DNA from: Prorocentrum cordatum
Taxonomy: Eukaryota
DNA length: 55,911 nucleotides
NCBI GenBank assembly: GCA_963575745.1
Contig: CAUYUJ010000125.1
Coordinates: forward strand, 62,001-117,911
Direction of reading: 5' to 3'
Part shown: positions 1 through 55,911 of the stretch, piece after piece
Layout: the number at the start of each line of letters is the position of its first letter
How positions within the stretch are numbered: position 1 is the first letter of the stretch
The notes under the pieces: model-generated
Databases searched by the model: none
Told to the model about the DNA's origin: nothing
What the model saw: the letters and a program-made list of their open reading frames with translations, nothing else
Program-made: the position numbers and the translations under genes

Positions 1-956
1 GGGTCGGGGGGGCGGAGAGGGCGGACATGGCTGGCGGGGGAGGAGGTGGGCTGGCCGCGGGGGCGCCAGGCAGGGCGCGGTGCCGTTGCCGTGCCAAAAG
101 AAAAAGTGTCGGGCGGAGGGGCGCGCTGGCTGGTGGACGAGGGAGAGCTGAGCTGGCCGTGGAGGGGCAAGGGGCGCGGTGCCAGTTGCCGTGGTGAAAT
201 ATCAGGGTCGGGGCCCAGGAGGCGCGCTGGCTGGCGAGGAGGAGCTGGGCCGGCTGTGGGACCGACGAGAGGGCGACTGGCAGCAGAAATGGGAGGGGCG
301 GCAGCGGCCCCACAAAAAGAAATGGTCGGGGTGGAGGGGGCGCGCAGGCTGGATGGGGGAATGGAGGTGGGCTGGGTGCCGAGGGGTGGCGGGGTGGCGG
401 GCGCGGCGCCAGTGACATGTCGAAATAATTAGCCCCGCCCCCCTGGAGCCCGACAACGGCCACTTGGAACCCTCTTGGGCCCCTCTTGGAGCGTTCATGG
501 GCGCTCTTGGGGACGTCTTGGGCCCTCTTTGACGTCTCTTGTGGCCCTCTTGAGCTCTCTTGTAGCGCTGTTGAGGTTCTAGAGAAAAGCCCACCCGAAG
601 CGAACAAGCAATGAGGCGAAACACATTTTGCTTCATGTGTTGGAAGGATTTGGACCTCCTGGGGTCTCCTTGGGAGGCTCCGTGGCCACTTGAAGCCGTC
701 TTGGAGCAGTCTTGGGGCTCCTTCGAGGCAGCTTGGAGGCCATCTTCAGCCAAGTTGGGTATCTCAAGCCATCTGGGATATCACCTTTAGCTCACAGGGG
801 GCCCCCGTCGGAGCCACCTTGGGCTAACAAAAGGGGGAAGACGGGGGTCAGAAGAGGGAGCGCTCTGGACCACCTCCGCCCAGAGGGTCTCTTGGATTTG
901 CTCGCACGCCCTTCGTTTCCCGCCACAGAGTGAAGAGCGCACGGAATAAACAGAAG

Positions 957-1124
957 GTCAGCGCGATACTCACGAAGATGAAGATCGGCCACTTGCCGCA
1001 GGTCGAGAGGGGGCCCTTTACGATCGACATCGTGGAGCGGGACCGCAAGCTGGTGTACGAGTGCAACCACTTCGACCGCTTCTACGCGGGCACCACCGAG
1101 AAGATCGCCACCATGTGCCTGCAG
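957..1124 (+). CDS. RAP-domain protein, internal exon (upstream exons not identified in the window)
   Basis: Translates VSAILTKMKIGHLPQVERGPFTIDIVERDRKLVYECNHFDRFYAGTTEKIATMCLQ; the GPFTIDI..VYE.N...FY pattern fits the RAP domain. AAG|G acceptor at 956/957 and CAG|GA donor at 1124/1125; strongly GC3-biased codons. Confidence 0.8.
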
Positions 1125-1299
1125 GACGAGGGCCCCCAGGCCACCCCGAATGGAGGGGGGCCTGGGGACAACACCCCTCCTGCAATCCTCGGGCAAGAGA
1201 TGGAGGAGGGCCACTCGACAACGGCCGCTCTCCTGCCCCCGCCCCAGCTGCGCTCGCACTCGGCCCCTGGACCCCTCCCGGGGCCCCTCGGACTGGCTC

Positions 1300-1761
1300 T
1301 CCTCGTCCTCCTCCTCCTCCTCCTCCTCCTCCTTCTCCTCCTCCTCCTCCTCCTCCTCCTCCTCCTCCTCCTCCTCCTCCCGGGAGCCGAGGTCTCCCGG
1401 GAGCCCCCCGGGAAGCGAGAGGCGCGCCCAGGGAGGACCGCCGCCGGCCTCGCCCGGCCGGCCCGCCGAGCGAGGAGGCGCGTCCGAGCCATGGAGCCTG
1501 GCTGCGAGGAGGAGGAGGAGGAGGAGGAGGAGGAGGAGGAGGAGGAGGAGGAGGAGGAGGAGGAGGAGGAGGGGGAGGAGGAGGAGGAGGAGTAGGAGGA
1601 GGAGAGGAGGAGGAGGAGGAGGAGGAGGAGGAGGAGATGGAGGCGGAGGAGGAGGAGGAGGAGGAGGAGGAGGAGGAGGAGGGGAGTTGGAGGAGGGAGG
1701 ACGAGGAGGAGGAGGAGGAGGAGGAGGAGGAGGAGGAGGAGGAGGAGGAGGAGGAGGAGGA
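1300..1761. repeat. Intronic (CCT)n tract (about 1300-1380) and (GAG)n tract (about 1506-1761)
   Basis: Directly visible trinucleotide runs of opposite polarity inside the first RAP intron. Confidence 0.95.
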
Positions 1762-1806
1762 GCCCTCCGGCCCTCGCGCGCGGGGCCGGGCGGCGCGGGC
1801 CTGCAG

Positions 1807-1900
1807 GAGCGCATCGTGAAGGCCATGGGCTACCGTGTGGTGCAGATCCCGCACTGGCAGTGGAACCGGATCATGCACCGGAAGCAGAGGGTCGAGTATC
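1807..1900 (+). CDS. RAP-domain protein exon
   Basis: ERIVKAMGYRVVQIPHWQWNRIMHRKQRVEY completes the RAP motif (GY.VV.IP.W.W). CAG|G acceptor at 1806/1807, phase 0 with the previous exon. The 3' boundary is ambiguous by 3 nt (ATC repeat). Confidence 0.8.
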
Positions 1901-1960
1901 CGGCTGCCTCCGGCAGTGCCGCCACCGCGCCAGCGCAGCATGTTGGGTGGCACGCCCCCG

Positions 1961-2122
1961 CCCTCCACCTTCCGCACCTTCCGCGCGGCAGGTGCCGCGC
2001 CGCGGCGGACGCCGCCGCCGCCGAAACCTCTGCTGCGGCCTCGGTGGAAGCCGCAGTGGCGGCCGCGGCGGCGGCCGCCGCGGCGTGGAACCTGCCGCGC
2101 GGAAGGTGCGGAAGGTGGAGGG
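1961..2122. repeat. Perfect 33-bp inverted repeat (hairpin) inside the second RAP intron
   Basis: ccctccaccttccgcaccttccgcgcggcaggt (1961-1993) is the exact reverse complement of 2090-2122. Confidence 0.95.
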
Positions 2123-2248
2123 TGAGGGCGCGAGGGGGCGCGACGTGAGGGGCTGCTGGTGGGCCCCTCGGAAGACTTCGGAGGCCCTGCCAGGCGGCAC
2201 TCGGCATCCTTCCACGCCTCAGCGTGTCGTGAGGCACGGCGGCGGATC

Positions 2249-2347
2249 TCAAGATGTCGCGGTATTACGCCATCAAGGACCGCCGCGAGCTGGAGCCCCG
2301 GGACGCCGAGCCGGCCGACGTCGCGACCAATCAGCTGGACTACCTGG
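2249..2347 (+). CDS. RAP-domain protein exon
   Basis: (L)KMSRYYAIKDRRELEPRDAEPADVATNQLDYL(G); coding-like composition; G|GC donor at 2347/2348. The 5' junction is non-canonical if VEY-LKMSR is the real join. Confidence 0.7.
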
Positions 2348-3173
2348 GCGATGGGGGGGCGCACGGGCTGCGCACTGGCGTTCGGGCCTGGCTGGGCCCG
2401 TCTCCTCCCCCGCTCCCGCTGCGGCTCCTCCCCTCCCCTCCCCTCCGCCCTCTACCTCTCGTCCCCCTGCCTCCAGGGGAAGGAGAAGTAGCGGGAGGGG
2501 CACCTCGTGAGTTCCCCTTCCGTCCCCCCCGTCTGGCTCGCGGTCGGCGGGCAGTTTTTTTGATCCGCGGGTCGAGAGCGCACCTCTTCTGGTCGAAGCT
2601 AAGCGGGCCGCGCGAAGCCTGCATTAGACGGAGGGAGGGGGGGAGAGCGGCGGGGCCTCAGGGCGAGGCCGAGGGGAGGCAGAGCCCCAGAGACAGGCGG
2701 TGCCGAAGCCGCAGGGCGGTTGGCGTACAGGCCAGGCTGCGTCACCCCCTGGCGCGCTGGGAGCATTCGGCGCGTCGCGGCCTGGGGCGGAGAGAGCTGC
2801 TCCTCGCCAGGGTGGCCGCGCGAGGGCGCGACGGGAGCCGAGCGTCGCGCATCGCGTGGCGCGACCGCGCGAAGCCAGGGTGTCCTAGAGCTCTCCGGCG
2901 GCCTGCTTTTTCACAACGGAGACCCCTGGAGGGTTAGGCCGCTTCTGGAGGACAGGCTTCTCATCCCGGGCAGTTCTTTATCGGTCCTGGGGCCCGGCGA
3001 GGGCCCCCAAGAAGCTGCAGAACAGCCGCGGCCGTGATTCTTTCGCATCGAGCGGAGGAGGAGTGACCACCTCGAGACCACGCCTCGGCACGGGGTGTAC
3101 GCGCGCCTTCCTGGGGGCCAGAGGTGGGCCCAGCCAGCCCCGCCTGCCAGCACGCGGCCGGCGGCTCCCCGAG

Positions 3174-3260
3174 GCGAGTACTTCTTCCGCAAGGAGATGC
3201 CCTCATCCCACTGGTCCTGGCACCAGCCCCGCGTCGACCCAGCCTACCGGCTGCCTCCAG
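3174..3260 (+). CDS. RAP-domain protein, C-terminal region exon (3' end uncertain)
   Basis: GAG|GC acceptor at 3173/3174, phase-compatible with the previous exon, giving DYLG-EYFFRKEMPSSHWSWHQPRVDPAYRLPP. Possible CAG|GA donor at 3260/3261; stop codon not located. Confidence 0.65.
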
Positions 3261-3274
3261 GATCGGGCAACGAA

Positions 3275-3518
3275 GGGGGAGGAGGAGGAGGAGGAGGAGG
3301 AGGAGGAGGAGGAGGAGGGGAGGAGGAGGAGGAGGAGGGGAGGAGGAGGAGGAGGAGGAGGAGGAGGAGGAGGAGGAGGAGGAGGAGGAGGAGGAGGAGG
3401 AGGATGAGGAGGAGGAGGAGGAGGGGAGAGGAGGAGGAGGAGGAGGAGGAGGAGAGGAGGAGGAGGAGGAGGAGGGGAGGAGGAGGAGGAGGAGGGGGAG
3501 CGAGGGGAGGAGAGGAGG
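3275..3518. repeat. (GAG)n microsatellite
   Basis: Visible purine run. Confidence 0.95.
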
Positions 3519-3751
3519 GCGTTTTGTGCGGACGTTACGGGGGGGATTGGGTGGGGTAGGTAACGTCACGTTTTGCGCTGGCGCCGTCAAGAATGTAGAG
3601 GAACAACAGACGACAGCTCGGACGTCAGCACGAATCGTGAAGTTGCCTGGTGGAGGGGCGGGGGGTGGGGGCTGGGGGGGGGGGCCGGTGGTGGCGGCCG
3701 GGGCCGGTAAAGGCCTTAACCGTGAAAATGATTACATAGCGACGTACGTAC

Positions 3752-3947
3752 CTCGGGCCGGACGAAAGGGGGGGACAAGGAAAGGGGGGGTTACGAAATG
3801 TGCTGCATGCAGTTGGTTTCGGCCCCACCGAGGGGCCCATTCCTCGATACATAGCCGCCTCCGGCGCCGGGAGGCGCCGGGAAAATCAGCTACGTGAGCT
3901 GATTCTCAAAGCCCCCCTTTGCTATCCCCCCTGTCGCCCGACCCGAG
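3752..3947. mobile_element. MITE-like element family A, copy 1
   Basis: Imperfect TIRs (ctcgggccggacgaaagggggg... / ...ccccctgtcgcccgacccgag); internal sequence closely matches 17874-18071. Confidence 0.8.
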
Positions 3948-4119
3948 TAACCCATCTGCATTGAGTGGAACGAGGTGGTCCAGAGAGGTATGGCTGATGA
4001 CAACACAGGGCTCGTCACTGGTCGTGCAAGCTACATGGGAAGTGCGCGCGATGCACGACTCGCGGGACGGCAGCACGAGGCTCGACGAGGAAAGGGGGGT
4101 ATTGAATGAGGGGCCACAT

Positions 4120-4247
4120 GCGAACCCTACCCCTACCCCCTACGATTTCTGAGGGGGATGGTGGGGTTCACTTCGCTCGGGAGCTCCCGAACGAAGTGAA
4201 CCTCCCCCTCCCCCTCAGAAGTCGTGGGGGGTAGGGGTAGGGTTCGC
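4120..4247. mobile_element. Palindromic MITE-like element family B, copy 1
   Basis: gcgaaccctacccctacccc...ggggtaggggtagggttcgc, nearly fully self-complementary around gggagctccc; second copy at 45757-45906. Confidence 0.8.
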
Positions 4248-6399
4248 GTCTGGCTCCCTGATCGAACGAGGGGCAGGAAGAGGACGCAAGAGGCGCAGAA
4301 CAGTTCCACGCGACAGCAGGAGTGCGACAGTTTGAGGGAGGAATGCGACGACGATGGACGAGGAAGGAATGGACAATCGGACGACGATGGATGAGGAAGG
4401 AGGTTTATTTTGCCGTTGGGAGCTGGCGCGCGTCTGCTCTGAGCGATCGCCTCCCGCTCGCTCTCTTGCCCCTCCCCCCTCCCTCCTTCGGGGACCGAGG
4501 CGAGGGCTCCGCCGCCCCGCAGCCTGCTCCCGGCTCGCAGTCGGCAGGGTAACCGAAAGGGGGGGCCGGAGGGGCACGCGCGCTCGTGGCCGGCGCCCCC
4601 CCCGTCGCCTCGCCTGATTTGCGTGCTCTGTGTGCTGACGGTTGCCCGTCGGTCGTTGGAAGTAGAGGTGATTCTGGCTGCCCAGGGCCCAATCGACTTC
4701 GGGTGCCTTCCTGCTTCAAGGATCGACATGGTCTGGCTGTTGCTTGTCAATTCTTTGGGCGGGCCCGAGCCCAATCTGCTTTATCCGCCTTCCTGCTTCA
4801 TGTTTCTGCCTACTTCTTCCGTCCGGCGTGTACCCACCGCGTCCCCGCGAACGGGCGTTTGCTTTGGGGAAGCCTGACGGTGGTGAGCCTGGAGAGCTCG
4901 ACGCGGCCACGGCAAGATTCTGAATGGGATCCGACGAAACCCGTTTTCTCTAAACATGGGTACGAAGTTGGGGTAGCAAAGGCAGCGGAAGTCACGAGGG
5001 TCAGGTGCAACAAGTACCACCTCAAATGGTCGAGAAGCAATGGTCCAGACCGCAGGCGGGACTGCGAGTCTGGTCCAAAGATCGGTTTCGACTGCCGCCG
5101 TGCCCCAGACTTTGACCCAGCAGATGGCTGAAATGCAGCAGCAGGTGTTCTCTGATCAAAGCGGCATGTTCAAACACCAGCAAGGGGATAACCTCAATAG
5201 ATCGCGGGCTATTTTCACGGAGTTGTGCGAACGCCTGCCAGGCGCAAAATGGCCGGAGCGTGGGCCCTCAAGCTCAGGAAAGTTTGGGCAAGCTGTCGCC
5301 TGCGATTGCACAGGCGCGCCAATCCGATCACCGAGCACTCAGACAGGGAGTCAACCACGTTCTTGTAAGAATAAGTGTTGTCGAGCACGCTGTCCACCGA
5401 CATAGATCACTCGAAGCTTGGGCCAGACTGTTGGAGCACCATAGCAATGAATTAACTCAGCAGCTAGATCATGCTGCAACCGCTTGGGGGCAGGTTCGGC
5501 GCGAGACGTCGGGAGTCGCGCCGCGATCACCATCAGGAGACTGCTACACAAATGGCCGCCATTGCCTTGCAACCATTTCCGGTTTCCAGGCATGTCAGCC
5601 CGATGGGGCGGCCTCTCACTGGGCAACATGAGAAGCCCATCACCGCCAGCGGTTCGGGAGCTAGCCGGCTGGCGAGCAGTGGGTGACGCGCGCCCGCCGA
5701 CTCCTGGGGCGACCCCTAGGCAGGTGTGGGAGAAGCTTGACGCGACCGCGACGGGGGGGCCCGACGCTAGTGCGACGGGGAAACCCGACGCCTGTGGCGG
5801 AGGGTGGCTTCGGGAGGGAAAAATTAACAACGCCCCGCCGTCGCCGCGGCCGCATCCTGAGCGGGGGCCTGCCCTCCTTGGCGCGAACCACCAGCTGCTT
5901 CTAACCGACCTGAGCGGTCATGCTAGAGCGGTGGGTGCAGTCCCCAGAATGCTGGCGGCGCGCGCCGGATCTCCCGCCGCCGTCCGAGTTTGAACGGGCG
6001 GGCACTGGCGCGGGCTCGTCGGGCGACCAACGGCGTGCAGCTGAAAAGGCCGAGGATGTTAATGACAATGTACACAACGTATACATAAGCATATCGCCTT
6101 AAGTTTTTTGGTCTCGGCCGTCTTTCCCTTACTTTCGAGAATGGAAACAGGGCGCGTGCGCTGCGTTAAGTTTGGCATGAGGTAGACTAGGAGTAACCCT
6201 CAGGTGGCTTCGGGAAATCGAGGTGGATAATGCAGCGGCACAACGTGCGAGAGGCTCGTTAACAGCGGGAACTTCGGTGCCCGCGGCGCACAGTTTGGCC
6301 CATCATGATGCGACATCCTCAGAAGCGACGACCTCGAACGAAGGGTGAATGCCCGCGCGGGAGAAGCCAGTGCCCGAGATTGATTGGTTCAGAGGCTAC

Positions 6400-8530
6400 A
6401 TATAGTTTGAATGATAATGGATTGGTGCCGGCTGGCGGGAGCCGATGGGTGCATTTCTGATTTCTCTCATTGGAACAGTGTCAAGATGACCACCAATATG
6501 CCCAAGTTGCGCGTTCCTCGAATTCATCGGACTGAGCCATGTTTGGTATGAGGTCGTCGCCCGCTGGCAACGTCTTTGAAACTGCATTTAATTTAGGTCG
6601 CGGGTTGAACGCCGTGGAGACGGGGTCCGACATGGGAACTCTCCATATAATGGAGCGGGACGGCCCAAACAAAACCTACCAATGGCTTTACGACAGATGC
6701 CAGGAGTTCCTTGAGCGCCAGAGAGTATCAACGCGCAGATGACCGATAGTACCATGGCAGCAAGTGCAGGAATCTGCAGTGATTGGGTTCGGCGATGAAG
6801 CTGTTCTGCTTGCGGCGAAGGTTGCCCCTGGGGTTGCCCCCCCCCCCCGCGCCCCGGCGTCAGAGGCGGCGAGGGCGCCTTTGCGGCGGGGCAGCCCGGC
6901 GCGAATGAGAGTCCGACTTAGTTTGTCCACCCTGTGCCCGAGATGGCAAATGTGCCAGGTCTGGCTGTGAGCACCTGCGTTGGAAGGCCCCGTGCGCCAT
7001 CTGCCAGAGGGGGCGTGCACCCGGAGAGAAGCATGCGCCTTCGCTCATTTAGCGAAGTCGGGTGCTCCAGCTGTTGCGCCAGCATCTCGACCTGGTTCCC
7101 TGCCATCTTGAGGGCGTTCTAAGAGCTGCGACAGCGGGCGCGGACAGCGCAGGTCTTCCCCCCGCGCTTCGAACGGGGCTCGCGAGGAGGGCGAGGGCCA
7201 TTCCGGGGGGCAGAGCTCAGTCTGGGCCCCATCGCCTGGGGGGGTGCCAGACAGCAGTCGCCCGGGCGGGGAGACGAAGAGGCGGGGCACCCCGAGCCCG
7301 AAAGGGTAGGGGGCAGAACGCTTTGTGAGAGCCCCTGGCGAGGTAAGGGTCCTAAGGGCGACTGCGAAGGACGTCCTGGAGACCGCGACAGTTGTCCAAG
7401 GGCCAGGCGTGCAAGCGTCAATCCACCTCGGTCTCCTGGCGCCCCCGTTGACGCCGACCGCCCTGACGTGGCGCGCCCCGCGCGGCGCGGGGGGGGGGCG
7501 CTCGTTCATCCGCGAGGGAAGGGCGCCCGCATTCAGGGCGAAGCGCGGGGGGGGCCCGGCGCGGATCTGAGTCTCGCGTCGGGGGATCCCGACGCTCTAA
7601 CAGTCTTGGCGGCTCTCGCCGCAGGAGTCTGAGTGGATCCTTCTCTGAGTATGATCGCGGAGATTCCCGCAGGGACTCTTTGTCTGGCGAAGCGTCCTTT
7701 TTCGCGCCGCTGAGCTGGTTGAGCCGTCTACGAGGGCGAGGCGGCCACCTTCGTATAGTGTTCGCTTCGACAAATTGGTAGAAGCTGCTGAGATCCAGGC
7801 TCGCGCGCAGTCGGTCAACTGGACTCAGAATCCGACTGGGCGTGCGATCGACAATTGGCCCAGACCAGTGGCTGATGCTCGGCTTGAGCGCGTTCCTTCG
7901 TTAATGGGAAATGCGGGGGCTGCTGCTCGCGCGGCGGCGGACCAGCTGGAGGGCGAAATCCGCGGGAGTGGGGCCCGCCATCGGTGTAGCATGGATCGCC
8001 CAATCCCTGAGCCAACGTGCTTCGAGGATCCTTGCGCGTCCTCGGACGCCGTCCGGGACTTGGGCGGCGCCCGACGGAAACGCCTAGAGGAGGGCGGCCG
8101 ACGCCGTCCTTGGGAGTCTCCCTCGACTGCTGCTGCCGTCGTAGAGGGGAGAGAGTGGTTGGTCGATTCGGCATCTTGTCTCGACTCTATAGGTCGTGAG
8201 GATCGTACCCGTGGAGAACGATCTAGGATGTATCAGTCGGAAAAGGGTGCGATTCTGTCTACCACGAATTGTCTTGCACTTGCCAACAAGGCGGCGCGTA
8301 TTATCCTCAGTGAACCACTGCTGGAATCTGGAGTTTACCCTACCATGCTCGAAGATGCATCGCGGGTGCTCTCTCTTGGGCTTTGGGTCAATGAATATGG
8401 AAGCAGGTTTGATTGGGGCAGTAATGGGGGCGCTTTCATCACCATGCCTGACGGCAGAGCGCGACCTCGAGGTCAGAACACATGTCCGTCAAAACACCTC
8501 TGCAGCTGTAGGGCTGCGGAATAGATATAC
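6400..8530 (+). mobile_element. Degenerate Ty1/copia-like LTR retrotransposon remnant (gag-like fragment and aspartic protease)
   Basis: ORF 7775-8524 contains EWLVDSASCLDSIG...ILSTTN...VLSLG...YGSRFDW...MPDG, resembling copia-type retropepsin (WxxDSG...LxTANG...VLSLG...F.W...PDG). KTYQWLYDRCQEFLERQR at about 6670-6725 is gag-like. No RT, integrase or LTRs seen; boundaries approximate. Confidence 0.55.
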
Positions 8531-9624
8531 GAATCAACTATGGCCAGAACGGACCGTCGGGTTACCATGAGCACCCGAGTGCGCTTTGTATTTAGGACCC
8601 GCGCTTGACCCGTGGTCTAGTGGGGCCTCGTTTTCTCGATCTATCCCCGAGGAGCTGTCCAATGCCGTGCCCCCTCGCGCGGTCTGGGGATGCCCGAGCC
8701 GACGCTGTCGATCGGTTTGCGCCGCTGGCTTATCAGGCTGCCCATGCTGCGGACACATTCGACCTTCGCTCATTCTTCCAGCCGGCTGGTGGTATCGCGG
8801 CTCTGGAATTTCCTAAATGTTCCCTTTGCATTGTGCGCACACAGAGAATTGGATTTGTGTGCACTGGAGGAGGATGAGGAGGAGGAGGAGGAGGAGGAGA
8901 AGGAGGAGGAGGAGGAGGAACATGAAGGAGGTTTTGGGGCATCTTTGCCGCTGTGCGCTCCTCTGTGCCCCGGCGGGCTTCTCTTCCTGTCCAGTGTTCT
9001 TCGCCTTTTTATTTCCCATCGTGTACGCGCTGGTTGCGTATTTTTGAAACTGGTCGAGCGATTCTCATTTAGTTTGTAAGCTTGCCGTGGTGCCATGTTC
9101 GCAGAGGGCCGGCGGACTTATTCATGAATAAATCACGATGTCAGGGCCGACGGACTGGTTCATTCAGGATGTCTCGAACGGGGGCTGCATTTTAGAACAA
9201 TGTGTGAGGATGTCTCGGGCAAGCGAGCGCATGATTTCGCAAACGAAACGCCTGTCCTGCAGAATGTATAACTGATGCCTCGAGCGAATCGCTTATTTTA
9301 ACGTGTCCAGGCCACCAAGGGGGAGATCGAATACGAAAATCGTCGGACTCTTCGAACGTAGAACTACGTGGGCGGAAAGGATAGCTTTCATGCGTCATGC
9401 GCCCGTTCGCTTGCCACGTGTTTTCATGTGTCTGGGCCACTCAGGGGTGACATCCAACATGTGGTCATCGGGTTTCATGCCTGAACAAAGTTCGAGGATG
9501 TCCAGAGCGAGGGCCTTGCCTGAGAGTGAAGTGCGAAAATGTTTTGAACAGGGGGTCTCGTTTGCGAGGGGGAGGAAGAGGAGAAGGAAAATCAGCCACC
9601 ACGTGTTTTGATATAGATCTCTTC

Positions 9625-11220
9625 CGCCTGTGAGGTGAAACCGTGTGTGTTTACATGGGTTTCTTTCGCCCGTGAGCTGGTACCATCTTCTTTCACATGG
9701 GTTTCTGTCGCCTGCGAGCTGAAACCATATGCTTTTACATGGGTTCCTTTCGCCTGCGAGCTGACACCCTGTGTTGATGGACGGGTTCTTTTTGTCTGTT
9801 AGCTGACGCCACGTGTTTGTTACATGGTTTCCTTTCGTTCGTGAGTTGAAGCCACGTGTATTTACACCGTTCCTTTCGCCCGTGAGTTGAAGCCATGTGT
9901 GTTAAAATATTTTGGGTCCTATCGCCAGTGAGCTGACCCCACGTTCTTTCACATGGTTCTTTTCGCCAACGAGCTGAAACCATGTGCTTTCACATGACGC
10001 CATGTGTTTTTGCATGGGTTGCTTTCGCCAGTGAGTTGCAACCGCGTGATTTTATACTGTTCGGCCCTCGTCTCGGTTCGTCTTGCTTCGGCTCGACTTG
10101 TTTCAGTTCGTCGCGTCTCGGTTCGCCGCGTTTCGGTCCGTCCACTGTCAGTGTATTTCGCCTCGGTTCGGGTTCGCCCCCTGTTGGTTCGTCCCGCTTG
10201 GGAACTGGATCGGATCTTGAGCTCGAGCTGGTTGAGCTCCCCGCACCTTTCGATTGCAACCAACTTTGGGCGAGCTATGCGTTCAGGCAGCTCGAGCTTA
10301 AGATCCACAGGATTCGGATGCCAATGACGACTTGACCCACAACGCAATGGAGCACAGCACATTTTAACACAGCACAGCGAAGCACAGTTCAACACAGCGC
10401 GAAGCAATCGCAATTTACGCCGGTATTGCTGCCTTGAGAGCGCACAGCCTTCGTAATTTAGGATGGGTATGGTTCGCCGGATTGCGGCGACTTCGGCATC
10501 AGACGCCATGTGGTTCCGGGAGGGTGAGCCGAAACGCATTCGCCCGTGAGTTGAAACCCAGTGTATTTACATGGCTCTTGTCGCCCGTAAGCTGACACCA
10601 CGTGTGTTTACCTTGCTCCTTTCGCACGTGAGCTGCAACCGCCGGCTTTTCATGTGTTTCTTTCGTCATTGAGCTGACCCCACCTTCTTTTGCATGGATT
10701 CCTTTCGCCCGTGAGCTGAAACCATGTGCTTTTACACGGGCTCTTTTTGCCCGTTAGCTGACGCCACGCGTTTTTTCATGGGTGTCTTTAGGCCGTGTGC
10801 TGACGCCATGCGTTTTTACATGGGTTCCTTTCGCCCGTGAGTTGATATCATGTGTTTTTACATGGTTGATTTTGCCCATGAGCTGCGACCGTGTGTTTTT
10901 TACATGGGTTCCGTTCGCCAGTGAGCTGACCCCACCTTCTTCTACATGGGTTCCTGTCGCCCGTGAGCTGACACCAGGTGGTTTTACACGGGTTCTGTGT
11001 GCCCGTTAGCTGACGCCACACGTTTCTACGTGGGTTTCTTTCGCCCGTGAGCTGACGCCATATGCTTTTGCATGGGTTCCTTTTCCCCGTGAGCCGAAAC
11101 CATGTCTTTTTGCCCGTGGCTGACCCTACGTCCTTTTATTCGGGTTTCTTTAGGCCGTGAGCTGACGCCATGTGTTTTTGCATGGGGTCCTTTTGCCCGT
11201 GAGTTGGTACCACGTGATTT
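9625..11220. repeat. Degenerate 42-bp tandem satellite, interrupted at about 10060-10530
   Basis: Unit like ttcgcccgtgagctgacgccatgtgtttttacatgggttcct; the (g)agctg core recurs at about 9674, 9716, 9758, 9800 and again through 10540-11220. Confidence 0.9.
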
Positions 11221-12690
11221 TTCATTTTTCGGCCCTCGTCTCGGCTTGTATTGTTCCGGCTCGTCCAGTTTCAGTTCGTCGCGTCTTGGTTTGCCGCGTT
11301 GCGGTCCGTCCACTGTTGGTACGTTTCGCCTCTGTTGGGCTTCGCCCCCTGTTGGTTCGTCCCGCTTGGGAACTGGGTCGGATCTTGAGCTCGAGCTGGT
11401 TGAGCTCCCCGCACGTTTCGATTGCAGCCTGCTCTGGACGAGCTCAGGCAGCTCGAGCTAATGATTGAGCTCAGTTCGGTCAGAATTCGGATGCCAATAA
11501 TGATTTGACCCACAACGCAACGGAACGCAGCACAGTCAAACGCAGCACGTCGCATGACTCTTCAGCACGGAGCAACCGCCTGTTGCGGCAGGATCACGGC
11601 CCTGGGGGTGCCCATCCCTCGTCAGTTACGAACGGTCCTGCTCCTCGGCTTGCGGCCCCTGTGGCAGGAGACGCCATGTGGTTTTAGGAGGGTGGGCCGG
11701 CACGTATACGGCTCGTCCCAATCTCGGTTCGTCTTGCCGCGATGCGATCAGGATCTGTTCGGCTCTCGCCTTGGTTCGTGTGGTTTCGATTCGCCCAGTC
11801 TGACTTCGTCGCGCCTCGGTTCCCCGCGTTTCGGTCCGTCCACTGTGTGTGTGTGTGTGTTAGCATCGGTTCGGATTCGCTCCCTCTTGGTTTGTGCAGG
11901 TTCGGAAGAGAATCGGATCTTGAGCTCGAGCGGGTTGCAGAGTTCGAGGATGCCTCGATCGAAGCGCTTGTTGTGCAAAATCCGATGTGGATATCTCGAA
12001 CGAAACGCTTGTTTAGCAGAGAGGAACCTGGGCGCCCCGCGATGCTCTAGAAGGCTCTGAGAGCGTACCTCGGATCTTCGTAGCCGTCGCGCAGCACAGC
12101 ACAGTACGGTACAGTTCAACACAGTTGAGCATGTTTCAACACAGCACAGTTCAACACAGCAGGTCGCAGCACACTTCAGCACAGCACGGATCAGTTGCAA
12201 TGTGCGCCAGAGTCGCGGCCCTGGGGAGGCACATCCTTTGTAATTTTGGAGTGGTACTTTCCATCGGATTGCGGCTCCTTCGGCAGGAGACGCCATGGGG
12301 TTTCGCGAGGGTTAGCCGACACGTATTCGGCTCGTCCCAGTCTCGGTTCGTCTTGCCTCGATTTGATTAGGATCGGTTTGGCTCTCGCCTTGGTTCGTGT
12401 GGTTTCGGTTCGTCCTGTCTGATCTCGTCGCGCCTCGGTTCGCCGCGTTTCGGTCCGTCCAGTGTCGGTGCGTTTCGCCTCGGTTCGGATTCGCTCCTTC
12501 TGAGTTCGTCCCGCTGCGGAACTGGCCCTTGCGCTCGATCTGGCTGAGCGCCCCGCGGGCTTCGATTGCAACCAACTCTGGGCAAGATCTGCGTTCAGGC
12601 AGCTCGAGCTGAAGAGCCAGATCAGGTCGGTCAGGACTCGGATGCCAAGGACGATACATCCACAACGCAATAGAGCACAGCTCAGCTTAA
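10061..12690. repeat. Four diverged copies of a 450-600 bp block (about 10061-10515, 11229-11690, 11709-12300, 12327-12690)
   Basis: Shared motifs in the same order: tctcggttcgtcttg, gtttcggtccgtcca, gatcttgagctcgagc, tcggatgcca..cacaacgcaa, agacgccatg (not every motif in every copy). Confidence 0.85.
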
Positions 12691-12932
12691 CGCTGCAGGA
12701 TACTTTTCAATGCAGCACGGCATTTCAGAGCATAGCCCTTGGTACGGTACATCACTATCGGTATTTGCAGCATTGCAATTGTCTGTCGCCCAGGTAGTTG
12801 TCTTGGAAGCGCTTCCCTGCCTCTCATTTCTACATTATTTCCTGGGCTCGTAGGTCAATCATGTTTCTCGGATCGTGGCCATCAAGCCGCTATTGCTCAT
12901 GCCAGCCAGCTTTTAGCCAACGCCCCCCAAAA

Positions 12933-13490
12933 AGGAAGGAGGAGGAGGAGGAGGAGAAGGCGGAGGAGGAGGAGGAGGAAGAGGGGAGGAGGAGGAGGAG
13001 GAGGAGGAGGAGGAAGAGGAGGAGGAGGAGGAGGAGGCGGATGAGGAGGAGGAGGGAGGAGGAGGAGGAGGAGGGGAGGAGGAGGAGGAGGAGGAGGAGG
13101 AGGAGGAGGAGGAGGAGGAGGAGGAGTAGGAGGAGGAGGAGGGAGGGAGGAGAGGGAGGGGGAGGAGAGGGAGGGGATGGGAGGGAGGGCGTGCGTGCGT
13201 GCGGGGGGCGGGCGGGCGGGCGGCGCGGGTGGGCGGGCGGGCGGGCGGGCGGGAGGGAGGGAGGGAGGGGAGAGGGAAGAGGGGAGAGGGAAGGGAGGAT
13301 GATGATGATGATGATGATGAGAGGAGGAGGAGGAGGTGGAGGAGGAGGAGGAGGAGGAGGAGGAGGAGGGGGGAGGGAAGGAGGGTGGGAGGGAGGGAGG
13401 GAGGGAGGGAGGGAGGGAGGGAGGGAGGGAGGGAGGAGGAGGAGGAGGAGGAGGAGGAGGAGGAGGAGGAGGAGAAGAAGGAGGAGGAAG
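12933..13490. repeat. Compound microsatellite (GAG)n/(GGGA)n/(GGGC)n/(GAT)n
   Basis: Visible runs. Confidence 0.95.
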
Positions 13491-15059
13491 GTTGGGAAGG
13501 AGGTGCATCGGCGGCAGGAGACGTGGATGGGGCGGGTGACCTTTCCAGCGCCCCCCCCCCGCCTCAGGAGTCCCCAGGTCTGACCGCACGGGAGGCAGGC
13601 CGCTCTGGAGCGCCCCGTAGTTCCCGCCCCGCCTTCTCCTGCCGGCGCTGCCTCGCCCGCCACGTGCCACGCCGGTCCCCGAGGCGGGGATTGGATTCTC
13701 CAGCGTCCTCGCCTGGGGGATCCACCTTCGGGGACCTCGGCATACGGTGGAAGGAATGAATGGAGCCGCGTGTCCGCAGGCACGTGGGCGATGGCACGAG
13801 CCTGCGCCAGGCAGTGTGCCTGCGCACCGCTGCTTTCCAGGCTTCCGCTGGAGACGTGCCCAAATCTGAGAAATTCCAGCCCGAATTTCGACAACTCTGC
13901 TTGGCATGCTTAGACATGCGGTGGGTGTGAAGAAATAGTCCCGCCCCCCTGGGGCCCGGGTATATCCAGAGCCACCGCCCGCTGGGGTCCCTGGACGTCG
14001 GTTCCCCGGGCGGTGGATGCGGACAGATCCCCGCCTCGCACCCTCGGTCGGCGCCAGAAATGCGTGCGCTCCCTCCTGCCGTTCCTCCTTGAGGGGCACA
14101 GTGGAGGTGCGCCGCTTCCTGGCGCCTCAATGGCGCCCCTGATCCTTCTGATGATGAGGAGGAGGATGCGAGGAGGAACTTGTACCGGTACCGTTACCCT
14201 GCCATCGTCACCACGGCCAGATTCGCCTCGAAATCCTGGTCAGAGTTCGCCCCACGAGAGGTCCGGGGAGTAGCGGTATTCTGGGCATTTTCGTGCCCCC
14301 CTCCCCAGAGGAGGGGGAACGAGGATGGGGATGAGGGTGAGGACGGCTTGGCCACGAGGGCGCACACGGCGGTCCTGGGCCCAGTGTGGGCCTGGCCAGG
14401 GTGAGTGTGGGTGGCTACCCTGACGTCCGCCGGTGGGAGTTTCTTTCATCTCTTCGCTCGTTCCGCCGGCCCTTGCTGTCGCACCGCCGTGGACTGCCCG
14501 AGTGCTCGTCGTCAACACGGTGCGGCTGGGCGGGGGGCTGTTCTCTTGGGGGGTTTCCTCCTCCCACGGGGCATCCTTTTTTGGGCTTCCGCGTGCCTCT
14601 CGAGTGTTTCTTGGCGCGTGCCCTGGCGTCCGCCGATGGGAGCTGATATCTTGAGTCGCGGCCTCAGAGGTCCCGACCGCTTCCCGGGGGCGGCTTCCGT
14701 CCCCGAGGGACTCTTGAGGTTCCCGAGGCCCCGAGCGCGGCCTCCCGGGGCCGGCATCGAGGAGGCACCGCCGGTGAAAGGAAGCGTCTCGTCGGCTGGA
14801 GGGCGCGTACTGGGGGGGGCGGCGGCGCACGGGGTGGGGGGGGTCGCGGGGGCTGCCGAAAAGGGGCCCTCTGCGGCCCCTGAAGGGCCCGCTCGAGCGC
14901 AGAAGGGGCTTTTGGGGCCCGAAGAGGGCACCACCCATTCGCGCCCCCGCCCCCCCCCCAGCATCGCCCCCCCTCTCCTTCTCGCCACAGCAAGGAAGCA
15001 TCTCGTAGAAGATCTGGGCAGTTGGCGCCCTCCGAGGGGGCAGGTTCACACTAGTCTTC

Positions 15060-15388
15060 AGTCGGGCCTGTCCCTCTACAGGGGGGATATTCAGAAATGG
15101 TGACAAAATCGTCTGGGGACTTTTTTTTGCGCATTTTTTGGTCACTCTGGGGGTATTTTTGACTATCTTTGATTTTCGTCCAAAAATCCCCCCTGTGGTC
15201 ACCGCCCACCAAACCACCCCAACCCAACCCGAAGGCCACGATTCGCCCTCCATCTCCAGTGGGGGGGGGTCGGGAAGCATCGACAAAACACATATGAAGC
15301 CCGTACCCCCCCCCCAACCCGACACTCGGGTCTTCGGGTTGGGCTGGGGTGGTCTGGTAGGTAGTCATGTGGGAGGACAGGCCCGACT
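15060..15388. mobile_element. TIR element with a nested palindromic MITE (15205-15361), flanked by a 23-bp direct repeat
   Basis: Outer TIR agtcgggcctgtcc / ggacaggcccgact; inner TIR cccaccaaaccaccccaacccaacccgaa / ttcgggttgggctggggtggtctggtagg; gttggcgccctccgagggggcag at 15021-15043 and 15393-15415. Confidence 0.75.
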
Positions 15389-15420
15389 CAACGTTGGCGC
15401 CCTCCGAGGGGGCAGTCCTG

Positions 15421-17495
15421 CTCCTCCTCCTCCTCCTCCTCCTCTTCCTCCTCCTCCGCCTCCTCCTCCTCCTCCTCCTCCGCCTCCCCTCGCATTCATC
15501 CCTTACCCCTCCTCCCCCTTCCTCCTCCTCCTCCTCCTCCTCATCCTCACTCTTCCTCCTCATCCGCCGCTTCCTCATCCTCCTCCTCCTCCTCCTCCCT
15601 CCTCTCCTCCCCTCCCTCTCTCCTCCGCCTCCTCTTTCCTCCTCAGTGTCTTCACGCCAGTACGGGGCAGCGCTCCCGCGCTCGCCCCGCCCACGACTGG
15701 GCCCCCGCGACCCGCCCCCCCAGCGCGCCCCACTGGGCGGGCCCGGCGCCGGGCTCCGAAAAAAGGCGCCCTCGACGCCCCCGCCCCGTTCGGGCCCCCC
15801 ACCCCTTGTTTTTTTCCTTCCTCCCTCCTCCCTCCTCCCCTCCTTCCCCTCCCTCCTCCTCTCTCCTCCTCCTCCTCCTCCCCTCCTCCTCCTCCTCCCC
15901 CTCCTCCCCTCCTCCCCCTCCTCCCTCCTCCTCCTCCTCCTCCCTCCCTCCTCCTCCTGCCTCCTCTCCTCACTCCTCCTCCTCCTTCTCACCCTCCTCC
16001 CCCTCCTCCTCTCCTCCTCCTCCTCCTCCTTCCTCCTCCTCCTCCTCTCCTCGTCCTCCTCTCCTCTCCTCCTCCTCTTTTTTTTTCCTCCTCCTCCTCC
16101 CTCCTCCTCCCCTCCTCCCCCTCCTCCCCCTCCTCCTCCTCCTCCTCCTCCTCCCTCCCCTCCTCCTCCTCCTCCTCCCTTCCTCCTCTCCTCCCTCCCT
16201 CCTCGGCCTCCTCCTCCGCCTCTCCTCCTCCGCCTTCCTCCTCCTCTTCCTCCTCCTCCTCCTCCTGCGCCTCCTACTCCTCCTCACCTCCTCCTCCCTC
16301 CCTCCTCTCCTCCTCCTCCTCTCCTCCTCTCCGCATCCGCTCCTCCTCCTCCTCCTCCTCCTCCTCCTCCTCCGCCTCCTCCTCCTCAGTGTTCACGCCA
16401 GTCTCCGGGCAGCGCTCCCGCCGCTCGCCCCGCCCACGAGGTGCCCCCGCCGCGCCCCCGCGGGCGGCCGGCCGGCGGGCTCCGAAAAGGCGCTCTCGGC
16501 GTCCGCCCCGTCGACGCTCTCCGGCGCGGCGCGGGCGCCGCCCTCCTCCTCCTCCTCCTCCTCCTCCTCCTCATCCTCTCGCCTCGCCTCATCCTCTGCG
16601 GTCCGCCTCCTCCTCCTCCTCCTCCTCCTCCGCCTCCTCTTCCTCCTCAGTGTTCACGCCAGTCCGGGCAGCGCTCCCGCCGCTCGCCCCGCCCACGAGG
16701 GGCCCCCGCCGCGCCCCCACGGCCGGCCGGCCGGCGGGCTCCGAAAAGGCGCTCTCGACGTCCGCCCCGTAGACGCTTTTTTTTTTCTTTTTTTTTTTCT
16801 TTTTTTTCTTTCTTTTTTTTTTTCTCCTGGCTCGTCTCGGGGGGTGGCCCCACCAGGGCCCTCCCTCTCTCCTCATATTCCACTCCCACTCAGTCCTCCT
16901 CCTCTATCCTACCTCCTCCTCATCACCCTCCTACCCCCCCCTCTCTAACTCATACTCCTTCATCCTCATCCTAATAATTCATACTCCCTCCTCATCATCA
17001 GCCTCCAAATCCTCGCCCTCATACCCCCTACTCCCCCACCAATCTTCTCTCTCCTCCTACCTCCTCAACCCCCCTCCTCCCTAACTCCTACTGCGGGCTG
17101 CTCTCGATCCTTCCTCCCTCTCATACTCCCTAATTATTCCTCCTCCTCCTCCCCACCTCCGCCCACCCTACTCCCATAACTACTCCTCACTCAATAGTCA
17201 TCCAGCTCCTCCCTCCCTCACTCCTCCTTCTCCTCCTCCCCGCATCCTCCTCCCCCTCCTCCTACTCCCCTCCTCCTCTCCTCTCCTCCGCCTCTCCTCC
17301 TCTCCTTCCTCTCTCTCCTCCTCTTCTCCTCCTTGTCCTCCTTACCTCCTCCTCCTCCTCCTTCCTCCTCACCTCCTTCCTCCTCCTCCTCCCTCCTCCC
17401 ACAATCCTCCCCCTCTTCCTCCTCCTCCTCCTCCTCCTCCTCCCTCCTCCCTCCCTCCTCCTCCTCCTCCTCCTCCTCCTCCTCCTCCTCCTCCC
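15421..17495. repeat. CT-rich low-complexity region with three copies of an approximately 130-bp GC-rich block (about 15641, 16384, 16645)
   Basis: (CCT)n matrix; block cctcagtg..ttcacgccagt...gggctccgaaaa..ggcgc repeated three times with small indels. Confidence 0.9.
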
Positions 17496-17765
17496 GTCGA
17501 CTCTCCTGGCTCGTCGCGCGCGTCCCGCAGGTCCTCGTCTCGGGCCGGACGAAAGGGGGGCAGGGGGAAAATATAGGAAGCTATGGGGAATCTGGTCATT
17601 TGTGTCTATTCGTTCCTCCTCCTCCTCCTCCTCCTCCTCCTCCCGTCGACTCTCCTGGCTCGTCGCGCGCGTCCCGCAGGTCCTCGTCTCGGGCCGGACG
17701 AAAGGGGGGCATGGGGAAAATATAGGAAGCTATGGGGAATCTGGTCATTTGTGTCTATTCGTTTG
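17491..17765. repeat. Near-identical tandem duplication, period about 149 bp
   Basis: ctcccgtcgactctcctggctcgtcgcgcgcgtcccgcagg...tgtgtctattcgtt occurs at 17491 and 17640, joined by (CCT)n. Confidence 0.9.
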
Positions 17766-17873
17766 TGTGTCCAAGTTCCCCTTCATTCTTGGCCTTCGGA
17801 GGCCAGTTGTGGGCCTCTGGGCCGAGGCAGACTGGCCGAGGATGACGAGCCGGTCCTAGGGAAGGGGCCAGGA

Positions 17874-18071
17874 TCGGGCCGGTCGAAAGGGGGCGATAGG
17901 GAAAGGGGCGGGGTTACGAACTCTGCTGCATGCAGCTGGTTTCAGCCCCACCGAGGGGCCCGTTCCTCGATACATGGGCGCCTCCCGGCGCCAGGAGGCG
18001 CCGGGAAAATCAGCTACGTGAGCTGATTCTCAAACCCCTCCTTTGCTATCCCCCCCTTTCGCCCGGCCTGA
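17874..18071. mobile_element. MITE-like element family A, copy 2
   Basis: TIR tcgggccggtcgaaagggggcgatagggaaagg / cctttgctatccccccctttcgcccggcctga; body matches 3752-3947. Confidence 0.8.
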
Positions 18072-18334
18072 TAGTCGTCGTGCTCGCCTGTTGTACTGTT
18101 CTGGTCCTATTCTCAGCGTGCAGTCGGGAGTGCGCCTGCACTCGCCAAGTGCTCCCCCGCTCGGCGTGCATCCTGCGTGGTCGGTTCTTAGCGTGCGTCG
18201 GAGAGCTGTTCCACTCGACCCTGCTTAGCGTGCGCGCCCTTGCGCTGCTCAGCGTGTCGGCGGCTTCGGCTTTGCAGGGCCCGACATCACACACACGCGC
18301 TAAGAGTCGGACCGTGGCCGTAAACAGACCAACT

Positions 18335-18429
18335 CGGAGGTCCGCGCGGACGTCTCGGATCGGCGCTGGGCTCCGCGCGCCTGGCAGGGGGGGTCCAGCG
18401 CCGATGCGAGACGCCCGCGCGGAGCTCCG
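18335..18429. mobile_element. MITE-like element family C, copy 1
   Basis: cggaggtccgcgcgga..tcggcgctgg / ccagcgccga..ccgcgcggagctccg; related copies at 46661, 47401 and 47879. Confidence 0.7.
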
Positions 18430-19399
18430 TGTTCTTGTGCTCGTGTCAGTGTTTGCTCCCCCGTGGACCCCTTCAGGGGCGACGCTGGGGGGTCGGCTGG
18501 GGGGTGGTTCGGGGTTCGGGGCTCTCGGGCGTTTTCGCCAGTGCTCGGCGCTTTTCCGGCCTCGGGGGTGCTCTCCAGCAGCGGCGCCTCTCCGAGAGCG
18601 TCTCGGGGGGGTGCCCCGATGGGGGGCCCGATGGCCCACCCCGCCCGGGAGCGTGCGGGCTCGCACTCGGGGGCCTGTCGCCGATCTATCGGCGATGACT
18701 CGCCGAGTCCAGGCCCCCCGTGGCTTCCCGAGGCCGCCGCCGCGCCCAGCGCACCCCGTCCGCAGACGGGGCGCTCGACGCTCGCGAGTGCTATTTCCAG
18801 GAGGGAACAAAACACACAGAGAAAATTCATCGTCGATTCCCTGGAAAATATGGGAAACTATGGGAAGTGGGGAGGAAGACAAAAGCCAAGAACCTATGGG
18901 AAACTATGGGGAATCGTTTTATTCGTGTGTATTTATTTGTGTGTGTCCCAGGGCCCCTTCATATTTCCAGATCTTCCGGCAGACGCTTTCCGCCGATCGG
19001 GGCCCGCGCACGAGCGCGCGCTTCTCCAGGCGCGCTCGCGGCGCCGGTGGCTGCCCTCGCCGGGCTCGGCAGGCCGAGCGGGCTGTGCGTGATCGCCTCC
19101 TGCCGCCAAGGCCTGCTGGCAGACCGCGGCCGAGTCGAGGTGCTCGAGCGGAGGCCGTGGAGGAGACGACCTCCTCCTGGTCCTTCGCGTTCTCCCGCTC
19201 CTCCTGCAGACTCCTGCGGCCCTCCCCCCCCGATGCTGGCACGGCATGCTTGCCATCCGACGGGGGCGACTTTTCGCAGAGCCCCTGCGCGTCCTTCAAC
19301 CTGTCCGTGGAGCGGGAACATGCCTTGCGCCCCGCTGAGTGGAAATCTGAACGGGAGCGCAGCATCTGACGGAACAAACGCATGTCGGGCTGTTTGAGT

Positions 19400-22120
19400 C
19401 AGATTCGAACACCTCCAGCTGTAGACAATTCGCATCCGATGTGACTTGCCATAATTGCTGCATGGCGAAGTAAGTTCTTTGCCGAGACTTTTGGAGGAGG
19501 CGCAGCATGGCCGAGTTGGCCAGAAGGCACGCGGGAAGCAACGTTAGCGCGAGGATGGATTCCGATGCTTTCGTTTTTGAAGGCGCATCGCGCACGGACA
19601 GCGCGACGCAAATGCCTGCGTAATTCACGCGACTGCAAGAATCGTGGGCGCAAGTCGCGTCCTACAAGCTTGGCTGTCGACTCGGTTCGTGCTTTTGTAT
19701 TTTGATTGTCCGTGACAGAACGGCGATGCCATCTCCCTCCCGTTCCTCAACAGATGTCGGGATATTTCAGATTTTGCTCTGTGTCGCAATGGATTGCACA
19801 TCCGTTGTTGTGGGTATTGCCCAGCCCAGTGCTCATGTTGCGTGTGCCGTGCCGCGCGGGATTCCTCTTTGCGCTACAGGTGTGTGCGTGCAGAGAACGA
19901 TCGCCGCGTTGAAAAATCAGCATCCACATTGTACTATCCGAACAACTGGTAAAAGCCCGCAATATCCCATCATTTACAGCGCCGCCTCCTCACCTAAATC
20001 CTCCTGTATCGTGAGCGCGCCGCGTTTGAAGCTGGTGCTTTGCTGGTTGGCTTCCACGCAGTGAGTGCAAGCGGGGTCGCTCTCTGTCAGCAGGTCCTCA
20101 TCGAAGCCAATTGCTCTAGGCTGAAGCGCTGGACCTGCGGGAGGGGGCGTCGGAGAGGGCGAATCTGCCCGCCCGGCCCGGAGATCCACCGCCGCTGCTG
20201 GCCCAAAACTTCCGCGCCAGGTCCAGGGGCAGCTCTGGGGGCAGGTGCGCGGGTGGCTTGCGCTCTCTTGCTTCGGATGCGCATGCCTGCTCGCGCGGAC
20301 GCGCCGCCCCCGCGCGTGCTCCGTCGCATCGAGCGCGAGCTCGGAGCCGGAGAGCTCCCGGTCCGATTTGGGGGGCGCGTGTTTCTCCTCCGCGCTGGCG
20401 CCCTTCCTGCGGCCCGTGCTCGGCGCCAGGAGCTCTGCCGTCCGAGTGGGGCGTTGGCCGGCGTGGCCAGCTGGGCCCGCTCGCGCATGGTCTCCTGCGC
20501 CCGTCGATCGCTCGGGCGAGGTTCGTTCCCCAGAGCCTGCGAGCCAATGGGCTTGGGCGCCATCGCGTTGGCGACCAGCTGCTCCCGCTCGGGGCCGAGT
20601 TGCGCAAGCTGCTCCCCCTCCTCGGGCCCCCAGAGCATGCTGAGCTTCACTTCGCTGGGGGCTACTCCTGCAGAGTAGAAGGAATGGCCGTCTGCGATGA
20701 CATCGCCATGTGGCGCCTGGGACGAGGGCTTTCCTCTTTCCATTGTTAGTCCGACGCGGACGGGCCTTGGGTCGGCTTCGCCCTGGTGCTCTGGGCGGAG
20801 CCGCGCTGGCGCCGCTGTCCAAGGTCCGTCTGGTGGGCACACCCCTCGCCGCCGCGACTGGGGTATGCATCCTCTCAGACACAACCTGCAGGGCCCTCTG
20901 CCCTCAGGCCCCGTTACCGCCCGACTCGGGCGGCTCTTCTGGCGCAGCGACAGCAGTGCCGCCTTGAGGCGTGCAACGCCTCTGCCAGCCTTGCATCGTG
21001 CTTCTCCTGCGCTTTCCGCGCGCGCGTGGCCTTGGCAGTGCCAGTGTAACTGTTGCGTTTGCCTTTTCGTTCGGAAAGTTGGGCTGCGGCGGGCTGTCCC
21101 CGTGGTGGCGGCTGGTTTGCCGAAGTGCCGCGGGGGCCGCTGCAGCTATTCATGGGCTAGCGTTTCGGCTTTGGCCGTCCGCTGGGCTTGCGCCCTAGTC
21201 TGCTGCTAGGTGATCTAATTGGCCACGCTTGAAACGCCCTCCTGGCGTTGGGTCGCCATGCCTCATTGGGCGCGCTTTTCCGTTGACGCAGCCGAAGCCC
21301 GACGAGCAAAACTTGCGCGGCTTTCATGCGGACTTGCCAGCTCCCTTGGCCGCGAAGGCGGCTGGGTCTGACTCCGACCCCGTTGCTTTGAACCATTGTT
21401 GTCGGTTGCGCGGAGCAGCTCTTCTGCCCGTCCTCACTGGGCTGATAATGTATTCGATGCACTGGCCAAACAACCTAGCATAGTCTGGCTGGATGGATCT
21501 TGCGCCGTGTTGGCGCACGAACACGCCAAGTCTAGGGCGAATGTGTGGTTCGAGTCAAAGACAGACTATCTTGTGCGCTGCCGTAGGCATGATGCAGTAG
21601 TCTGGCACCGCGGTCCCGAAGCGATCCAAGCAGGACGTTAGCCGTCGCCACTGCTTGAGGCGCACTTCTACGTCTTCGCCTGGCCGCATTTGCGGGGCAT
21701 CCGTGATGGGCTAGAACCGTTCTGTGCGCTCAGAGTCTGCGTGTGCGTCCGCACGTGTGCCGCGATGTGCCTTCATCAAGAGCAGCGCCAGGTAGTCTTG
21801 TCGTCATGCTGGTGCCCTGGTGTTTGCTGATAGTTCGCGCACGCAGGCTCCGTGGCAAGGCACTTGGTGCTAGAGGCGACAGCCTGGACTTCATTGACAG
21901 CCCCTCGACTGGAATCGGCCCCGTGGTGCCCGACCAAGGTCTGCACGACTGGGGCGCAGCGCAGAGCAGCAAATGCTGATCCATCGCGAGAACCAGCGCC
22001 TGTTGCCAGTGGAGTTGACCAGCCTGGTCGACTGGGAACGCAGCGGCTACGTTCGATCCTGTTTCGTGTATCCAATCGTTCTTGTTATGAATCAATCGGC
22101 GGTTGCTGCGACACCAAGAG
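19400..22120 (+). mobile_element. Possible highly decayed LINE remnant
   Basis: Complex non-microsatellite sequence with no intact ORF; WADNVF at about 21438 resembles the (Y/W)ADD/N RT motif, and MDSDA at about 19555 resembles the endonuclease GDxNA motif in the right order. Weak. Confidence 0.25.
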
Positions 22121-23269
22121 TTTGTTCCGTCACTGCGGGGAGCTCTTTGATATGGCGCTGGTGTGTGCGACTGCCGTTTCAGACGCTGCGCCCCAGACGA
22201 CTCGCTCGGCCTCTTGTTGTGCTGCGAAGTCTCGACGCCGACGCAGTATTTCGGCAGCTCGCCGAAGCATAGCGTGAATGTGCTCGTTGTGATCAGTGCT
22301 GCCCCTCGCGTGTTCTAGACGCTGACTCACTGCTATGGTTCTTTGTTCGAGCTGTCGCTGGCTTGCGGCCCTCTCCTCCGCAAGCTCTGCTGCTGCCATG
22401 CTTGTGCTTGCTGCGACCAGCTACACTTGCATGCGCTGCTGCGCACATTGGGCGCACATCATGGCAAGTTAAATCTCGCGAGCTGGCGTGCGAGAGGCGG
22501 CGCCAACGGTGCTTCTCGCATCGGCCTGTGTCGTGCTTCCTCCGCGGTCCGCGCGCCGTGAGGCTGCAACCCGACGCGCCATGTCGCTGCACTCCGCGCG
22601 CCTCCTCTGCAAAGAGGCTCTCTGAGCTGGCTCGGCTTGGTCCCGCTGTGTCAACTCACTGACACTCCCTGGTCTGGACAACCCAGACAAGGCCAGCATG
22701 AGCCTACTGTGCTCCGAGACCACCTGGTGGTCCAGATTTCGGCCAAGAGTTCCTCTGCACTCCCCTGCCCTCGCGTTCAAAGCGTGTGCCTCTTGCCTCA
22801 GAGCTACCTCGACCTCCCCATGCAGCATCGTCGATTCGGCAGCGTCAGCGTTGGGCCCATATCCCGCTCGGGGACTACTTTCCCCCAACTGTCTCCCCCC
22901 CACAGTCAAACAAAAGAATCAAGACTACATATGGTAAGACATATGGCTTGTCGATGTACCAGTGGTTGAGGCTTCAAGGCTACTCCGCCCGTCCGACCTC
23001 GAGTCTTGTGGCTACGGAGGGGCAGGCCTGGAACGCAGCAGCACATGGTGTAAAGTCCTTGCTATGCCGGATGCTCTCTCGCACCCATGCTGCACTGTTA
23101 CATCCGTGTTGCGCTACTGCTGACACGTGATCGGATAGTTTCTGTTGGCGCGGAGGTCGCAAATAGCAGTGTTTCGGGTCCCCTTGTGGTTCCAGTTCGT
23201 AGTCGGGGAAGAGGAGGATTGCGAGGACTAGGAAGAGGAGGCCAAGAGTAGACGGAGGATAAGGAAGAA

Positions 23270-24513
23270 ACAGGTGATAATGATGCTTGTGTTGGTGATG
23301 ACGATACTGATGATCGTGGTAACGATGACGATGGCGGTGATGTTGGTGAATTCGTGTTTTTTGATGGTGATGGTGGTGATGATGCTGTTGCTGATGATGG
23401 TAATGATGGTGATGATGACGATAGTGAGAAGGACGAGGAGGATACGGAGACGATGATAAAAGTGATGATGATGAGGATGAGGATGATCAGGATGATAACG
23501 ACGCTGATGATGCTGCTGCTGATGATGACGTGGACGATGACGATGAGGATGCGGATGGGGATGCTGCTGTTGATGACGGTGATTCCGATGATGATGACGA
23601 TGATGGTGAGACGGATGCGAAGTCTACTCAGAGGATACGGATGATGGTGATGATTATGACAGTGGTGGTGACGTTGGTGATGATGTTGTTGATGGTGATG
23701 GTGGCGACGACGATGACGACGACGATGATGCTGATGATGGTGGTGGCGAATGATGATGATGCTGATGATGCTGATGATGATGCTGATGATGATGCTGCTG
23801 AAAATGACGACGATGATGATGGCGACTATATGGATCATTATGGTGCTGATGACTGTGATGGTACTGTTGCTGATGATGCTGCTGATGCCGATGCTGATGA
23901 CGATGATGATGCCGATGATTCCGACGACGATGGTGGTGGTGCTGGTGTTGGTGTTGGTGTTGGTGATGATGATGATGATGATGATGATGAGGATGATGAT
24001 GCTGATGATGATGATGCTGATGATGATGATGATGATGATGATGACCATGATGCTCATGTGATGTTGAAGGTGATGATGAGAAGGATGACGAGGCTGCTGC
24101 TGCGGCTGCTGCTTCTGCTGCTGAATATTATGATGCTGCTGCTGCTGATGGTGATGATGATGCTGACGACGACGATGACGATGAAGATTAAGATGCTGCT
24201 GACCAGTATGATGATATGCTGACGATGATTCTGATGATCATGGGGATGAGGAGGGTGAGTATGCTTATCATGCTTATCATGTGATGGTGATGCTTGTGCT
24301 GATCAGGTTGATTATGATGCAGATGATGATGATGGTTATGATGATGATGCTGGTGATGATGACGATACTGAGAAGGATGAGGAGGATACGGAGACGATGA
24401 TAACGGTGATGATGATGAGGGTGACCAGGATGATGCTGATGATGATGATGCTGATGATGATGACGATGACGATGACGATGATGATGATGATGATGATGAT
24501 GCTGATGATGATC

Positions 24514-24603
<90 letters not shown>

Positions 24604-24604
24604 C

Positions 24605-24651
<47 letters not shown>

Positions 24652-24700
24652 GTGATGCTAATTTTGCTGATCATGCTGATGATGGTGAGATGGATGAGCA
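23270..24700. repeat. Degenerate (GAT/GCT/GGT/GAC)n tract
   Basis: Visible; includes an internally duplicated motif gagaagga.gaggaggatacggagacgatgataa (about 23426 and 24369). Confidence 0.95.
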
Positions 24701-25216
24701 TACTAGCACAACTAATATTCGTAATACTCAGGCCAGCACTACTAGATCATAGTAAGGCGAATACTATTACGATGCATAATGACGACGATGCTGTAAGACA
24801 TATTGAAAGTCATGTTAGCAATAGTCAGTCTGTCCATGCCAATGATAACAGTACTAGTAAACATGATCGTAGTAAGACATACGATGAGTAAGAATAATAC
24901 GAACCGTACAAACACGAATACTAGCAATGCTACAAATGCTATTCGGAACCATCATACTTTTAAGATGGGGACGCTCCATAATAATAGCAGTAGGGAGAAT
25001 CCAATACTAAAAAACTATGAACAATACTAAGGATAACACTGATAACGACAATGATACGACGAATCATAGTTTGAATAGTGCTCAATAGGAATACCGTATA
25101 AGGTATGCGTACTAATATTATCAATGCTAGTAGTGTTTCTAGCAGCCATAACAACAACATTAAAGCGAACCTTAGTATTACGAGCAATAATAATAACACA
25201 ACTAATAATGATAATA

Positions 25217-25218
<2 letters not shown>

Positions 25219-25307
<89 letters not shown>

Positions 25308-25380
25308 GGAGGAGGAGGAGGAGGAGGAGGAGGAGGAGGAGGAGGAGGAGGAGGGAGGAGGAGGAGAAGGAGGAGGAGGA
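25219..25380. repeat. Pure (GAT)n followed by (GAG)n
   Basis: Visible run. Confidence 0.95.
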
Positions 25381-25492
25381 CTAGGAATTTGGGGGGAGGG
25401 GGTCGAGGTGGTGGGCGGAGGGACTGATGGGCGTCGTCAGCGAAGGCCTCCCGTGCACCGCCTTACCACCCGTCCCTCCGCCGTTCCGCGAG

Positions 25493-25546
25493 GTCCCTGC
25501 TGCGTTGACGGACCTCATCGGCAGCCTCAAGCTGGAAGTCTGCGAG
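25493..25546 (+). CDS. Candidate exon of an unknown gene
   Basis: GAG|G acceptor and GAG|GC donor bracket VPAALTDLIGSLKLEVCE with coding-like codons; no family recognised. Confidence 0.35.
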
Positions 25547-26422
25547 GCTCTCGGCCGCGGGGCCGCGGGGCGGCTGGTGTTCGGCGGCGCGCCAAGGGGG
25601 GAAGGCGGAGGGGGCGGGCCTTTTCAGAAAGCTCAGAAGGCCTTTTGCCTTATGGGAAGCTTCCTGAGCCTTCTCCGATGCCACGGACGGCTTCTCCGAA
25701 GTCGCGGGGACTTCTGAGAAATCCGCAGTCTTCTGTAAAGGTCAGCCCCCTCTTACTCCCCCCTGGCGCGCCACCGAGATTTGCTGGAAGAGGGAGATGG
25801 GGGACGATGACGACGATGATGATGGAGGGGCGGAGTGGATGGTGGAGGTGGAGGAGGAGACGGATGAGCAGGGGGGAGGAGGAAGAGGATGAACAGGATG
25901 AGACGGGTGCGTGGGAGGAGCAGGATGATGATGAGGGGGGAGGAGGAAAGGCGACGGAGGAGGTGGGGGTGGGAGAAGACCCCGGAGCACAGGAGTCACA
26001 GATTATGAGCAGGAGGAGCTTAGTCCTCTCCGCCCCCTCCTGCCTTCTCACCGCTCATCCGTGTGCCCCTGTCTCACCGCAGGGTGCCCCCCCACGCTCT
26101 GCCGCGGCCTTCCCGGCGTGGCCCAAGGACGGGCACTGCAGTCGGGTGAGGGCCCCGGGCTGCTTGCGCGCAGACAGCACTCCCAGGTAAGTCCCAGCTG
26201 GCCTCAATAGGCCCCCCCCGAGCAGTTCTGGGCGGTCTCAGCACCCTGGCGCCACCTCCGGCGGCGCCCCTGGGGCGCTCCGCGCCCGAATACTCGGGGC
26301 GCCTGTTGAGGCTAGCCAGGACTACCCCGAGGGCATCGGAGGGCTGTCTGTGCGCAACCCGAGGCCTCACCAAGGCAGACCGTTTCACCGCCTCCCCCCC
26401 TCTCCCTCTGCCCGACGCTTGC

Positions 26423-26560
26423 GCCAGGGCTCGAGGCAAACGTCGTTTTGGCGATGTCCCAGCCCGTTTTCGTTTCGACTTCGCCCCGCAGCGAAGACAG
26501 AACGAAGGGCATCGACAAAAAAAGCGAGCACGAAAGACATTGTTTGGCTCGAGCCCTGGC
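26423..26560. mobile_element. MITE-like element with TIRs
   Basis: gccagggctcgaggcaaac / gtttggctcgagccctggc inverted pair. Confidence 0.7.
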
Positions 26561-27185
26561 TTGCGCGCAGAAGAGGCTCCCTGGGGTCGTCGGGGTGAGA
26601 CTTTTGACTTCCGGTCTGGAGCTCGACCGTGCTCGGCCTGCCTGTCAGATTGGCGAGAGCCTGCAGCATCGGCAGAGGAGGAGGAGGAGGAGGAGGAGGA
26701 GGAGGAGGAGGAGGAGGCAGAGGAGGATGAGGTGCGGGAAACGGAAAAGAGCAAACCCAGACAAGGAGACACACGAGCCAGCATCCGCTGTCTTGACCCG
26801 GGGCCAGGAGAGAGGAACAGCAACCTGCAGCTACACGGGACCGAATATGGAATGGCAGTGCCTCTGAGATGAACGTTCTACGCACCTACTAGCAGCCCCG
26901 CTGGGGGGATTCCTCAGACCAGGTGGGGTACCGCAAATCGGGCAGGGCCCCTACATAGCACTCAAAGTGCACCGATCATGAGGTCGCAGTCCAAGTAATT
27001 CGTGATGTTGGCTGTCTGGCTGTTCTGGCGCAGCCAGAGAGGATGGAGAAGATTTGGTGATGGGGGACGAGGACTCGACAGATGTCACTAGCCAGTATTC
27101 GTATTCGAGTGATCCGCTGACTCAGGACTTCCAGGCCCGTCCAGGCCCAGCTCCATCTAGTTCCTCGTTATCCGCCTCGTCGAAG

Positions 27186-27844
27186 CACTTCAACTTGTGG
27201 CCCGACTCGTTAGACGCGCTGTGCGGCACGAAGGTGCCGCACAGCGCCACATGCGTCTGCGCCGCCCGCGTGTTCTTCTTGTCGCAGCCGCGGGGGCGAA
27301 GGAGGCGTGCCGCTTCTAGTGCTGCTTGCTGGACGAGGAGGAGGAGGAGGAGGAGGAGGAGGAGGAGGAGGAGGAGGAGGAGGAGGAGGAGGAGGAGGTA
27401 GGAGGAGGAGGAGGAGGAGGAGGAGGAGGAGGAGGAGGAGGAGGAGGAGGAGGAGGAGGAGGAGTGGTAGGGGGACGAGGAGGGTGAGAAGCCGGGTGAT
27501 GAGGGTGAGGAGGAGGAGGAGGAGGAGGAGGAGGATAAGGAAACAGGAGGAGGAGTAGGAGGAGGAGGCGAAGGTTCGACGCCCGCAGAGGGAAGTCCAA
27601 GGGGGGGAGAAAGGGAAAACCGGTGTGGGGTGCCCATCGAAGGAGACCTTTTTGCACCCAGCCGATGGTTCCATCCCCAGGGTCCTGGGCCCAGCCGACA
27701 GGGCACCCTACCCCTCGCAACGCTAGTCGAGGTCCGCTTCCTCGAGCTGCGCTGCTCTGCGATCTTGGGCTGCAGCACGGGCCTCAACGGCTCTTCGCCC
27801 CAGCTCTTCTGCGAAATCTCTGGGTTCGAAGCCGAACGCTTTGA
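27186..27844 (+). CDS. Candidate terminal exons of an unknown gene (about 27186-27233, 27630-27681, 27732-27844)
   Basis: HFNLWPDSLDALCGTK|VPIEGDLFAPSRWFHPQ, then via a 50-nt GT-AG intron GPLPRAALLCDLGLQHGPQRLFAPALLRNLWVRSRTL-stop (alternative frame VRFLELRCSAILG...). Boundary repeats GGTGCC and GGTCC. No homology recognised. Confidence 0.35.
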
Positions 27845-28025
27845 GCACAAGCTCCACACTCGGCATCGAGGGGGCCCGATGGCCCGAAAAAGCGGTCAAG
27901 GTGAGGGGACCTGGAGCTCGTCGAAAGAAATTCCAGGATCAGTGGGGTGGATGCGGTCCCTCAGGCGTTTTCCGACGGTGTGCGAAGACCCATTCTTCAA
28001 ACGTCGAGGACCCAAGGACGCGCGG

Positions 28026-28962
28026 GAGAAGGAGGATGAGGATGAGGAGGAGGAGGAGGAGGAGGCGGCGGAGGCGGAGGCGGAGGCGGAGGCGGAGGCG
28101 GAGGCGGAGGCGGAGGCAGAGGCGGAGGCGGAGGCGGAGGCGGAGGCGGAGGCGGAGGCGGAGGCGGAGGCGGAGGCGGAGGCGGAGGCCGAGGCGGAGG
28201 CGGAGGCGGAGGCGGAGGCGGAGGCGGAGGCGGAGGCGGAGGCGGAGGCGGAGGCGGAGGCGGAGGCCGAGGCCGAGGCGGAGGCGGAGGCGGAGGAGGA
28301 GGCGGAGGCGGAGGCGGAGGCGGAGGCGGAGGTGGCCGAGGCGGAGGAGGAGGAGGAGGAGGAGGGAGGAGGAGGAGGAGGAGGAGGAGGAGGAGGAGGA
28401 GGAGGAGGAGGAGGAGGAGGAGGAGGAGGAGGAGGAGGAGGAGGAGGAGGAGCGGAGGAGAGAGGAGGAGGGGAGGAGGAGGGGGGCGGAGGCGGATGAT
28501 GATGATGATGATGATGAGGATGAGGAGAGGAGGAGGAGGAGGAGAGGAGGAGGAGGGGAGGAGGAGGAGGAGGAGGAGGAGGGAGGAAGGAGGAGGAGGG
28601 GGGGGGGAGGAGGAGGGGAGGAGGAGGAGGAGGAGGAGGGGGAGGAGGAGGAGGAGGAGGAGGAGGAGGAGGAGGAGGAGGAGGAGGAGGAGGAGGAGGA
28701 GGCGGAGGAGGAGGAGGAGGAGGAGGAGGAGGAGGCGGAGGAGGCGGAGGAGGAGGAGGAGGCGGGAGGAGGGGAGGAGGGCGGAGGAGGAGGAGGAGGT
28801 GGAGGAGGAGGAGAAGGAGGAGAGGTGGGAGGAGGCGGAGGAGGTAGGTGGAGGAGGAGGAGGAGGAGGAGGAAGGAGGAGGAGGAGGAGGAGGGGAGGA
28901 GGGGGGAGGGGGGGAGGGGAGGAGGAGAGGAGGGAGGAGGAGGGAGGAGGAGGACGAGGAGG
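28026..28962. repeat. (GAGGCG)n hexamer array (about 28066-28345) within a (GAG)n tract
   Basis: Visible runs. Confidence 0.95.
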
Positions 28963-29190
28963 CAATCCGCAGCCGTTTCGGCCCGAGCCGCCGCCCGCAG
29001 GGGAGCAGCGCGTCGTGCCTCCCACCGCAATGGGCTCTGGCGGACTGCACCGCCCCGCGGGCCATGAGCAGCGAGGCGCTGCGGAGTGCTCAGCGCGGGA
29101 GCTGCCAGGGGTGTCGCCGGCCCAGGGTGTTCCCAACTCTTCGCGATCGACACGTGCTGATGCTGCTCCGGGAACCGATAATGTCAGTTC

Positions 29191-29401
29191 AGGGGCAACG
29201 ATAGGGGGGGGTAGGGATAGGGGGGGATGCATCGACCCCCCAATCGCCCATGGATCGCCGAGAGGGGCCCGATAGGCCCACCCCGCCCAGGAAGGTGCGG
29301 ACTCGCTATCGGGGGCCTATCGCCGATCAATCGGCGATGTATCGCCGATTCCAGGTCGATGCATCCCCCCCTGTGCCTACCCCGCCCCTATCGTTGCCCC
29401 T
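29191..29401. mobile_element. Palindromic MITE-like element
   Basis: aggggcaacgatagggg...ggggatgcatcgacc / ggtcgatgcatcccc...cccctatcgttgcccct. Confidence 0.8.
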
Positions 29402-30394
29402 CATAATGATGTCAGCCAGCGTGGGGCCCAAGCAGTGAGTTCTTTTCGGCGGCGAGCCCGGGGGAGATGTGAGAAGCGGCGGGCCTCAGAGGGCTCGGAA
29501 GCGGGCCTTCCGAGACGTTCCCCGAGCATTCACCGGAAACGCATACATTTTCTCAGAGGGCGCGAGGGCTTCTGAGAAATCCCGCCGGTTTCTGAGACGG
29601 CCTTCTCACTCTGATTTCCCCTCTGGCCTTGCCGCCGATTTTGCGATGCAAAAGTGAGATATCAGCGGGGTGAGCTATGTGGTGCCATTTTTGCTGTGCA
29701 AGCCATGCGGAGCAAACGAAGTGGTGTGAGCTATAGTTATGGAAGCTATGCCTGTGAGTTCTTTGGTGCTGTGTTGTGTAAGCCGTGTGGTGTGAGCTGT
29801 GTTCATTCACACTGTCAGCGCCGATGACTGGGCTAGCACCGTTTCGCGAGCTGACTGCAACACTCGGACAGACAACACACTGCGGCTCGATGTCCCTGCC
29901 TCCGTAGCGGTCCGAGAGCCCCCACCCCTTGCGGAGGCCTCAGCCGACAGACGTGCACACGTCCCTGCCTGAGGCCCACGACCGCCGACGAGCGGGGAGG
30001 GTCGAAGGGCGAGTGAAACGAGAGCAACACGCGAAATAGAGGATGAGGAGGACGGATGAACATGCGACTAGCTGCTAGCTGGTGACATGCTGATGCCTAC
30101 CACCAGTGCAAGAGAAGACTCCCAAGAACTCGCCTGCCTCATGGATGGCAGCAGGCGTGAGGCTACTGCCCAATCTCTTCCCTCAGTTCACTCACCGAGA
30201 AGCTACACCCGATGCCACCGTAGACTTCGATAATATCGTACACTACGTAGACTATGAGGCTTGCTTCAGTAGAGGACGGGTCATCGTGAGAAGAAGAGTA
30301 ATAATAAGAAGAATAATAATAATAAGAAGCATAATAATACTAATAATAATAATAATACTAATAATGATAATAATAAGAAGAAGAAGACGCACCG

Positions 30395-30934
30395 TCGGGG
30401 CTGCCATCCGCCGTCGTCATCATGGAGTTGACCTCTTCGCCGCTCTCGAGGAGCTCGTTATCGAAGGCCATGCCGCTCGGGGTGGTCATCGCAACGCCTT
30501 TGGTCTCGTTGGCCATTCCAGTCGAAAGTGTACTTCACGTCAACGGCATGGCTCGAACCAGCCCCGCCCCAGCACGGACCGAGTGGAACTCGTCGAGGCC
30601 CTCAGGGATCTTCTCCGCGTTCATCGTCCCGGAGTGAACCTCGCTGCCGCTCTCGGGGGACGGACACGTTGCTCGGGAGGGTGATCTCGACGCCATTGGA
30701 TTCGGCGAGGTCGTCGTACTGCGTGCTCTCGGGCACACCCATCTCGGTCGCCTTGGTCTGCTCGGCCGCCGTTGGACCGTTGTCCGAGCCGAGCCTGCCG
30801 TCGGGGACCTCGTCGGCGGTCACGACCTTGAAGTCAACACCACTGCCGCCCGCGGGGAGATCGTCCCCGTTGGCCACGGCGCTCGGAAGGATCATCTCGA
30901 CGCCCTTAGCCTTGGCGAGCTCCTCTAGCGTTTC
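30395..30934 (-). pseudogene. pgk: Rearranged phosphoglycerate kinase-derived fragment
   Basis: Minus strand reads LEELAKAKGVEMILPSAVANGDDLPAGGSGVDFKVVTADEVPDGRLGSDNGPTAAEQTKA-TEMGVPE, matching PGK AKAKGV.IILP.D....D.F......KVV.ADEIPDGWLGLD.GP ... MGVFE, with the intervening (V/I)WNGP segment deleted. A second LAESNGVEITLPS...AEKIPEG copy follows after a frameshift. Intronless. Confidence 0.7.
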
Positions 30935-31201
30935 CTGCCGTTGGACACCGCAGACTCCTTCAGACTGGGTACATCGTCTTCGTACTTCGAGTTATGGTGT
31001 CGGGCATGCGTACGCCTGATACGCGCTCGGCGCCTCCAAGAAGCGGAGGTCGCACACGCAGACTGCACACCGCAGTCCAGGGCCAGTTCCAGAGGTGGCC
31101 CCCGCCTTGGACCAGTGCCCAAGCATCGGAGGCGGGGTGGGGACTGTGCAAGGGAAGGCGCGATCAATCCTGAAGCGTCGGGTTGCTGCCTCATTGCTAC
31201 G

Positions 31202-31217
31202 CTTGAGCCGAGGTGGC
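31202..31217 (-). other. Probable relict dinoflagellate spliced leader
   Basis: Minus strand GCCACCTCGGCTCAAG vs DinoSL 3' end GCCATTTTGGCTCAAG (13/16, all mismatches T>C), followed 7 nt later by ATG (31194) in a GCAATG context. Confidence 0.55.
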
Positions 31218-31676
31218 AGCTGTGTGAGCTGTGCCGTGTAAGCTACACGGTGGGACACGTGGTGTGCTCTATGCAGCGTGAGCTCTGCGATGTGACTTAT
31301 GTGGTGTGAGCTATGCTGTGTACGCTTTGCGGTGCAAGCTATGCGGCGTGAGCCACTTTTGTGGAACTCGGTTAATGGAGAGGAAACATGCTGCAATATC
31401 ATTTCCAGATGTCTAAACCGTGGTTCAAACATGTTTCAAACATGCAACACATGTTTGAATTGTTTTGAGAACATGTTTTACACATGTTAATCGATGCCGA
31501 ATTCAATGATAGGATTTTTTGCAGTATCGATTGTCATGGCATCCACGGAGCTGCTTATGTTGTGTAAGCTGCGTTGCCCACCCAGGGCACGGCGCGCCCA
31601 CGATGCGAAGCCTCGGCGGACCCACTCAGGGCACGGGGCGCCCACGAGGCGCCCACGGGCGGGCATGAGTGCAAGC

Positions 31677-31887
31677 CTCCTCCTCCTCCTCCTCCTCCTC
31701 CTCCTCCCCCTCCTTCTCCTCCTCCTCCTCCTCCCCCTCCTCCTCCTCCTCCTCCTCCTCCCCCTCCTCCTCCTCCTCCCTCCTCCTCCTCCTCCTCCCC
31801 CCTCCTCCTCCTCCTCCTCCTCCTCTCCTCCTCCTCCTCCTCCCCCCCTCCTCCTCCTCCTCCTCCTCCTCCTCCTTCTCCTCCTCT
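31677..31887. repeat. (CCT)n microsatellite
   Basis: Visible run. Confidence 0.95.
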
Positions 31888-32314
31888 TATGGGGAACCCA
31901 AGAGCAGTAAACATCCGGGGGGGTCCTTGTGCCAGGGACACCCGCGGCAAACTCAGTCGTCCAGCTTTAGCGTCGGAGACTGCCGGAAACGGCCGAAGGC
32001 AGCCGAACGATAGCCGAAGGCCGCCCAAGGCCGATGGGCTCACAGGGGGTCAGTGGTCGAGGGGCTGGAAGCCACAATGGACCCCTCGCGCCAGGAGTCT
32101 GCGGCCAGCCCACAGGGGTTCCGAGCTGCAGTGGACCCCACGGGGGCCCTGGCGACTCGCAAGCAGCGTGCATGTCAAGATGCTGGCCCAAAGATCATTG
32201 CATTCTCCATCGAGGCCGATGGGGTAGCAGGGGTCCGTGGCCGAAGACTTACCAGTAGGCGATCTCCTACGTGTTTGACGCAGCCCAGAATTTAAAATGC
32301 TAGTCGCAGCTGCA

Positions 32315-32608
32315 ATGTGTATATATTTGTGTGTATGTATACATACCGATATTTTGCATATGTATGTGTGTAGGTGTACTTGCGTATGCAATTATATTCA
32401 CATTCATATTCATATGTCTATGCATATGTGTCTGTTGATGTATATGTTTGCACATATGTGTGTATGTATGTCTGTATGCATGTGTGCATGTATGCATATA
32501 TATATATATATATATGTAAATGTACGTATGCATGCATGCATTGTGTGTATGTATGTCTGTATGCATGCATGCATTAATGAATGTATGTATGCATGCATGC
32601 ATGTATGT
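32315..32608. repeat. Degenerate (TATG/TGCA/TA)n alternating purine-pyrimidine tract
   Basis: Visible. Confidence 0.9.
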
Positions 32609-33970
32609 GAGGAAGTCTCAAGAGGACCCCAACAGAGCCCCAACAAAACCCCAATATAGTCGAAACTATCCTCCAATTGGCTCTTGCGACAAAGGATCCG
32701 CGTTGGCTTCCTCCTCCTCCTCCTCCTCTTCCTCTTGCTCCTTTCATCCTGCTGCGCTACTGATATCCAAATTGCGCGTCGCATCACTTGCGCGCCATCT
32801 TCGCCCGAGATGCGCGTCATCCTGGCTTCCCGCCTCGCCGCTCCCACGTGGTCATGGGTCTTGATACGTCGTCCTTCCCTGCGCGTTCCGATCTCGCACG
32901 CCTGCTCCGATTCCCGCTTTTATTTTTCGGCCCAGCGCCGTAGTAGTAAGACATTCACTGCGTACGTGTGGAACAGTCCGCATGCGGTTCCTGCGCCCAG
33001 GACTGCGCTTCGTGGCCCCATGGGGAGCTCCACTGAATGTCCCAGTGGCGCAGTCCGCATGCGGTTCCTGCGCCCAGTACAGCGCTTCGTGGTCCCAGAG
33101 GGAACTCCACGGACAACGGTACCCACAACCGCGGTACCCACTAGCGCATATGGTTGGCTTCATCGCCAGGCTAATTCGGCCCACGGGGCTCCCAGGAGGC
33201 GGCCGGTCTTCTGTGCGGCCCGTTTGTCTTGGCCCATTGGGTTCTTGTGCGTCCTGGTGCGCGGCCGGATGGGTCTTACCGCGGCCCGCGCTGACCATTC
33301 AATTAAGAGTAGTATGCAACCAGGTTTTTGTTCCATAGCTCTGGAAGTCCTGGCAACCCTTCTGGGCTGCGTTGCCGTCCAGGAAAAAAAGGTGGCCGCA
33401 CAAAAGGACCATGTGGAGGCGCGTCGAAAGCAAGCTAGTAGTAGTTGTGTCAATCTTCTATGTAGCATTCAAACAACAACTTTTGAAACAACGTGATAAG
33501 CCCACGTGCATATCCAAGGGTATGTGCAGCGCTGGATTTTTTGTAGAAAAAAAACGGGTTCGAAACAATCGTCTTCCTGAGCACCACGGTCATCATCATA
33601 TTCATCCTCATCGTCCCCGTCATGATCATCATCCCTCGTCTTGCACTGTCCTCATCACCGTGTCCCCCGTGTTCCTTCTCCTGGCTCCTCACTCCTACCT
33701 TTTCCCGCTCCTCCTCTTCCTCCTCGTTGTTCATTGTTCCTCCTGTCCCTCCGCTCCTTCCGCTGCAGGTTCCTGCTGCTCCCTTTCCTGCTTGCTTTTC
33801 CTGCTGCCTACTTTTATATCGGCTCTTCCTGCTGCATGATCCTCCTGCCTCCTCCTCCTCCTCCTCCTCCTCTTCCTCCCATTCTCCTCCTCGCCTCCTC
33901 CACATCATCCACCTCTACATCCTCCTACCCCCGACTGCTCCTCCTCCTCCTCCTCTTCAACGACAAACCC

Positions 33971-36752
33971 TCAGGCAGGGACGCGCACGATTGGTAACTG
34001 CGGAGCGCGGCACGGCACGCTGAACATGTGGTGCCACGCGCTGTGGCCAGAGCTGATAGCTTCGACTGCCGCGGATCGGAGCTTTCTCTGGAACTGTCTC
34101 GCAGAGGGGCAATCGACGAAATGTTGCGGAAGATGCTTGAAAATACACACCACACCGAAAATGGACCTGCACATCATTGGATGCATGCTGGGTTCAACTG
34201 TATCACGCAGCGCCCTGTTGCGCATGCGCCTTACTCCACCAAAGCCGTGGCTTTCCAGGTTGCCCGTCATGGGAGGGAAAAGTGCACAGAATACAGGGGG
34301 AGCGATGCCGTGAGCAACTTTGTGCAACAAGCCTAAGATAGACAAGTCCCGTCTCATACATGCCGGGGCGAGGCTGTAATCACAAAGGGCCTTCTCTTCG
34401 GAGACCCCGAGCGCCTGCAAAAACTCACCCTGCAAGCCGTCTAACGGAGCTAAGACAGTATCAGTTGCATGAAAGATTGCTGGGACTGCGCCGTCCACGA
34501 ATGAGACAACATGGCACTTGAACAGCCTGAAGAGCTCAGCTGTGCTGTAGAACTTGCTAGACCGAAGCAGCGCACGGAGCCGCCAAGAGGCTTCGCGAGC
34601 AAACTCTTGGACGGCACGATACGTGGTCAACCTGGGGTCGAAGAGTACGCCGAGGGTCTTGAAATCGTCCCCGCAGGGCCGGCACTTGTCGAGAATGTGC
34701 CTGCTCTCTGTGGTCGCCTCGAGAATCACCTGGTTGGCCGCGCCACCATTGTGAAGCGTGGACTGGCACTGGCGGCACGCAGCGAGGATAGAAGAATTTG
34801 TGGCCACACCGTCGAGCTCTTTCCAGCAGTTGAGGTCGTCAGCGAAAACGCACTCCGTGAAATCGGCCGCATGCACAGCAAGTTCGGCATCACCATAAAA
34901 CACATCCCACAACGGTGGCCCCAGGACCGTGCCTTGGAGCACCATGTCTTGAAGCGAGAAAGGCTTGGAGAGGAGTCCGTCCACGCTGACATGCGCCTGT
35001 CTCACTGAAAGCCAAGACCGAATGACGTCCAGAAGGGGCGCGCACACTCCCGACGCACGTAATTTAGCCATGAGGCGGTCAGAGTTGACCCTGTCGAACG
35101 CTCCGGCCACGTCCGAGCAGTACACCCCCACGCGCCGACCATTGCAGACAGCACGAATCCAACTACGCACCATGTAATTATGCCAAAGCGTCGCTGTATC
35201 CCCGGTTCGTGTGATAAGCGAATTGGTGGCCCCCGTATGCTCCACTGGTCTCGAAGAAAGGAAGCAGCACGCTAGCAAAGCAACGCTCGACGACTTTGCT
35301 GAGTTGGGATGTGAGGTGAATTCCACGGAAATTCGATGGATTCGAACGCACGTATCTCCTGAACAGCGGGTGCAGCCAATGAAGCTTCCATGATTCGGGC
35401 CACTCGCCGCTATCCAAAATCAAGCGTGCAAGCATGGCAATAGGAGTAGCTAGCTGCGAGGCGCATTTCTTCATAATCCGACATGATAGCCAATCGGGGC
35501 CAGTGCAGCTGTCTTCCCGCAGCCTGCACAGGACACGCGAAACCGCACGGGAACGTATCGGCATGAAGCTGGTCATCGAGAGCGTGCTGCTCATATGTGT
35601 GGAAGAGAACGTGTTGTAGACCTCAGGCGGAAGACCAAACTTATCACTGAAAGTATCTGGGAACATATTGGCCTTACCACGAGCAGACAAGGCCCACGAC
35701 CCACTCTTCGACTGCAGCGGGGGTATACCAACTGACCCCTTGCCAGCACGAAGAAGTAACGAATCACATAATGACCACCATTTCTTGCGCGATGGCCGCA
35801 AGTCCAACATACGCTCCCGAGTTCACTGAACGTACTCGTCGTAATGACGGCGGAGGCCTGCAGAGCACTCGTCCCGTCGACGTTCAAAATTCGGTGTCCC
35901 ATATGCTTCAACTTTTCTCCTGATGAGCTCCACGCACGCCTCGTTGATCCACGGGTGGGTGGACTTCAGGGCGACGGCGGCGAAAGTCGTGATGAACTTT
36001 TTCGCCGTATCGAGAATGCGACCTGTGAGTTTGGTTGCAGCAGCTGTTGCAGAGCAGGATGCGAACAGCGATTTCCAATCCATGTTCTGCAACTCGGCAC
36101 GAAGCTGGGGCCACTATGCATGTTGAAATAACCACTGCTCGCGGACAATTGGTGAAGAACGCTGCACGCGCATGGCAAAAGACACGTGTACCAAATTATG
36201 ATCGTGCTCATTGATGGGCGGGAGGACTTTGCACGACAGGCCGGAAGACACATCCGTCAAGACAAGATCCAACAAATTGTGGCCCCTGGTGGGTTTCCCG
36301 ACTTTCTCCCGTAGGCCCATGCGGCTGCAAGTGTCGAGCAGGACCCGGCCCTCTTTACATGCGCCCTGTGAGGAGAAACGCAACCACTGGCTGTGATGCA
36401 CGTTCATGTCGCCCATAACAATGGTGCCCGCGATCTGATGCTGGTAGCCGCGCCACTCCTCCAATAGACTGTGGATAGTGTGGACCTCTCCCTGCGCAGG
36501 AGGCCGGTACCAAAGAGCTAGCAACATCGGACCGATATTCGTGTGGATTATGTGCCAAGACCGCTCCGCATCAAGAGAATCGCCAACATGGACGACGCAA
36601 TTCTTGGAATATTCACGCGCGAACAATATGATGCCTCCACCTCGTCTGCCGTCGCGGCGGTCGAGGCGCGGTACGACAGTGTAGCCCTGCAACAAAGTTT
36701 CCGTAACAGACCTGTCTGACTAAGACTCGGTGGTTGCCACGATATCGGGCCT
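33971..36752 (-). mobile_element. Degenerate 5'-truncated LINE (APE endonuclease plus reverse transcriptase)
   Basis: APE motifs RPDIVATTES*, RLDRRDGRRGGGI, WYRPP, MGDMNVHH, PTRGHNLLDLVLT, DHNLV (36114-36752). RT motifs TGPDWL, WK, NPSNFRGIHLTS, DVAGAFDRV, QGTVLGP, FADDL, TLGVLFD (33971-35810). Frameshifts and stops split ORF2. Confidence 0.93.
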
Positions 36753-36754
36753 CG

Positions 36755-37500
36755 ACTCCTGCCTCCTGCTGCCTTTTCCTCCTCGTCCTCAGCCTCCTCG
36801 TCCTCATCCTGCCTCCTACTGCCTTTTCCTCCTCGTCGTCGTCCTCGTCCTCGCCGTCAGCTTCGTCCTCCCCCCCTCTCCCCTCCTCCTCATTCTCCCT
36901 CCTATTCCTCGGCATCGTCAAGTAATCATCGTCATCGACATCATCGGTCATTATCGGATTCGGAATCATACTCAGAACCATCATCATCGTCATCATCATC
37001 GACATCATCATCATCATCACAACCAGCAGCACCACCACCATCATCATCATCGTCGTCGTCATCAACATCATCATCATCAATAGCATCGTCACCACCTCCA
37101 TCGTCACCACCGCCATGACCATGACCATGACCATGACCATGACCATGACCATGACCATGACCATGACCATGACCATGACCATGACCATGACCATCACCAT
37201 CACCATCACCATCACCATCACCATCACCATGACCATGACCATCACCATCATACTCATCACCATCACCATTGCCACCATCATCATCATCATCAGCATCAGC
37301 ATCATCATCATCGTCGTCGTCGTCGTCGCCGTCATCGTCGTCATCGGCAATGTCGTCGCCTTCCAAATCATCATATTCAGCTGCAGCATCAGCATCAGCA
37401 TCAGCACCATCAGCATCATCAGCAGCAGCATCGTTATCAGCAGCAGCATAGTAGGCATTCGGACCAAAACCATGCGCGTCCTCATCCTCTTGATCCTCTT
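36755..37500. repeat. Compound (CCT)n/(CAT)n/(ATGACC)n tract
   Basis: Visible; hexamer array at about 37113-37240. Confidence 0.95.
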
Positions 37501-37582
37501 CCCCCATCCTCCTTATCCAGCCCTGTGTGCGGAGCCCCCTCCCTTCCCGAGGGGCGCAGTGGAGCAAGGATCCCGTCTACAG

Positions 37583-37940
37583 GGGCTCTTCAGAGGCTCT
37601 TCAGGGAGGCCGAGAGATTCTTCAGAGGCCCCAGCCATCTCTTCGAGGGGCCCAGCAGGCTCTTCAGAGGCCCTGAGAGGCTCTTCAGAGGCCCCAAGCT
37701 CTTTAGGGGACCCAGGAGGCTCTTCAGAGGCCCCAGGAGTCTCTTCAGAGGCCCCAGGAGTCTCTTCAGAGGCCCCACGAGGCTTTTCACGGGGCCCAAA
37801 GGGCTCTTCAGGGAGCCTTCAGAGGCCCCAAGAGGCTTTTCAGAGGCGCCACGTGGCTCTCCAGAGGCCCCTAAGAGGCTCTTCAGAGGCCCCATGAAGC
37901 TCTTCAGAGGCCCCAGGAAGCTCTTCAGAGGCCCCAAGAC
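37583..37940. repeat. Minisatellite, about 20-21 bp unit (ctcttcagaggccccaggag)
   Basis: ctcttcagaggcccc recurs more than 10 times. Confidence 0.9.
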
Positions 37941-39597
37941 CTGCCCCTCTTTACCGTTCGCGAGGATTCATATACTCCGAAGAACCCTTGGCCGTGCTGC
38001 TAAAGCCCACTGGGCCGCACAAGAACCCATCTGGCCGCAGTAGAACCTTGTCTCTCCCAGGAGGCCCCAAAAAGGCCCTCAGAGGCTGCCACGAGGCTCC
38101 AAGAGGACCCCAAGAGGCCCCCACGACGCTGCATAAGGCCCCCGAACGGCCCCCAAGAGGCCAAACAACGTCCCACAAGAGGCCGCCGCGAGGCCTTCTT
38201 CGACATCCCTCCTGACATTCCTATAACTTTTAACCCGCTGCCCAGGCACGGTGGCTAGATGGGTCGAAGGCCATTCCAATCTCTTGCGCACACCCCTTGC
38301 GTTCCTTCTCACATTCGTTCTGTGGCCCTCCCATCTCCTACAATTTGGTAATGTTTCCTTACATCTCCCCCATCTCACTTCCAAGCTTCACCTGCATCTC
38401 GAGATTTTCGAATGGCTCGATCTGGCTGTCTTTCGGGCTTTGCAGCCGCATTTGGGGATCTCCACGTGGGCTTCAACACGGCCAACACCATCATGTTCCC
38501 AAACATCCTTTCGGGAACATGATTGTAGCCGTCAGTCCGACGAGGAGACCGAAGAGGAGGAGGAAGAGGAGGAGGATGAGGCTGATCTGGCTCATCCGGA
38601 TCTTGTTGATTCGGTTGATTTGGTTGGCCCCGACCCTCAACATCTTCATTCCGTTGCGGTATCTTCAACAACCAAGCGGTTTCTATTGACTGACAGTGTC
38701 TTTTAAACGATATTTTTTGGAATGAAGCGAAATCAGTCAACATCCATCCTTGAAACACATGACCCCTTCAACCAGATAGCGAAAGCCCATGAGAGATACG
38801 GTTTCTTTGTAATCAAAGGAGGTCCGTATCTTGTAATTACATCTTGACATGCAAGGTGGGATCCGCGATCGGGGTCCGAGCGGATCTTCGTTTGACGCGT
38901 TCTGGAACTCACGGCGCGAATATAACGTTTGATACATCGAGGGGGCGGCTAGGCTGGGTCGGCAGCCATCAGGGTCGAGTCAGCGGGCCAAAGGGAACGA
39001 TGACGGCCAATGAAGACAAATAAAATGAGTGCGAGGCGAAGGCGATGTCGAGGACGAGAAGAAAGGAGAGGAGGAATAGGAGGAGGTCGAGGAGAAAGGC
39101 GAAGGCGAAGACCTCGACACGGCCGAGGAGGAGAGCGAGGATGAGGGCGAGGAGGAGGAAGGCGAGGAGGAGGAGGAGGAGAAGGAGGAGGAGCAGAAAG
39201 AGAACAAGGGCCAACGCCGAGGCTGCAGCGTAGGAACGAACAAATAACGATCGACGTCCGGGGAGGAGGAGGAGGAGGAGGAGGAGGAGGAGGAGGAGGA
39301 GGAGGAGGACGCGATCGTGACGGACGCGGTCTCGTCGGATGCCACGAGCCGACTGAGGGAGGAGTTCAGAGTGGAGGTAACTGCTCGGGCAAAGAAGAGG
39401 AGGATCGAGGATAGGCCTCCTGGGGTCCTCTTGGGCCCCCTCTGGTCTACTCTCGAGGCCCCGTTGGGCTTCTCTCAGAGACCTGGTCGGGCCGATCTGG
39501 GAACCTGACAGAGCAAGGTGACCGAGAAACTTTTTCAGCCGCCCGTCGGGCCGCTAAGGTCACTGTGCGCAGATGATCTCATCACTGGATATCGTTT

Positions 39598-39762
39598 AAC
39601 CGACCCCTATCCCCACTGGCGTGGCCATCGTCCCACTGAGCGATTTACCCCCCCACGCGGTTGGATGTATGCCGTTTCCCTCGGGTTTCAGGGGTAAACC
39701 CTTACCTCGGCGGCGGGGGGAAGGGTAGGTTGGTAGGAGGCTCAATGGGGGTTGGGGTCGGT
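39598..39762. mobile_element. Palindromic MITE-like element
   Basis: aaccgacccctatccccactg / caatgggggttggggtcggtt imperfect TIR. Confidence 0.65.
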
Positions 39763-39959
39763 TAGCCGACACTGAATAACCTCCGCCGCTTTCCATATCC
39801 TTCCCCCACCACCCCCGACGTCGCGATTTGTTCCCAACGGCGGCCGTGGATGTGTGAACCTCTTCCCTGGGATCAGCTCTCTCCAGTTTTATTATCCTGA
39901 GCTGTCTGTTCGCTCCAGAAACCAATGAGGGATTGTGGAGCCTGAGAACGGCCGAAAAC

Positions 39960-41531
39960 ATTCCGTCGTCGTCGTCGTCGCCCGTGGGGAGGGCCTCATG
40001 AATCCAAGTCCCAGAAGCCCTCTTCGGAACCTGAATGGTGAGAATGCCTTGGAGGCTGCTTGCGGCGTTCCGTCGTCGTCGTCGTCGTCGCCCATGTTAA
40101 GGGCCTGATGAATCATGCTCCCGGCAAGCCTTCTAGGGACATGACTTTTGGGAATGTCTTGGGGGCCTGCTGAGGGCGTTCCGTCGTTGTCGTCGCCTCT
40201 TGGGGAGGCCTTTCGAAGGCGCAAGGAATGTACCCGGAAGGCTTGTTGGCAAAATGAATGTTGGAAGTGTCTTGGAGGGCTGCGTGGGTCGTTCCGTCTT
40301 CATCATAGCCTCTTGGGAGCCATGTTGGGGGCCTGATGAATCATGTTCCTGGCAGGCCTTCTAGGAACATGATTTTTTGGGCGTGCTCCAATCTTGGAGG
40401 GCTGCTGATGGCGCTGCGTCATTGGCGTCGGTCATACCTGGGGCCTGATGAATCATGTTCCCACAAGAATTTCTGAAGCATGATCTTTGGGCTTTGGGGG
40501 CTGCTTGGGCCGGTCCATCGTCGTCGTCGTCGCCTCTTGAGGAGCCATATTGGGAGCCCGATGAATCATGTTCCCGCAAGGACTGCTGGGAACATGAATT
40601 GTGGGAATGCCTCGGGGGGGGCCTGCTTGGGGCGTTCCGTCGTCGTCGTCGCCCATGTTGGGGCGTTCCGTCGTCGGCATCGGCCACCGATTATCGCGTA
40701 CCTTTGCAAAAACTGGACGGGAACCCTGTGAAAGGCTGAAGAGGGCGAGGAGGAGCAGGTAACGAGGGGAAGAAGAAGAGCAGGAAGATGGTGCAGTCAG
40801 GTGATTTTACAAATTTCGTCATCCGATGGACCCCCTCCTGGTCCCTCCGGGGCCTCCCCCAAAGTATCTAGGGGCCTTCGGCCCATCCTGCCTCTTGGAA
40901 GCAGTTTTGAAGCCTCTCGGGGCCAGTTTTGTCGGCCTCTTGGGGCCCCTTGGTGGCCTTTAAGGGCTTCTTGGGAATCTCTTGGGGCCTCCTGGGATTT
41001 GATGATTCGGGCGGAATCCCGGAACTTTCGGTTCGTTGTCCCCCTCCTGGGCCCCTCTTGGGGCCGCCTTGGGGCTCTTTTGGGCCCTCTTGGGCGCCTC
41101 TTGGGCCGTCTTGGCGCCCCCTTGGGCCGTCTTAGGGGCCTCTTGGGAGCCTCTGGGGCCGTCTTGGAGCTACATTGGAGACTTATTGGGCCGTCGTCAA
41201 CGCCATGAAGCCGAAAAATCGCACTTGCTGAAAATGCACGCTTCCCTTAGGAAAATCAATGATTTGGGGCTCTTGGGGCCCTGTGGGTAAGCCTCTTGGA
41301 GACCTTTTTGGGCGTCTTGGCGGCCCGTAGGGCTCTCTGGCGGGCATCTTCGGCATCTTGGGGCGATCTGTCGACGAATGGTTGCCGTCGTGGACCACGC
41401 TGGGGATCTTGGCGCGTCTCGGAGCCGGGCATCCTCCCGAACGGCTCCGGCGAGCCGTGGACCCCGTGCGCCGTCGAGGCGCTGGCCCCCGAGGCCCCCA
41501 CACTGTACCCGGATGTATATATATATATATA

Positions 41532-41585
<54 letters not shown>

Positions 41586-43090
41586 CGGAGGACATGTATT
41601 GTCACGCGGATCGTGCACCTGAGGGAGCTTCACCTGCGGCTCCAGAGAGAAGGCTTGGCGTAGCGCCCCTCCGCCCATTTCGGCACGCCCCACACGGAGA
41701 GGGCGGTGGTGGGAGAGGGGGGTGGGTGGGGGATCGCGCGCCACTCATGCCGCCACACTACTCCAGGTGGAAAGGGGGGTGGAGAGGATGGGAGCGGCGC
41801 GGCAGGGGATCAGGTCCGTTAACGGCTGAGCCTGATCGCAGTCGTGGGTCGCCCGTCTATACTCGAGCGTGGCAGGGATGCGCTACGGCATGCTACGTGT
41901 TCTAGCAATGTATGCAGCTCGATATTATCATTATCCGCGATCTCGATCCTCCTCCCGCGCTCCTCTAGACGCCACGCGCGGCCCCCAAAAGGCCACCCGA
42001 CTGGCACCCAAAAGGGGCTCGTATGTGCCACTGTCGGGGTGCAATCTTCGGGTCTTCTTGGAGTGTTGTTGGGCCCCTTTCGGGCTGCTTTTGGGCTTCT
42101 TTTGGACACGGATGGGGTCTTTGAGAGGGCTCCAAGACGCCTCGAAGATGGTTCCAAGAGGGCCAACAAGCTGCTCTTGGGCTCCTCTTGGGCTCCTCGG
42201 AAGATTCCGAAAGGCTCCCGAGCAAGAAGCCCAAGAGCGCCTCGAGAGCGCTTTCTGACAGTGGCACCCAAATGGCCCTCTTGGGTGCCACTGCTGGGGT
42301 GCTCTCTGGGAGCTTTCTTGGAGCCCTCCCCAGCCTTTCTTGGGCTTCTCTGGAGCTCCTCTTCAGCCCCTCGTGGGCCCATGTCGGGCTTCTTCTCGGC
42401 GCCTCGTGGCGCCTTCTCGTGTCCCAACCCCCCAATCCAGAGAAACATTTGAGAGATATGAAAACCTTCGAGGAGTGCAGCGGGATGCAGTGGTACAGGA
42501 TGCAGCGTAACGTAGAAGGATCCATATAAGGCTCGTAAGGGATGCTCAAGATGAGGCCATGGGAGTGTCAACTTGGGCTCCATAATCGGAAATCTCAGAC
42601 AAATCCCAAACTGGCCTGTTTCACTGTCTGGGATTTGTCTGGGACTTCATGGGCCCTCCTGGGGCGTCTGGGAGACCTCGGTAAGCTCCCGAGGGCGTCC
42701 CAAGCAGGCCTTTCGATAACATGATTCATCAGGTCCCCATTCAATGCGGGCGACGACGACGACGGTCGACGAAGCACCCCAAGCAGCCCCCCCAGTACAC
42801 TCCCAACAATCACGTTCCCATGAGGCCTTCTGGGAACATGATTCATCAGGCCCCCAACATGGCTCCCCCAGAGGCGACGCCGACGACGTAACGCCTCAAG
42901 CACCACCCGAAAGCACACCCAACAAGCACATTCTAAGAAGGCCTTGGGAATATGATTCATCAGGCCTCCAACCAGGCTCTGCAAGAGGCGACGACGACGA
43001 CGAAACGTTCCAAACAGCACACCACAAATCCTTGCTCCCAGAAAGCCTTCCAGGAACATGATTCATCTGGCCTCCAACATGGCTCCAAGA
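39960..43090. repeat. Two oppositely oriented arrays of an approximately 110-115 bp unit (39960-40690 and 42715-43090) bracketing about 2 kb of other repeats
   Basis: gggcctgatgaatcatgttcc at about 40101, 40329, 40441, 40555; reverse complement ggaacatgattcatcaggcc at about 42717, 42833, 42947, 43053; both carry (CGT/ACG)n spacers. Confidence 0.8.
41514..41583. repeat. (TA)n microsatellite
   Basis: Visible run. Confidence 0.95.
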
Positions 43091-43577
43091 GAGTGTCCAG
43101 ACAGGAGCCCCGCCAGGACAACCAAAACCTCTGAGCTCCCAGACACCCCCCAAAGTCCCCAGCATCCCTCAAGACGTTTCCGAAACACTCTCTACAAAAC
43201 CGAAGAGGCCCCCGTGGCTTCCAGGACTCACCAAGTCTCCGAAGAGACCCCTGGGATCCTGACAAACTCCGGGGTGCGCATTCACGTGCATGTCTTGCAT
43301 GTCTAATGGTTTGGCTCGCATGCCGTAGAAGCTGCTGATGGCAAAGGTAATGTGAGGCGGGGGACCCACTTCTGGTTCCAACCGCGTGTGTCTCATTGCT
43401 TCAGTGTAACTGCGAAGTCGTCAAGGCCTGCGAAGCGCGCATGGGTATAGTACACATACAGATATGTATAAGCTTCGTCGGTCTACGAGCACTATAAGCC
43501 TGTGTTCGCAGAGCCGACGCGCAACATCCATTCAGGGGCAAGCCGCTTCTGCCGGCGCTCCCCCGCTCGAGACGCAC

Positions 43578-43852
43578 GTGGCCCCGAGGGGCCCGGCCGC
43601 ACCCGTGGCAGCGCCCGGCCGGCAGCGCCGCCGCGCGGAGCTCGGGCCCCGGCCGGCGCCGCGGCGGGCCCGCGGCCCGGGCCTGGCGCAGCTGGCCCCC
43701 GAGTTCCACGAGGGCGTCTGCGCGCAGCTCCTCGCGGGCGGCCTCGGCGACGTCTGCCGCCTCCGCGCCGCCAGCCGCGGCTGGCGGGCGCGGGCGCGGC
43801 CGCTGCTGCGCGCCCGCCTCCTCGCGAGGCTCACGCGGCGCGGCGCGCTCGG
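43578..43852 (+). CDS. Candidate 5' exon of the HEAT-repeat gene, with an F-box-like segment
   Basis: Very GC-rich, GC3-biased frame: ...GLAQLAPEFHEGVCAQLLAGGLGDVCRLRAASRGWRARARPLLRARLLARL; loosely resembles the F-box pattern LxxLPxE...DLxxLxxVSrxWr. Start and link to downstream exons not established. Confidence 0.4.
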
Positions 43853-44361
43853 GCGCAGGCCGGCGGGGCGCGCTCGGTGCCGCGGCCGCTGCGCTTCCCT
43901 CGTCGCCACGGCGGGGCTCGCCACGAAACCCTGTGTGGCCACCCCTCTGCTCGAGCAGCGGCGGAGCGCCCCGGCGTGCCTAGAATAGTCCTACCGAGCG
44001 GCGTTCTAAGGACCGTTTTTTGCGGCTCCCACGACATGCTCTCAGAGCATTTCTGGTTGGGACTGTCCTGTTTTATCACGTCGGGCTTGTGTTCTGAGAA
44101 CATTGGTTGTTTTTGTTCTTAGAACCTTTTTGGGGTTCTGAGAGCATCTCGTGGTAGCACTACAGGAATGCCGGGACGGTCGGCCCCCGCTCAATTTGCT
44201 TCGCTTTTTCGCACTCTTGGGCCTCGCGGGAGGCCCTCTTGGCCACGGCCACGCTCGCCTCGGGCTCCCGGCCGCGGCGCACTCTCCTCCGGAGGAGCTG
44301 CCGGGGAGCGGGGGCACCCGTGCTCCTCCGGGCGCCTTCTGGGGAGCATCCCTGCAGCATC

Positions 44362-44680
44362 TCGGCACGAGCGGAATGGGTACGGAAAGAATGGGTACGA
44401 TGCCCAGCAGCAGTTCTTGCCCATTCTGAACAGGGCTCGCTGTCGGTGTCGCCGCGGCCTGTGTCCATTCGAGACAGAAGGCCGCCTGCCCAACAGCGGC
44501 CGCCGTTGGTTTGGGACAGCATTTGTTGTTGGGCATTGTACCCATTTTTCCCGTACAGTGCCGTTTTTAATACATGCTCCGCATGCGGATCATGTATTGA
44601 AGATGCAGGGATTTAGCATCAAAAACAACGTTTTTTTGTACGTATCAAACACTGCCCTGTACCCATTTCGGGCGTCCAAA
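44362..44680. mobile_element. TIR element flanked by a perfect 25-bp direct repeat
   Basis: Inverted aatgggtac / gtacccatt motifs (two nested pairs); ttctggggagcatccctgcagcatc at 44337-44361 and 44681-44705. Confidence 0.7.
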
Positions 44681-45756
44681 TTCTGGGGAGCATCCCTGCA
44701 GCATCCTGGAGGGCCCCCGGGGGCCTCCGACCGTCGGCGACGTCTGTGGCAGGCGAGAGGCAGAACACGCATAGAATAGCAGGAAGGAGGCCCACTGCCA
44801 CCACGGAGAAGACGAAGGAAGAGATCTCAGAAGCGAGGGGGGAACTCAGGAGGGGCGGGTCTTCCCCGAGGGCTCGGATGTCCCCCGTCCTTCCAGGAAG
44901 TTCTCCAAGTGTGCCCCGGAGGCGCAGGACACCTCTCAGGAGGAGCCGGGGCTTCTGAGAAGCAGCCGCCGCCTTCCGAGAGGCCGTTTTGCCTCTCCGT
45001 TTCCCCCCTCCGCGCCGCTCGCCGCCGGGATCAGTTTCTGGGCGCCTCTCGGGGGCCTCTCGAGCCCTTCCACGCTCACTGAGCGACCTGGAGTCCCTTT
45101 GGCGTCACCAGAGGAGCGACGCGCACGCCAGGAGATCTCACAGTAATTATGCGCTCGGAGGCGGGCGCGCCGGGTAGCGACACGCTACAAGATGTTGGCA
45201 CGACGTGCTCGGTTCGGACGCACGCTTCCGAGGAGGGCGCGTAGTACTCTTGGCATCGCTCGGACGCGCGCATTTATCCCTCGGCGAGGACCATCGAGGA
45301 GCATCCTGGATCATCTGGCGAAGAAACCCACGCGCGAGACCGAAAAGAGCACAGGGAATGGACGTCCGAGCGATGGCCAGTGCTAGGCTGTCGTTTTGCG
45401 CCCCATTCTCGTTGCACCAGCAGAGCGGCCGTGGAGGCCCGCTCTGGCCCCACCCTGGGCCCACCGAACCCAGGCCCTCGATCGATCCACCTGCCCCACG
45501 CGCCGCGAAGAGCAGGTCATCTCCTGCACCGCCACGCGATGCCCCCCCTCCACGCGCACGGAACGACCCGGATCGCCCAGAGCTCTGGCGTTTTGATGTG
45601 CTCAATGCGGGGTCCGCGGGCGTCTCGACCCACTGCGTGGGACCAGTTTTCCATCCCGAGTCGTTCTTCGGGCCCGGCGAGGGCCTCCAGAGGCCGAAAA
45701 GAACGGCGAAACGCAAAGGTTCTTTCTCAATGCGTTGGATCTCGGAGTGCCCTTTG

Positions 45757-45906
45757 GGGGGCCACAAGCGAAGCCTACCCCTACCTCCCACGAGTTCTGA
45801 GGGGGAGGCTGGGGTTCATTCCGTCTGGGAGCTCCCGAGCGGAGTGAACCCCACCCTCCCCCTCAGAAATCGTGGGGGGTGGGGGTCGGGTTCGCACGTG
45901 GCCCCC
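45757..45906. mobile_element. Palindromic MITE-like element family B, copy 2
   Basis: gggggccac...gggagctccc...gtggccccc; homologous to 4110-4247. Confidence 0.8.
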
Positions 45907-45943
45907 TATCTGTTGCATTTTTGTTTGCGACGTCGGATCTCAG

Positions 45944-45963
45944 GGGTGGGCGGCCACGCGCAG
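45944..45963 (+). CDS. Candidate 20-nt micro-exon of the HEAT-repeat gene
   Basis: CAG|GGG TGG GCG GCC ACG CGC AG|GA; supplies W..TR-R phase-compatible with AAVEAL of the next exon, as in HEAT W.VRRAAVEAL. Confidence 0.35.
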
Positions 45964-46097
45964 GAGCGGCCCTTGGCCGGACGGGGCCTCTGGCGAGCGG
46001 CCTCTGGGCGGCGCGGCGTGGCTCGGTCTCGGCACGCCGGCCGCGCTGCCGGGGTAGGCTTCGCGCGTGGCCCTCTGCCCTTGCGCTTCTCCGGCAG

Positions 46098-46248
46098 GGC
46101 TGCCGTGGAGGCCCTGGGCCAGGCCTCGGAGCGGGGCTGCCCGGAGGTCGTCGCGGCGGTCGCCTCGAGGCTCGCAGACCACGACGCCGCCGTGCGCCAG
46201 GCGGCGTCCGAGGCGGTGGGGCGGCTGGTGCCCAGGGGCGACCGCGAG
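46098..46248 (+). CDS. HEAT-repeat protein exon
   Basis: AAVEALGQASERGCPEVVAAVASRLADHDAAVRQAASEAVGRLVPRGDRE; HEAT/PBS-lyase-like L.D.D..VR.AA..A pattern; CAG|G acceptor, GAG|GT donor. Confidence 0.85.
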
Positions 46249-46421
46249 GTCCTCCTCCTCCTCCTCCTCCTCCTCCTCCTCCTCCTCCTCCTCCTCCCAC
46301 CTGTTGTGGGTGTCAGGCAATTCCGAGGTAATTCCTCCTCCCCCTCCTCCTCCTCCTCCTCCTCCTCCTCCTCCTCCTCCTCCTCCCTCCCGCCCCTCCG
46401 CACCCTACTCCCCACCGCGAG

Positions 46422-46466
46422 GTCATCGCCGCCCTGGCGGGGCTGCTGGACAACCCGAAGCCAGGG
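46422..46466 (+). CDS. HEAT-repeat protein exon
   Basis: VIAALAGLLDNPKPG bridges GDRE and VRESVL with correct HEAT spacing; AG|G acceptor, GT donor. Confidence 0.75.
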
Positions 46467-46660
46467 GTCCTCGGTTCGTTCCGTGTTCCATACGCCTGCT
46501 TGCCTTTCTCGTGGCGCGTGCATTCTCGCGCGCATCACACTGGCCTCTCAAAGAGCGCAGGTTCAAGCGCACATCCTGCACCCTCCCCAACTTCCACGAT
46601 TCCCAAGGGCTCCGGCCCCACCGCGCTGCCGAGCGGGGAGCAAGCAATGACAGCAGCATG

Positions 46661-46809
46661 AGCTTCTGGAGCTCCGCGCGGGTTTTTCGGAGCGGCGCTG
46701 GAGTTCCCCTCTCTGGCGCGAGACGGGGGCGCTGCCAGGGGCTGCGCCGGGGGCGCTGCCAGAGGGCCCCAGCGCCGGTCCGAGAAATCCGTGCGGACCT
46801 CCGAAAGCT
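46661..46809. mobile_element. MITE-like element family C, copy 2 (intronic)
   Basis: agcttctggagctccgcgcgg / ccgtgcggacctccgaaagct TIR with cggcgctgg / ccagcgccg. Confidence 0.7.
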
Positions 46810-46844
46810 GCTGGTTCTGTCATTGTTGGTTCCCCTATACAAGG

Positions 46845-47210
46845 CCTCCCAGATGGGGTCGTTCGGTGGCAGATCATGGGAGCCGTGCGTGGCCTCGAAA
46901 GTCCGCCTTCGGAGTGCAATGGTGCGCGCTAGCGTCTGGTAATCGTTGAGAACGCGCCGGGTTTAGCGTTTTGGCGTCGACTAGCATAGATTAGCGGCGG
47001 TTCGCGTCGATTCGCAAGAGCCGCCAGTGAAGGGTGGGAGTAGATGGGGTCGGAGGGCCGTGCCGCATCGCCGATGCAGCGGCGATGTGGTTCGATGTGG
47101 AGCTCCACTGCCTCCATGCCGACGTCGGTGATGCACCGCCGACGTCGCCGATGCATTGGCGATGCGGCGCGATCCTCCGACCCCAGATGCTCGGACCCCA
47201 TCTGGGAGGT
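46845..47210. mobile_element. MITE-like element family D (intronic)
   Basis: TIR cctcccagatggggtc / gaccccatctgggagg with catcgccgatg internal repeats; related copy at 55629-55840. Confidence 0.75.
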
Positions 47211-47400
47211 CTCTAAAGTGGCGTACACCCTAGGCGATGCTTAAGAAAACTTAAGTTTTCGGCGAGAGTCTCGATTATTCTTAATGTTTCAATGTAAATC
47301 CTAAGATTTTGATAGAAGTTCTGGGTTTTTATTCAAGTTCTGAGACTATGAATTTCTTAACCCATGATTTCTTAAGCATTTCGCAGGGCGTAAGCATATC

Positions 47401-47551
47401 CTTGCAGAGGTCCCGCGCGGATGGCTTGGATCGGCGCTGGGCCCCCTTCCTTGGCGCGCGGAGCGGGCCAGGGGCGGCACCGTCGGGCCGCCCCGTGCGC
47501 CGGGGAGGGGGGCCCAGCGCCGATCCATGCAATCCGCGCGTGGCCTCCAAG
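47401..47551. mobile_element. MITE-like element family C, copy 3 (intronic)
   Basis: cgcgcggat..ggatcggcgctgggccccc / gggggcccagcgccgatcc..atccgcgcg. Confidence 0.75.
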
Positions 47552-47581
47552 AGTGTGTGCTCGTGCAGTCTTCCCTTCCAG

Positions 47582-47840
47582 GTCCGCGAGTCTGTCCTGG
47601 ACACCCTCGCGGGCGTTGCGGAGAAAGGCGACCAGTCCGTGGCCAGCCTCGCGGTGGGCCGGCTGGCGGACGTGGCGCCGGCGGTGCGCATGGCAGCGGT
47701 GAGGACGCTGGCCTGCGTCGCCTGCCAGGGCGACCGCGCCGTGGTCTCCGCCCTCGCGTCCTGGCTTGAGGACCGGGACCCCTGCCTGCAGCAGGCGGCC
47801 CTGAGGGCCTTGGCGCAGTTGGCAGACAAGGCCGACAAGC
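47582..47840 (+). CDS. HEAT-repeat protein exon
   Basis: VRESVLDTLAGVAEKGDQSVASLAVGRLADVAPAVRMAAVRTLACVACQGDRAVVSALASWLEDRDPCLQQAALRALAQLADKADK; pyrimidine tract plus CAG|G acceptor. Confidence 0.88.
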
Positions 47841-48059
47841 GCATCGAAGAAGAAGAAGACGCGGCATGGGCATCAGCTTTCGAAGGTTCGCGCTGATGTC
47901 TCTGATCGGCGCTGGACCCCCGCCCCCCTTGGAGGCACTTCTGGCGGAGCCACCTGGCGCGCGCTCGCTCCGCGCGCCAGGGAGGGGTGCCCTGCGCCCA
48001 TCCACGGAATCCGTGGGGACCTTCGACAGTTCACGCCGATGCTGCTTTTCCTTCTTCCG

Positions 48060-48579
48060 GCATCGTCGGCGCCGTGGCCGCGCGCCTGGGCGGCGAGAAC
48101 CCCTGGCAGATCCGGCAGACCGCGGCGAGCACGCTGGCCGCCCTCGCGCAGAGGGGGGACCAGATGATCATCGGCACCCTGGCGGCGCGGCTGGAGGACG
48201 AGGACTGGCCAGTCCGCGGGGCTGCGCTGGAGGCTGTCGCGAGGTTGGCTCCGAGGGGCGACTCGGACGCGATCGCGCTCATGATGGCCTCCTTGCAGGA
48301 CTGCCTGCCTTACGTGCGCTGCCTCGCGGCAGACTCGCTCGCGGAGCTGGCTCCGCGGGGCAGCTCGGAGGCCATCTCGGCCCTGGCCGAGCGCGTGAGG
48401 CCTGGCGTGGTCGAGCACCCCATGGTGCACAAGCACGCCGCCGCAGCCCTGGAGCGACTCGGGGCAGGCACCGCGGAGTCGTGGCTGCAGCGGCTGCGCG
48501 ACGGGGGCGGGCCAGACCAGGAGGGAGCCGCCGCCGTCAAGTCCTCCACGGCGACCCCGAGCGTGGAGGCCGTGGAGAG
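48060..48579 (+). CDS. HEAT-repeat protein exon
   Basis: IVGAVAARLGGENPWQIRQTAASTLAALAQRGD...RLEDEDWPVRGAALEAVARLAPRGD...LQDCLPYVRCLAADSLAELAPRG; about 39-aa periodicity. 3' end inferred at AG|GCGAGC (48579/48580). Confidence 0.85.
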
Positions 48580-48831
48580 GCGAGCGGCGCAAGCAGAAAC
48601 GGGGCCGGCTGCGGCGCAAACTGCCCGCGCGAGGCCGCGCGTAGGCGCATTCGTTTCCAGAGCAGCGTGCCACGTTGGCGGCCCGAGGAAGCCGCGGCGT
48701 GAGGTCGCTGTGCCATCTCGCGTGCAAGCGAAGGGAAGGCGCCATTCTCGTCGTCGCCGCCGCCGCCGCCGCCGTCGTCGTCGTCGTTGCCGCCGTCGCC
48801 GCCGTCGCCGTCGTCGCCGTCGTCGCCTCAG

Positions 48832-49063
48832 GTGGGAGGCGGAGGCCGCGGCCCCCGGCGGCGAGGCTGCCGCGGAGCTCGCCGGAGAGGAGGCGGCGGA
48901 GGAGCCGCGGGGTGCGCAGGCCGCGGCCGCTGCGGCGCCATCGCCGGCCCCGGGCGCCGCTGCCGCCGTGCAGCTCGGCGCGGAGGGCGGGGCGGCGTGG
49001 CTGCCCCGCGGCGCGCGCTGCGGCGTGTGCGCCAGGAAGATGACGGACGAGCGCGGGGGCGTG
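48832..49063 (+). CDS. Probable downstream exon: Ala/Glu-rich linker and start of a Zn-finger (CGVC)
   Basis: CTCAG|G acceptor, phase-compatible with 48579; WEAEAAAPGGE...WLPRGARCGVCARKMTDERGGV. Donor and following exon not identified. Confidence 0.5.
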
Positions 49064-49077
49064 GTGCCCGCGTCGGG

Positions 49078-49426
49078 GAGGGAGGGGGAGGAGGAGGAGG
49101 AAGAGGAGGAGGAGGAGGAGGAGGAGGAGGAGGAGGAGGAGGGAGGAGGAGGAGGAGGAGGAGGAGGAGGCGGATGAGGCGGAGGAGAGGAGGAGGAGAG
49201 GAGGAGGAGGAGGAGGAGAGGAGGAGGAGGAGGAGGAGAGGAGGAGGGAGGAGGAGGAGAAGGCGGAGGAGGAGGAGGAGAGGAGAGAGAGGAGGAGGAG
49301 GAGCAGGAGGAGGAGGAGGAGAAGGAGGAAAAGGAGTAGGAGGAGGAGGACGAGGGAGGAGGAAGAGGAGGAGGACGAGGCGGAGGGAGGAGGGAGGAGG
49401 GAGGAGGGAGGAGGAAGGGGGGAGGA
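49078..49426. repeat. (GAG)n microsatellite
   Basis: Visible run. Confidence 0.95.
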
Positions 49427-49960
49427 CCATCACAGGCTATGAGGGAAGGCTAAGGCTGGGCCGACCCGACCCTTCAACAATAATCTTGGGTTACATCCGA
49501 TCATCCACTGACGCTCTCTTCGGCCTGTCTCTGCGCCCCTTCCTTGAGGAGCTGAGCTGCAGGGATTGGCTCGGACAGTCGGGGGGCGGCCTAAAGATAC
49601 TTTGGGGGTGTCGGCCACCCGACTAAAGGGCCCAAGCATTCGGGGAACACTTGCTTTGGAAGCTCTCCTTCCATTCACCTCTCTGCGTAGTGGCCTCTGC
49701 CTGGTGGCCTCGCTTCTTGCATGCCACAGTGAAGGACTCAACATCAAGGTAGTCGCACACACAAGGCGCGCTTCTCGGGCGCTCTAATTAGGGTAGAGGG
49801 CAACATCATTTCCTGGGCATGCCTCGAGCATGCCGGACATGTGGGTGCAGTCATACCTGGCTCTTGTGTGGCAGTCCAGGCACAGCCAACACATATTTAG
49901 CCAAACCCATTTGTGCTTGGTCCCCCGCGCTGAGGAGGGAGCAGGAGGACGAGGAGGAGG

Positions 49961-50005
49961 GATGATGATGATGAAAATGGTGATGATGGTGCTGATGATG
50001 CTAAT

Positions 50006-50036
<31 letters not shown>

Positions 50037-50208
50037 CTGGTGCTGATGATGATGCTGGTGATGATGGTGGTGATGATGATACAGATGATGATGATGATGA
50101 GGAGGATGCTGATGCTGATGTTGATGATGATGCCGATGTTGATGGTGATGATGATGCTGCTGATGCTGATGGTGGCGATGCTGATACAGATGATGATGCG
50201 GAGGATGA

Positions 50209-50240
<32 letters not shown>

Positions 50241-50833
50241 AATCTGATGATGCTCATGCTGATGCTGATGCGGATGATGATGCTGATGATGGTGATGGTG
50301 GTGGTGATGATGGTGGTGATGCTGATTATGATGATGATGGAGATGATGATAGTGATGATAATGATGATGATGATGATAATGATGCTGATGGTGATGATGA
50401 TGATGATGATGATGATGAAAATGATGATGATGGTGCGGCTGCTGCTGATGATGATGGTGGCGGTGGTGGTTGTGGTAGTAGTGGTGGGGGTTATGATAAG
50501 GGTGATGCTGATGATGCTGATGATTCTGATGATGATGAACATAATGATGCTGATGATAAGATGGTGATGGCGGTGGTGACGATGATGATGGTGATGATGA
50601 CGATGATGCTGGTGGGAATGATGATAATACAGATGATCAGGAGGAACATGATGATAATGCACATGCTGATTATGCCGATGATGATGAAACCGATGAGGAT
50701 GAAGATGATGATGATGATGCTGATGCTGATTATGATGATGCTGACGATGATGAGGATGGTGGTAGTGATGATGATGCTGATGATGAATATGCTCTTGCTG
50801 ATGTTGATGATGATGTTGATGATGATCATACAC

Positions 50834-50878
<45 letters not shown>

Positions 50879-51083
50879 CTCATGCTGATGATGATGATGA
50901 TGATCATGATTCTGATGATGATGACGATGATGATGATGATGATGATGATGAGGAAGAGGATGCTGATACTGATGATGATGCTGATGATGATGGCGATGAC
51001 GATGGAGCTGATGAGGATGAAAATGATGATGATGCTGATGATGATGCTGATGCGGATGATGATGCTGATGATGGTGATGGCGG

Positions 51084-51115
<32 letters not shown>

Positions 51116-51163
51116 GTGCTGACGGTTATGATAATGATGCTGATGACGATGATGATGATGATG

Positions 51164-51199
<36 letters not shown>

Positions 51200-51219
51200 G
51201 TGCGGCTGTTGAAGATGTC

Positions 51220-51256
<37 letters not shown>

Positions 51257-51556
51257 GCGCGGCTGCTGCTGCTGATGGTGGTGGTGGTGGCGGTTGTGGT
51301 AGAAGTGGTGGTGGTGATGAGGATACGGGTGATGCTGATGATGTTGAGGTTGTCGATATTGATAACGGACATAGGGAAGTTGATGATAATGCGAATGCGA
51401 TGATGATGCTGATGATGGTGATGATGATGATACAGATGATGGTGAGGAGGATGATGGAGATGCTGCTGATGATGATGGTGATGATGCTGAAGCCGATGAG
51501 GATGACGATGGGGATGATGATGATGATGTTGCTGATGCTGATGCTGACTATGATGG

Positions 51557-51588
<32 letters not shown>

Positions 51589-51785
51589 ATGATGCTGCTG
51601 ATGATGATGATGGTGATGATGATGGTTGTGATGATGATCCAGCTGATGATGATGATGATGATGATGATGATGCTGATGATGATGATGATGATGAGCAGGA
51701 GGAGGAAGCTGTTGGTGCTGATAATGCTGATGATGGTGATGATGCTGACGCCGATGAGGATTAAGATGGTGACGATGATGATGCC

Positions 51786-51818
<33 letters not shown>

Positions 51819-52807
51819 ACTGATACTGATGCTGATGCTGATTCTGATGATGCTGATGATGGTGATTGTGGCGATGGTGACGATGATGACGATGATGCTG
51901 ATGATGCTGATGCCTATGATGATGATGATGATGATGACGATGATGATGATGATGCTGATGTTGATGCTGACGATGTTGACGATGATGATGATGATGATGA
52001 TGGTGTGACTGCTGCTGATGATGATGATGATGATGATGGTGCGGCTGCTGATGATGATGGGCATGGTGGTGGTGGTTCTGGTATTTGTGTTGGTGGAAAT
52101 GAGAAGGGTGATGCTGATGAGGTTGGTGATGGTGACGATGATAAAGATGATAGCGACACTGATACTATTGATGGTGATGGTAACGGTGATAACGGCACTG
52201 ATACTATTGATGCTGATGCTGCTGGTGATGATGATGCTCATGCTGATGATGATAATGAAGATGCTGATGCTGATGACGATGCTGATGATGATGGTGATGT
52301 TGGCGACGATGGCGAAGATGATGATGATGAGGATGACGATGCGGATGCTGATTTTGATGATGCTGATGATGGTGATGGTGATGAAGCCGATGAGGATGAG
52401 AATGATGATGACGATGATGATAATGCTGATGCTGATCATGCTGCTGCTGATGGTGGTGATAGTGGTGGTTGTGATGATGATGATGATGTTGATGATGATT
52501 CTGATGATGGTGATGATGATGATGATGATGATGAGGATGGTGCGGCTGCTGCTGATGGTGATCATGGTGAGGCTGCTGCTGATGGTGATCATGGTGGTGG
52601 TGGTGGTTGTGGTAGTAGTGATGCTGGTGATGGTGGTGGTGATGATGCTGATGGTGCTGATGATTATGATAATGATGATACTGACGAGGATGATGGTGAT
52701 GCTGATGATGATGGTGATGATGATGATGGTGCGGCTGCTCCTGATGTTGATGATGATGATGATGCTGGTGCGGCTGCTGCTGATGATGATGCTGATGATG
52801 GTGATGG

Positions 52808-52848
<41 letters not shown>

Positions 52849-52980
52849 GTGCAGCTGCTGCTGATGTTGATGCTGATGGTGCGGCTGATGCTGATGATGT
52901 TGATGATGCTGATGTTGATTATGAACATAATAATGTCCATGATGATAATGCTGCTGTGATGATGGTGCTGATGATGATTG

Positions 52981-53023
<43 letters not shown>

Positions 53024-53359
53024 AATGATGATGATACAGTTGATGGTGAGGAGGATGATGGAGCTGCTGCTGGTGATGATGATGATGAAGCCGATGAGGA
53101 CGACGATGGCGATGATGATGATCATGATGATGATGATGAGGATGATGGTGCTGATGCTGATGCTGATTATGGTGGTGATGAGGATTATGATGATGGTGGT
53201 GGTGATAATGGTGATGATGCTGATGATGATAATGATGGTGGTGATGAGGATGATGGTTGTGATGATGCTCCAGATGCTGCTGATGAGGAGGAGGAGGAAG
53301 CTGATTGTGCTGATAATGATGCTGATGATGGTGATGATGATGACGCCAATGAGGATGCA

Positions 53360-53403
<44 letters not shown>

Positions 53404-54270
53404 GGCTGATGATGATGATGATGATGCTGATGCTGATGCTGGTGCTGATTCTGGTGATGCTGATGATGGTGATTGTGGCGGTGGTGATGCTTATGATGAT
53501 GCTTATGATGATGCTTACTATGATGCTGACGACGATGATGATGATGAGGTTGTTGATAATAATGTTGATGATGTTGATGATGATGGTGATGATGATGATG
53601 ATGATGATGATGGTGCGGCTGCTGCTGATGTTGATGATGATGATGATGGTGCGGCTGCTGATGATGATGGTCATGGTGGTGGTGGTGGTTGTGGTAGTTG
53701 TGGTGGTGGAAATGAAGAGGGTGCTGATGATGTTGGTGATGGTGATGATGATAGCGAAACTGATACTACTGATGATGATGCTGATGATGCTGATGCTGAT
53801 GCTGATGATGATAATGATGATGCTGATGCTGATGACGATGATGATGATGGTGATGGTGGAGATGATGATTCAGATGATGATGAGGAGCATGATGATGCTG
53901 ATGCTGGTTCTGATGATGCTGAGGATGGTGATGGTGATGAAGCCGATGAGGATTAAGATGATGATGATGCTGATAATACTGATGCTGATCATGATGATGC
54001 TGATGATGGTGATAGTGGTGGTTGTGATGATGATGATGTTGATGCTGATTCTGATGATGATGGTGATGATTATGATGGTGCGGCTGCTGCTGATGTTGAT
54101 GATGATGGTGAGGCTGCTGCTGATGGTGATCATGGTGGCGGTGGTGGTTGTGGTAATAGTGGTGGTGGTGATGGTAAGGGTGATGCTGATGAGATTGATG
54201 ATGCTGACGATGCGAATGAAAATAGTAACTTCTGATGATGCTGATGCTGATGATGACGATGCTGATGCTC

Positions 54271-54329
<59 letters not shown>

Positions 54330-54361
54330 GGTGATGATGATGATGATGATGATGATGATGC

Positions 54362-54447
<86 letters not shown>

Positions 54448-54468
54448 CGGAGGATGATGATGATGATG
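49961..54468. repeat. 4.5-kb degenerate (GAT/GCT/GGT)n tract with higher-order repeat structure
   Basis: Triplet matrix with recurring landmarks ggttgtggta (about 50468, 51292, 52605, 53687, 54146) and ccgatgaggat (about 50690, 51494, 51751, 52387, 53943). Confidence 0.95.
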
Positions 54469-54545
54469 GTGTGTTTCAGGCCAGGAATGGTCGGGTGGGG
54501 GGCATCGGTGTGTTTCAGGCCAGGAATTGTCGGGTGGGGGGTCCC
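54468..54545. repeat. 39-bp tandem duplication
   Basis: ggtgtgtttcaggccaggaat(g/t)gtcgggtgggggg occurs twice. Confidence 0.9.
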
Positions 54546-55628
54546 AAGAAAAGTATCGTGGTCAACAAGTGTGCAGTCGAGTCGCACACGCCTCTGCGGT
54601 CGGCGGATTGACGTGCGGCGTCATTTCAAATGTCAAGTAGAAAACGAGTCTGTATTCTCCACGTGCAACTGGTCATGCGTACTTGATTGCGGCTTCTCCG
54701 TGAAGTTTCGTTCGGACGTCGATCGACTGCCGTCGTCTTCGCGTGGTGATCATTGCGGCGCGTTCGTTTGATTCTTCGTTTCGTTGAGCGAAAATTTGAT
54801 TGAGCTCTTCAGATGACTGACTTGGGGGGGGTCAGTAGGGTCGGGGGCCCAACACAGCGCGCAGAAACGGTCCTTGAGGCGGGGTGTCAGACGTAGTGGG
54901 GGGCGCGGTGGGGTGTGTCGGACGGTTTCGGGCGAGGCATTGTCGTGTGGGGAGCTCCCAAAATTGAGCTCTCGTGGGATGGGGGTGCTGGGACGTGGAA
55001 CTGACCTCGCGTGGGAGCTGGGGTTGTCGGCCCAGGAGCTGTCGTTTGGGGGTGTCCCAAGACATGAGTAGTCGAGGGTGAGGAGGCCGAGGCGAGGAGG
55101 AGGGTTTCGGTGAGTTTCGAGGTCGGATTTATCGTGTAAGGGAGTTCGAAGAACTCCGTTCTCGTAGGGTGGGTCTCGAGGACACACTCCTCCTCACACT
55201 TGGGTCGGCGGATGAAAGGGTCGGGGGGTCACAACCCTGCCAGCCGAGCATTTAGAGACCCCCCCAGTGCAGCCATGAAAGGGCGGCCTTCTGCCCAGAC
55301 CCCCTCGAACCCTCCATGACAGCTTAAACCAGACCCCCCCCAAGATCAGACACCCCCTTGTATTATGAAATTCGGAGTGCCGTCGAAGGAACAACAACTT
55401 TGCAACAAACGTAAAGGAGCCACTTCGCATCGCAAGACCCCCCTCCGCCCTGGGGCCTCGATCATATTGAACCAGCGCCCCCAGAGAAGCGGGGCCAGCA
55501 ATATTCGCCAGTGTGAATGCCAGGGTTTGGAGGGGTGAACTTGTTTAGTCTTTCTATTTTGGGCGCTGTTGGGACTTTTCCTTCTACCGCATCGCTGACC
55601 CTTTCGGCCTCTCTCTCGCTGGCTGTCC

Positions 55629-55840
55629 GAGTAGATGGGGTCGGTGGACCCTGTCGCATCGCCGATGCATCGCCCACGCGGTTCGATGGGGAGCCCGATT
55701 TGCTCCGCGTTGGCGTCGCCGACGCACCGCCGACGTCACCTCTGCATCGCCGGCGCCTCTCCGATGCATCGCCGATGCATCGCCGATGCACTGGAGATGC
55801 GGCGCGACCCTCGGACCCCGTCTGCTCGGACCCCATCTGG
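55629..55840. mobile_element. MITE-like element family D, partial copy
   Basis: gagtagatggggtcgg...gcatcgccgatgca...tgctcggaccccatctgg, homologous to 47038-47205. Confidence 0.75.
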
Positions 55841-55911
55841 ATGGGGGAGGAGGGGGCAGGAGGATGGAGGAGGAGGAGGACAAGGAGGAGGAGGAGGAGG
55901 AGGAGGAGGAG

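What the first reader, a model, noticed from the sequence alone, without database searches (positions are those of the whole stretch)
1898..2248. Apparent non-canonical, hairpin-bearing intron in the RAP gene
Seen: coding sequence reads ...KQRVEY up to 1900 and LKMSRYY... from 2248. Joining GAGT(ATC) to (ATC)TCAAG removes 348 nt bounded by an ATC direct repeat, and none of the four possible registers gives a G(T/C/A)..AG intron. The insert has short inverted ends (ATCCG...CGGAT), a perfect 33-bp stem (1961-1993/2090-2122) and an in-frame TGA (2146-2148), so it cannot be read through. Established: non-canonical introner elements with direct plus inverted repeats are described in Amoebophrya. 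Inference: structure-guided non-canonical splicing may also operate in a core-dinoflagellate gene.
Basis: partly seen in the sequence, partly recalled or inferred. Interest (0 to 1): 0.8.

Follow-up and report, generated by a model that had tools for sequence, protein, structure and literature searches.

The report
Non-canonical hairpin intron in dinoflagellate
A 348-base hairpin-forming insert in a conserved dinoflagellate gene is missing, to the exact base, from the gene's messenger RNA although its ends carry none of the splice signals this group is known to use, so it is either a kind of intron new for these organisms or a very recent insertion in one gene copy.

Summary
The gene is the RAP-domain gene behind a public Prorocentrum cordatum model: that 104-aa model is rebuilt letter for letter from the window using three GC-AG introns.

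In 4 of 4 laid runs from four studies, one a poly(A) metatranscriptome, one contig lies on exons 1799-1897, 2246-2346 and 3173-3262 with no mismatch. It skips exactly 348 nt, with a 3-base ambiguity. All four registers are non-canonical: AT..GG, TC..GA, CC..AT, CG..TC. The other three introns each have a GA-AG or GC-AG register. None of 52 in-frame G[T/C/A]..AG alternatives appears among the joints listed. 52 of 53 orthologues keep the junction gap-free.

Not shown:
- that the RNA comes from this insert-bearing copy rather than an identical empty-site copy;
- that the hairpin guides excision.

The strict Amoebophrya introner criterion is not met.

Best reading: a genuine non-canonical, structure-rich intron in a core dinoflagellate, confidence about 0.6.

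The parts
954..1124 (+). RAP-gene exon (KVSAILTK...ATMCLQ); earlier exons lie outside the window
   Evidence: tblastn of P0001. The spliced translation equals the last 167 aa of P0001. The loose end of the X15 contig before 1799 reads the end of this exon.
1125..1806 (+). Intron of 682 nt. It has a 10-nt identical boundary repeat GCCTGCAGGA; one of 11 registers is GA..AG. It holds (CTC)n and (GAG)n inverted microsatellites.
   Evidence: Registers; inverted repeat 1299-1367/1604-1672, 96% complementary; strongest-folding 348-nt window of 479.
1807..1899 (+). RAP-domain exon (ERIVKAMGY...KQRVEY)
   Evidence: Pfam RAP PF08373, E 6.1e-10, 39.4 bits (cut-off 24.2), profile positions 22-54 of 58. 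RNA contigs lie on 1799-1897 with 0 mismatches in 4 of 4 runs.
1900..2247 (+). The 348-nt non-canonical intron or insert (register ambiguous over 1898-2248)
   Evidence: Joint 1897->2246, skips 348, 3 ambiguous bases, one contig in each of 4 of 4 runs. All four registers are non-G[T/C/A]..AG.
1898..1900 (+). 5' copy of the ATC boundary repeat
2246..2248 (+). 3' copy of the ATC boundary repeat
1898..1902 (+). Terminal inverted repeat, 5' arm ATCCG (pairs with 2243-2247)
2243..2247 (+). Terminal inverted repeat, 3' arm CGGAT
1953..2034 (+). Left arm of the central palindrome (perfect core 1961-1993)
2049..2130 (+). Right arm of the central palindrome (perfect core 2090-2122)
2146..2148 (+). In-frame TGA inside the insert (a second one at 2230-2232)
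2248..2347 (+). Exon (LKMSRYYAIKD...DYLG)
   Evidence: RNA contigs lie on 2246-2346 with 0 mismatches, 4 of 4 runs
2348..3173 (+). Intron of 826 nt, 5-nt boundary repeat GGCGA, GC..AG register
   Evidence: Joint 2346->3173, skips 826, 5 ambiguous bases, 4 of 4 runs; registers
3174..3260 (+). Exon (EYFFRKEMPSSHWSW...RLPPG)
   Evidence: RNA contigs lie on 3173-3262 with 0 mismatches, 4 of 4 runs
3261..13567 (+). Intron of 10,307 nt, 5-nt boundary repeat CAGGA, GA..AG register
   Evidence: Registers. The loose end of the X15 contig behind 3262 equals 13570-13599.
13568..13620 (+). Last coding exon (VPRSDRTGGRPLWSAP, stop TAG 13618-13620)

Best explanation
The 348 nt at 1900-2247 (register ambiguous by the ATC repeat) behave as a real intron of an expressed, conserved RAP-domain gene of a core dinoflagellate. 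They are removed precisely from the pre-mRNA although no register gives the GT/GC/GA..AG ends that this group's spliceosome is known to use.

Proposed origin (inferred): a GC-rich palindromic element inserted into a formerly continuous exon, leaving a 3-nt boundary repeat.

Proposed mechanism (inferred): in the transcript the insert folds into one nearly end-to-end hairpin. Its base is AUCCG/CGGAU or the neighbouring CCGCC/GGCGG pairing, and its core is a perfect 33-bp stem. This places the two exon ends next to each other. Excision takes place at the base of that helix, inside the ATC repeat. The most likely agent is the same still unidentified route that removes structure-bearing non-canonical introns in Amoebophrya, euglenids and diplonemids, possibly a spliceosome that tolerates any dinucleotide when structure fixes the ends.

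Shown: precise absence of the insert from poly(A) RNA, restoration of the conserved protein, and no listed joint at any in-frame canonical alternative. Inferred: the RNA-level origin from this copy, the role of the hairpin, and the machinery.
For: 1. RNA. In 4 of 4 laid runs (four studies; X15 is a poly(A) metatranscriptome), one contig of 1136-1712 nt lies with 0 other letters on 1799-1897, 2246-2346 and 3173-3262. It has joints 1897->2246 (skips 348, 3 ambiguous bases) and 2346->3173 (skips 826).
2. No insert in RNA. Bins 2136-2185 and 2186-2235 have depth 0 in 4 of 4 runs. Bin 1886-1935 holds only what the 12 exon bases give in 3 of 4 runs.
3. No DNA carry-over visible. The unique parts of the neighbouring 826-nt intron are also uncovered in all four runs.
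4. Transcript-like protein. P0001 (244 aa, on a 993-nt contig, so without introns) ends with exactly the 167 aa obtained by splicing the window at the RNA-supported joints, and contains KQRVEYLKMSRYY.
5. Same gene, ordinary introns. The other three introns each have a GA..AG or GC..AG register.
6. Orthologues. 52 of 53 keep R-x-[ED]-[YM]-x-x-M-x-R without a gap. A profile built from them scores the observed join 122.0 bits, against 117.7 for the best of the 52 canonical alternatives, 112.3 for the public model's junction and 102.4 for GT1891..AG2253.
7. No close second gene found. Searches with P0001 (134-427 aa) and P0033 (252-804 aa) listed no protein from outside the gene's own 90% cluster closer than 73% and 61%.
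8. Structure. MFE is -272.6 kcal/mol as one hairpin from intron position 20 to 346 of 348. Only 1 of 479 same-size windows folds as well.
9. Same locus as the public model. That model is rebuilt letter for letter from the window.
Against: - No DNA run holds the stretch: 0 of 24 listed runs hold half of its words. The insert's presence in the genome therefore rests on one assembly, and an identical empty-site copy cannot be excluded.
- No unspliced precursor bridging 1897/1898 or 2247/2248 was shown. No database protein of 62-198 aa reads from the exon into the insert. Contigs cannot show rare forms.
- X1, X5 and X10 have no recorded library type.
- The structural argument is weak on its own. 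GC-adjusted z is only -2.7. Long palindromes are common in this window, with 10 pairs found. The longest perfect inverted repeat within 30 nt of the ends is 6 nt. A boundary repeat of 3 nt or more occurs in 9.2% of random intervals.
- This is one case only. No second copy of the insert lies in the window.
- The profile-score margin over the best canonical alternative is small, 4.3 bits.
Confidence: 0.62

Rival explanations
1. Empty-site copy. The mRNA comes from another copy of the gene with identical exons that never received the insert. This could be a recent paralogue, a retrogene, another strain's allele, or the true sequence if the assembly is wrong. The window's copy would then be a freshly disrupted, unspliced or silent copy carrying a small palindromic transposon with a 3-nt target-site duplication.
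For: - Removing an element plus one copy of a short flanking repeat is exactly what an unoccupied target site looks like.
- The window is rich in MITE-like palindromes, including two copies of one ~150-nt element with 89% mean column identity.
- An introner class with a 3-nt duplication is described in Polarella glacialis (10.1101/2020.10.14.339549, parts 1-2 of 4 read).
- A close variant of the gene exists (P0033).
- The published assembly recovers only 57.9% of BUSCO genes (passage of PMC10666404), so a copy could be missing from it.
- No precursor contig and no DNA run were available.
Against: - RNA contigs match the window's exons at 290 of 290 bases in 4 of 4 runs.
- P0033, the only close variant seen, differs from P0001 at several residues.
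- No closer paralogue appeared in the two length ranges searched.
- The insert would cut off the conserved C-terminal part of a protein kept across dinoflagellates. If no second copy exists, that is hard to reconcile with an unspliced insert.
- The insert has only a 5-bp terminal inverted repeat and no second copy in the window.
Confidence: 0.27
2. cDNA artefact. The insert stays in the mRNA, and reverse transcriptase jumps across the base of the hairpin between the two ATC copies during library preparation, producing a false junction.
For: A stable hairpin flanked by short direct repeats is the classical setting for template switching. I saw PMC2923612 and PMC8240250 only as search listing and start of abstract. 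The fold is very stable.
Against: - Only the skipped form was assembled, in 4 of 4 runs from four studies.
- The insert's flanks outside the strong stem (2136-2235) have depth 0 in all four runs. Fragmented-RNA libraries should cover them if the insert were in the RNA.
- The jump would have to restore by accident the exact gap-free sequence kept in 52 of 53 orthologues.
- A retained insert would truncate the protein at TGA 2146.
Confidence: 0.04
3. Ordinary splicing at a nearby GT/GC/GA..AG pair. Candidates are the public gene model's GC(1903)..AG(2253), giving VEYP-MSRYY, or the reader's GT(1891)..AG(2253), giving KQR-MSRYY.
For: 52 in-frame, stop-free alternatives exist. The public 104-aa model uses GC1903..AG2253 and is reproduced exactly from the window.
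Against: No joint at any of the 52 alternatives is listed in any of the 4 runs; the joint at the gene junction is 1897->2246, and the four other joints listed in that stretch are short-sided and lie inside the hairpin. These alternatives score lower against the orthologue profile: 112.3 and 102.4 bits against 122.0. The same public model also disagrees with the RNA at the 10.3-kb intron. Rare isoforms cannot be excluded from contigs.
Confidence: 0.02

Closest known systems
Non-canonical introns and 'introner elements' of Amoebophrya A25/A120 (Farhat et al. 2021, PMC7789003; passages read)
   Same: RNA-supported introns without any fixed terminal dinucleotides. A 3-5-nt direct repeat overlaps the boundaries. 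A predicted hairpin brings the exon ends together. The splicing route is unknown. The host is a dinoflagellate.
   Different: Amoebophrya is a basal parasitic syndinean in which more than 60% of introns are of this kind; here it is one intron in a core dinoflagellate. The defining 8-20-nt inverted repeat at the intron ends is missing: 5-bp terminal, 6-nt longest perfect, 11 of 13 imperfect. The strong pairing is an internal 82-nt-arm palindrome. No family of copies was found.
Core-dinoflagellate introns with identical repeated intron boundaries (Mendez et al. 2015, PMC5032977; passages read)
   Same: A short sequence is present at both ends of the intron and once in the mRNA. All four introns of this gene show one, of 10, 3, 5 and 5 nt.
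   Different: In that description the repeat always holds GG, usually AGG, and the splice site is placed so as to give G-N..AG. The ATC repeat holds neither, and no register is G[T/C/A]..AG.
Transposon-derived introners of Polarella and Symbiodinium (Roy et al., 10.1101/2020.10.14.339549, parts 1-2 of 4 read), and 'introner elements' counted in P. cordatum introns (Dougan et al. 2023, PMC10666404; passages read)
   Same: A small non-autonomous, inverted-repeat-bearing insert flanked by a short duplication creates an intron in a coding exon. A class with a 3-nt duplication exists.
   Different: All described classes obtain GT/GC/GA and AG from the duplication or the element. This one offers none. 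The P. cordatum survey looked only inside introns annotated after mapping restricted to GT/GC/GA donors, so it could not have seen this case.
Nonconventional introns of euglenids and hemistasiid diplonemids (PMC12501133 abstract and introduction; PMC12621601 abstract; PMC3935182 search listing only)
   Same: Variable non-GT-AG borders and base pairing that brings the intron ends together.
   Different: The lineage is unrelated. The Euglena code 5'-N3CDG ... CH'GN5-6|R is not satisfied in any of the four registers (read off).
Reverse-transcriptase template-switching junctions (PMC2923612, PMC8240250; search listing and start of abstract only)
   Same: An apparent non-canonical 'intron' bounded by a short direct repeat across a structured stretch.
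   Different: The skipped stretch is absent from RNA cover in 4 of 4 libraries, and the junction restores a conserved protein.

Membership tests
Amoebophrya-type non-canonical intron / introner element (Farhat 2021) | RNA-supported junction whose ends are not GT-AG or any fixed dinucleotide pair | tested here: met
   Joint 1897->2246 in 4 of 4 runs; registers AT..GG, TC..GA, CC..AT, CG..TC.
Amoebophrya-type non-canonical intron / introner element (Farhat 2021) | Direct repeat of 3-5 nt overlapping the exon/intron boundaries | tested here: met
   ATC at 1898-1900 and 2246-2248. A repeat of 3 nt or more occurs in 9.2% of random intervals.
Amoebophrya-type non-canonical intron / introner element (Farhat 2021) | Inverted repeat of 8-20 nt between the 5' and 3' intron ends (within 30 nt of each end, as applied by Dougan 2023) | tested here: not met
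   The longest perfect one is 6 nt, and 6 nt or more is seen in about 14% of 3000 random intervals. The terminal ATCCG/CGGAT is 5 bp. An imperfect 11-of-13 pairing lies at intron positions 20-32 and 334-346.
Amoebophrya-type non-canonical intron / introner element (Farhat 2021) | Member of a repeated family spread over the genome | tested here: inconclusive
   No second copy in the 56-kb window. No genome is held. Short pieces of other RNA contigs match parts of the stem, for example X15 record 15 and X1 record 4.
Standard core-dinoflagellate spliceosomal intron | GT, GC or GA at the 5' end and AG at the 3' end in at least one register | tested here: not met
   The three neighbouring introns do meet it.
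Standard core-dinoflagellate spliceosomal intron | Identical repeated intron boundary that contains GG or AGG (Mendez 2015) | tested here: not met
   The repeat is ATC. The neighbours have GCCTGCAGGA, GGCGA and CAGGA.
DNA-transposon introner (Roy et al.; Gozashti et al.) | Terminal inverted repeats plus a target-site duplication, many similar copies, and splice sites supplied by the duplication or the element | tested here: inconclusive
   A candidate 3-nt duplication and a 5-bp terminal inverted repeat are present. No copies were found in the window. No GT/GC/GA..AG is supplied.
Euglenid nonconventional intron | Signature 5'-N3CDG ... CH'GN5-6|R(exon) with complementary D/H' | tested here: not met
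   Read off the sequence for all four registers. CGG or CTG occurs after N3 in two registers, but the matching 3' motif is absent at the required spacing, or the first exon base is not a purine. The signature is taken from the abstract of PMC12501133.
U12-type (AT-AC) intron | Intron starts with [AG]TATCCT and ends with AC or AG | tested here: not met
   The intron starts ATCCGG at the earliest register and ends GG. GTATCC at 1896-1901 lies 2 nt outside the registers that the RNA allows. The consensus is as quoted in PMC5032977.
Self-splicing group I / group II intron or other known structured RNA | Match to an Rfam covariance model at its gathering score | tested here: not met
   Of 20 matches with E up to 10, none reaches its gathering score. 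The best are generic long-hairpin miRNA models that hit both strands (63.3 bits against 197). There is no intron family among them.
RAP-domain protein (PF08373), host gene | Match to the Pfam RAP profile above the curated cut-off | tested here: met
   E 6.1e-10, 39.4 bits against a cut-off of 24.2, on the exon before the insert. PF08373 is precomputed for P0001 and all listed homologues.

The most novel reading that the evidence does not exclude
Core dinoflagellates, not only the parasitic Amoebophrya, have an intron-removal route defined by RNA structure and not by terminal dinucleotides. It can rescue genes hit by palindromic elements at sites that offer no splice signals. Such introns would be systematically hidden or mis-annotated, because dinoflagellate pipelines accept only GT/GC/GA..AG, as the public model of this very gene shows. 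A bolder form: in the CC..AT register the excised RNA is a hairpin whose terminal pair C1900-G2245 is followed by a 2-nt 3' overhang. That is the shape of an RNase III-type product, so excision could be endonucleolytic with re-ligation of the exons, and could feed a small-RNA pathway.
Probability: 0.3. Interest if true: 0.85.

Novelty: new variant of a known kind. Interest (0 to 1): 0.62.

Why it matters
If the excision is at RNA level, this is direct evidence that a free-living, bloom-forming core dinoflagellate removes an intron whose ends fit no known splice rule of the group. That would extend the Amoebophrya phenomenon across the dinoflagellate tree and make the unknown mechanism testable in a culturable species.

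It also has a practical side. The public gene model of this locus was forced onto GC-AG sites and gives a wrong protein at two of three junctions. Annotation restricted to GT/GC/GA..AG may therefore mis-call an unknown number of genes in these very large genomes.

If instead the empty-site rival holds, the locus is a snapshot of a very recent palindromic-element insertion into a conserved exon. That is ordinary, but still useful for studying how introners begin.

In my searches and the passages read, 'non-canonical' splicing in core dinoflagellates means GC or GA donors. One remark mentions some C-starting donors in Symbiodinium kawagutii. I found no description of an RNA-supported intron of this kind there. 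Supplements of those papers were not read and could hold such counts.

Tried and rejected
- Whole genome: none is held for this window. Copy number of the gene or the insert could therefore not be counted.
- Run search: it gave no run holding half or more of the stretch. All shares were 0.22 or less, so no DNA run was available to check the assembly or an empty site. Small shares in unlaid runs are not used as evidence.
- Read laying: four other listed joints (2000->2087, 2015->2058, 2023->2060, 2084->2815), further letters-between entries (table 5c) and many loose ends inside 1960-2120 come from other contigs, with short sides of 21-27 nt or with mismatches. I treat them as GC-rich repeats or related hairpins elsewhere, not as isoforms of this gene. 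The extra depth in bin 1886-1935 of X1 (21.8 against about 7.3 expected from the exon part) is unexplained.
- Metagenome scan with P0001: it did not return P0001's own 993-nt contig, only 4 orthologue contigs at 63-66% identity. No nucleotide alignment of that contig was possible. None of the 4 holds the spliced-leader motif, and the window does not either.
- Search for proteins that read from the exon into the insert: only 2 ordinary orthologues of 132 candidates. No evidence either way.
- Earlier findings of the scan: nothing on this genome, and nothing relevant by words.
- Considered and rejected from the sequence:
  - A nested intron (stwintron) that rebuilds a canonical site. The first intron base would have to be G, but it is A, T, C or C.
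  - An IRE1-type CNGCNGN loop. The motif is present at 1901-1907, but the cut it predicts is outside the registers that the RNA allows.
  - A bulge-helix-bulge motif. The terminal helix is continuous, with no bulges.
  - Substitution editing of the annotated GC-AG product. The RNA is 3 nt longer.
- Rfam: only sub-threshold generic hairpin hits.
Full report
**What is in the sequence**

The left end of the window is 68-69% G+C. The exon ending at 1899 matches the Pfam RAP domain (PF08373): E 6.1e-10, 39.4 bits against a cut-off of 24.2, profile positions 22-54 of 58. The frame reads ...KQRVEY to 1899 and LKMSRYY... from 2248. Between them lie 348 nt with the following features.
- An ATC repeat bounds them, at 1898-1900 and 2246-2248.
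- The ends are exact inverted copies, ATCCG and CGGAT.
- A perfect 33-bp stem (1961-1993 / 2090-2122) sits inside 82-nt arms that are 87% complementary.
- There are in-frame stops at 2146-2148 and 2230-2232.
- The four registers allowed by the repeat are AT..GG, TC..GA, CC..AT and CG..TC.

**Which gene and organism**

A search of 1.84 billion representatives with the upstream exon gave 31 hits at E up to 0.001. The best, P0001 (244 aa), sits on a 993-nt contig, so it cannot contain the introns. Its 90% cluster has two more members.
- P0033: 459 aa, on a 1716-nt contig.
- P0032: 104 aa, an NCBI entry named 'unnamed protein product [Prorocentrum cordatum]' on a 117,911-nt contig.

Prorocentrum cordatum belongs to the class Dinophyceae. 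P0032 is rebuilt letter for letter from the window with three GC-AG introns: 1903-2253, 2348-3173 and 3267-13570. The window is therefore that annotated locus, or is identical to it. The published genome of that species is described as 59.7% G+C, with long introns rich in inverted-repeat 'introner elements' (PMC10666404, passages).

The rest of the window is gene-poor. Of 108 ORFs scanned, 4 had Pfam hits: a reverse transcriptase and an endonuclease of a LINE-like element, and two HEAT-repeat ORFs.

**RNA evidence**

The run search found no run holding half of the stretch. I laid four runs from four studies on 1786-3275. X1, X5 and X10 have no recorded library type. X15 is a poly(A) metatranscriptome.

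In each of the 4 runs, one contig (1712, 1136, 1698 and 1214 nt) lies on 1799-1897, 2246-2346 and 3173-3262 with 0 other letters. The joints are 1897->2246 (skips 348, 3 ambiguous bases) and 2346->3173 (skips 826, 5 ambiguous bases).

The loose ends of the X15 contig read the end of exon 954-1124 and the start of the last exon at 13570. That contig therefore spans the whole gene part with all four introns gone.

Cover tells the same story.
- Bins 2136-2235 are empty in 4 of 4 runs.
- Bin 1886-1935 holds only the exon share in 3 of 4 runs. X1 holds more, which is unexplained.
- The unique parts of the 826-nt intron are also empty, so DNA carry-over is not visible.

Splicing the window at these joints gives exactly the last 167 residues of P0001 plus a stop at 13618-13620.

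**The neighbouring introns are ordinary**

| Intron | Length (nt) | Boundary repeat | Best register |
|---|---|---|---|
| 1125-1806 | 682 | GCCTGCAGGA | GA..AG |
| 1900-2247 | 348 | ATC | none |
| 2348-3173 | 826 | GGCGA | GC..AG |
| 3261-13567 | 10,307 | CAGGA | GA..AG |

The three ordinary introns fit the 'identical repeated intron boundary' with GG or AGG described for core dinoflagellates (PMC5032977, passages). They also fit the GT/GC/GA..AG rule (PMC11453091, PMC12584245 and PMC5177918, passages). Only the 348-nt intron fits neither.

**Protein conservation**

I took 79 stored proteins and left out the 3 of the gene's own cluster. A further 23 lacked the anchor motif or were too short. 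Of the 53 remaining orthologue segments, 52 keep R-x-[ED]-[YM]-x-x-M-x-R without a gap. The exception, P0053, carries an 11-residue insertion further on.

A profile built from the 53 scores the candidate joins as follows.

| Join | Score (bits) |
|---|---|
| Observed join | 122.0 |
| Best of the 52 in-frame G[T/C/A]..AG alternatives (GC1906..AG2253) | 117.7 |
| Public model's junction (GC1903..AG2253) | 112.3 |

The margin is modest. The RNA contigs are the stronger evidence. No joint at any of the 52 alternatives is listed in any of the 4 runs.

**Structure**

The intron alone folds (MFE -272.6 kcal/mol) into a single hairpin running from position 20 to 346 of 348. A small 5' hairpin precedes it. 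Alternatively, the terminal AUCCG/CGGAU helix closes it at the very ends.
- Against shuffles, z is -12.
- Of 479 same-size windows only one folds as well, and it is the (CTC)n/(GAG)n hairpin of the neighbouring intron.
- After a GC correction z is -2.7.
- Long palindromes are frequent here: 10 pairs were found, among them two copies of a ~150-nt palindromic element.

The hairpin is real. That it guides excision is inference.

**Comparison with known kinds**

The closest known are the non-canonical introns of Amoebophrya A25 and A120. These have no fixed dinucleotides, a 3-5-nt direct repeat, 8-20-nt terminal inverted repeats forming a hairpin, and an unknown mechanism (PMC7789003, passages). 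Here the first two features are met. The third is not: the longest perfect inverted repeat within 30 nt of the ends is 6 nt, which is unremarkable. No family of copies was seen.

Other comparisons also fail.
- The Euglena splicing code (abstract of PMC12501133) and the U12 consensus are not met when read off the sequence.
- Rfam gives no intron family.
- Transposon introners of Polarella and Symbiodinium always supply GT/GC/GA and AG (10.1101/2020.10.14.339549, parts 1-2 of 4).

The P. cordatum survey of introner elements looked only in introns annotated after mapping restricted to GT/GC/GA donors. It could not have found this one.

**What remains open**

The pattern 'element plus one copy of a short repeat missing' is also what an unoccupied target site looks like. 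An identical gene copy without the insert could be the source of the RNA. Such a copy could be a recent paralogue, a retrogene, another strain, or the true sequence if the assembly is wrong.

Against this:
- the exon match is perfect, 290 of 290 bases in 4 of 4 runs;
- no closer paralogue appeared in two searches, which were limited to 134-427 and 252-804 aa;
- the protein part that the insert would cut off is conserved.

For it:
- gene duplication and mobile palindromes are abundant in this genome;
- the assembly is incomplete;
- I saw neither a precursor nor any genomic read.

I put this rival at about 0.27. I put reverse-transcriptase jumping at about 0.04, because the insert's flanks have no RNA cover in four libraries. 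I put ordinary splicing at a nearby canonical pair at about 0.02.

**Most likely mechanism**

A palindromic GC-rich element entered a continuous exon and left a 3-nt boundary repeat. In the transcript it snaps into a hairpin that holds the exon ends together. It is cut out at the base of that helix by a route that does not read terminal dinucleotides.

Shown: the precise loss from poly(A) RNA, the restored conserved protein, and the absence of any listed joint at canonical alternatives. Inferred: the RNA-level origin from this copy, the role of the structure, and the machinery.

**Verdict**

If the excision is real at RNA level, this is a new variant of a known kind: an Amoebophrya-like non-canonical intron in a core dinoflagellate, with a different architecture. 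It also shows that the public model of this gene is wrong at two junctions.

Noticed in passing
window 1125-1806: The neighbouring GA..AG intron of the same gene carries a 10-nt identical boundary repeat (GCCTGCAGGA). It also holds (CTC)n and (GAG)n microsatellites in inverted orientation (1299-1367 / 1604-1672, 96% complementary). Together these form the most stable 348-nt fold of the whole window.
   Followed up: partly
window 1825-13620: The public 104-aa gene model (P0032) is reproduced exactly with three GC-AG introns. It disagrees with the RNA contigs at two junctions. It gives VEYP-MSRYY where the RNA gives VEYLKMSRYY. It gives PPGS-VPRS, using GC3267..AG13570, where the RNA gives PPG-VPRS from the GA..AG register 3261-13567.
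   Followed up: yes
window 4110-4257 and 45757-45906: Two copies of a ~150-nt near-perfect palindromic element, with arms of 74-75 nt and no spacer. Mean column identity between the copies is 89%. One lies in the 10.3-kb RAP intron and the other just upstream of a HEAT-repeat exon. It looks like a MITE or foldback family. It is unrelated in sequence to the 348-nt insert.
   Followed up: partly
window 47032-47198 and 47407-47547: Two more long inverted repeats (57- and 63-nt arms) lie between HEAT-repeat ORFs. By eye, similar GC-rich motifs recur near 46700-46800 and 47900-48010. They are possibly introner-like elements in the introns of that gene.
   Followed up: no
window 45178-47893 (+): HEAT-repeat ORFs (PF13646, E 3.6e-05 and 8e-07). 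This is probably a second multi-exon gene. Its splice junctions were not examined.
   Followed up: no
window 33974-36719 (-): LINE-like retroelement: reverse transcriptase (PF00078, E 1.7e-07) and endonuclease-reverse transcriptase (PF14529, E 2.1e-09) ORFs.
   Followed up: no
window 49961-54468, 23362-24697, 28025-28962, 12937-13488, 15819-16387: Very long trinucleotide microsatellites: (GAT)n of about 1500 copies over 4.5 kb, (TGA)n of 447 copies, and several (GGA)n/(TCC)n arrays. They explain the odd GC content and skew of those stretches.
   Followed up: no
window 10539-11111 and 9625-9837: Tandem array with a 42-nt unit (13.7 copies; also read as a 126-nt period) inside the 10.3-kb intron, and a related 84-nt repeat nearby.
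   Followed up: no
window 1960-2121, in runs X1, X10 and X15: Other RNA contigs carry short pieces identical or nearly identical to the stem arms. Examples are X15 record 15 (1975-2000 with 0 mismatches, plus 2087-2121 with a different 21-nt loop) and X1 record 4 (2078-2115 with 0 mismatches). Related hairpins therefore seem to be transcribed elsewhere.
   Followed up: no

What the first reader, a model, noticed from the sequence alone, without database searches (positions are those of the whole stretch)
47841..48059. HEAT-gene intron with GC...CG ends that folds as one long imperfect palindrome
Seen: HEAT periodicity requires ADKR-IVGAV, joined across a GCATCG direct repeat (47841-47846 / 48060-48065). 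The best register is GC..CG, with no AG after the pyrimidine tract. The intron start gaagaagaagaag..cggcatgggc is roughly complementary to its end gccgatgctgcttttccttcttc, and a family C MITE (47879-48026) forms the core. An in-frame TGA (47894-47896) blocks read-through. Inference: a TIR element that became an intron, or a non-AG acceptor that is tolerated or edited.
Basis: partly seen in the sequence, partly recalled or inferred. Interest (0 to 1): 0.75.

Follow-up and report, generated by a model that had tools for sequence, protein, structure and literature searches.

The report
Whole foldback transposon removed from mRNA
A 219-base hairpin-forming jumping-gene remnant sits in the coding part of a HEAT-repeat gene and is missing, to the base, from the messenger RNA although it has no normal intron end, which hints at an unusual way of removing introns but is not yet proven to happen at the RNA level.

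Summary
47841-48059 is 219 nt (73 codons) with in-frame stops. It is bounded by the direct repeat GCATCG and folds into one long imperfect hairpin (z -5.65, 0 of 200 shuffles).

It is a complete foldback MITE. Three more copies of the core lie in the window, and one relative with the same AAG/CTT outer arms lies in a metagenome contig.

cDNA contigs from 3 of the 4 runs I laid, from three studies, skip exactly these 219 nt. The same contigs skip the neighbouring GT..AG intron, so they are cDNA. None of the 16 runs holding at least half of the probe's sampled words holds more than the exon-only share (0.69-0.73).

None of the seven possible cut registers ends in AG; the best is GC..CG. In my search window, 59 frame-keeping G[T/C/A]..AG alternatives exist, including GT47886..AG48029, and the contigs use none.

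Best reading (about 0.5): an old MITE plus one target-site copy is removed from the RNA as a non-AG intron, with the hairpin bringing the ends together, as in Amoebophrya introners.

Not excluded:
- transcription from an empty allele or paralogue (about 0.2);
- a wrong or private base at 48058, giving plain GC-AG (about 0.15);
- reverse-transcriptase jumping (about 0.05).

No DNA reads and no genome were available. The organism was not identified; a large-genome dinoflagellate fits best.

The parts
47841..48059 (+). Stretch missing from mRNA (219 nt; register 0 = GC..CG; the true cut may lie up to 6 nt to the right)
   Evidence: joint 47840->48060 in contigs of X1, X10 and X14, both=6; registers
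47841..47846 (+). Left copy of direct repeat GCATCG (target-site-duplication-like)
48060..48065 (+). Right copy of direct repeat GCATCG
47847..47879 (+). Left outer arm of the foldback element, starting (AAG)4; 33 nt up to the core anchor TCGAAGG
   Evidence: same arm in metagenome copy L004
47880..48026 (+). Palindromic core shared with three other copies in the window (TCGAAGGT...ACCTTCGA)
48027..48059 (+). Right outer arm; holds a branch-point-like TTCAC (48030-48034) and the pyrimidine run CTGCTTTTCCTTCTTCC, and ends in CG
   Evidence: motifs read directly from the sequence
47894..47896 (+). First in-frame stop (TGA) if the stretch is retained
47582..47840 (+). Upstream HEAT exon, 0 differences from the cDNA contigs
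48060..48579 (+). Downstream HEAT exon, 0 differences from the cDNA contigs
47831..47836 (+). Exonic GCCGAC predicted to pair with GUCGGC at 48065-48070, extending the stem into both exons
   Evidence: prediction only
46249..46421 (+). Neighbouring GT..AG intron (173 nt) lying inside an 11-nt direct repeat ACCGCGAGGTC
   Evidence: sequence; loose end of X10 at 46414
46467..47581 (+). Neighbouring GT..AG intron (1115 nt, 5-nt repeat GGTCC) holding two copies of the same repeat family
   Evidence: joint in X1, X10 and X14
48580..48831 (+). Neighbouring GC..AG intron (252 nt)
   Evidence: loose end at 48580 matched to the sequence at 48833

Best explanation
An old, degenerate foldback MITE of about 213 nt, with (AAG)n/(CTT)n-ended inverted arms, inserted into a HEAT-repeat coding exon and duplicated its target (GCATCG, or GCAT plus two chance letters).

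The element plus one target copy is now removed from the pre-mRNA as an intron. Its 5' end fits the relaxed G-C/T/A rule of this genome. Its 3' end is not AG. The long stem, which continues into both exons, places the two repeat copies opposite each other.

I think it most likely that the spliceosome does the cutting. The right arm supplies a pyrimidine tract and a YUNAY-like TTCAC 26 nt upstream, and the hairpin may offset the missing A at -2. A spliceosome-independent, structure-guided cut and ligation, as proposed for euglenid nonconventional introns, is the second possibility.

Shown: the element, the repeat, the predicted fold, and exact absence from cDNA. Inferred: that removal happens on RNA from this locus, and which machinery does it.
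For: - Contigs of X1 (polyA RNA), X10 and X14, from three studies, join 47840 to 48060 with 0 mismatches over 260+521 nt. Each of those contigs also skips the 1115-nt GT..AG intron, so they are cDNA.
- 15 runs hold 0.73 and one holds 0.69 of the probe's sampled words. My arithmetic for an exon-only holder is 720/1011 = 0.71. No run holds more.
- In the contig runs (X1, X10, X14), depth in 47835-47909 is only what the 6 exonic bases give. Depth is zero in the unique bins 46485-46709 and 46860-47009 of the neighbouring canonical intron. The stretch therefore behaves like the other introns.
- 59 frame-keeping G[T/C/A]..AG alternatives exist and none is used.
- The copy looks old. Its arms are only 66% alike, against 69-81% for the other copies, and it is 72-80% like its relatives. 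Yet the flanking exons are intact and identical to the mRNA. That is hard to reconcile with a null allele or a decayed pseudogene.
- The relative L004 ends ...CTTCTTCGA, so the family carries no built-in AG at that end.
- Left end CG.. and right end ..CG are what inverted-repeat symmetry predicts for 48058 = C.
- The fold is far beyond chance.
- All four RNA-supported introns of this gene are bracketed by repeated letters (11, 5, 6 and 2), which suggests insertion-type intron origins here.
- Precedent: Amoebophrya non-canonical introners have 8-20-nt inverted repeats and 3-5-nt direct repeats (PMC7789003, passages and section 11 read).
Against: - This is one locus only.
- No DNA run of the organism was served, and no genome is held. 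An empty site in DNA and the identity of base 48058 could therefore not be checked.
- Contigs show presence, not absence, of rare forms.
- The only raw-read run (X23) had a depth of about 1 and no junction reads.
- Apart from -2, the 3' end looks like a standard acceptor (pyrimidines, then C-C-G|G against C-A-G|G). That is what a single wrong or mutated base would give.
- A 3' CG is, from recalled knowledge of second-step chemistry, a very poor spliceosomal acceptor.
- The age argument assumes the copy was near-palindromic when it inserted.
Confidence: 0.5

Rival explanations
1. Insertion polymorphism or paralogy. The assembled copy carries a MITE insertion that kills the reading frame, and the mRNA comes from an uninterrupted allele, strain or near-identical paralogue. 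'Element plus one target copy missing' is then simply the empty site.
For: The skipped stretch is exactly what an empty site lacks. No run holds the filled form. A transcript with in-frame stops could be degraded and stay unseen. Large protist genomes hold many duplicated genes (PMC10666404, passages).
Against: The element is degenerate (arms 66% alike; 72-80% to relatives). The 781 nt of flanking exon are identical to contigs from three studies and keep the frame. An old disrupted copy should have drifted, and a recent insertion should look young. No second copy of the exons lies in the window. Single unbranched contigs of 869-1997 nt argue against several expressed variants.
Confidence: 0.2
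2. Ordinary GC-AG introner. Base 48058 is A in the transcribed DNA (an assembly error, or a private A-to-C change in the assembled individual). The target copy then gives the GC donor and the element end gives ...TTCAG|G, as in Symbiodinium-type introner-like elements.
For: One base separates the 3' end from a textbook acceptor behind a 17-nt pyrimidine run, with G after the cut as in the three neighbouring introns. GHNN target copies serving as the 5' site with the element end as the 3' site are described for dinoflagellates (bioRxiv 10.1101/2020.10.14.339549, first part of the text read). An oddity picked out by scanning is enriched for errors.
Against: Inverted-repeat symmetry (left end CG) predicts C, not A. 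The relative L004 has no AG at that end either. The exons match the RNA at 781 of 781 positions, so this part of the assembly is accurate and the RNA source is close to the assembled strain.
Confidence: 0.15
3. Reverse-transcriptase template switching. The mRNA keeps the hairpin, and the enzyme jumps between the two GCATCG copies at its base during library making.
For: Short direct repeats at the foot of a stable hairpin are the classic setting for this artefact (recalled from the literature, not read here).
Against: No intron words beyond the exon-only share in any of the 16 runs holding at least half of the probe's words. Zero depth on the unique arm 47841-47909 in the contigs of three studies. 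Fragmented-RNA libraries should still give reads running from exon into the arm. A retained form would encode a truncated protein.
Confidence: 0.05

Closest known systems
Non-canonical introner elements of Amoebophrya A25/A120 (Farhat et al. 2021, PMC7789003)
   Same: Non-GT-AG ends, inverted repeats at both intron ends that form a hairpin joining the exons, short direct repeats across the exon/intron borders, repeated family, and no transposase inside.
   Different: Here the direct repeat is 6 nt (theirs 3-5). The whole 213 nt is one foldback. Only 1 of the 4 RNA-supported introns in this gene is non-canonical (theirs more than 60%). The window is gene-poor and repeat-rich, unlike their compact genomes. 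Family motifs such as TAT... were not compared in detail.
Introner-like elements of Symbiodinium and Polarella (Roy et al., bioRxiv 10.1101/2020.10.14.339549)
   Same: [quoted passage not shown] The element terminal letters at +5/+6 pair with the last two intron letters.
   Different: Their elements end in AG (CT...AG). This one ends in CG (CG...CG), so the defining canonical 3' site is missing.
Nonconventional introns of euglenids (Milanowski et al.; review PMC11282704)
   Same: Non-canonical borders, end-to-end pairing, TSD-like repeats at the borders, and a suspected MITE origin.
   Different: The CAG/CTG pairing at +4..+6 / -8..-6 is absent here (TCG / TTC in register 0). A pyrimidine tract is present here, and euglenid ones lack it. 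Whether the excised RNA is circular is unknown.
Identically repeated intron boundaries of dinoflagellates (Mendez et al. 2015, PMC5032977)
   Same: 2-9 identical letters at both borders, found once in the mRNA. The four introns here have 11, 5, 6 and 2.
   Different: Their repeats always contain GG, often AGG, at the splice point. GCATCG does not.
Non-canonical introns of Fritillaria borealis (Henriet et al. 2019, known to me only through review PMC11282704)
   Same: MITE-derived introns with non-canonical ends, removed by an adapted spliceosome.
   Different: An animal lineage with different end motifs. Not compared by sequence.

Membership tests
U2-type spliceosomal intron (GT/GC/GA..AG flavour of this genome) | 5' end G followed by T, C or A | tested here: met
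   Register 0 starts GC and register 5 starts GA.
U2-type spliceosomal intron (GT/GC/GA..AG flavour of this genome) | 3' end AG | tested here: not met
   None of the 7 registers ends in AG. The three neighbouring introns all end AG|G.
U2-type spliceosomal intron (GT/GC/GA..AG flavour of this genome) | Pyrimidine tract and branch-like motif before the 3' end | tested here: inconclusive
   CTGCTTTTCCTTCTTCC, and TTCAC 26 nt upstream, are read. The tract is also simply the complement of the (AAG)n arm.
Introner / introner-like element | Member of a repeated family with inverted ends and a target duplication | tested here: met
   3 further core copies in the window. 1 of 6 metagenome loci (L004) has the same outer arms. 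The 6-nt repeat is adjacent to both ends.
Introner / introner-like element | Intron = element plus one target copy, removed from mRNA | tested here: met
   Joint 47840->48060 in 3 of the 4 laid runs. That this happens at the RNA level is not shown.
Introner / introner-like element | Canonical splice sites supplied by the element and/or the target copy | tested here: not met
   The 3' end is CG. L004's matching end is GA.
Introner / introner-like element | Many copies across the genome that each make up a whole intron | not testable with these tools
   No genome is held. The other 3 window copies do not each make up an intron: two lie inside a larger intron, and the setting of the one at about 18.3 kb is unknown.
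Amoebophrya-type non-canonical introner | Non-canonical ends, plus 8-20-nt inverted repeat at the intron ends, plus a short direct repeat across the borders | tested here: met
   GC..CG; 13-nt arms 85% complementary, with 7 perfect pairs at the base; 6-nt repeat against their 3-5 (PMC7789003 section 11).
Euglenid nonconventional intron | CAG/CTG-type pairing at +4..+6 and -8..-6; no pyrimidine tract | tested here: not met
   +4..+6 = TCG and -8..-6 = TTC in register 0. A pyrimidine tract is present (criteria from PMC11282704).
Euglenid nonconventional intron | Excised as a full-length circular RNA after the conventional introns | not testable with these tools
   No reads of the excised RNA.
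Bulge-helix-bulge (tRNA-endonuclease type) intron | Two 3-nt bulges separated by a 4-bp helix at the cut sites (criterion recalled) | tested here: not met
   The predicted fold has AUC loops on both strands, separated by only a 2-bp GC/GC helix with further unpaired letters opposite.
RT template-switch artefact | The unskipped form is the real, abundant RNA | tested here: not met
   No intron words beyond the exon-only share in the 16 runs with at least half of the probe's words. Zero depth on the unique arm.

The most novel reading that the evidence does not exclude
A free-living, large-genome marine protist (probably a core dinoflagellate) has an AG-independent, hairpin-guided pathway that removes whole foldback transposons plus one target copy from mRNA. 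So far this is documented only for parasitic Amoebophrya and, in another form, for euglenids. It has been missed because annotation pipelines accept only ..AG acceptors. If so, MITEs could land in exons harmlessly and become introns at once, whatever the target sequence.
Probability: 0.35. Interest if true: 0.8.

Novelty: new member of a known kind. Interest (0 to 1): 0.55.

Why it matters
If removal is at the RNA level, this locus is a clean example of a transposon becoming an intron without supplying or finding a canonical 3' splice site.

That bears on how intron-rich protist genomes gained their introns, and on how strict the 3' AG rule really is. It would also mean that gene models in such genomes, built with AG-only rules (PMC10666404 methods), miss or distort a class of introns.

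If instead it is an empty-allele effect or a base error, the finding is ordinary. It then serves mainly as a warning about reading splice oddities from one assembly.

Tried and rejected
- **Whole genome:** none is held, so no genome-wide count of family copies that form introns.
- **Organism:** not identified. A protein search with the downstream exon (longer proteins) gave 4 hits, best 30% identity. The LINE reverse-transcriptase ORF gave 94 hits, none carrying an informative name. 4 NCBI clusters looked up carried no names. Rfam found 0, tRNA search 0, and the dinoflagellate spliced-leader motif 0 matches at up to 3 mismatches. Pfam on 150 of 166 long ORFs found only HEAT and a LINE.
- **Amoebophrya as the source:** considered and thought unlikely, because its genomes are compact and transposon-poor.
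- **Metagenome scans:** a 30-nt exon word gave 0 hits. A scan with the palindromic core gave 6 loci; 5 are unrelated chance palindromes and 1 (L004) is a relative.
- **Raw-read run X23:** depth about 1, no junction reads, nothing at 48058.
- **Other cases in the window:** a script scan for hairpins with flanking repeats gave 27 candidates, mostly weak. Only this element and 45755-46075 were convincing. An earlier version of the script timed out.
- **Mechanisms considered and dropped:** nested (twin-intron) splicing through GT47886..AG48029 would leave 75 nt that still has GC..CG ends. U12-type does not fit (register 2 is AT..GC with no ATATCC-like start). Bulge-helix-bulge does not fit the fold. 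An IRE1-type site was not seen by eye and was not formally tested.
- **Earlier notes of this scan:** 4 look-ups found nothing on this genome or this repeat.
- **Literature:** searches turned up no report of TIR-bounded non-AG introns in core dinoflagellates or haptophytes. That covers only the open-access library searched. The supplement of PMC10666404 mentions introner elements only within annotated, canonical introns.

Full report
**What is in the sequence**

The + strand of 45.2-49.2 kb carries a HEAT-repeat gene, with Pfam HEAT_2/HEAT hits in three ORF pieces. The frame that starts at 47582 reads ...LADKADKRI. It then runs into 47841-48059, where it meets TGA at 47894-47896 and a second stop two codons later. 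It comes out in the same frame as ...GIVGAVAARLGGEN, because the stretch is 219 nt, or 73 codons.

GCATCG stands at 47841-47846 and again at 48060-48065. Among all positions 44000-48300, a 219-nt skip has 6 or more ambiguous letters at 14 of 4300. Window-wide the rate is 5809 of 200000, inflated by tandem repeats.

The stretch is a long imperfect palindrome:
- The 13-nt arms GAAGAAGAAGAAG / CTTTTCCTTCTTC are 85% complementary.
- The whole stretch aligns to its own reverse complement at 64.5%.
- Arm against arm gives 71 matches, 20 mismatches and 16 gaps.
- As RNA, 47831-48075 folds at -133.1 kcal/mol against -104.3 +/- 5.1 for shuffles (z -5.65, 0 of 200). The stem closes with GAAGAAG/CUUCUUC, then a GC/GC pair of the two repeat copies, and then exonic GCCGAC (47831-36) with GUCGGC (48065-70).

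**It is one complete mobile element**

The core 47871-48022 matches three other places in the window at 72-80%: 47408-47536, 46706-46813 and 18334-18429. The family consensus is a near-perfect palindrome.

A metagenome scan with the core palindrome gave 6 loci. Five are unrelated. One (L004) is a relative that also has the outer arms: AAGAAGAAG... on the left and ...CTTCTTCGA on the right. Its arm lengths show the same 33/30 asymmetry as here. So the (AAG)n/(CTT)n ends belong to the element, and 47847-48059 is a whole foldback MITE flanked by a target-site-like repeat.

Two copies cannot fix the length of the target duplication. Here it could be 6 nt, or 4 nt (GCAT) plus the element's own first CG. 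L004 has a 5-nt repeat, TACCC, set 3 nt out from the arms.

**What the RNA shows**

A run search with 47560-48600 listed 20 rows holding part of the stretch. Fifteen hold 0.73 and one holds 0.69 of the sampled words, and none holds more. By my arithmetic an exon-only holder should have 720/1011 = 0.71.

I laid four runs on 46410-48650. Contigs of X1 (polyA RNA), X10 and X14, from three studies, join 47840 to 48060: 'skips 219, GC..CG, both 6'. They show no mismatch or gap over 260 and 521 nt of exon. Each of those contigs also skips the 1115-nt GT..AG intron (46465 to 47581), so they are cDNA.

Loose ends in the same call, matched to the window, give two more introns: 46249-46421 (GT..AG) and 48580-48831 (GC..AG).

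The fourth run, raw reads of X23, had a depth of about 1 and no junction reads. It says nothing either way.

In the contig runs, depth in bin 47835-47909 equals only what the six exonic bases contribute. The unique parts of the canonical intron are likewise at zero. The stretch therefore behaves like the gene's other introns.

**Why it is odd**

None of the seven registers allowed by the repeat ends in AG. They are GC..CG, CA..GG, AT..GC, TC..CA, CG..AT, GA..TC and AA..CG.

I searched donors at 47780-47899 against AG acceptors ending at 47990-48124. Fifty-nine pairs of G[T/C/A]..AG keep the frame open. They include GT47886..AG48029 (144 nt) and GC47841..AG48029 (189 nt). The contigs use none of them.

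The 3' end otherwise looks standard. It has TTCAC 26 nt upstream, a 17-nt pyrimidine run, then C-C-G|G. The three neighbouring introns have ..AG|G.

**Readings**

(1) *RNA-level removal of a transposon-derived, non-AG intron (about 0.5).*
- For: the cDNA evidence above.
- For: the copy is degenerate, yet it sits between exons that are intact and identical to the mRNA.
- For: L004 lacks AG at the same end.
- For: CG...CG ends are what inverted-repeat symmetry predicts.
- For: the exon-joining stem.
- For: a published precedent in Amoebophrya, where more than 60% of introns are non-canonical and many have 8-20-nt inverted and 3-5-nt direct repeats (PMC7789003, passages and section 11).
- On machinery, I lean to a tolerant spliceosome because of the tract and the branch-like motif. 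A euglenid-like separate pathway (review PMC11282704, passages) remains possible.

(2) *Empty allele, strain or paralogue transcribed (about 0.2).* The missing piece is exactly what an empty site lacks, and I had no DNA reads. The old-looking element between pristine exons argues against it.

(3) *48058 is really A, giving a plain GC-AG introner of the Symbiodinium type (about 0.15).* There, the GHNN target copy gives the 5' site and the element end gives AG (bioRxiv 10.1101/2020.10.14.339549, first part read). Only one base stands in the way. Symmetry and L004 argue for C.

(4) *Reverse-transcriptase jumping (about 0.05).* The setting is right, but no run keeps the unjumped form.

**Context**

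All four RNA-supported introns of this gene are bracketed by repeated letters: 11, 5, 6 and 2. This echoes the 'identically repeated intron boundaries' of dinoflagellates (PMC5032977, passages).

I could not identify the organism. Several traits fit a large-genome dinoflagellate: GC of about 60% overall and 66-69% in the gene, GC and GT donors, AG|G acceptors, boundary repeats, a LINE, and very few recognisable genes in 56 kb. Prorocentrum cordatum is one example, with 59.7% GC in the genome and 65.9% in genes (PMC10666404, passages). A GC-rich haptophyte such as Emiliania is not excluded; it has 56-65% GC donors and 100% AG acceptors in the curated set (PMC4028052, passages). This assignment is inference.

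My four literature searches found no report of TIR-bounded non-AG introns outside Amoebophrya, euglenids and Fritillaria. The P. cordatum study looked for introner signatures only inside introns modelled with AG acceptors (methods and supplement).

**Verdict**

The interpretation 'TIR element turned intron with a non-AG end' is the best reading but is not proven. It rests on one locus, with no DNA control. I file it as a probable new member of the known class of transposon-derived non-canonical introns, of moderate to good interest.

Noticed in passing
window 46241-46251 and 46414-46424: An 11-nt direct repeat, ACCGCGAGGTC, brackets the 173-nt GT..AG intron 46249-46421. The intron is filled with (CTC)n runs and is not palindromic. 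The GT and the AG both lie inside the repeat, suggesting intron birth by insertion or duplication at an AGGT site.
   Followed up: partly
window 45748-46082: A second, unrelated TIR element (about 45755-46075). Its ends GGGGGCCACAAGCGAAGCCTACCCC / GGGGTAGGCTTCGCGCGTGGCCC are flanked by a 7-nt repeat, TGCCCTT. It lies just upstream of the acceptor of the exon that starts near 46098.
   Followed up: partly
window 33974-36719 (- strand): A LINE-like retroelement: reverse transcriptase (RVT_1, E 1.7e-7) and an endonuclease domain (Exo_endo_phos_2, E 2.1e-9) in separate ORF pieces. The best database relative is 81% identical, and none of the 94 hits carries an informative name.
   Followed up: partly
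window about 49800-54000: About 4 kb of low-GC (44-45%), strongly G-over-C skewed (0.64-0.65) simple repeats. On the - strand they read as long His/Ile/Ser runs. (GAG)n/(GGA)n arrays lie at 49080-49420, directly after the HEAT gene.
   Followed up: no
window 47473-47508 and 46783-46807 / 47966-47987: RNA contigs and raw reads match pieces of the repeat copies with small differences (for example, 34 nt replaced by one A). Other copies of this family are therefore transcribed elsewhere in the genome.
   Followed up: no
L004 168-364: A metagenome contig (1258 nt) carries a better-preserved, more A/T-rich relative of the element. By my hand count from the sequence, its outer arms match at about 26 of 33 positions. 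Compared with it, both arms of the window copy carry many A-to-G/C differences, some on both sides of a predicted pair.
   Followed up: partly
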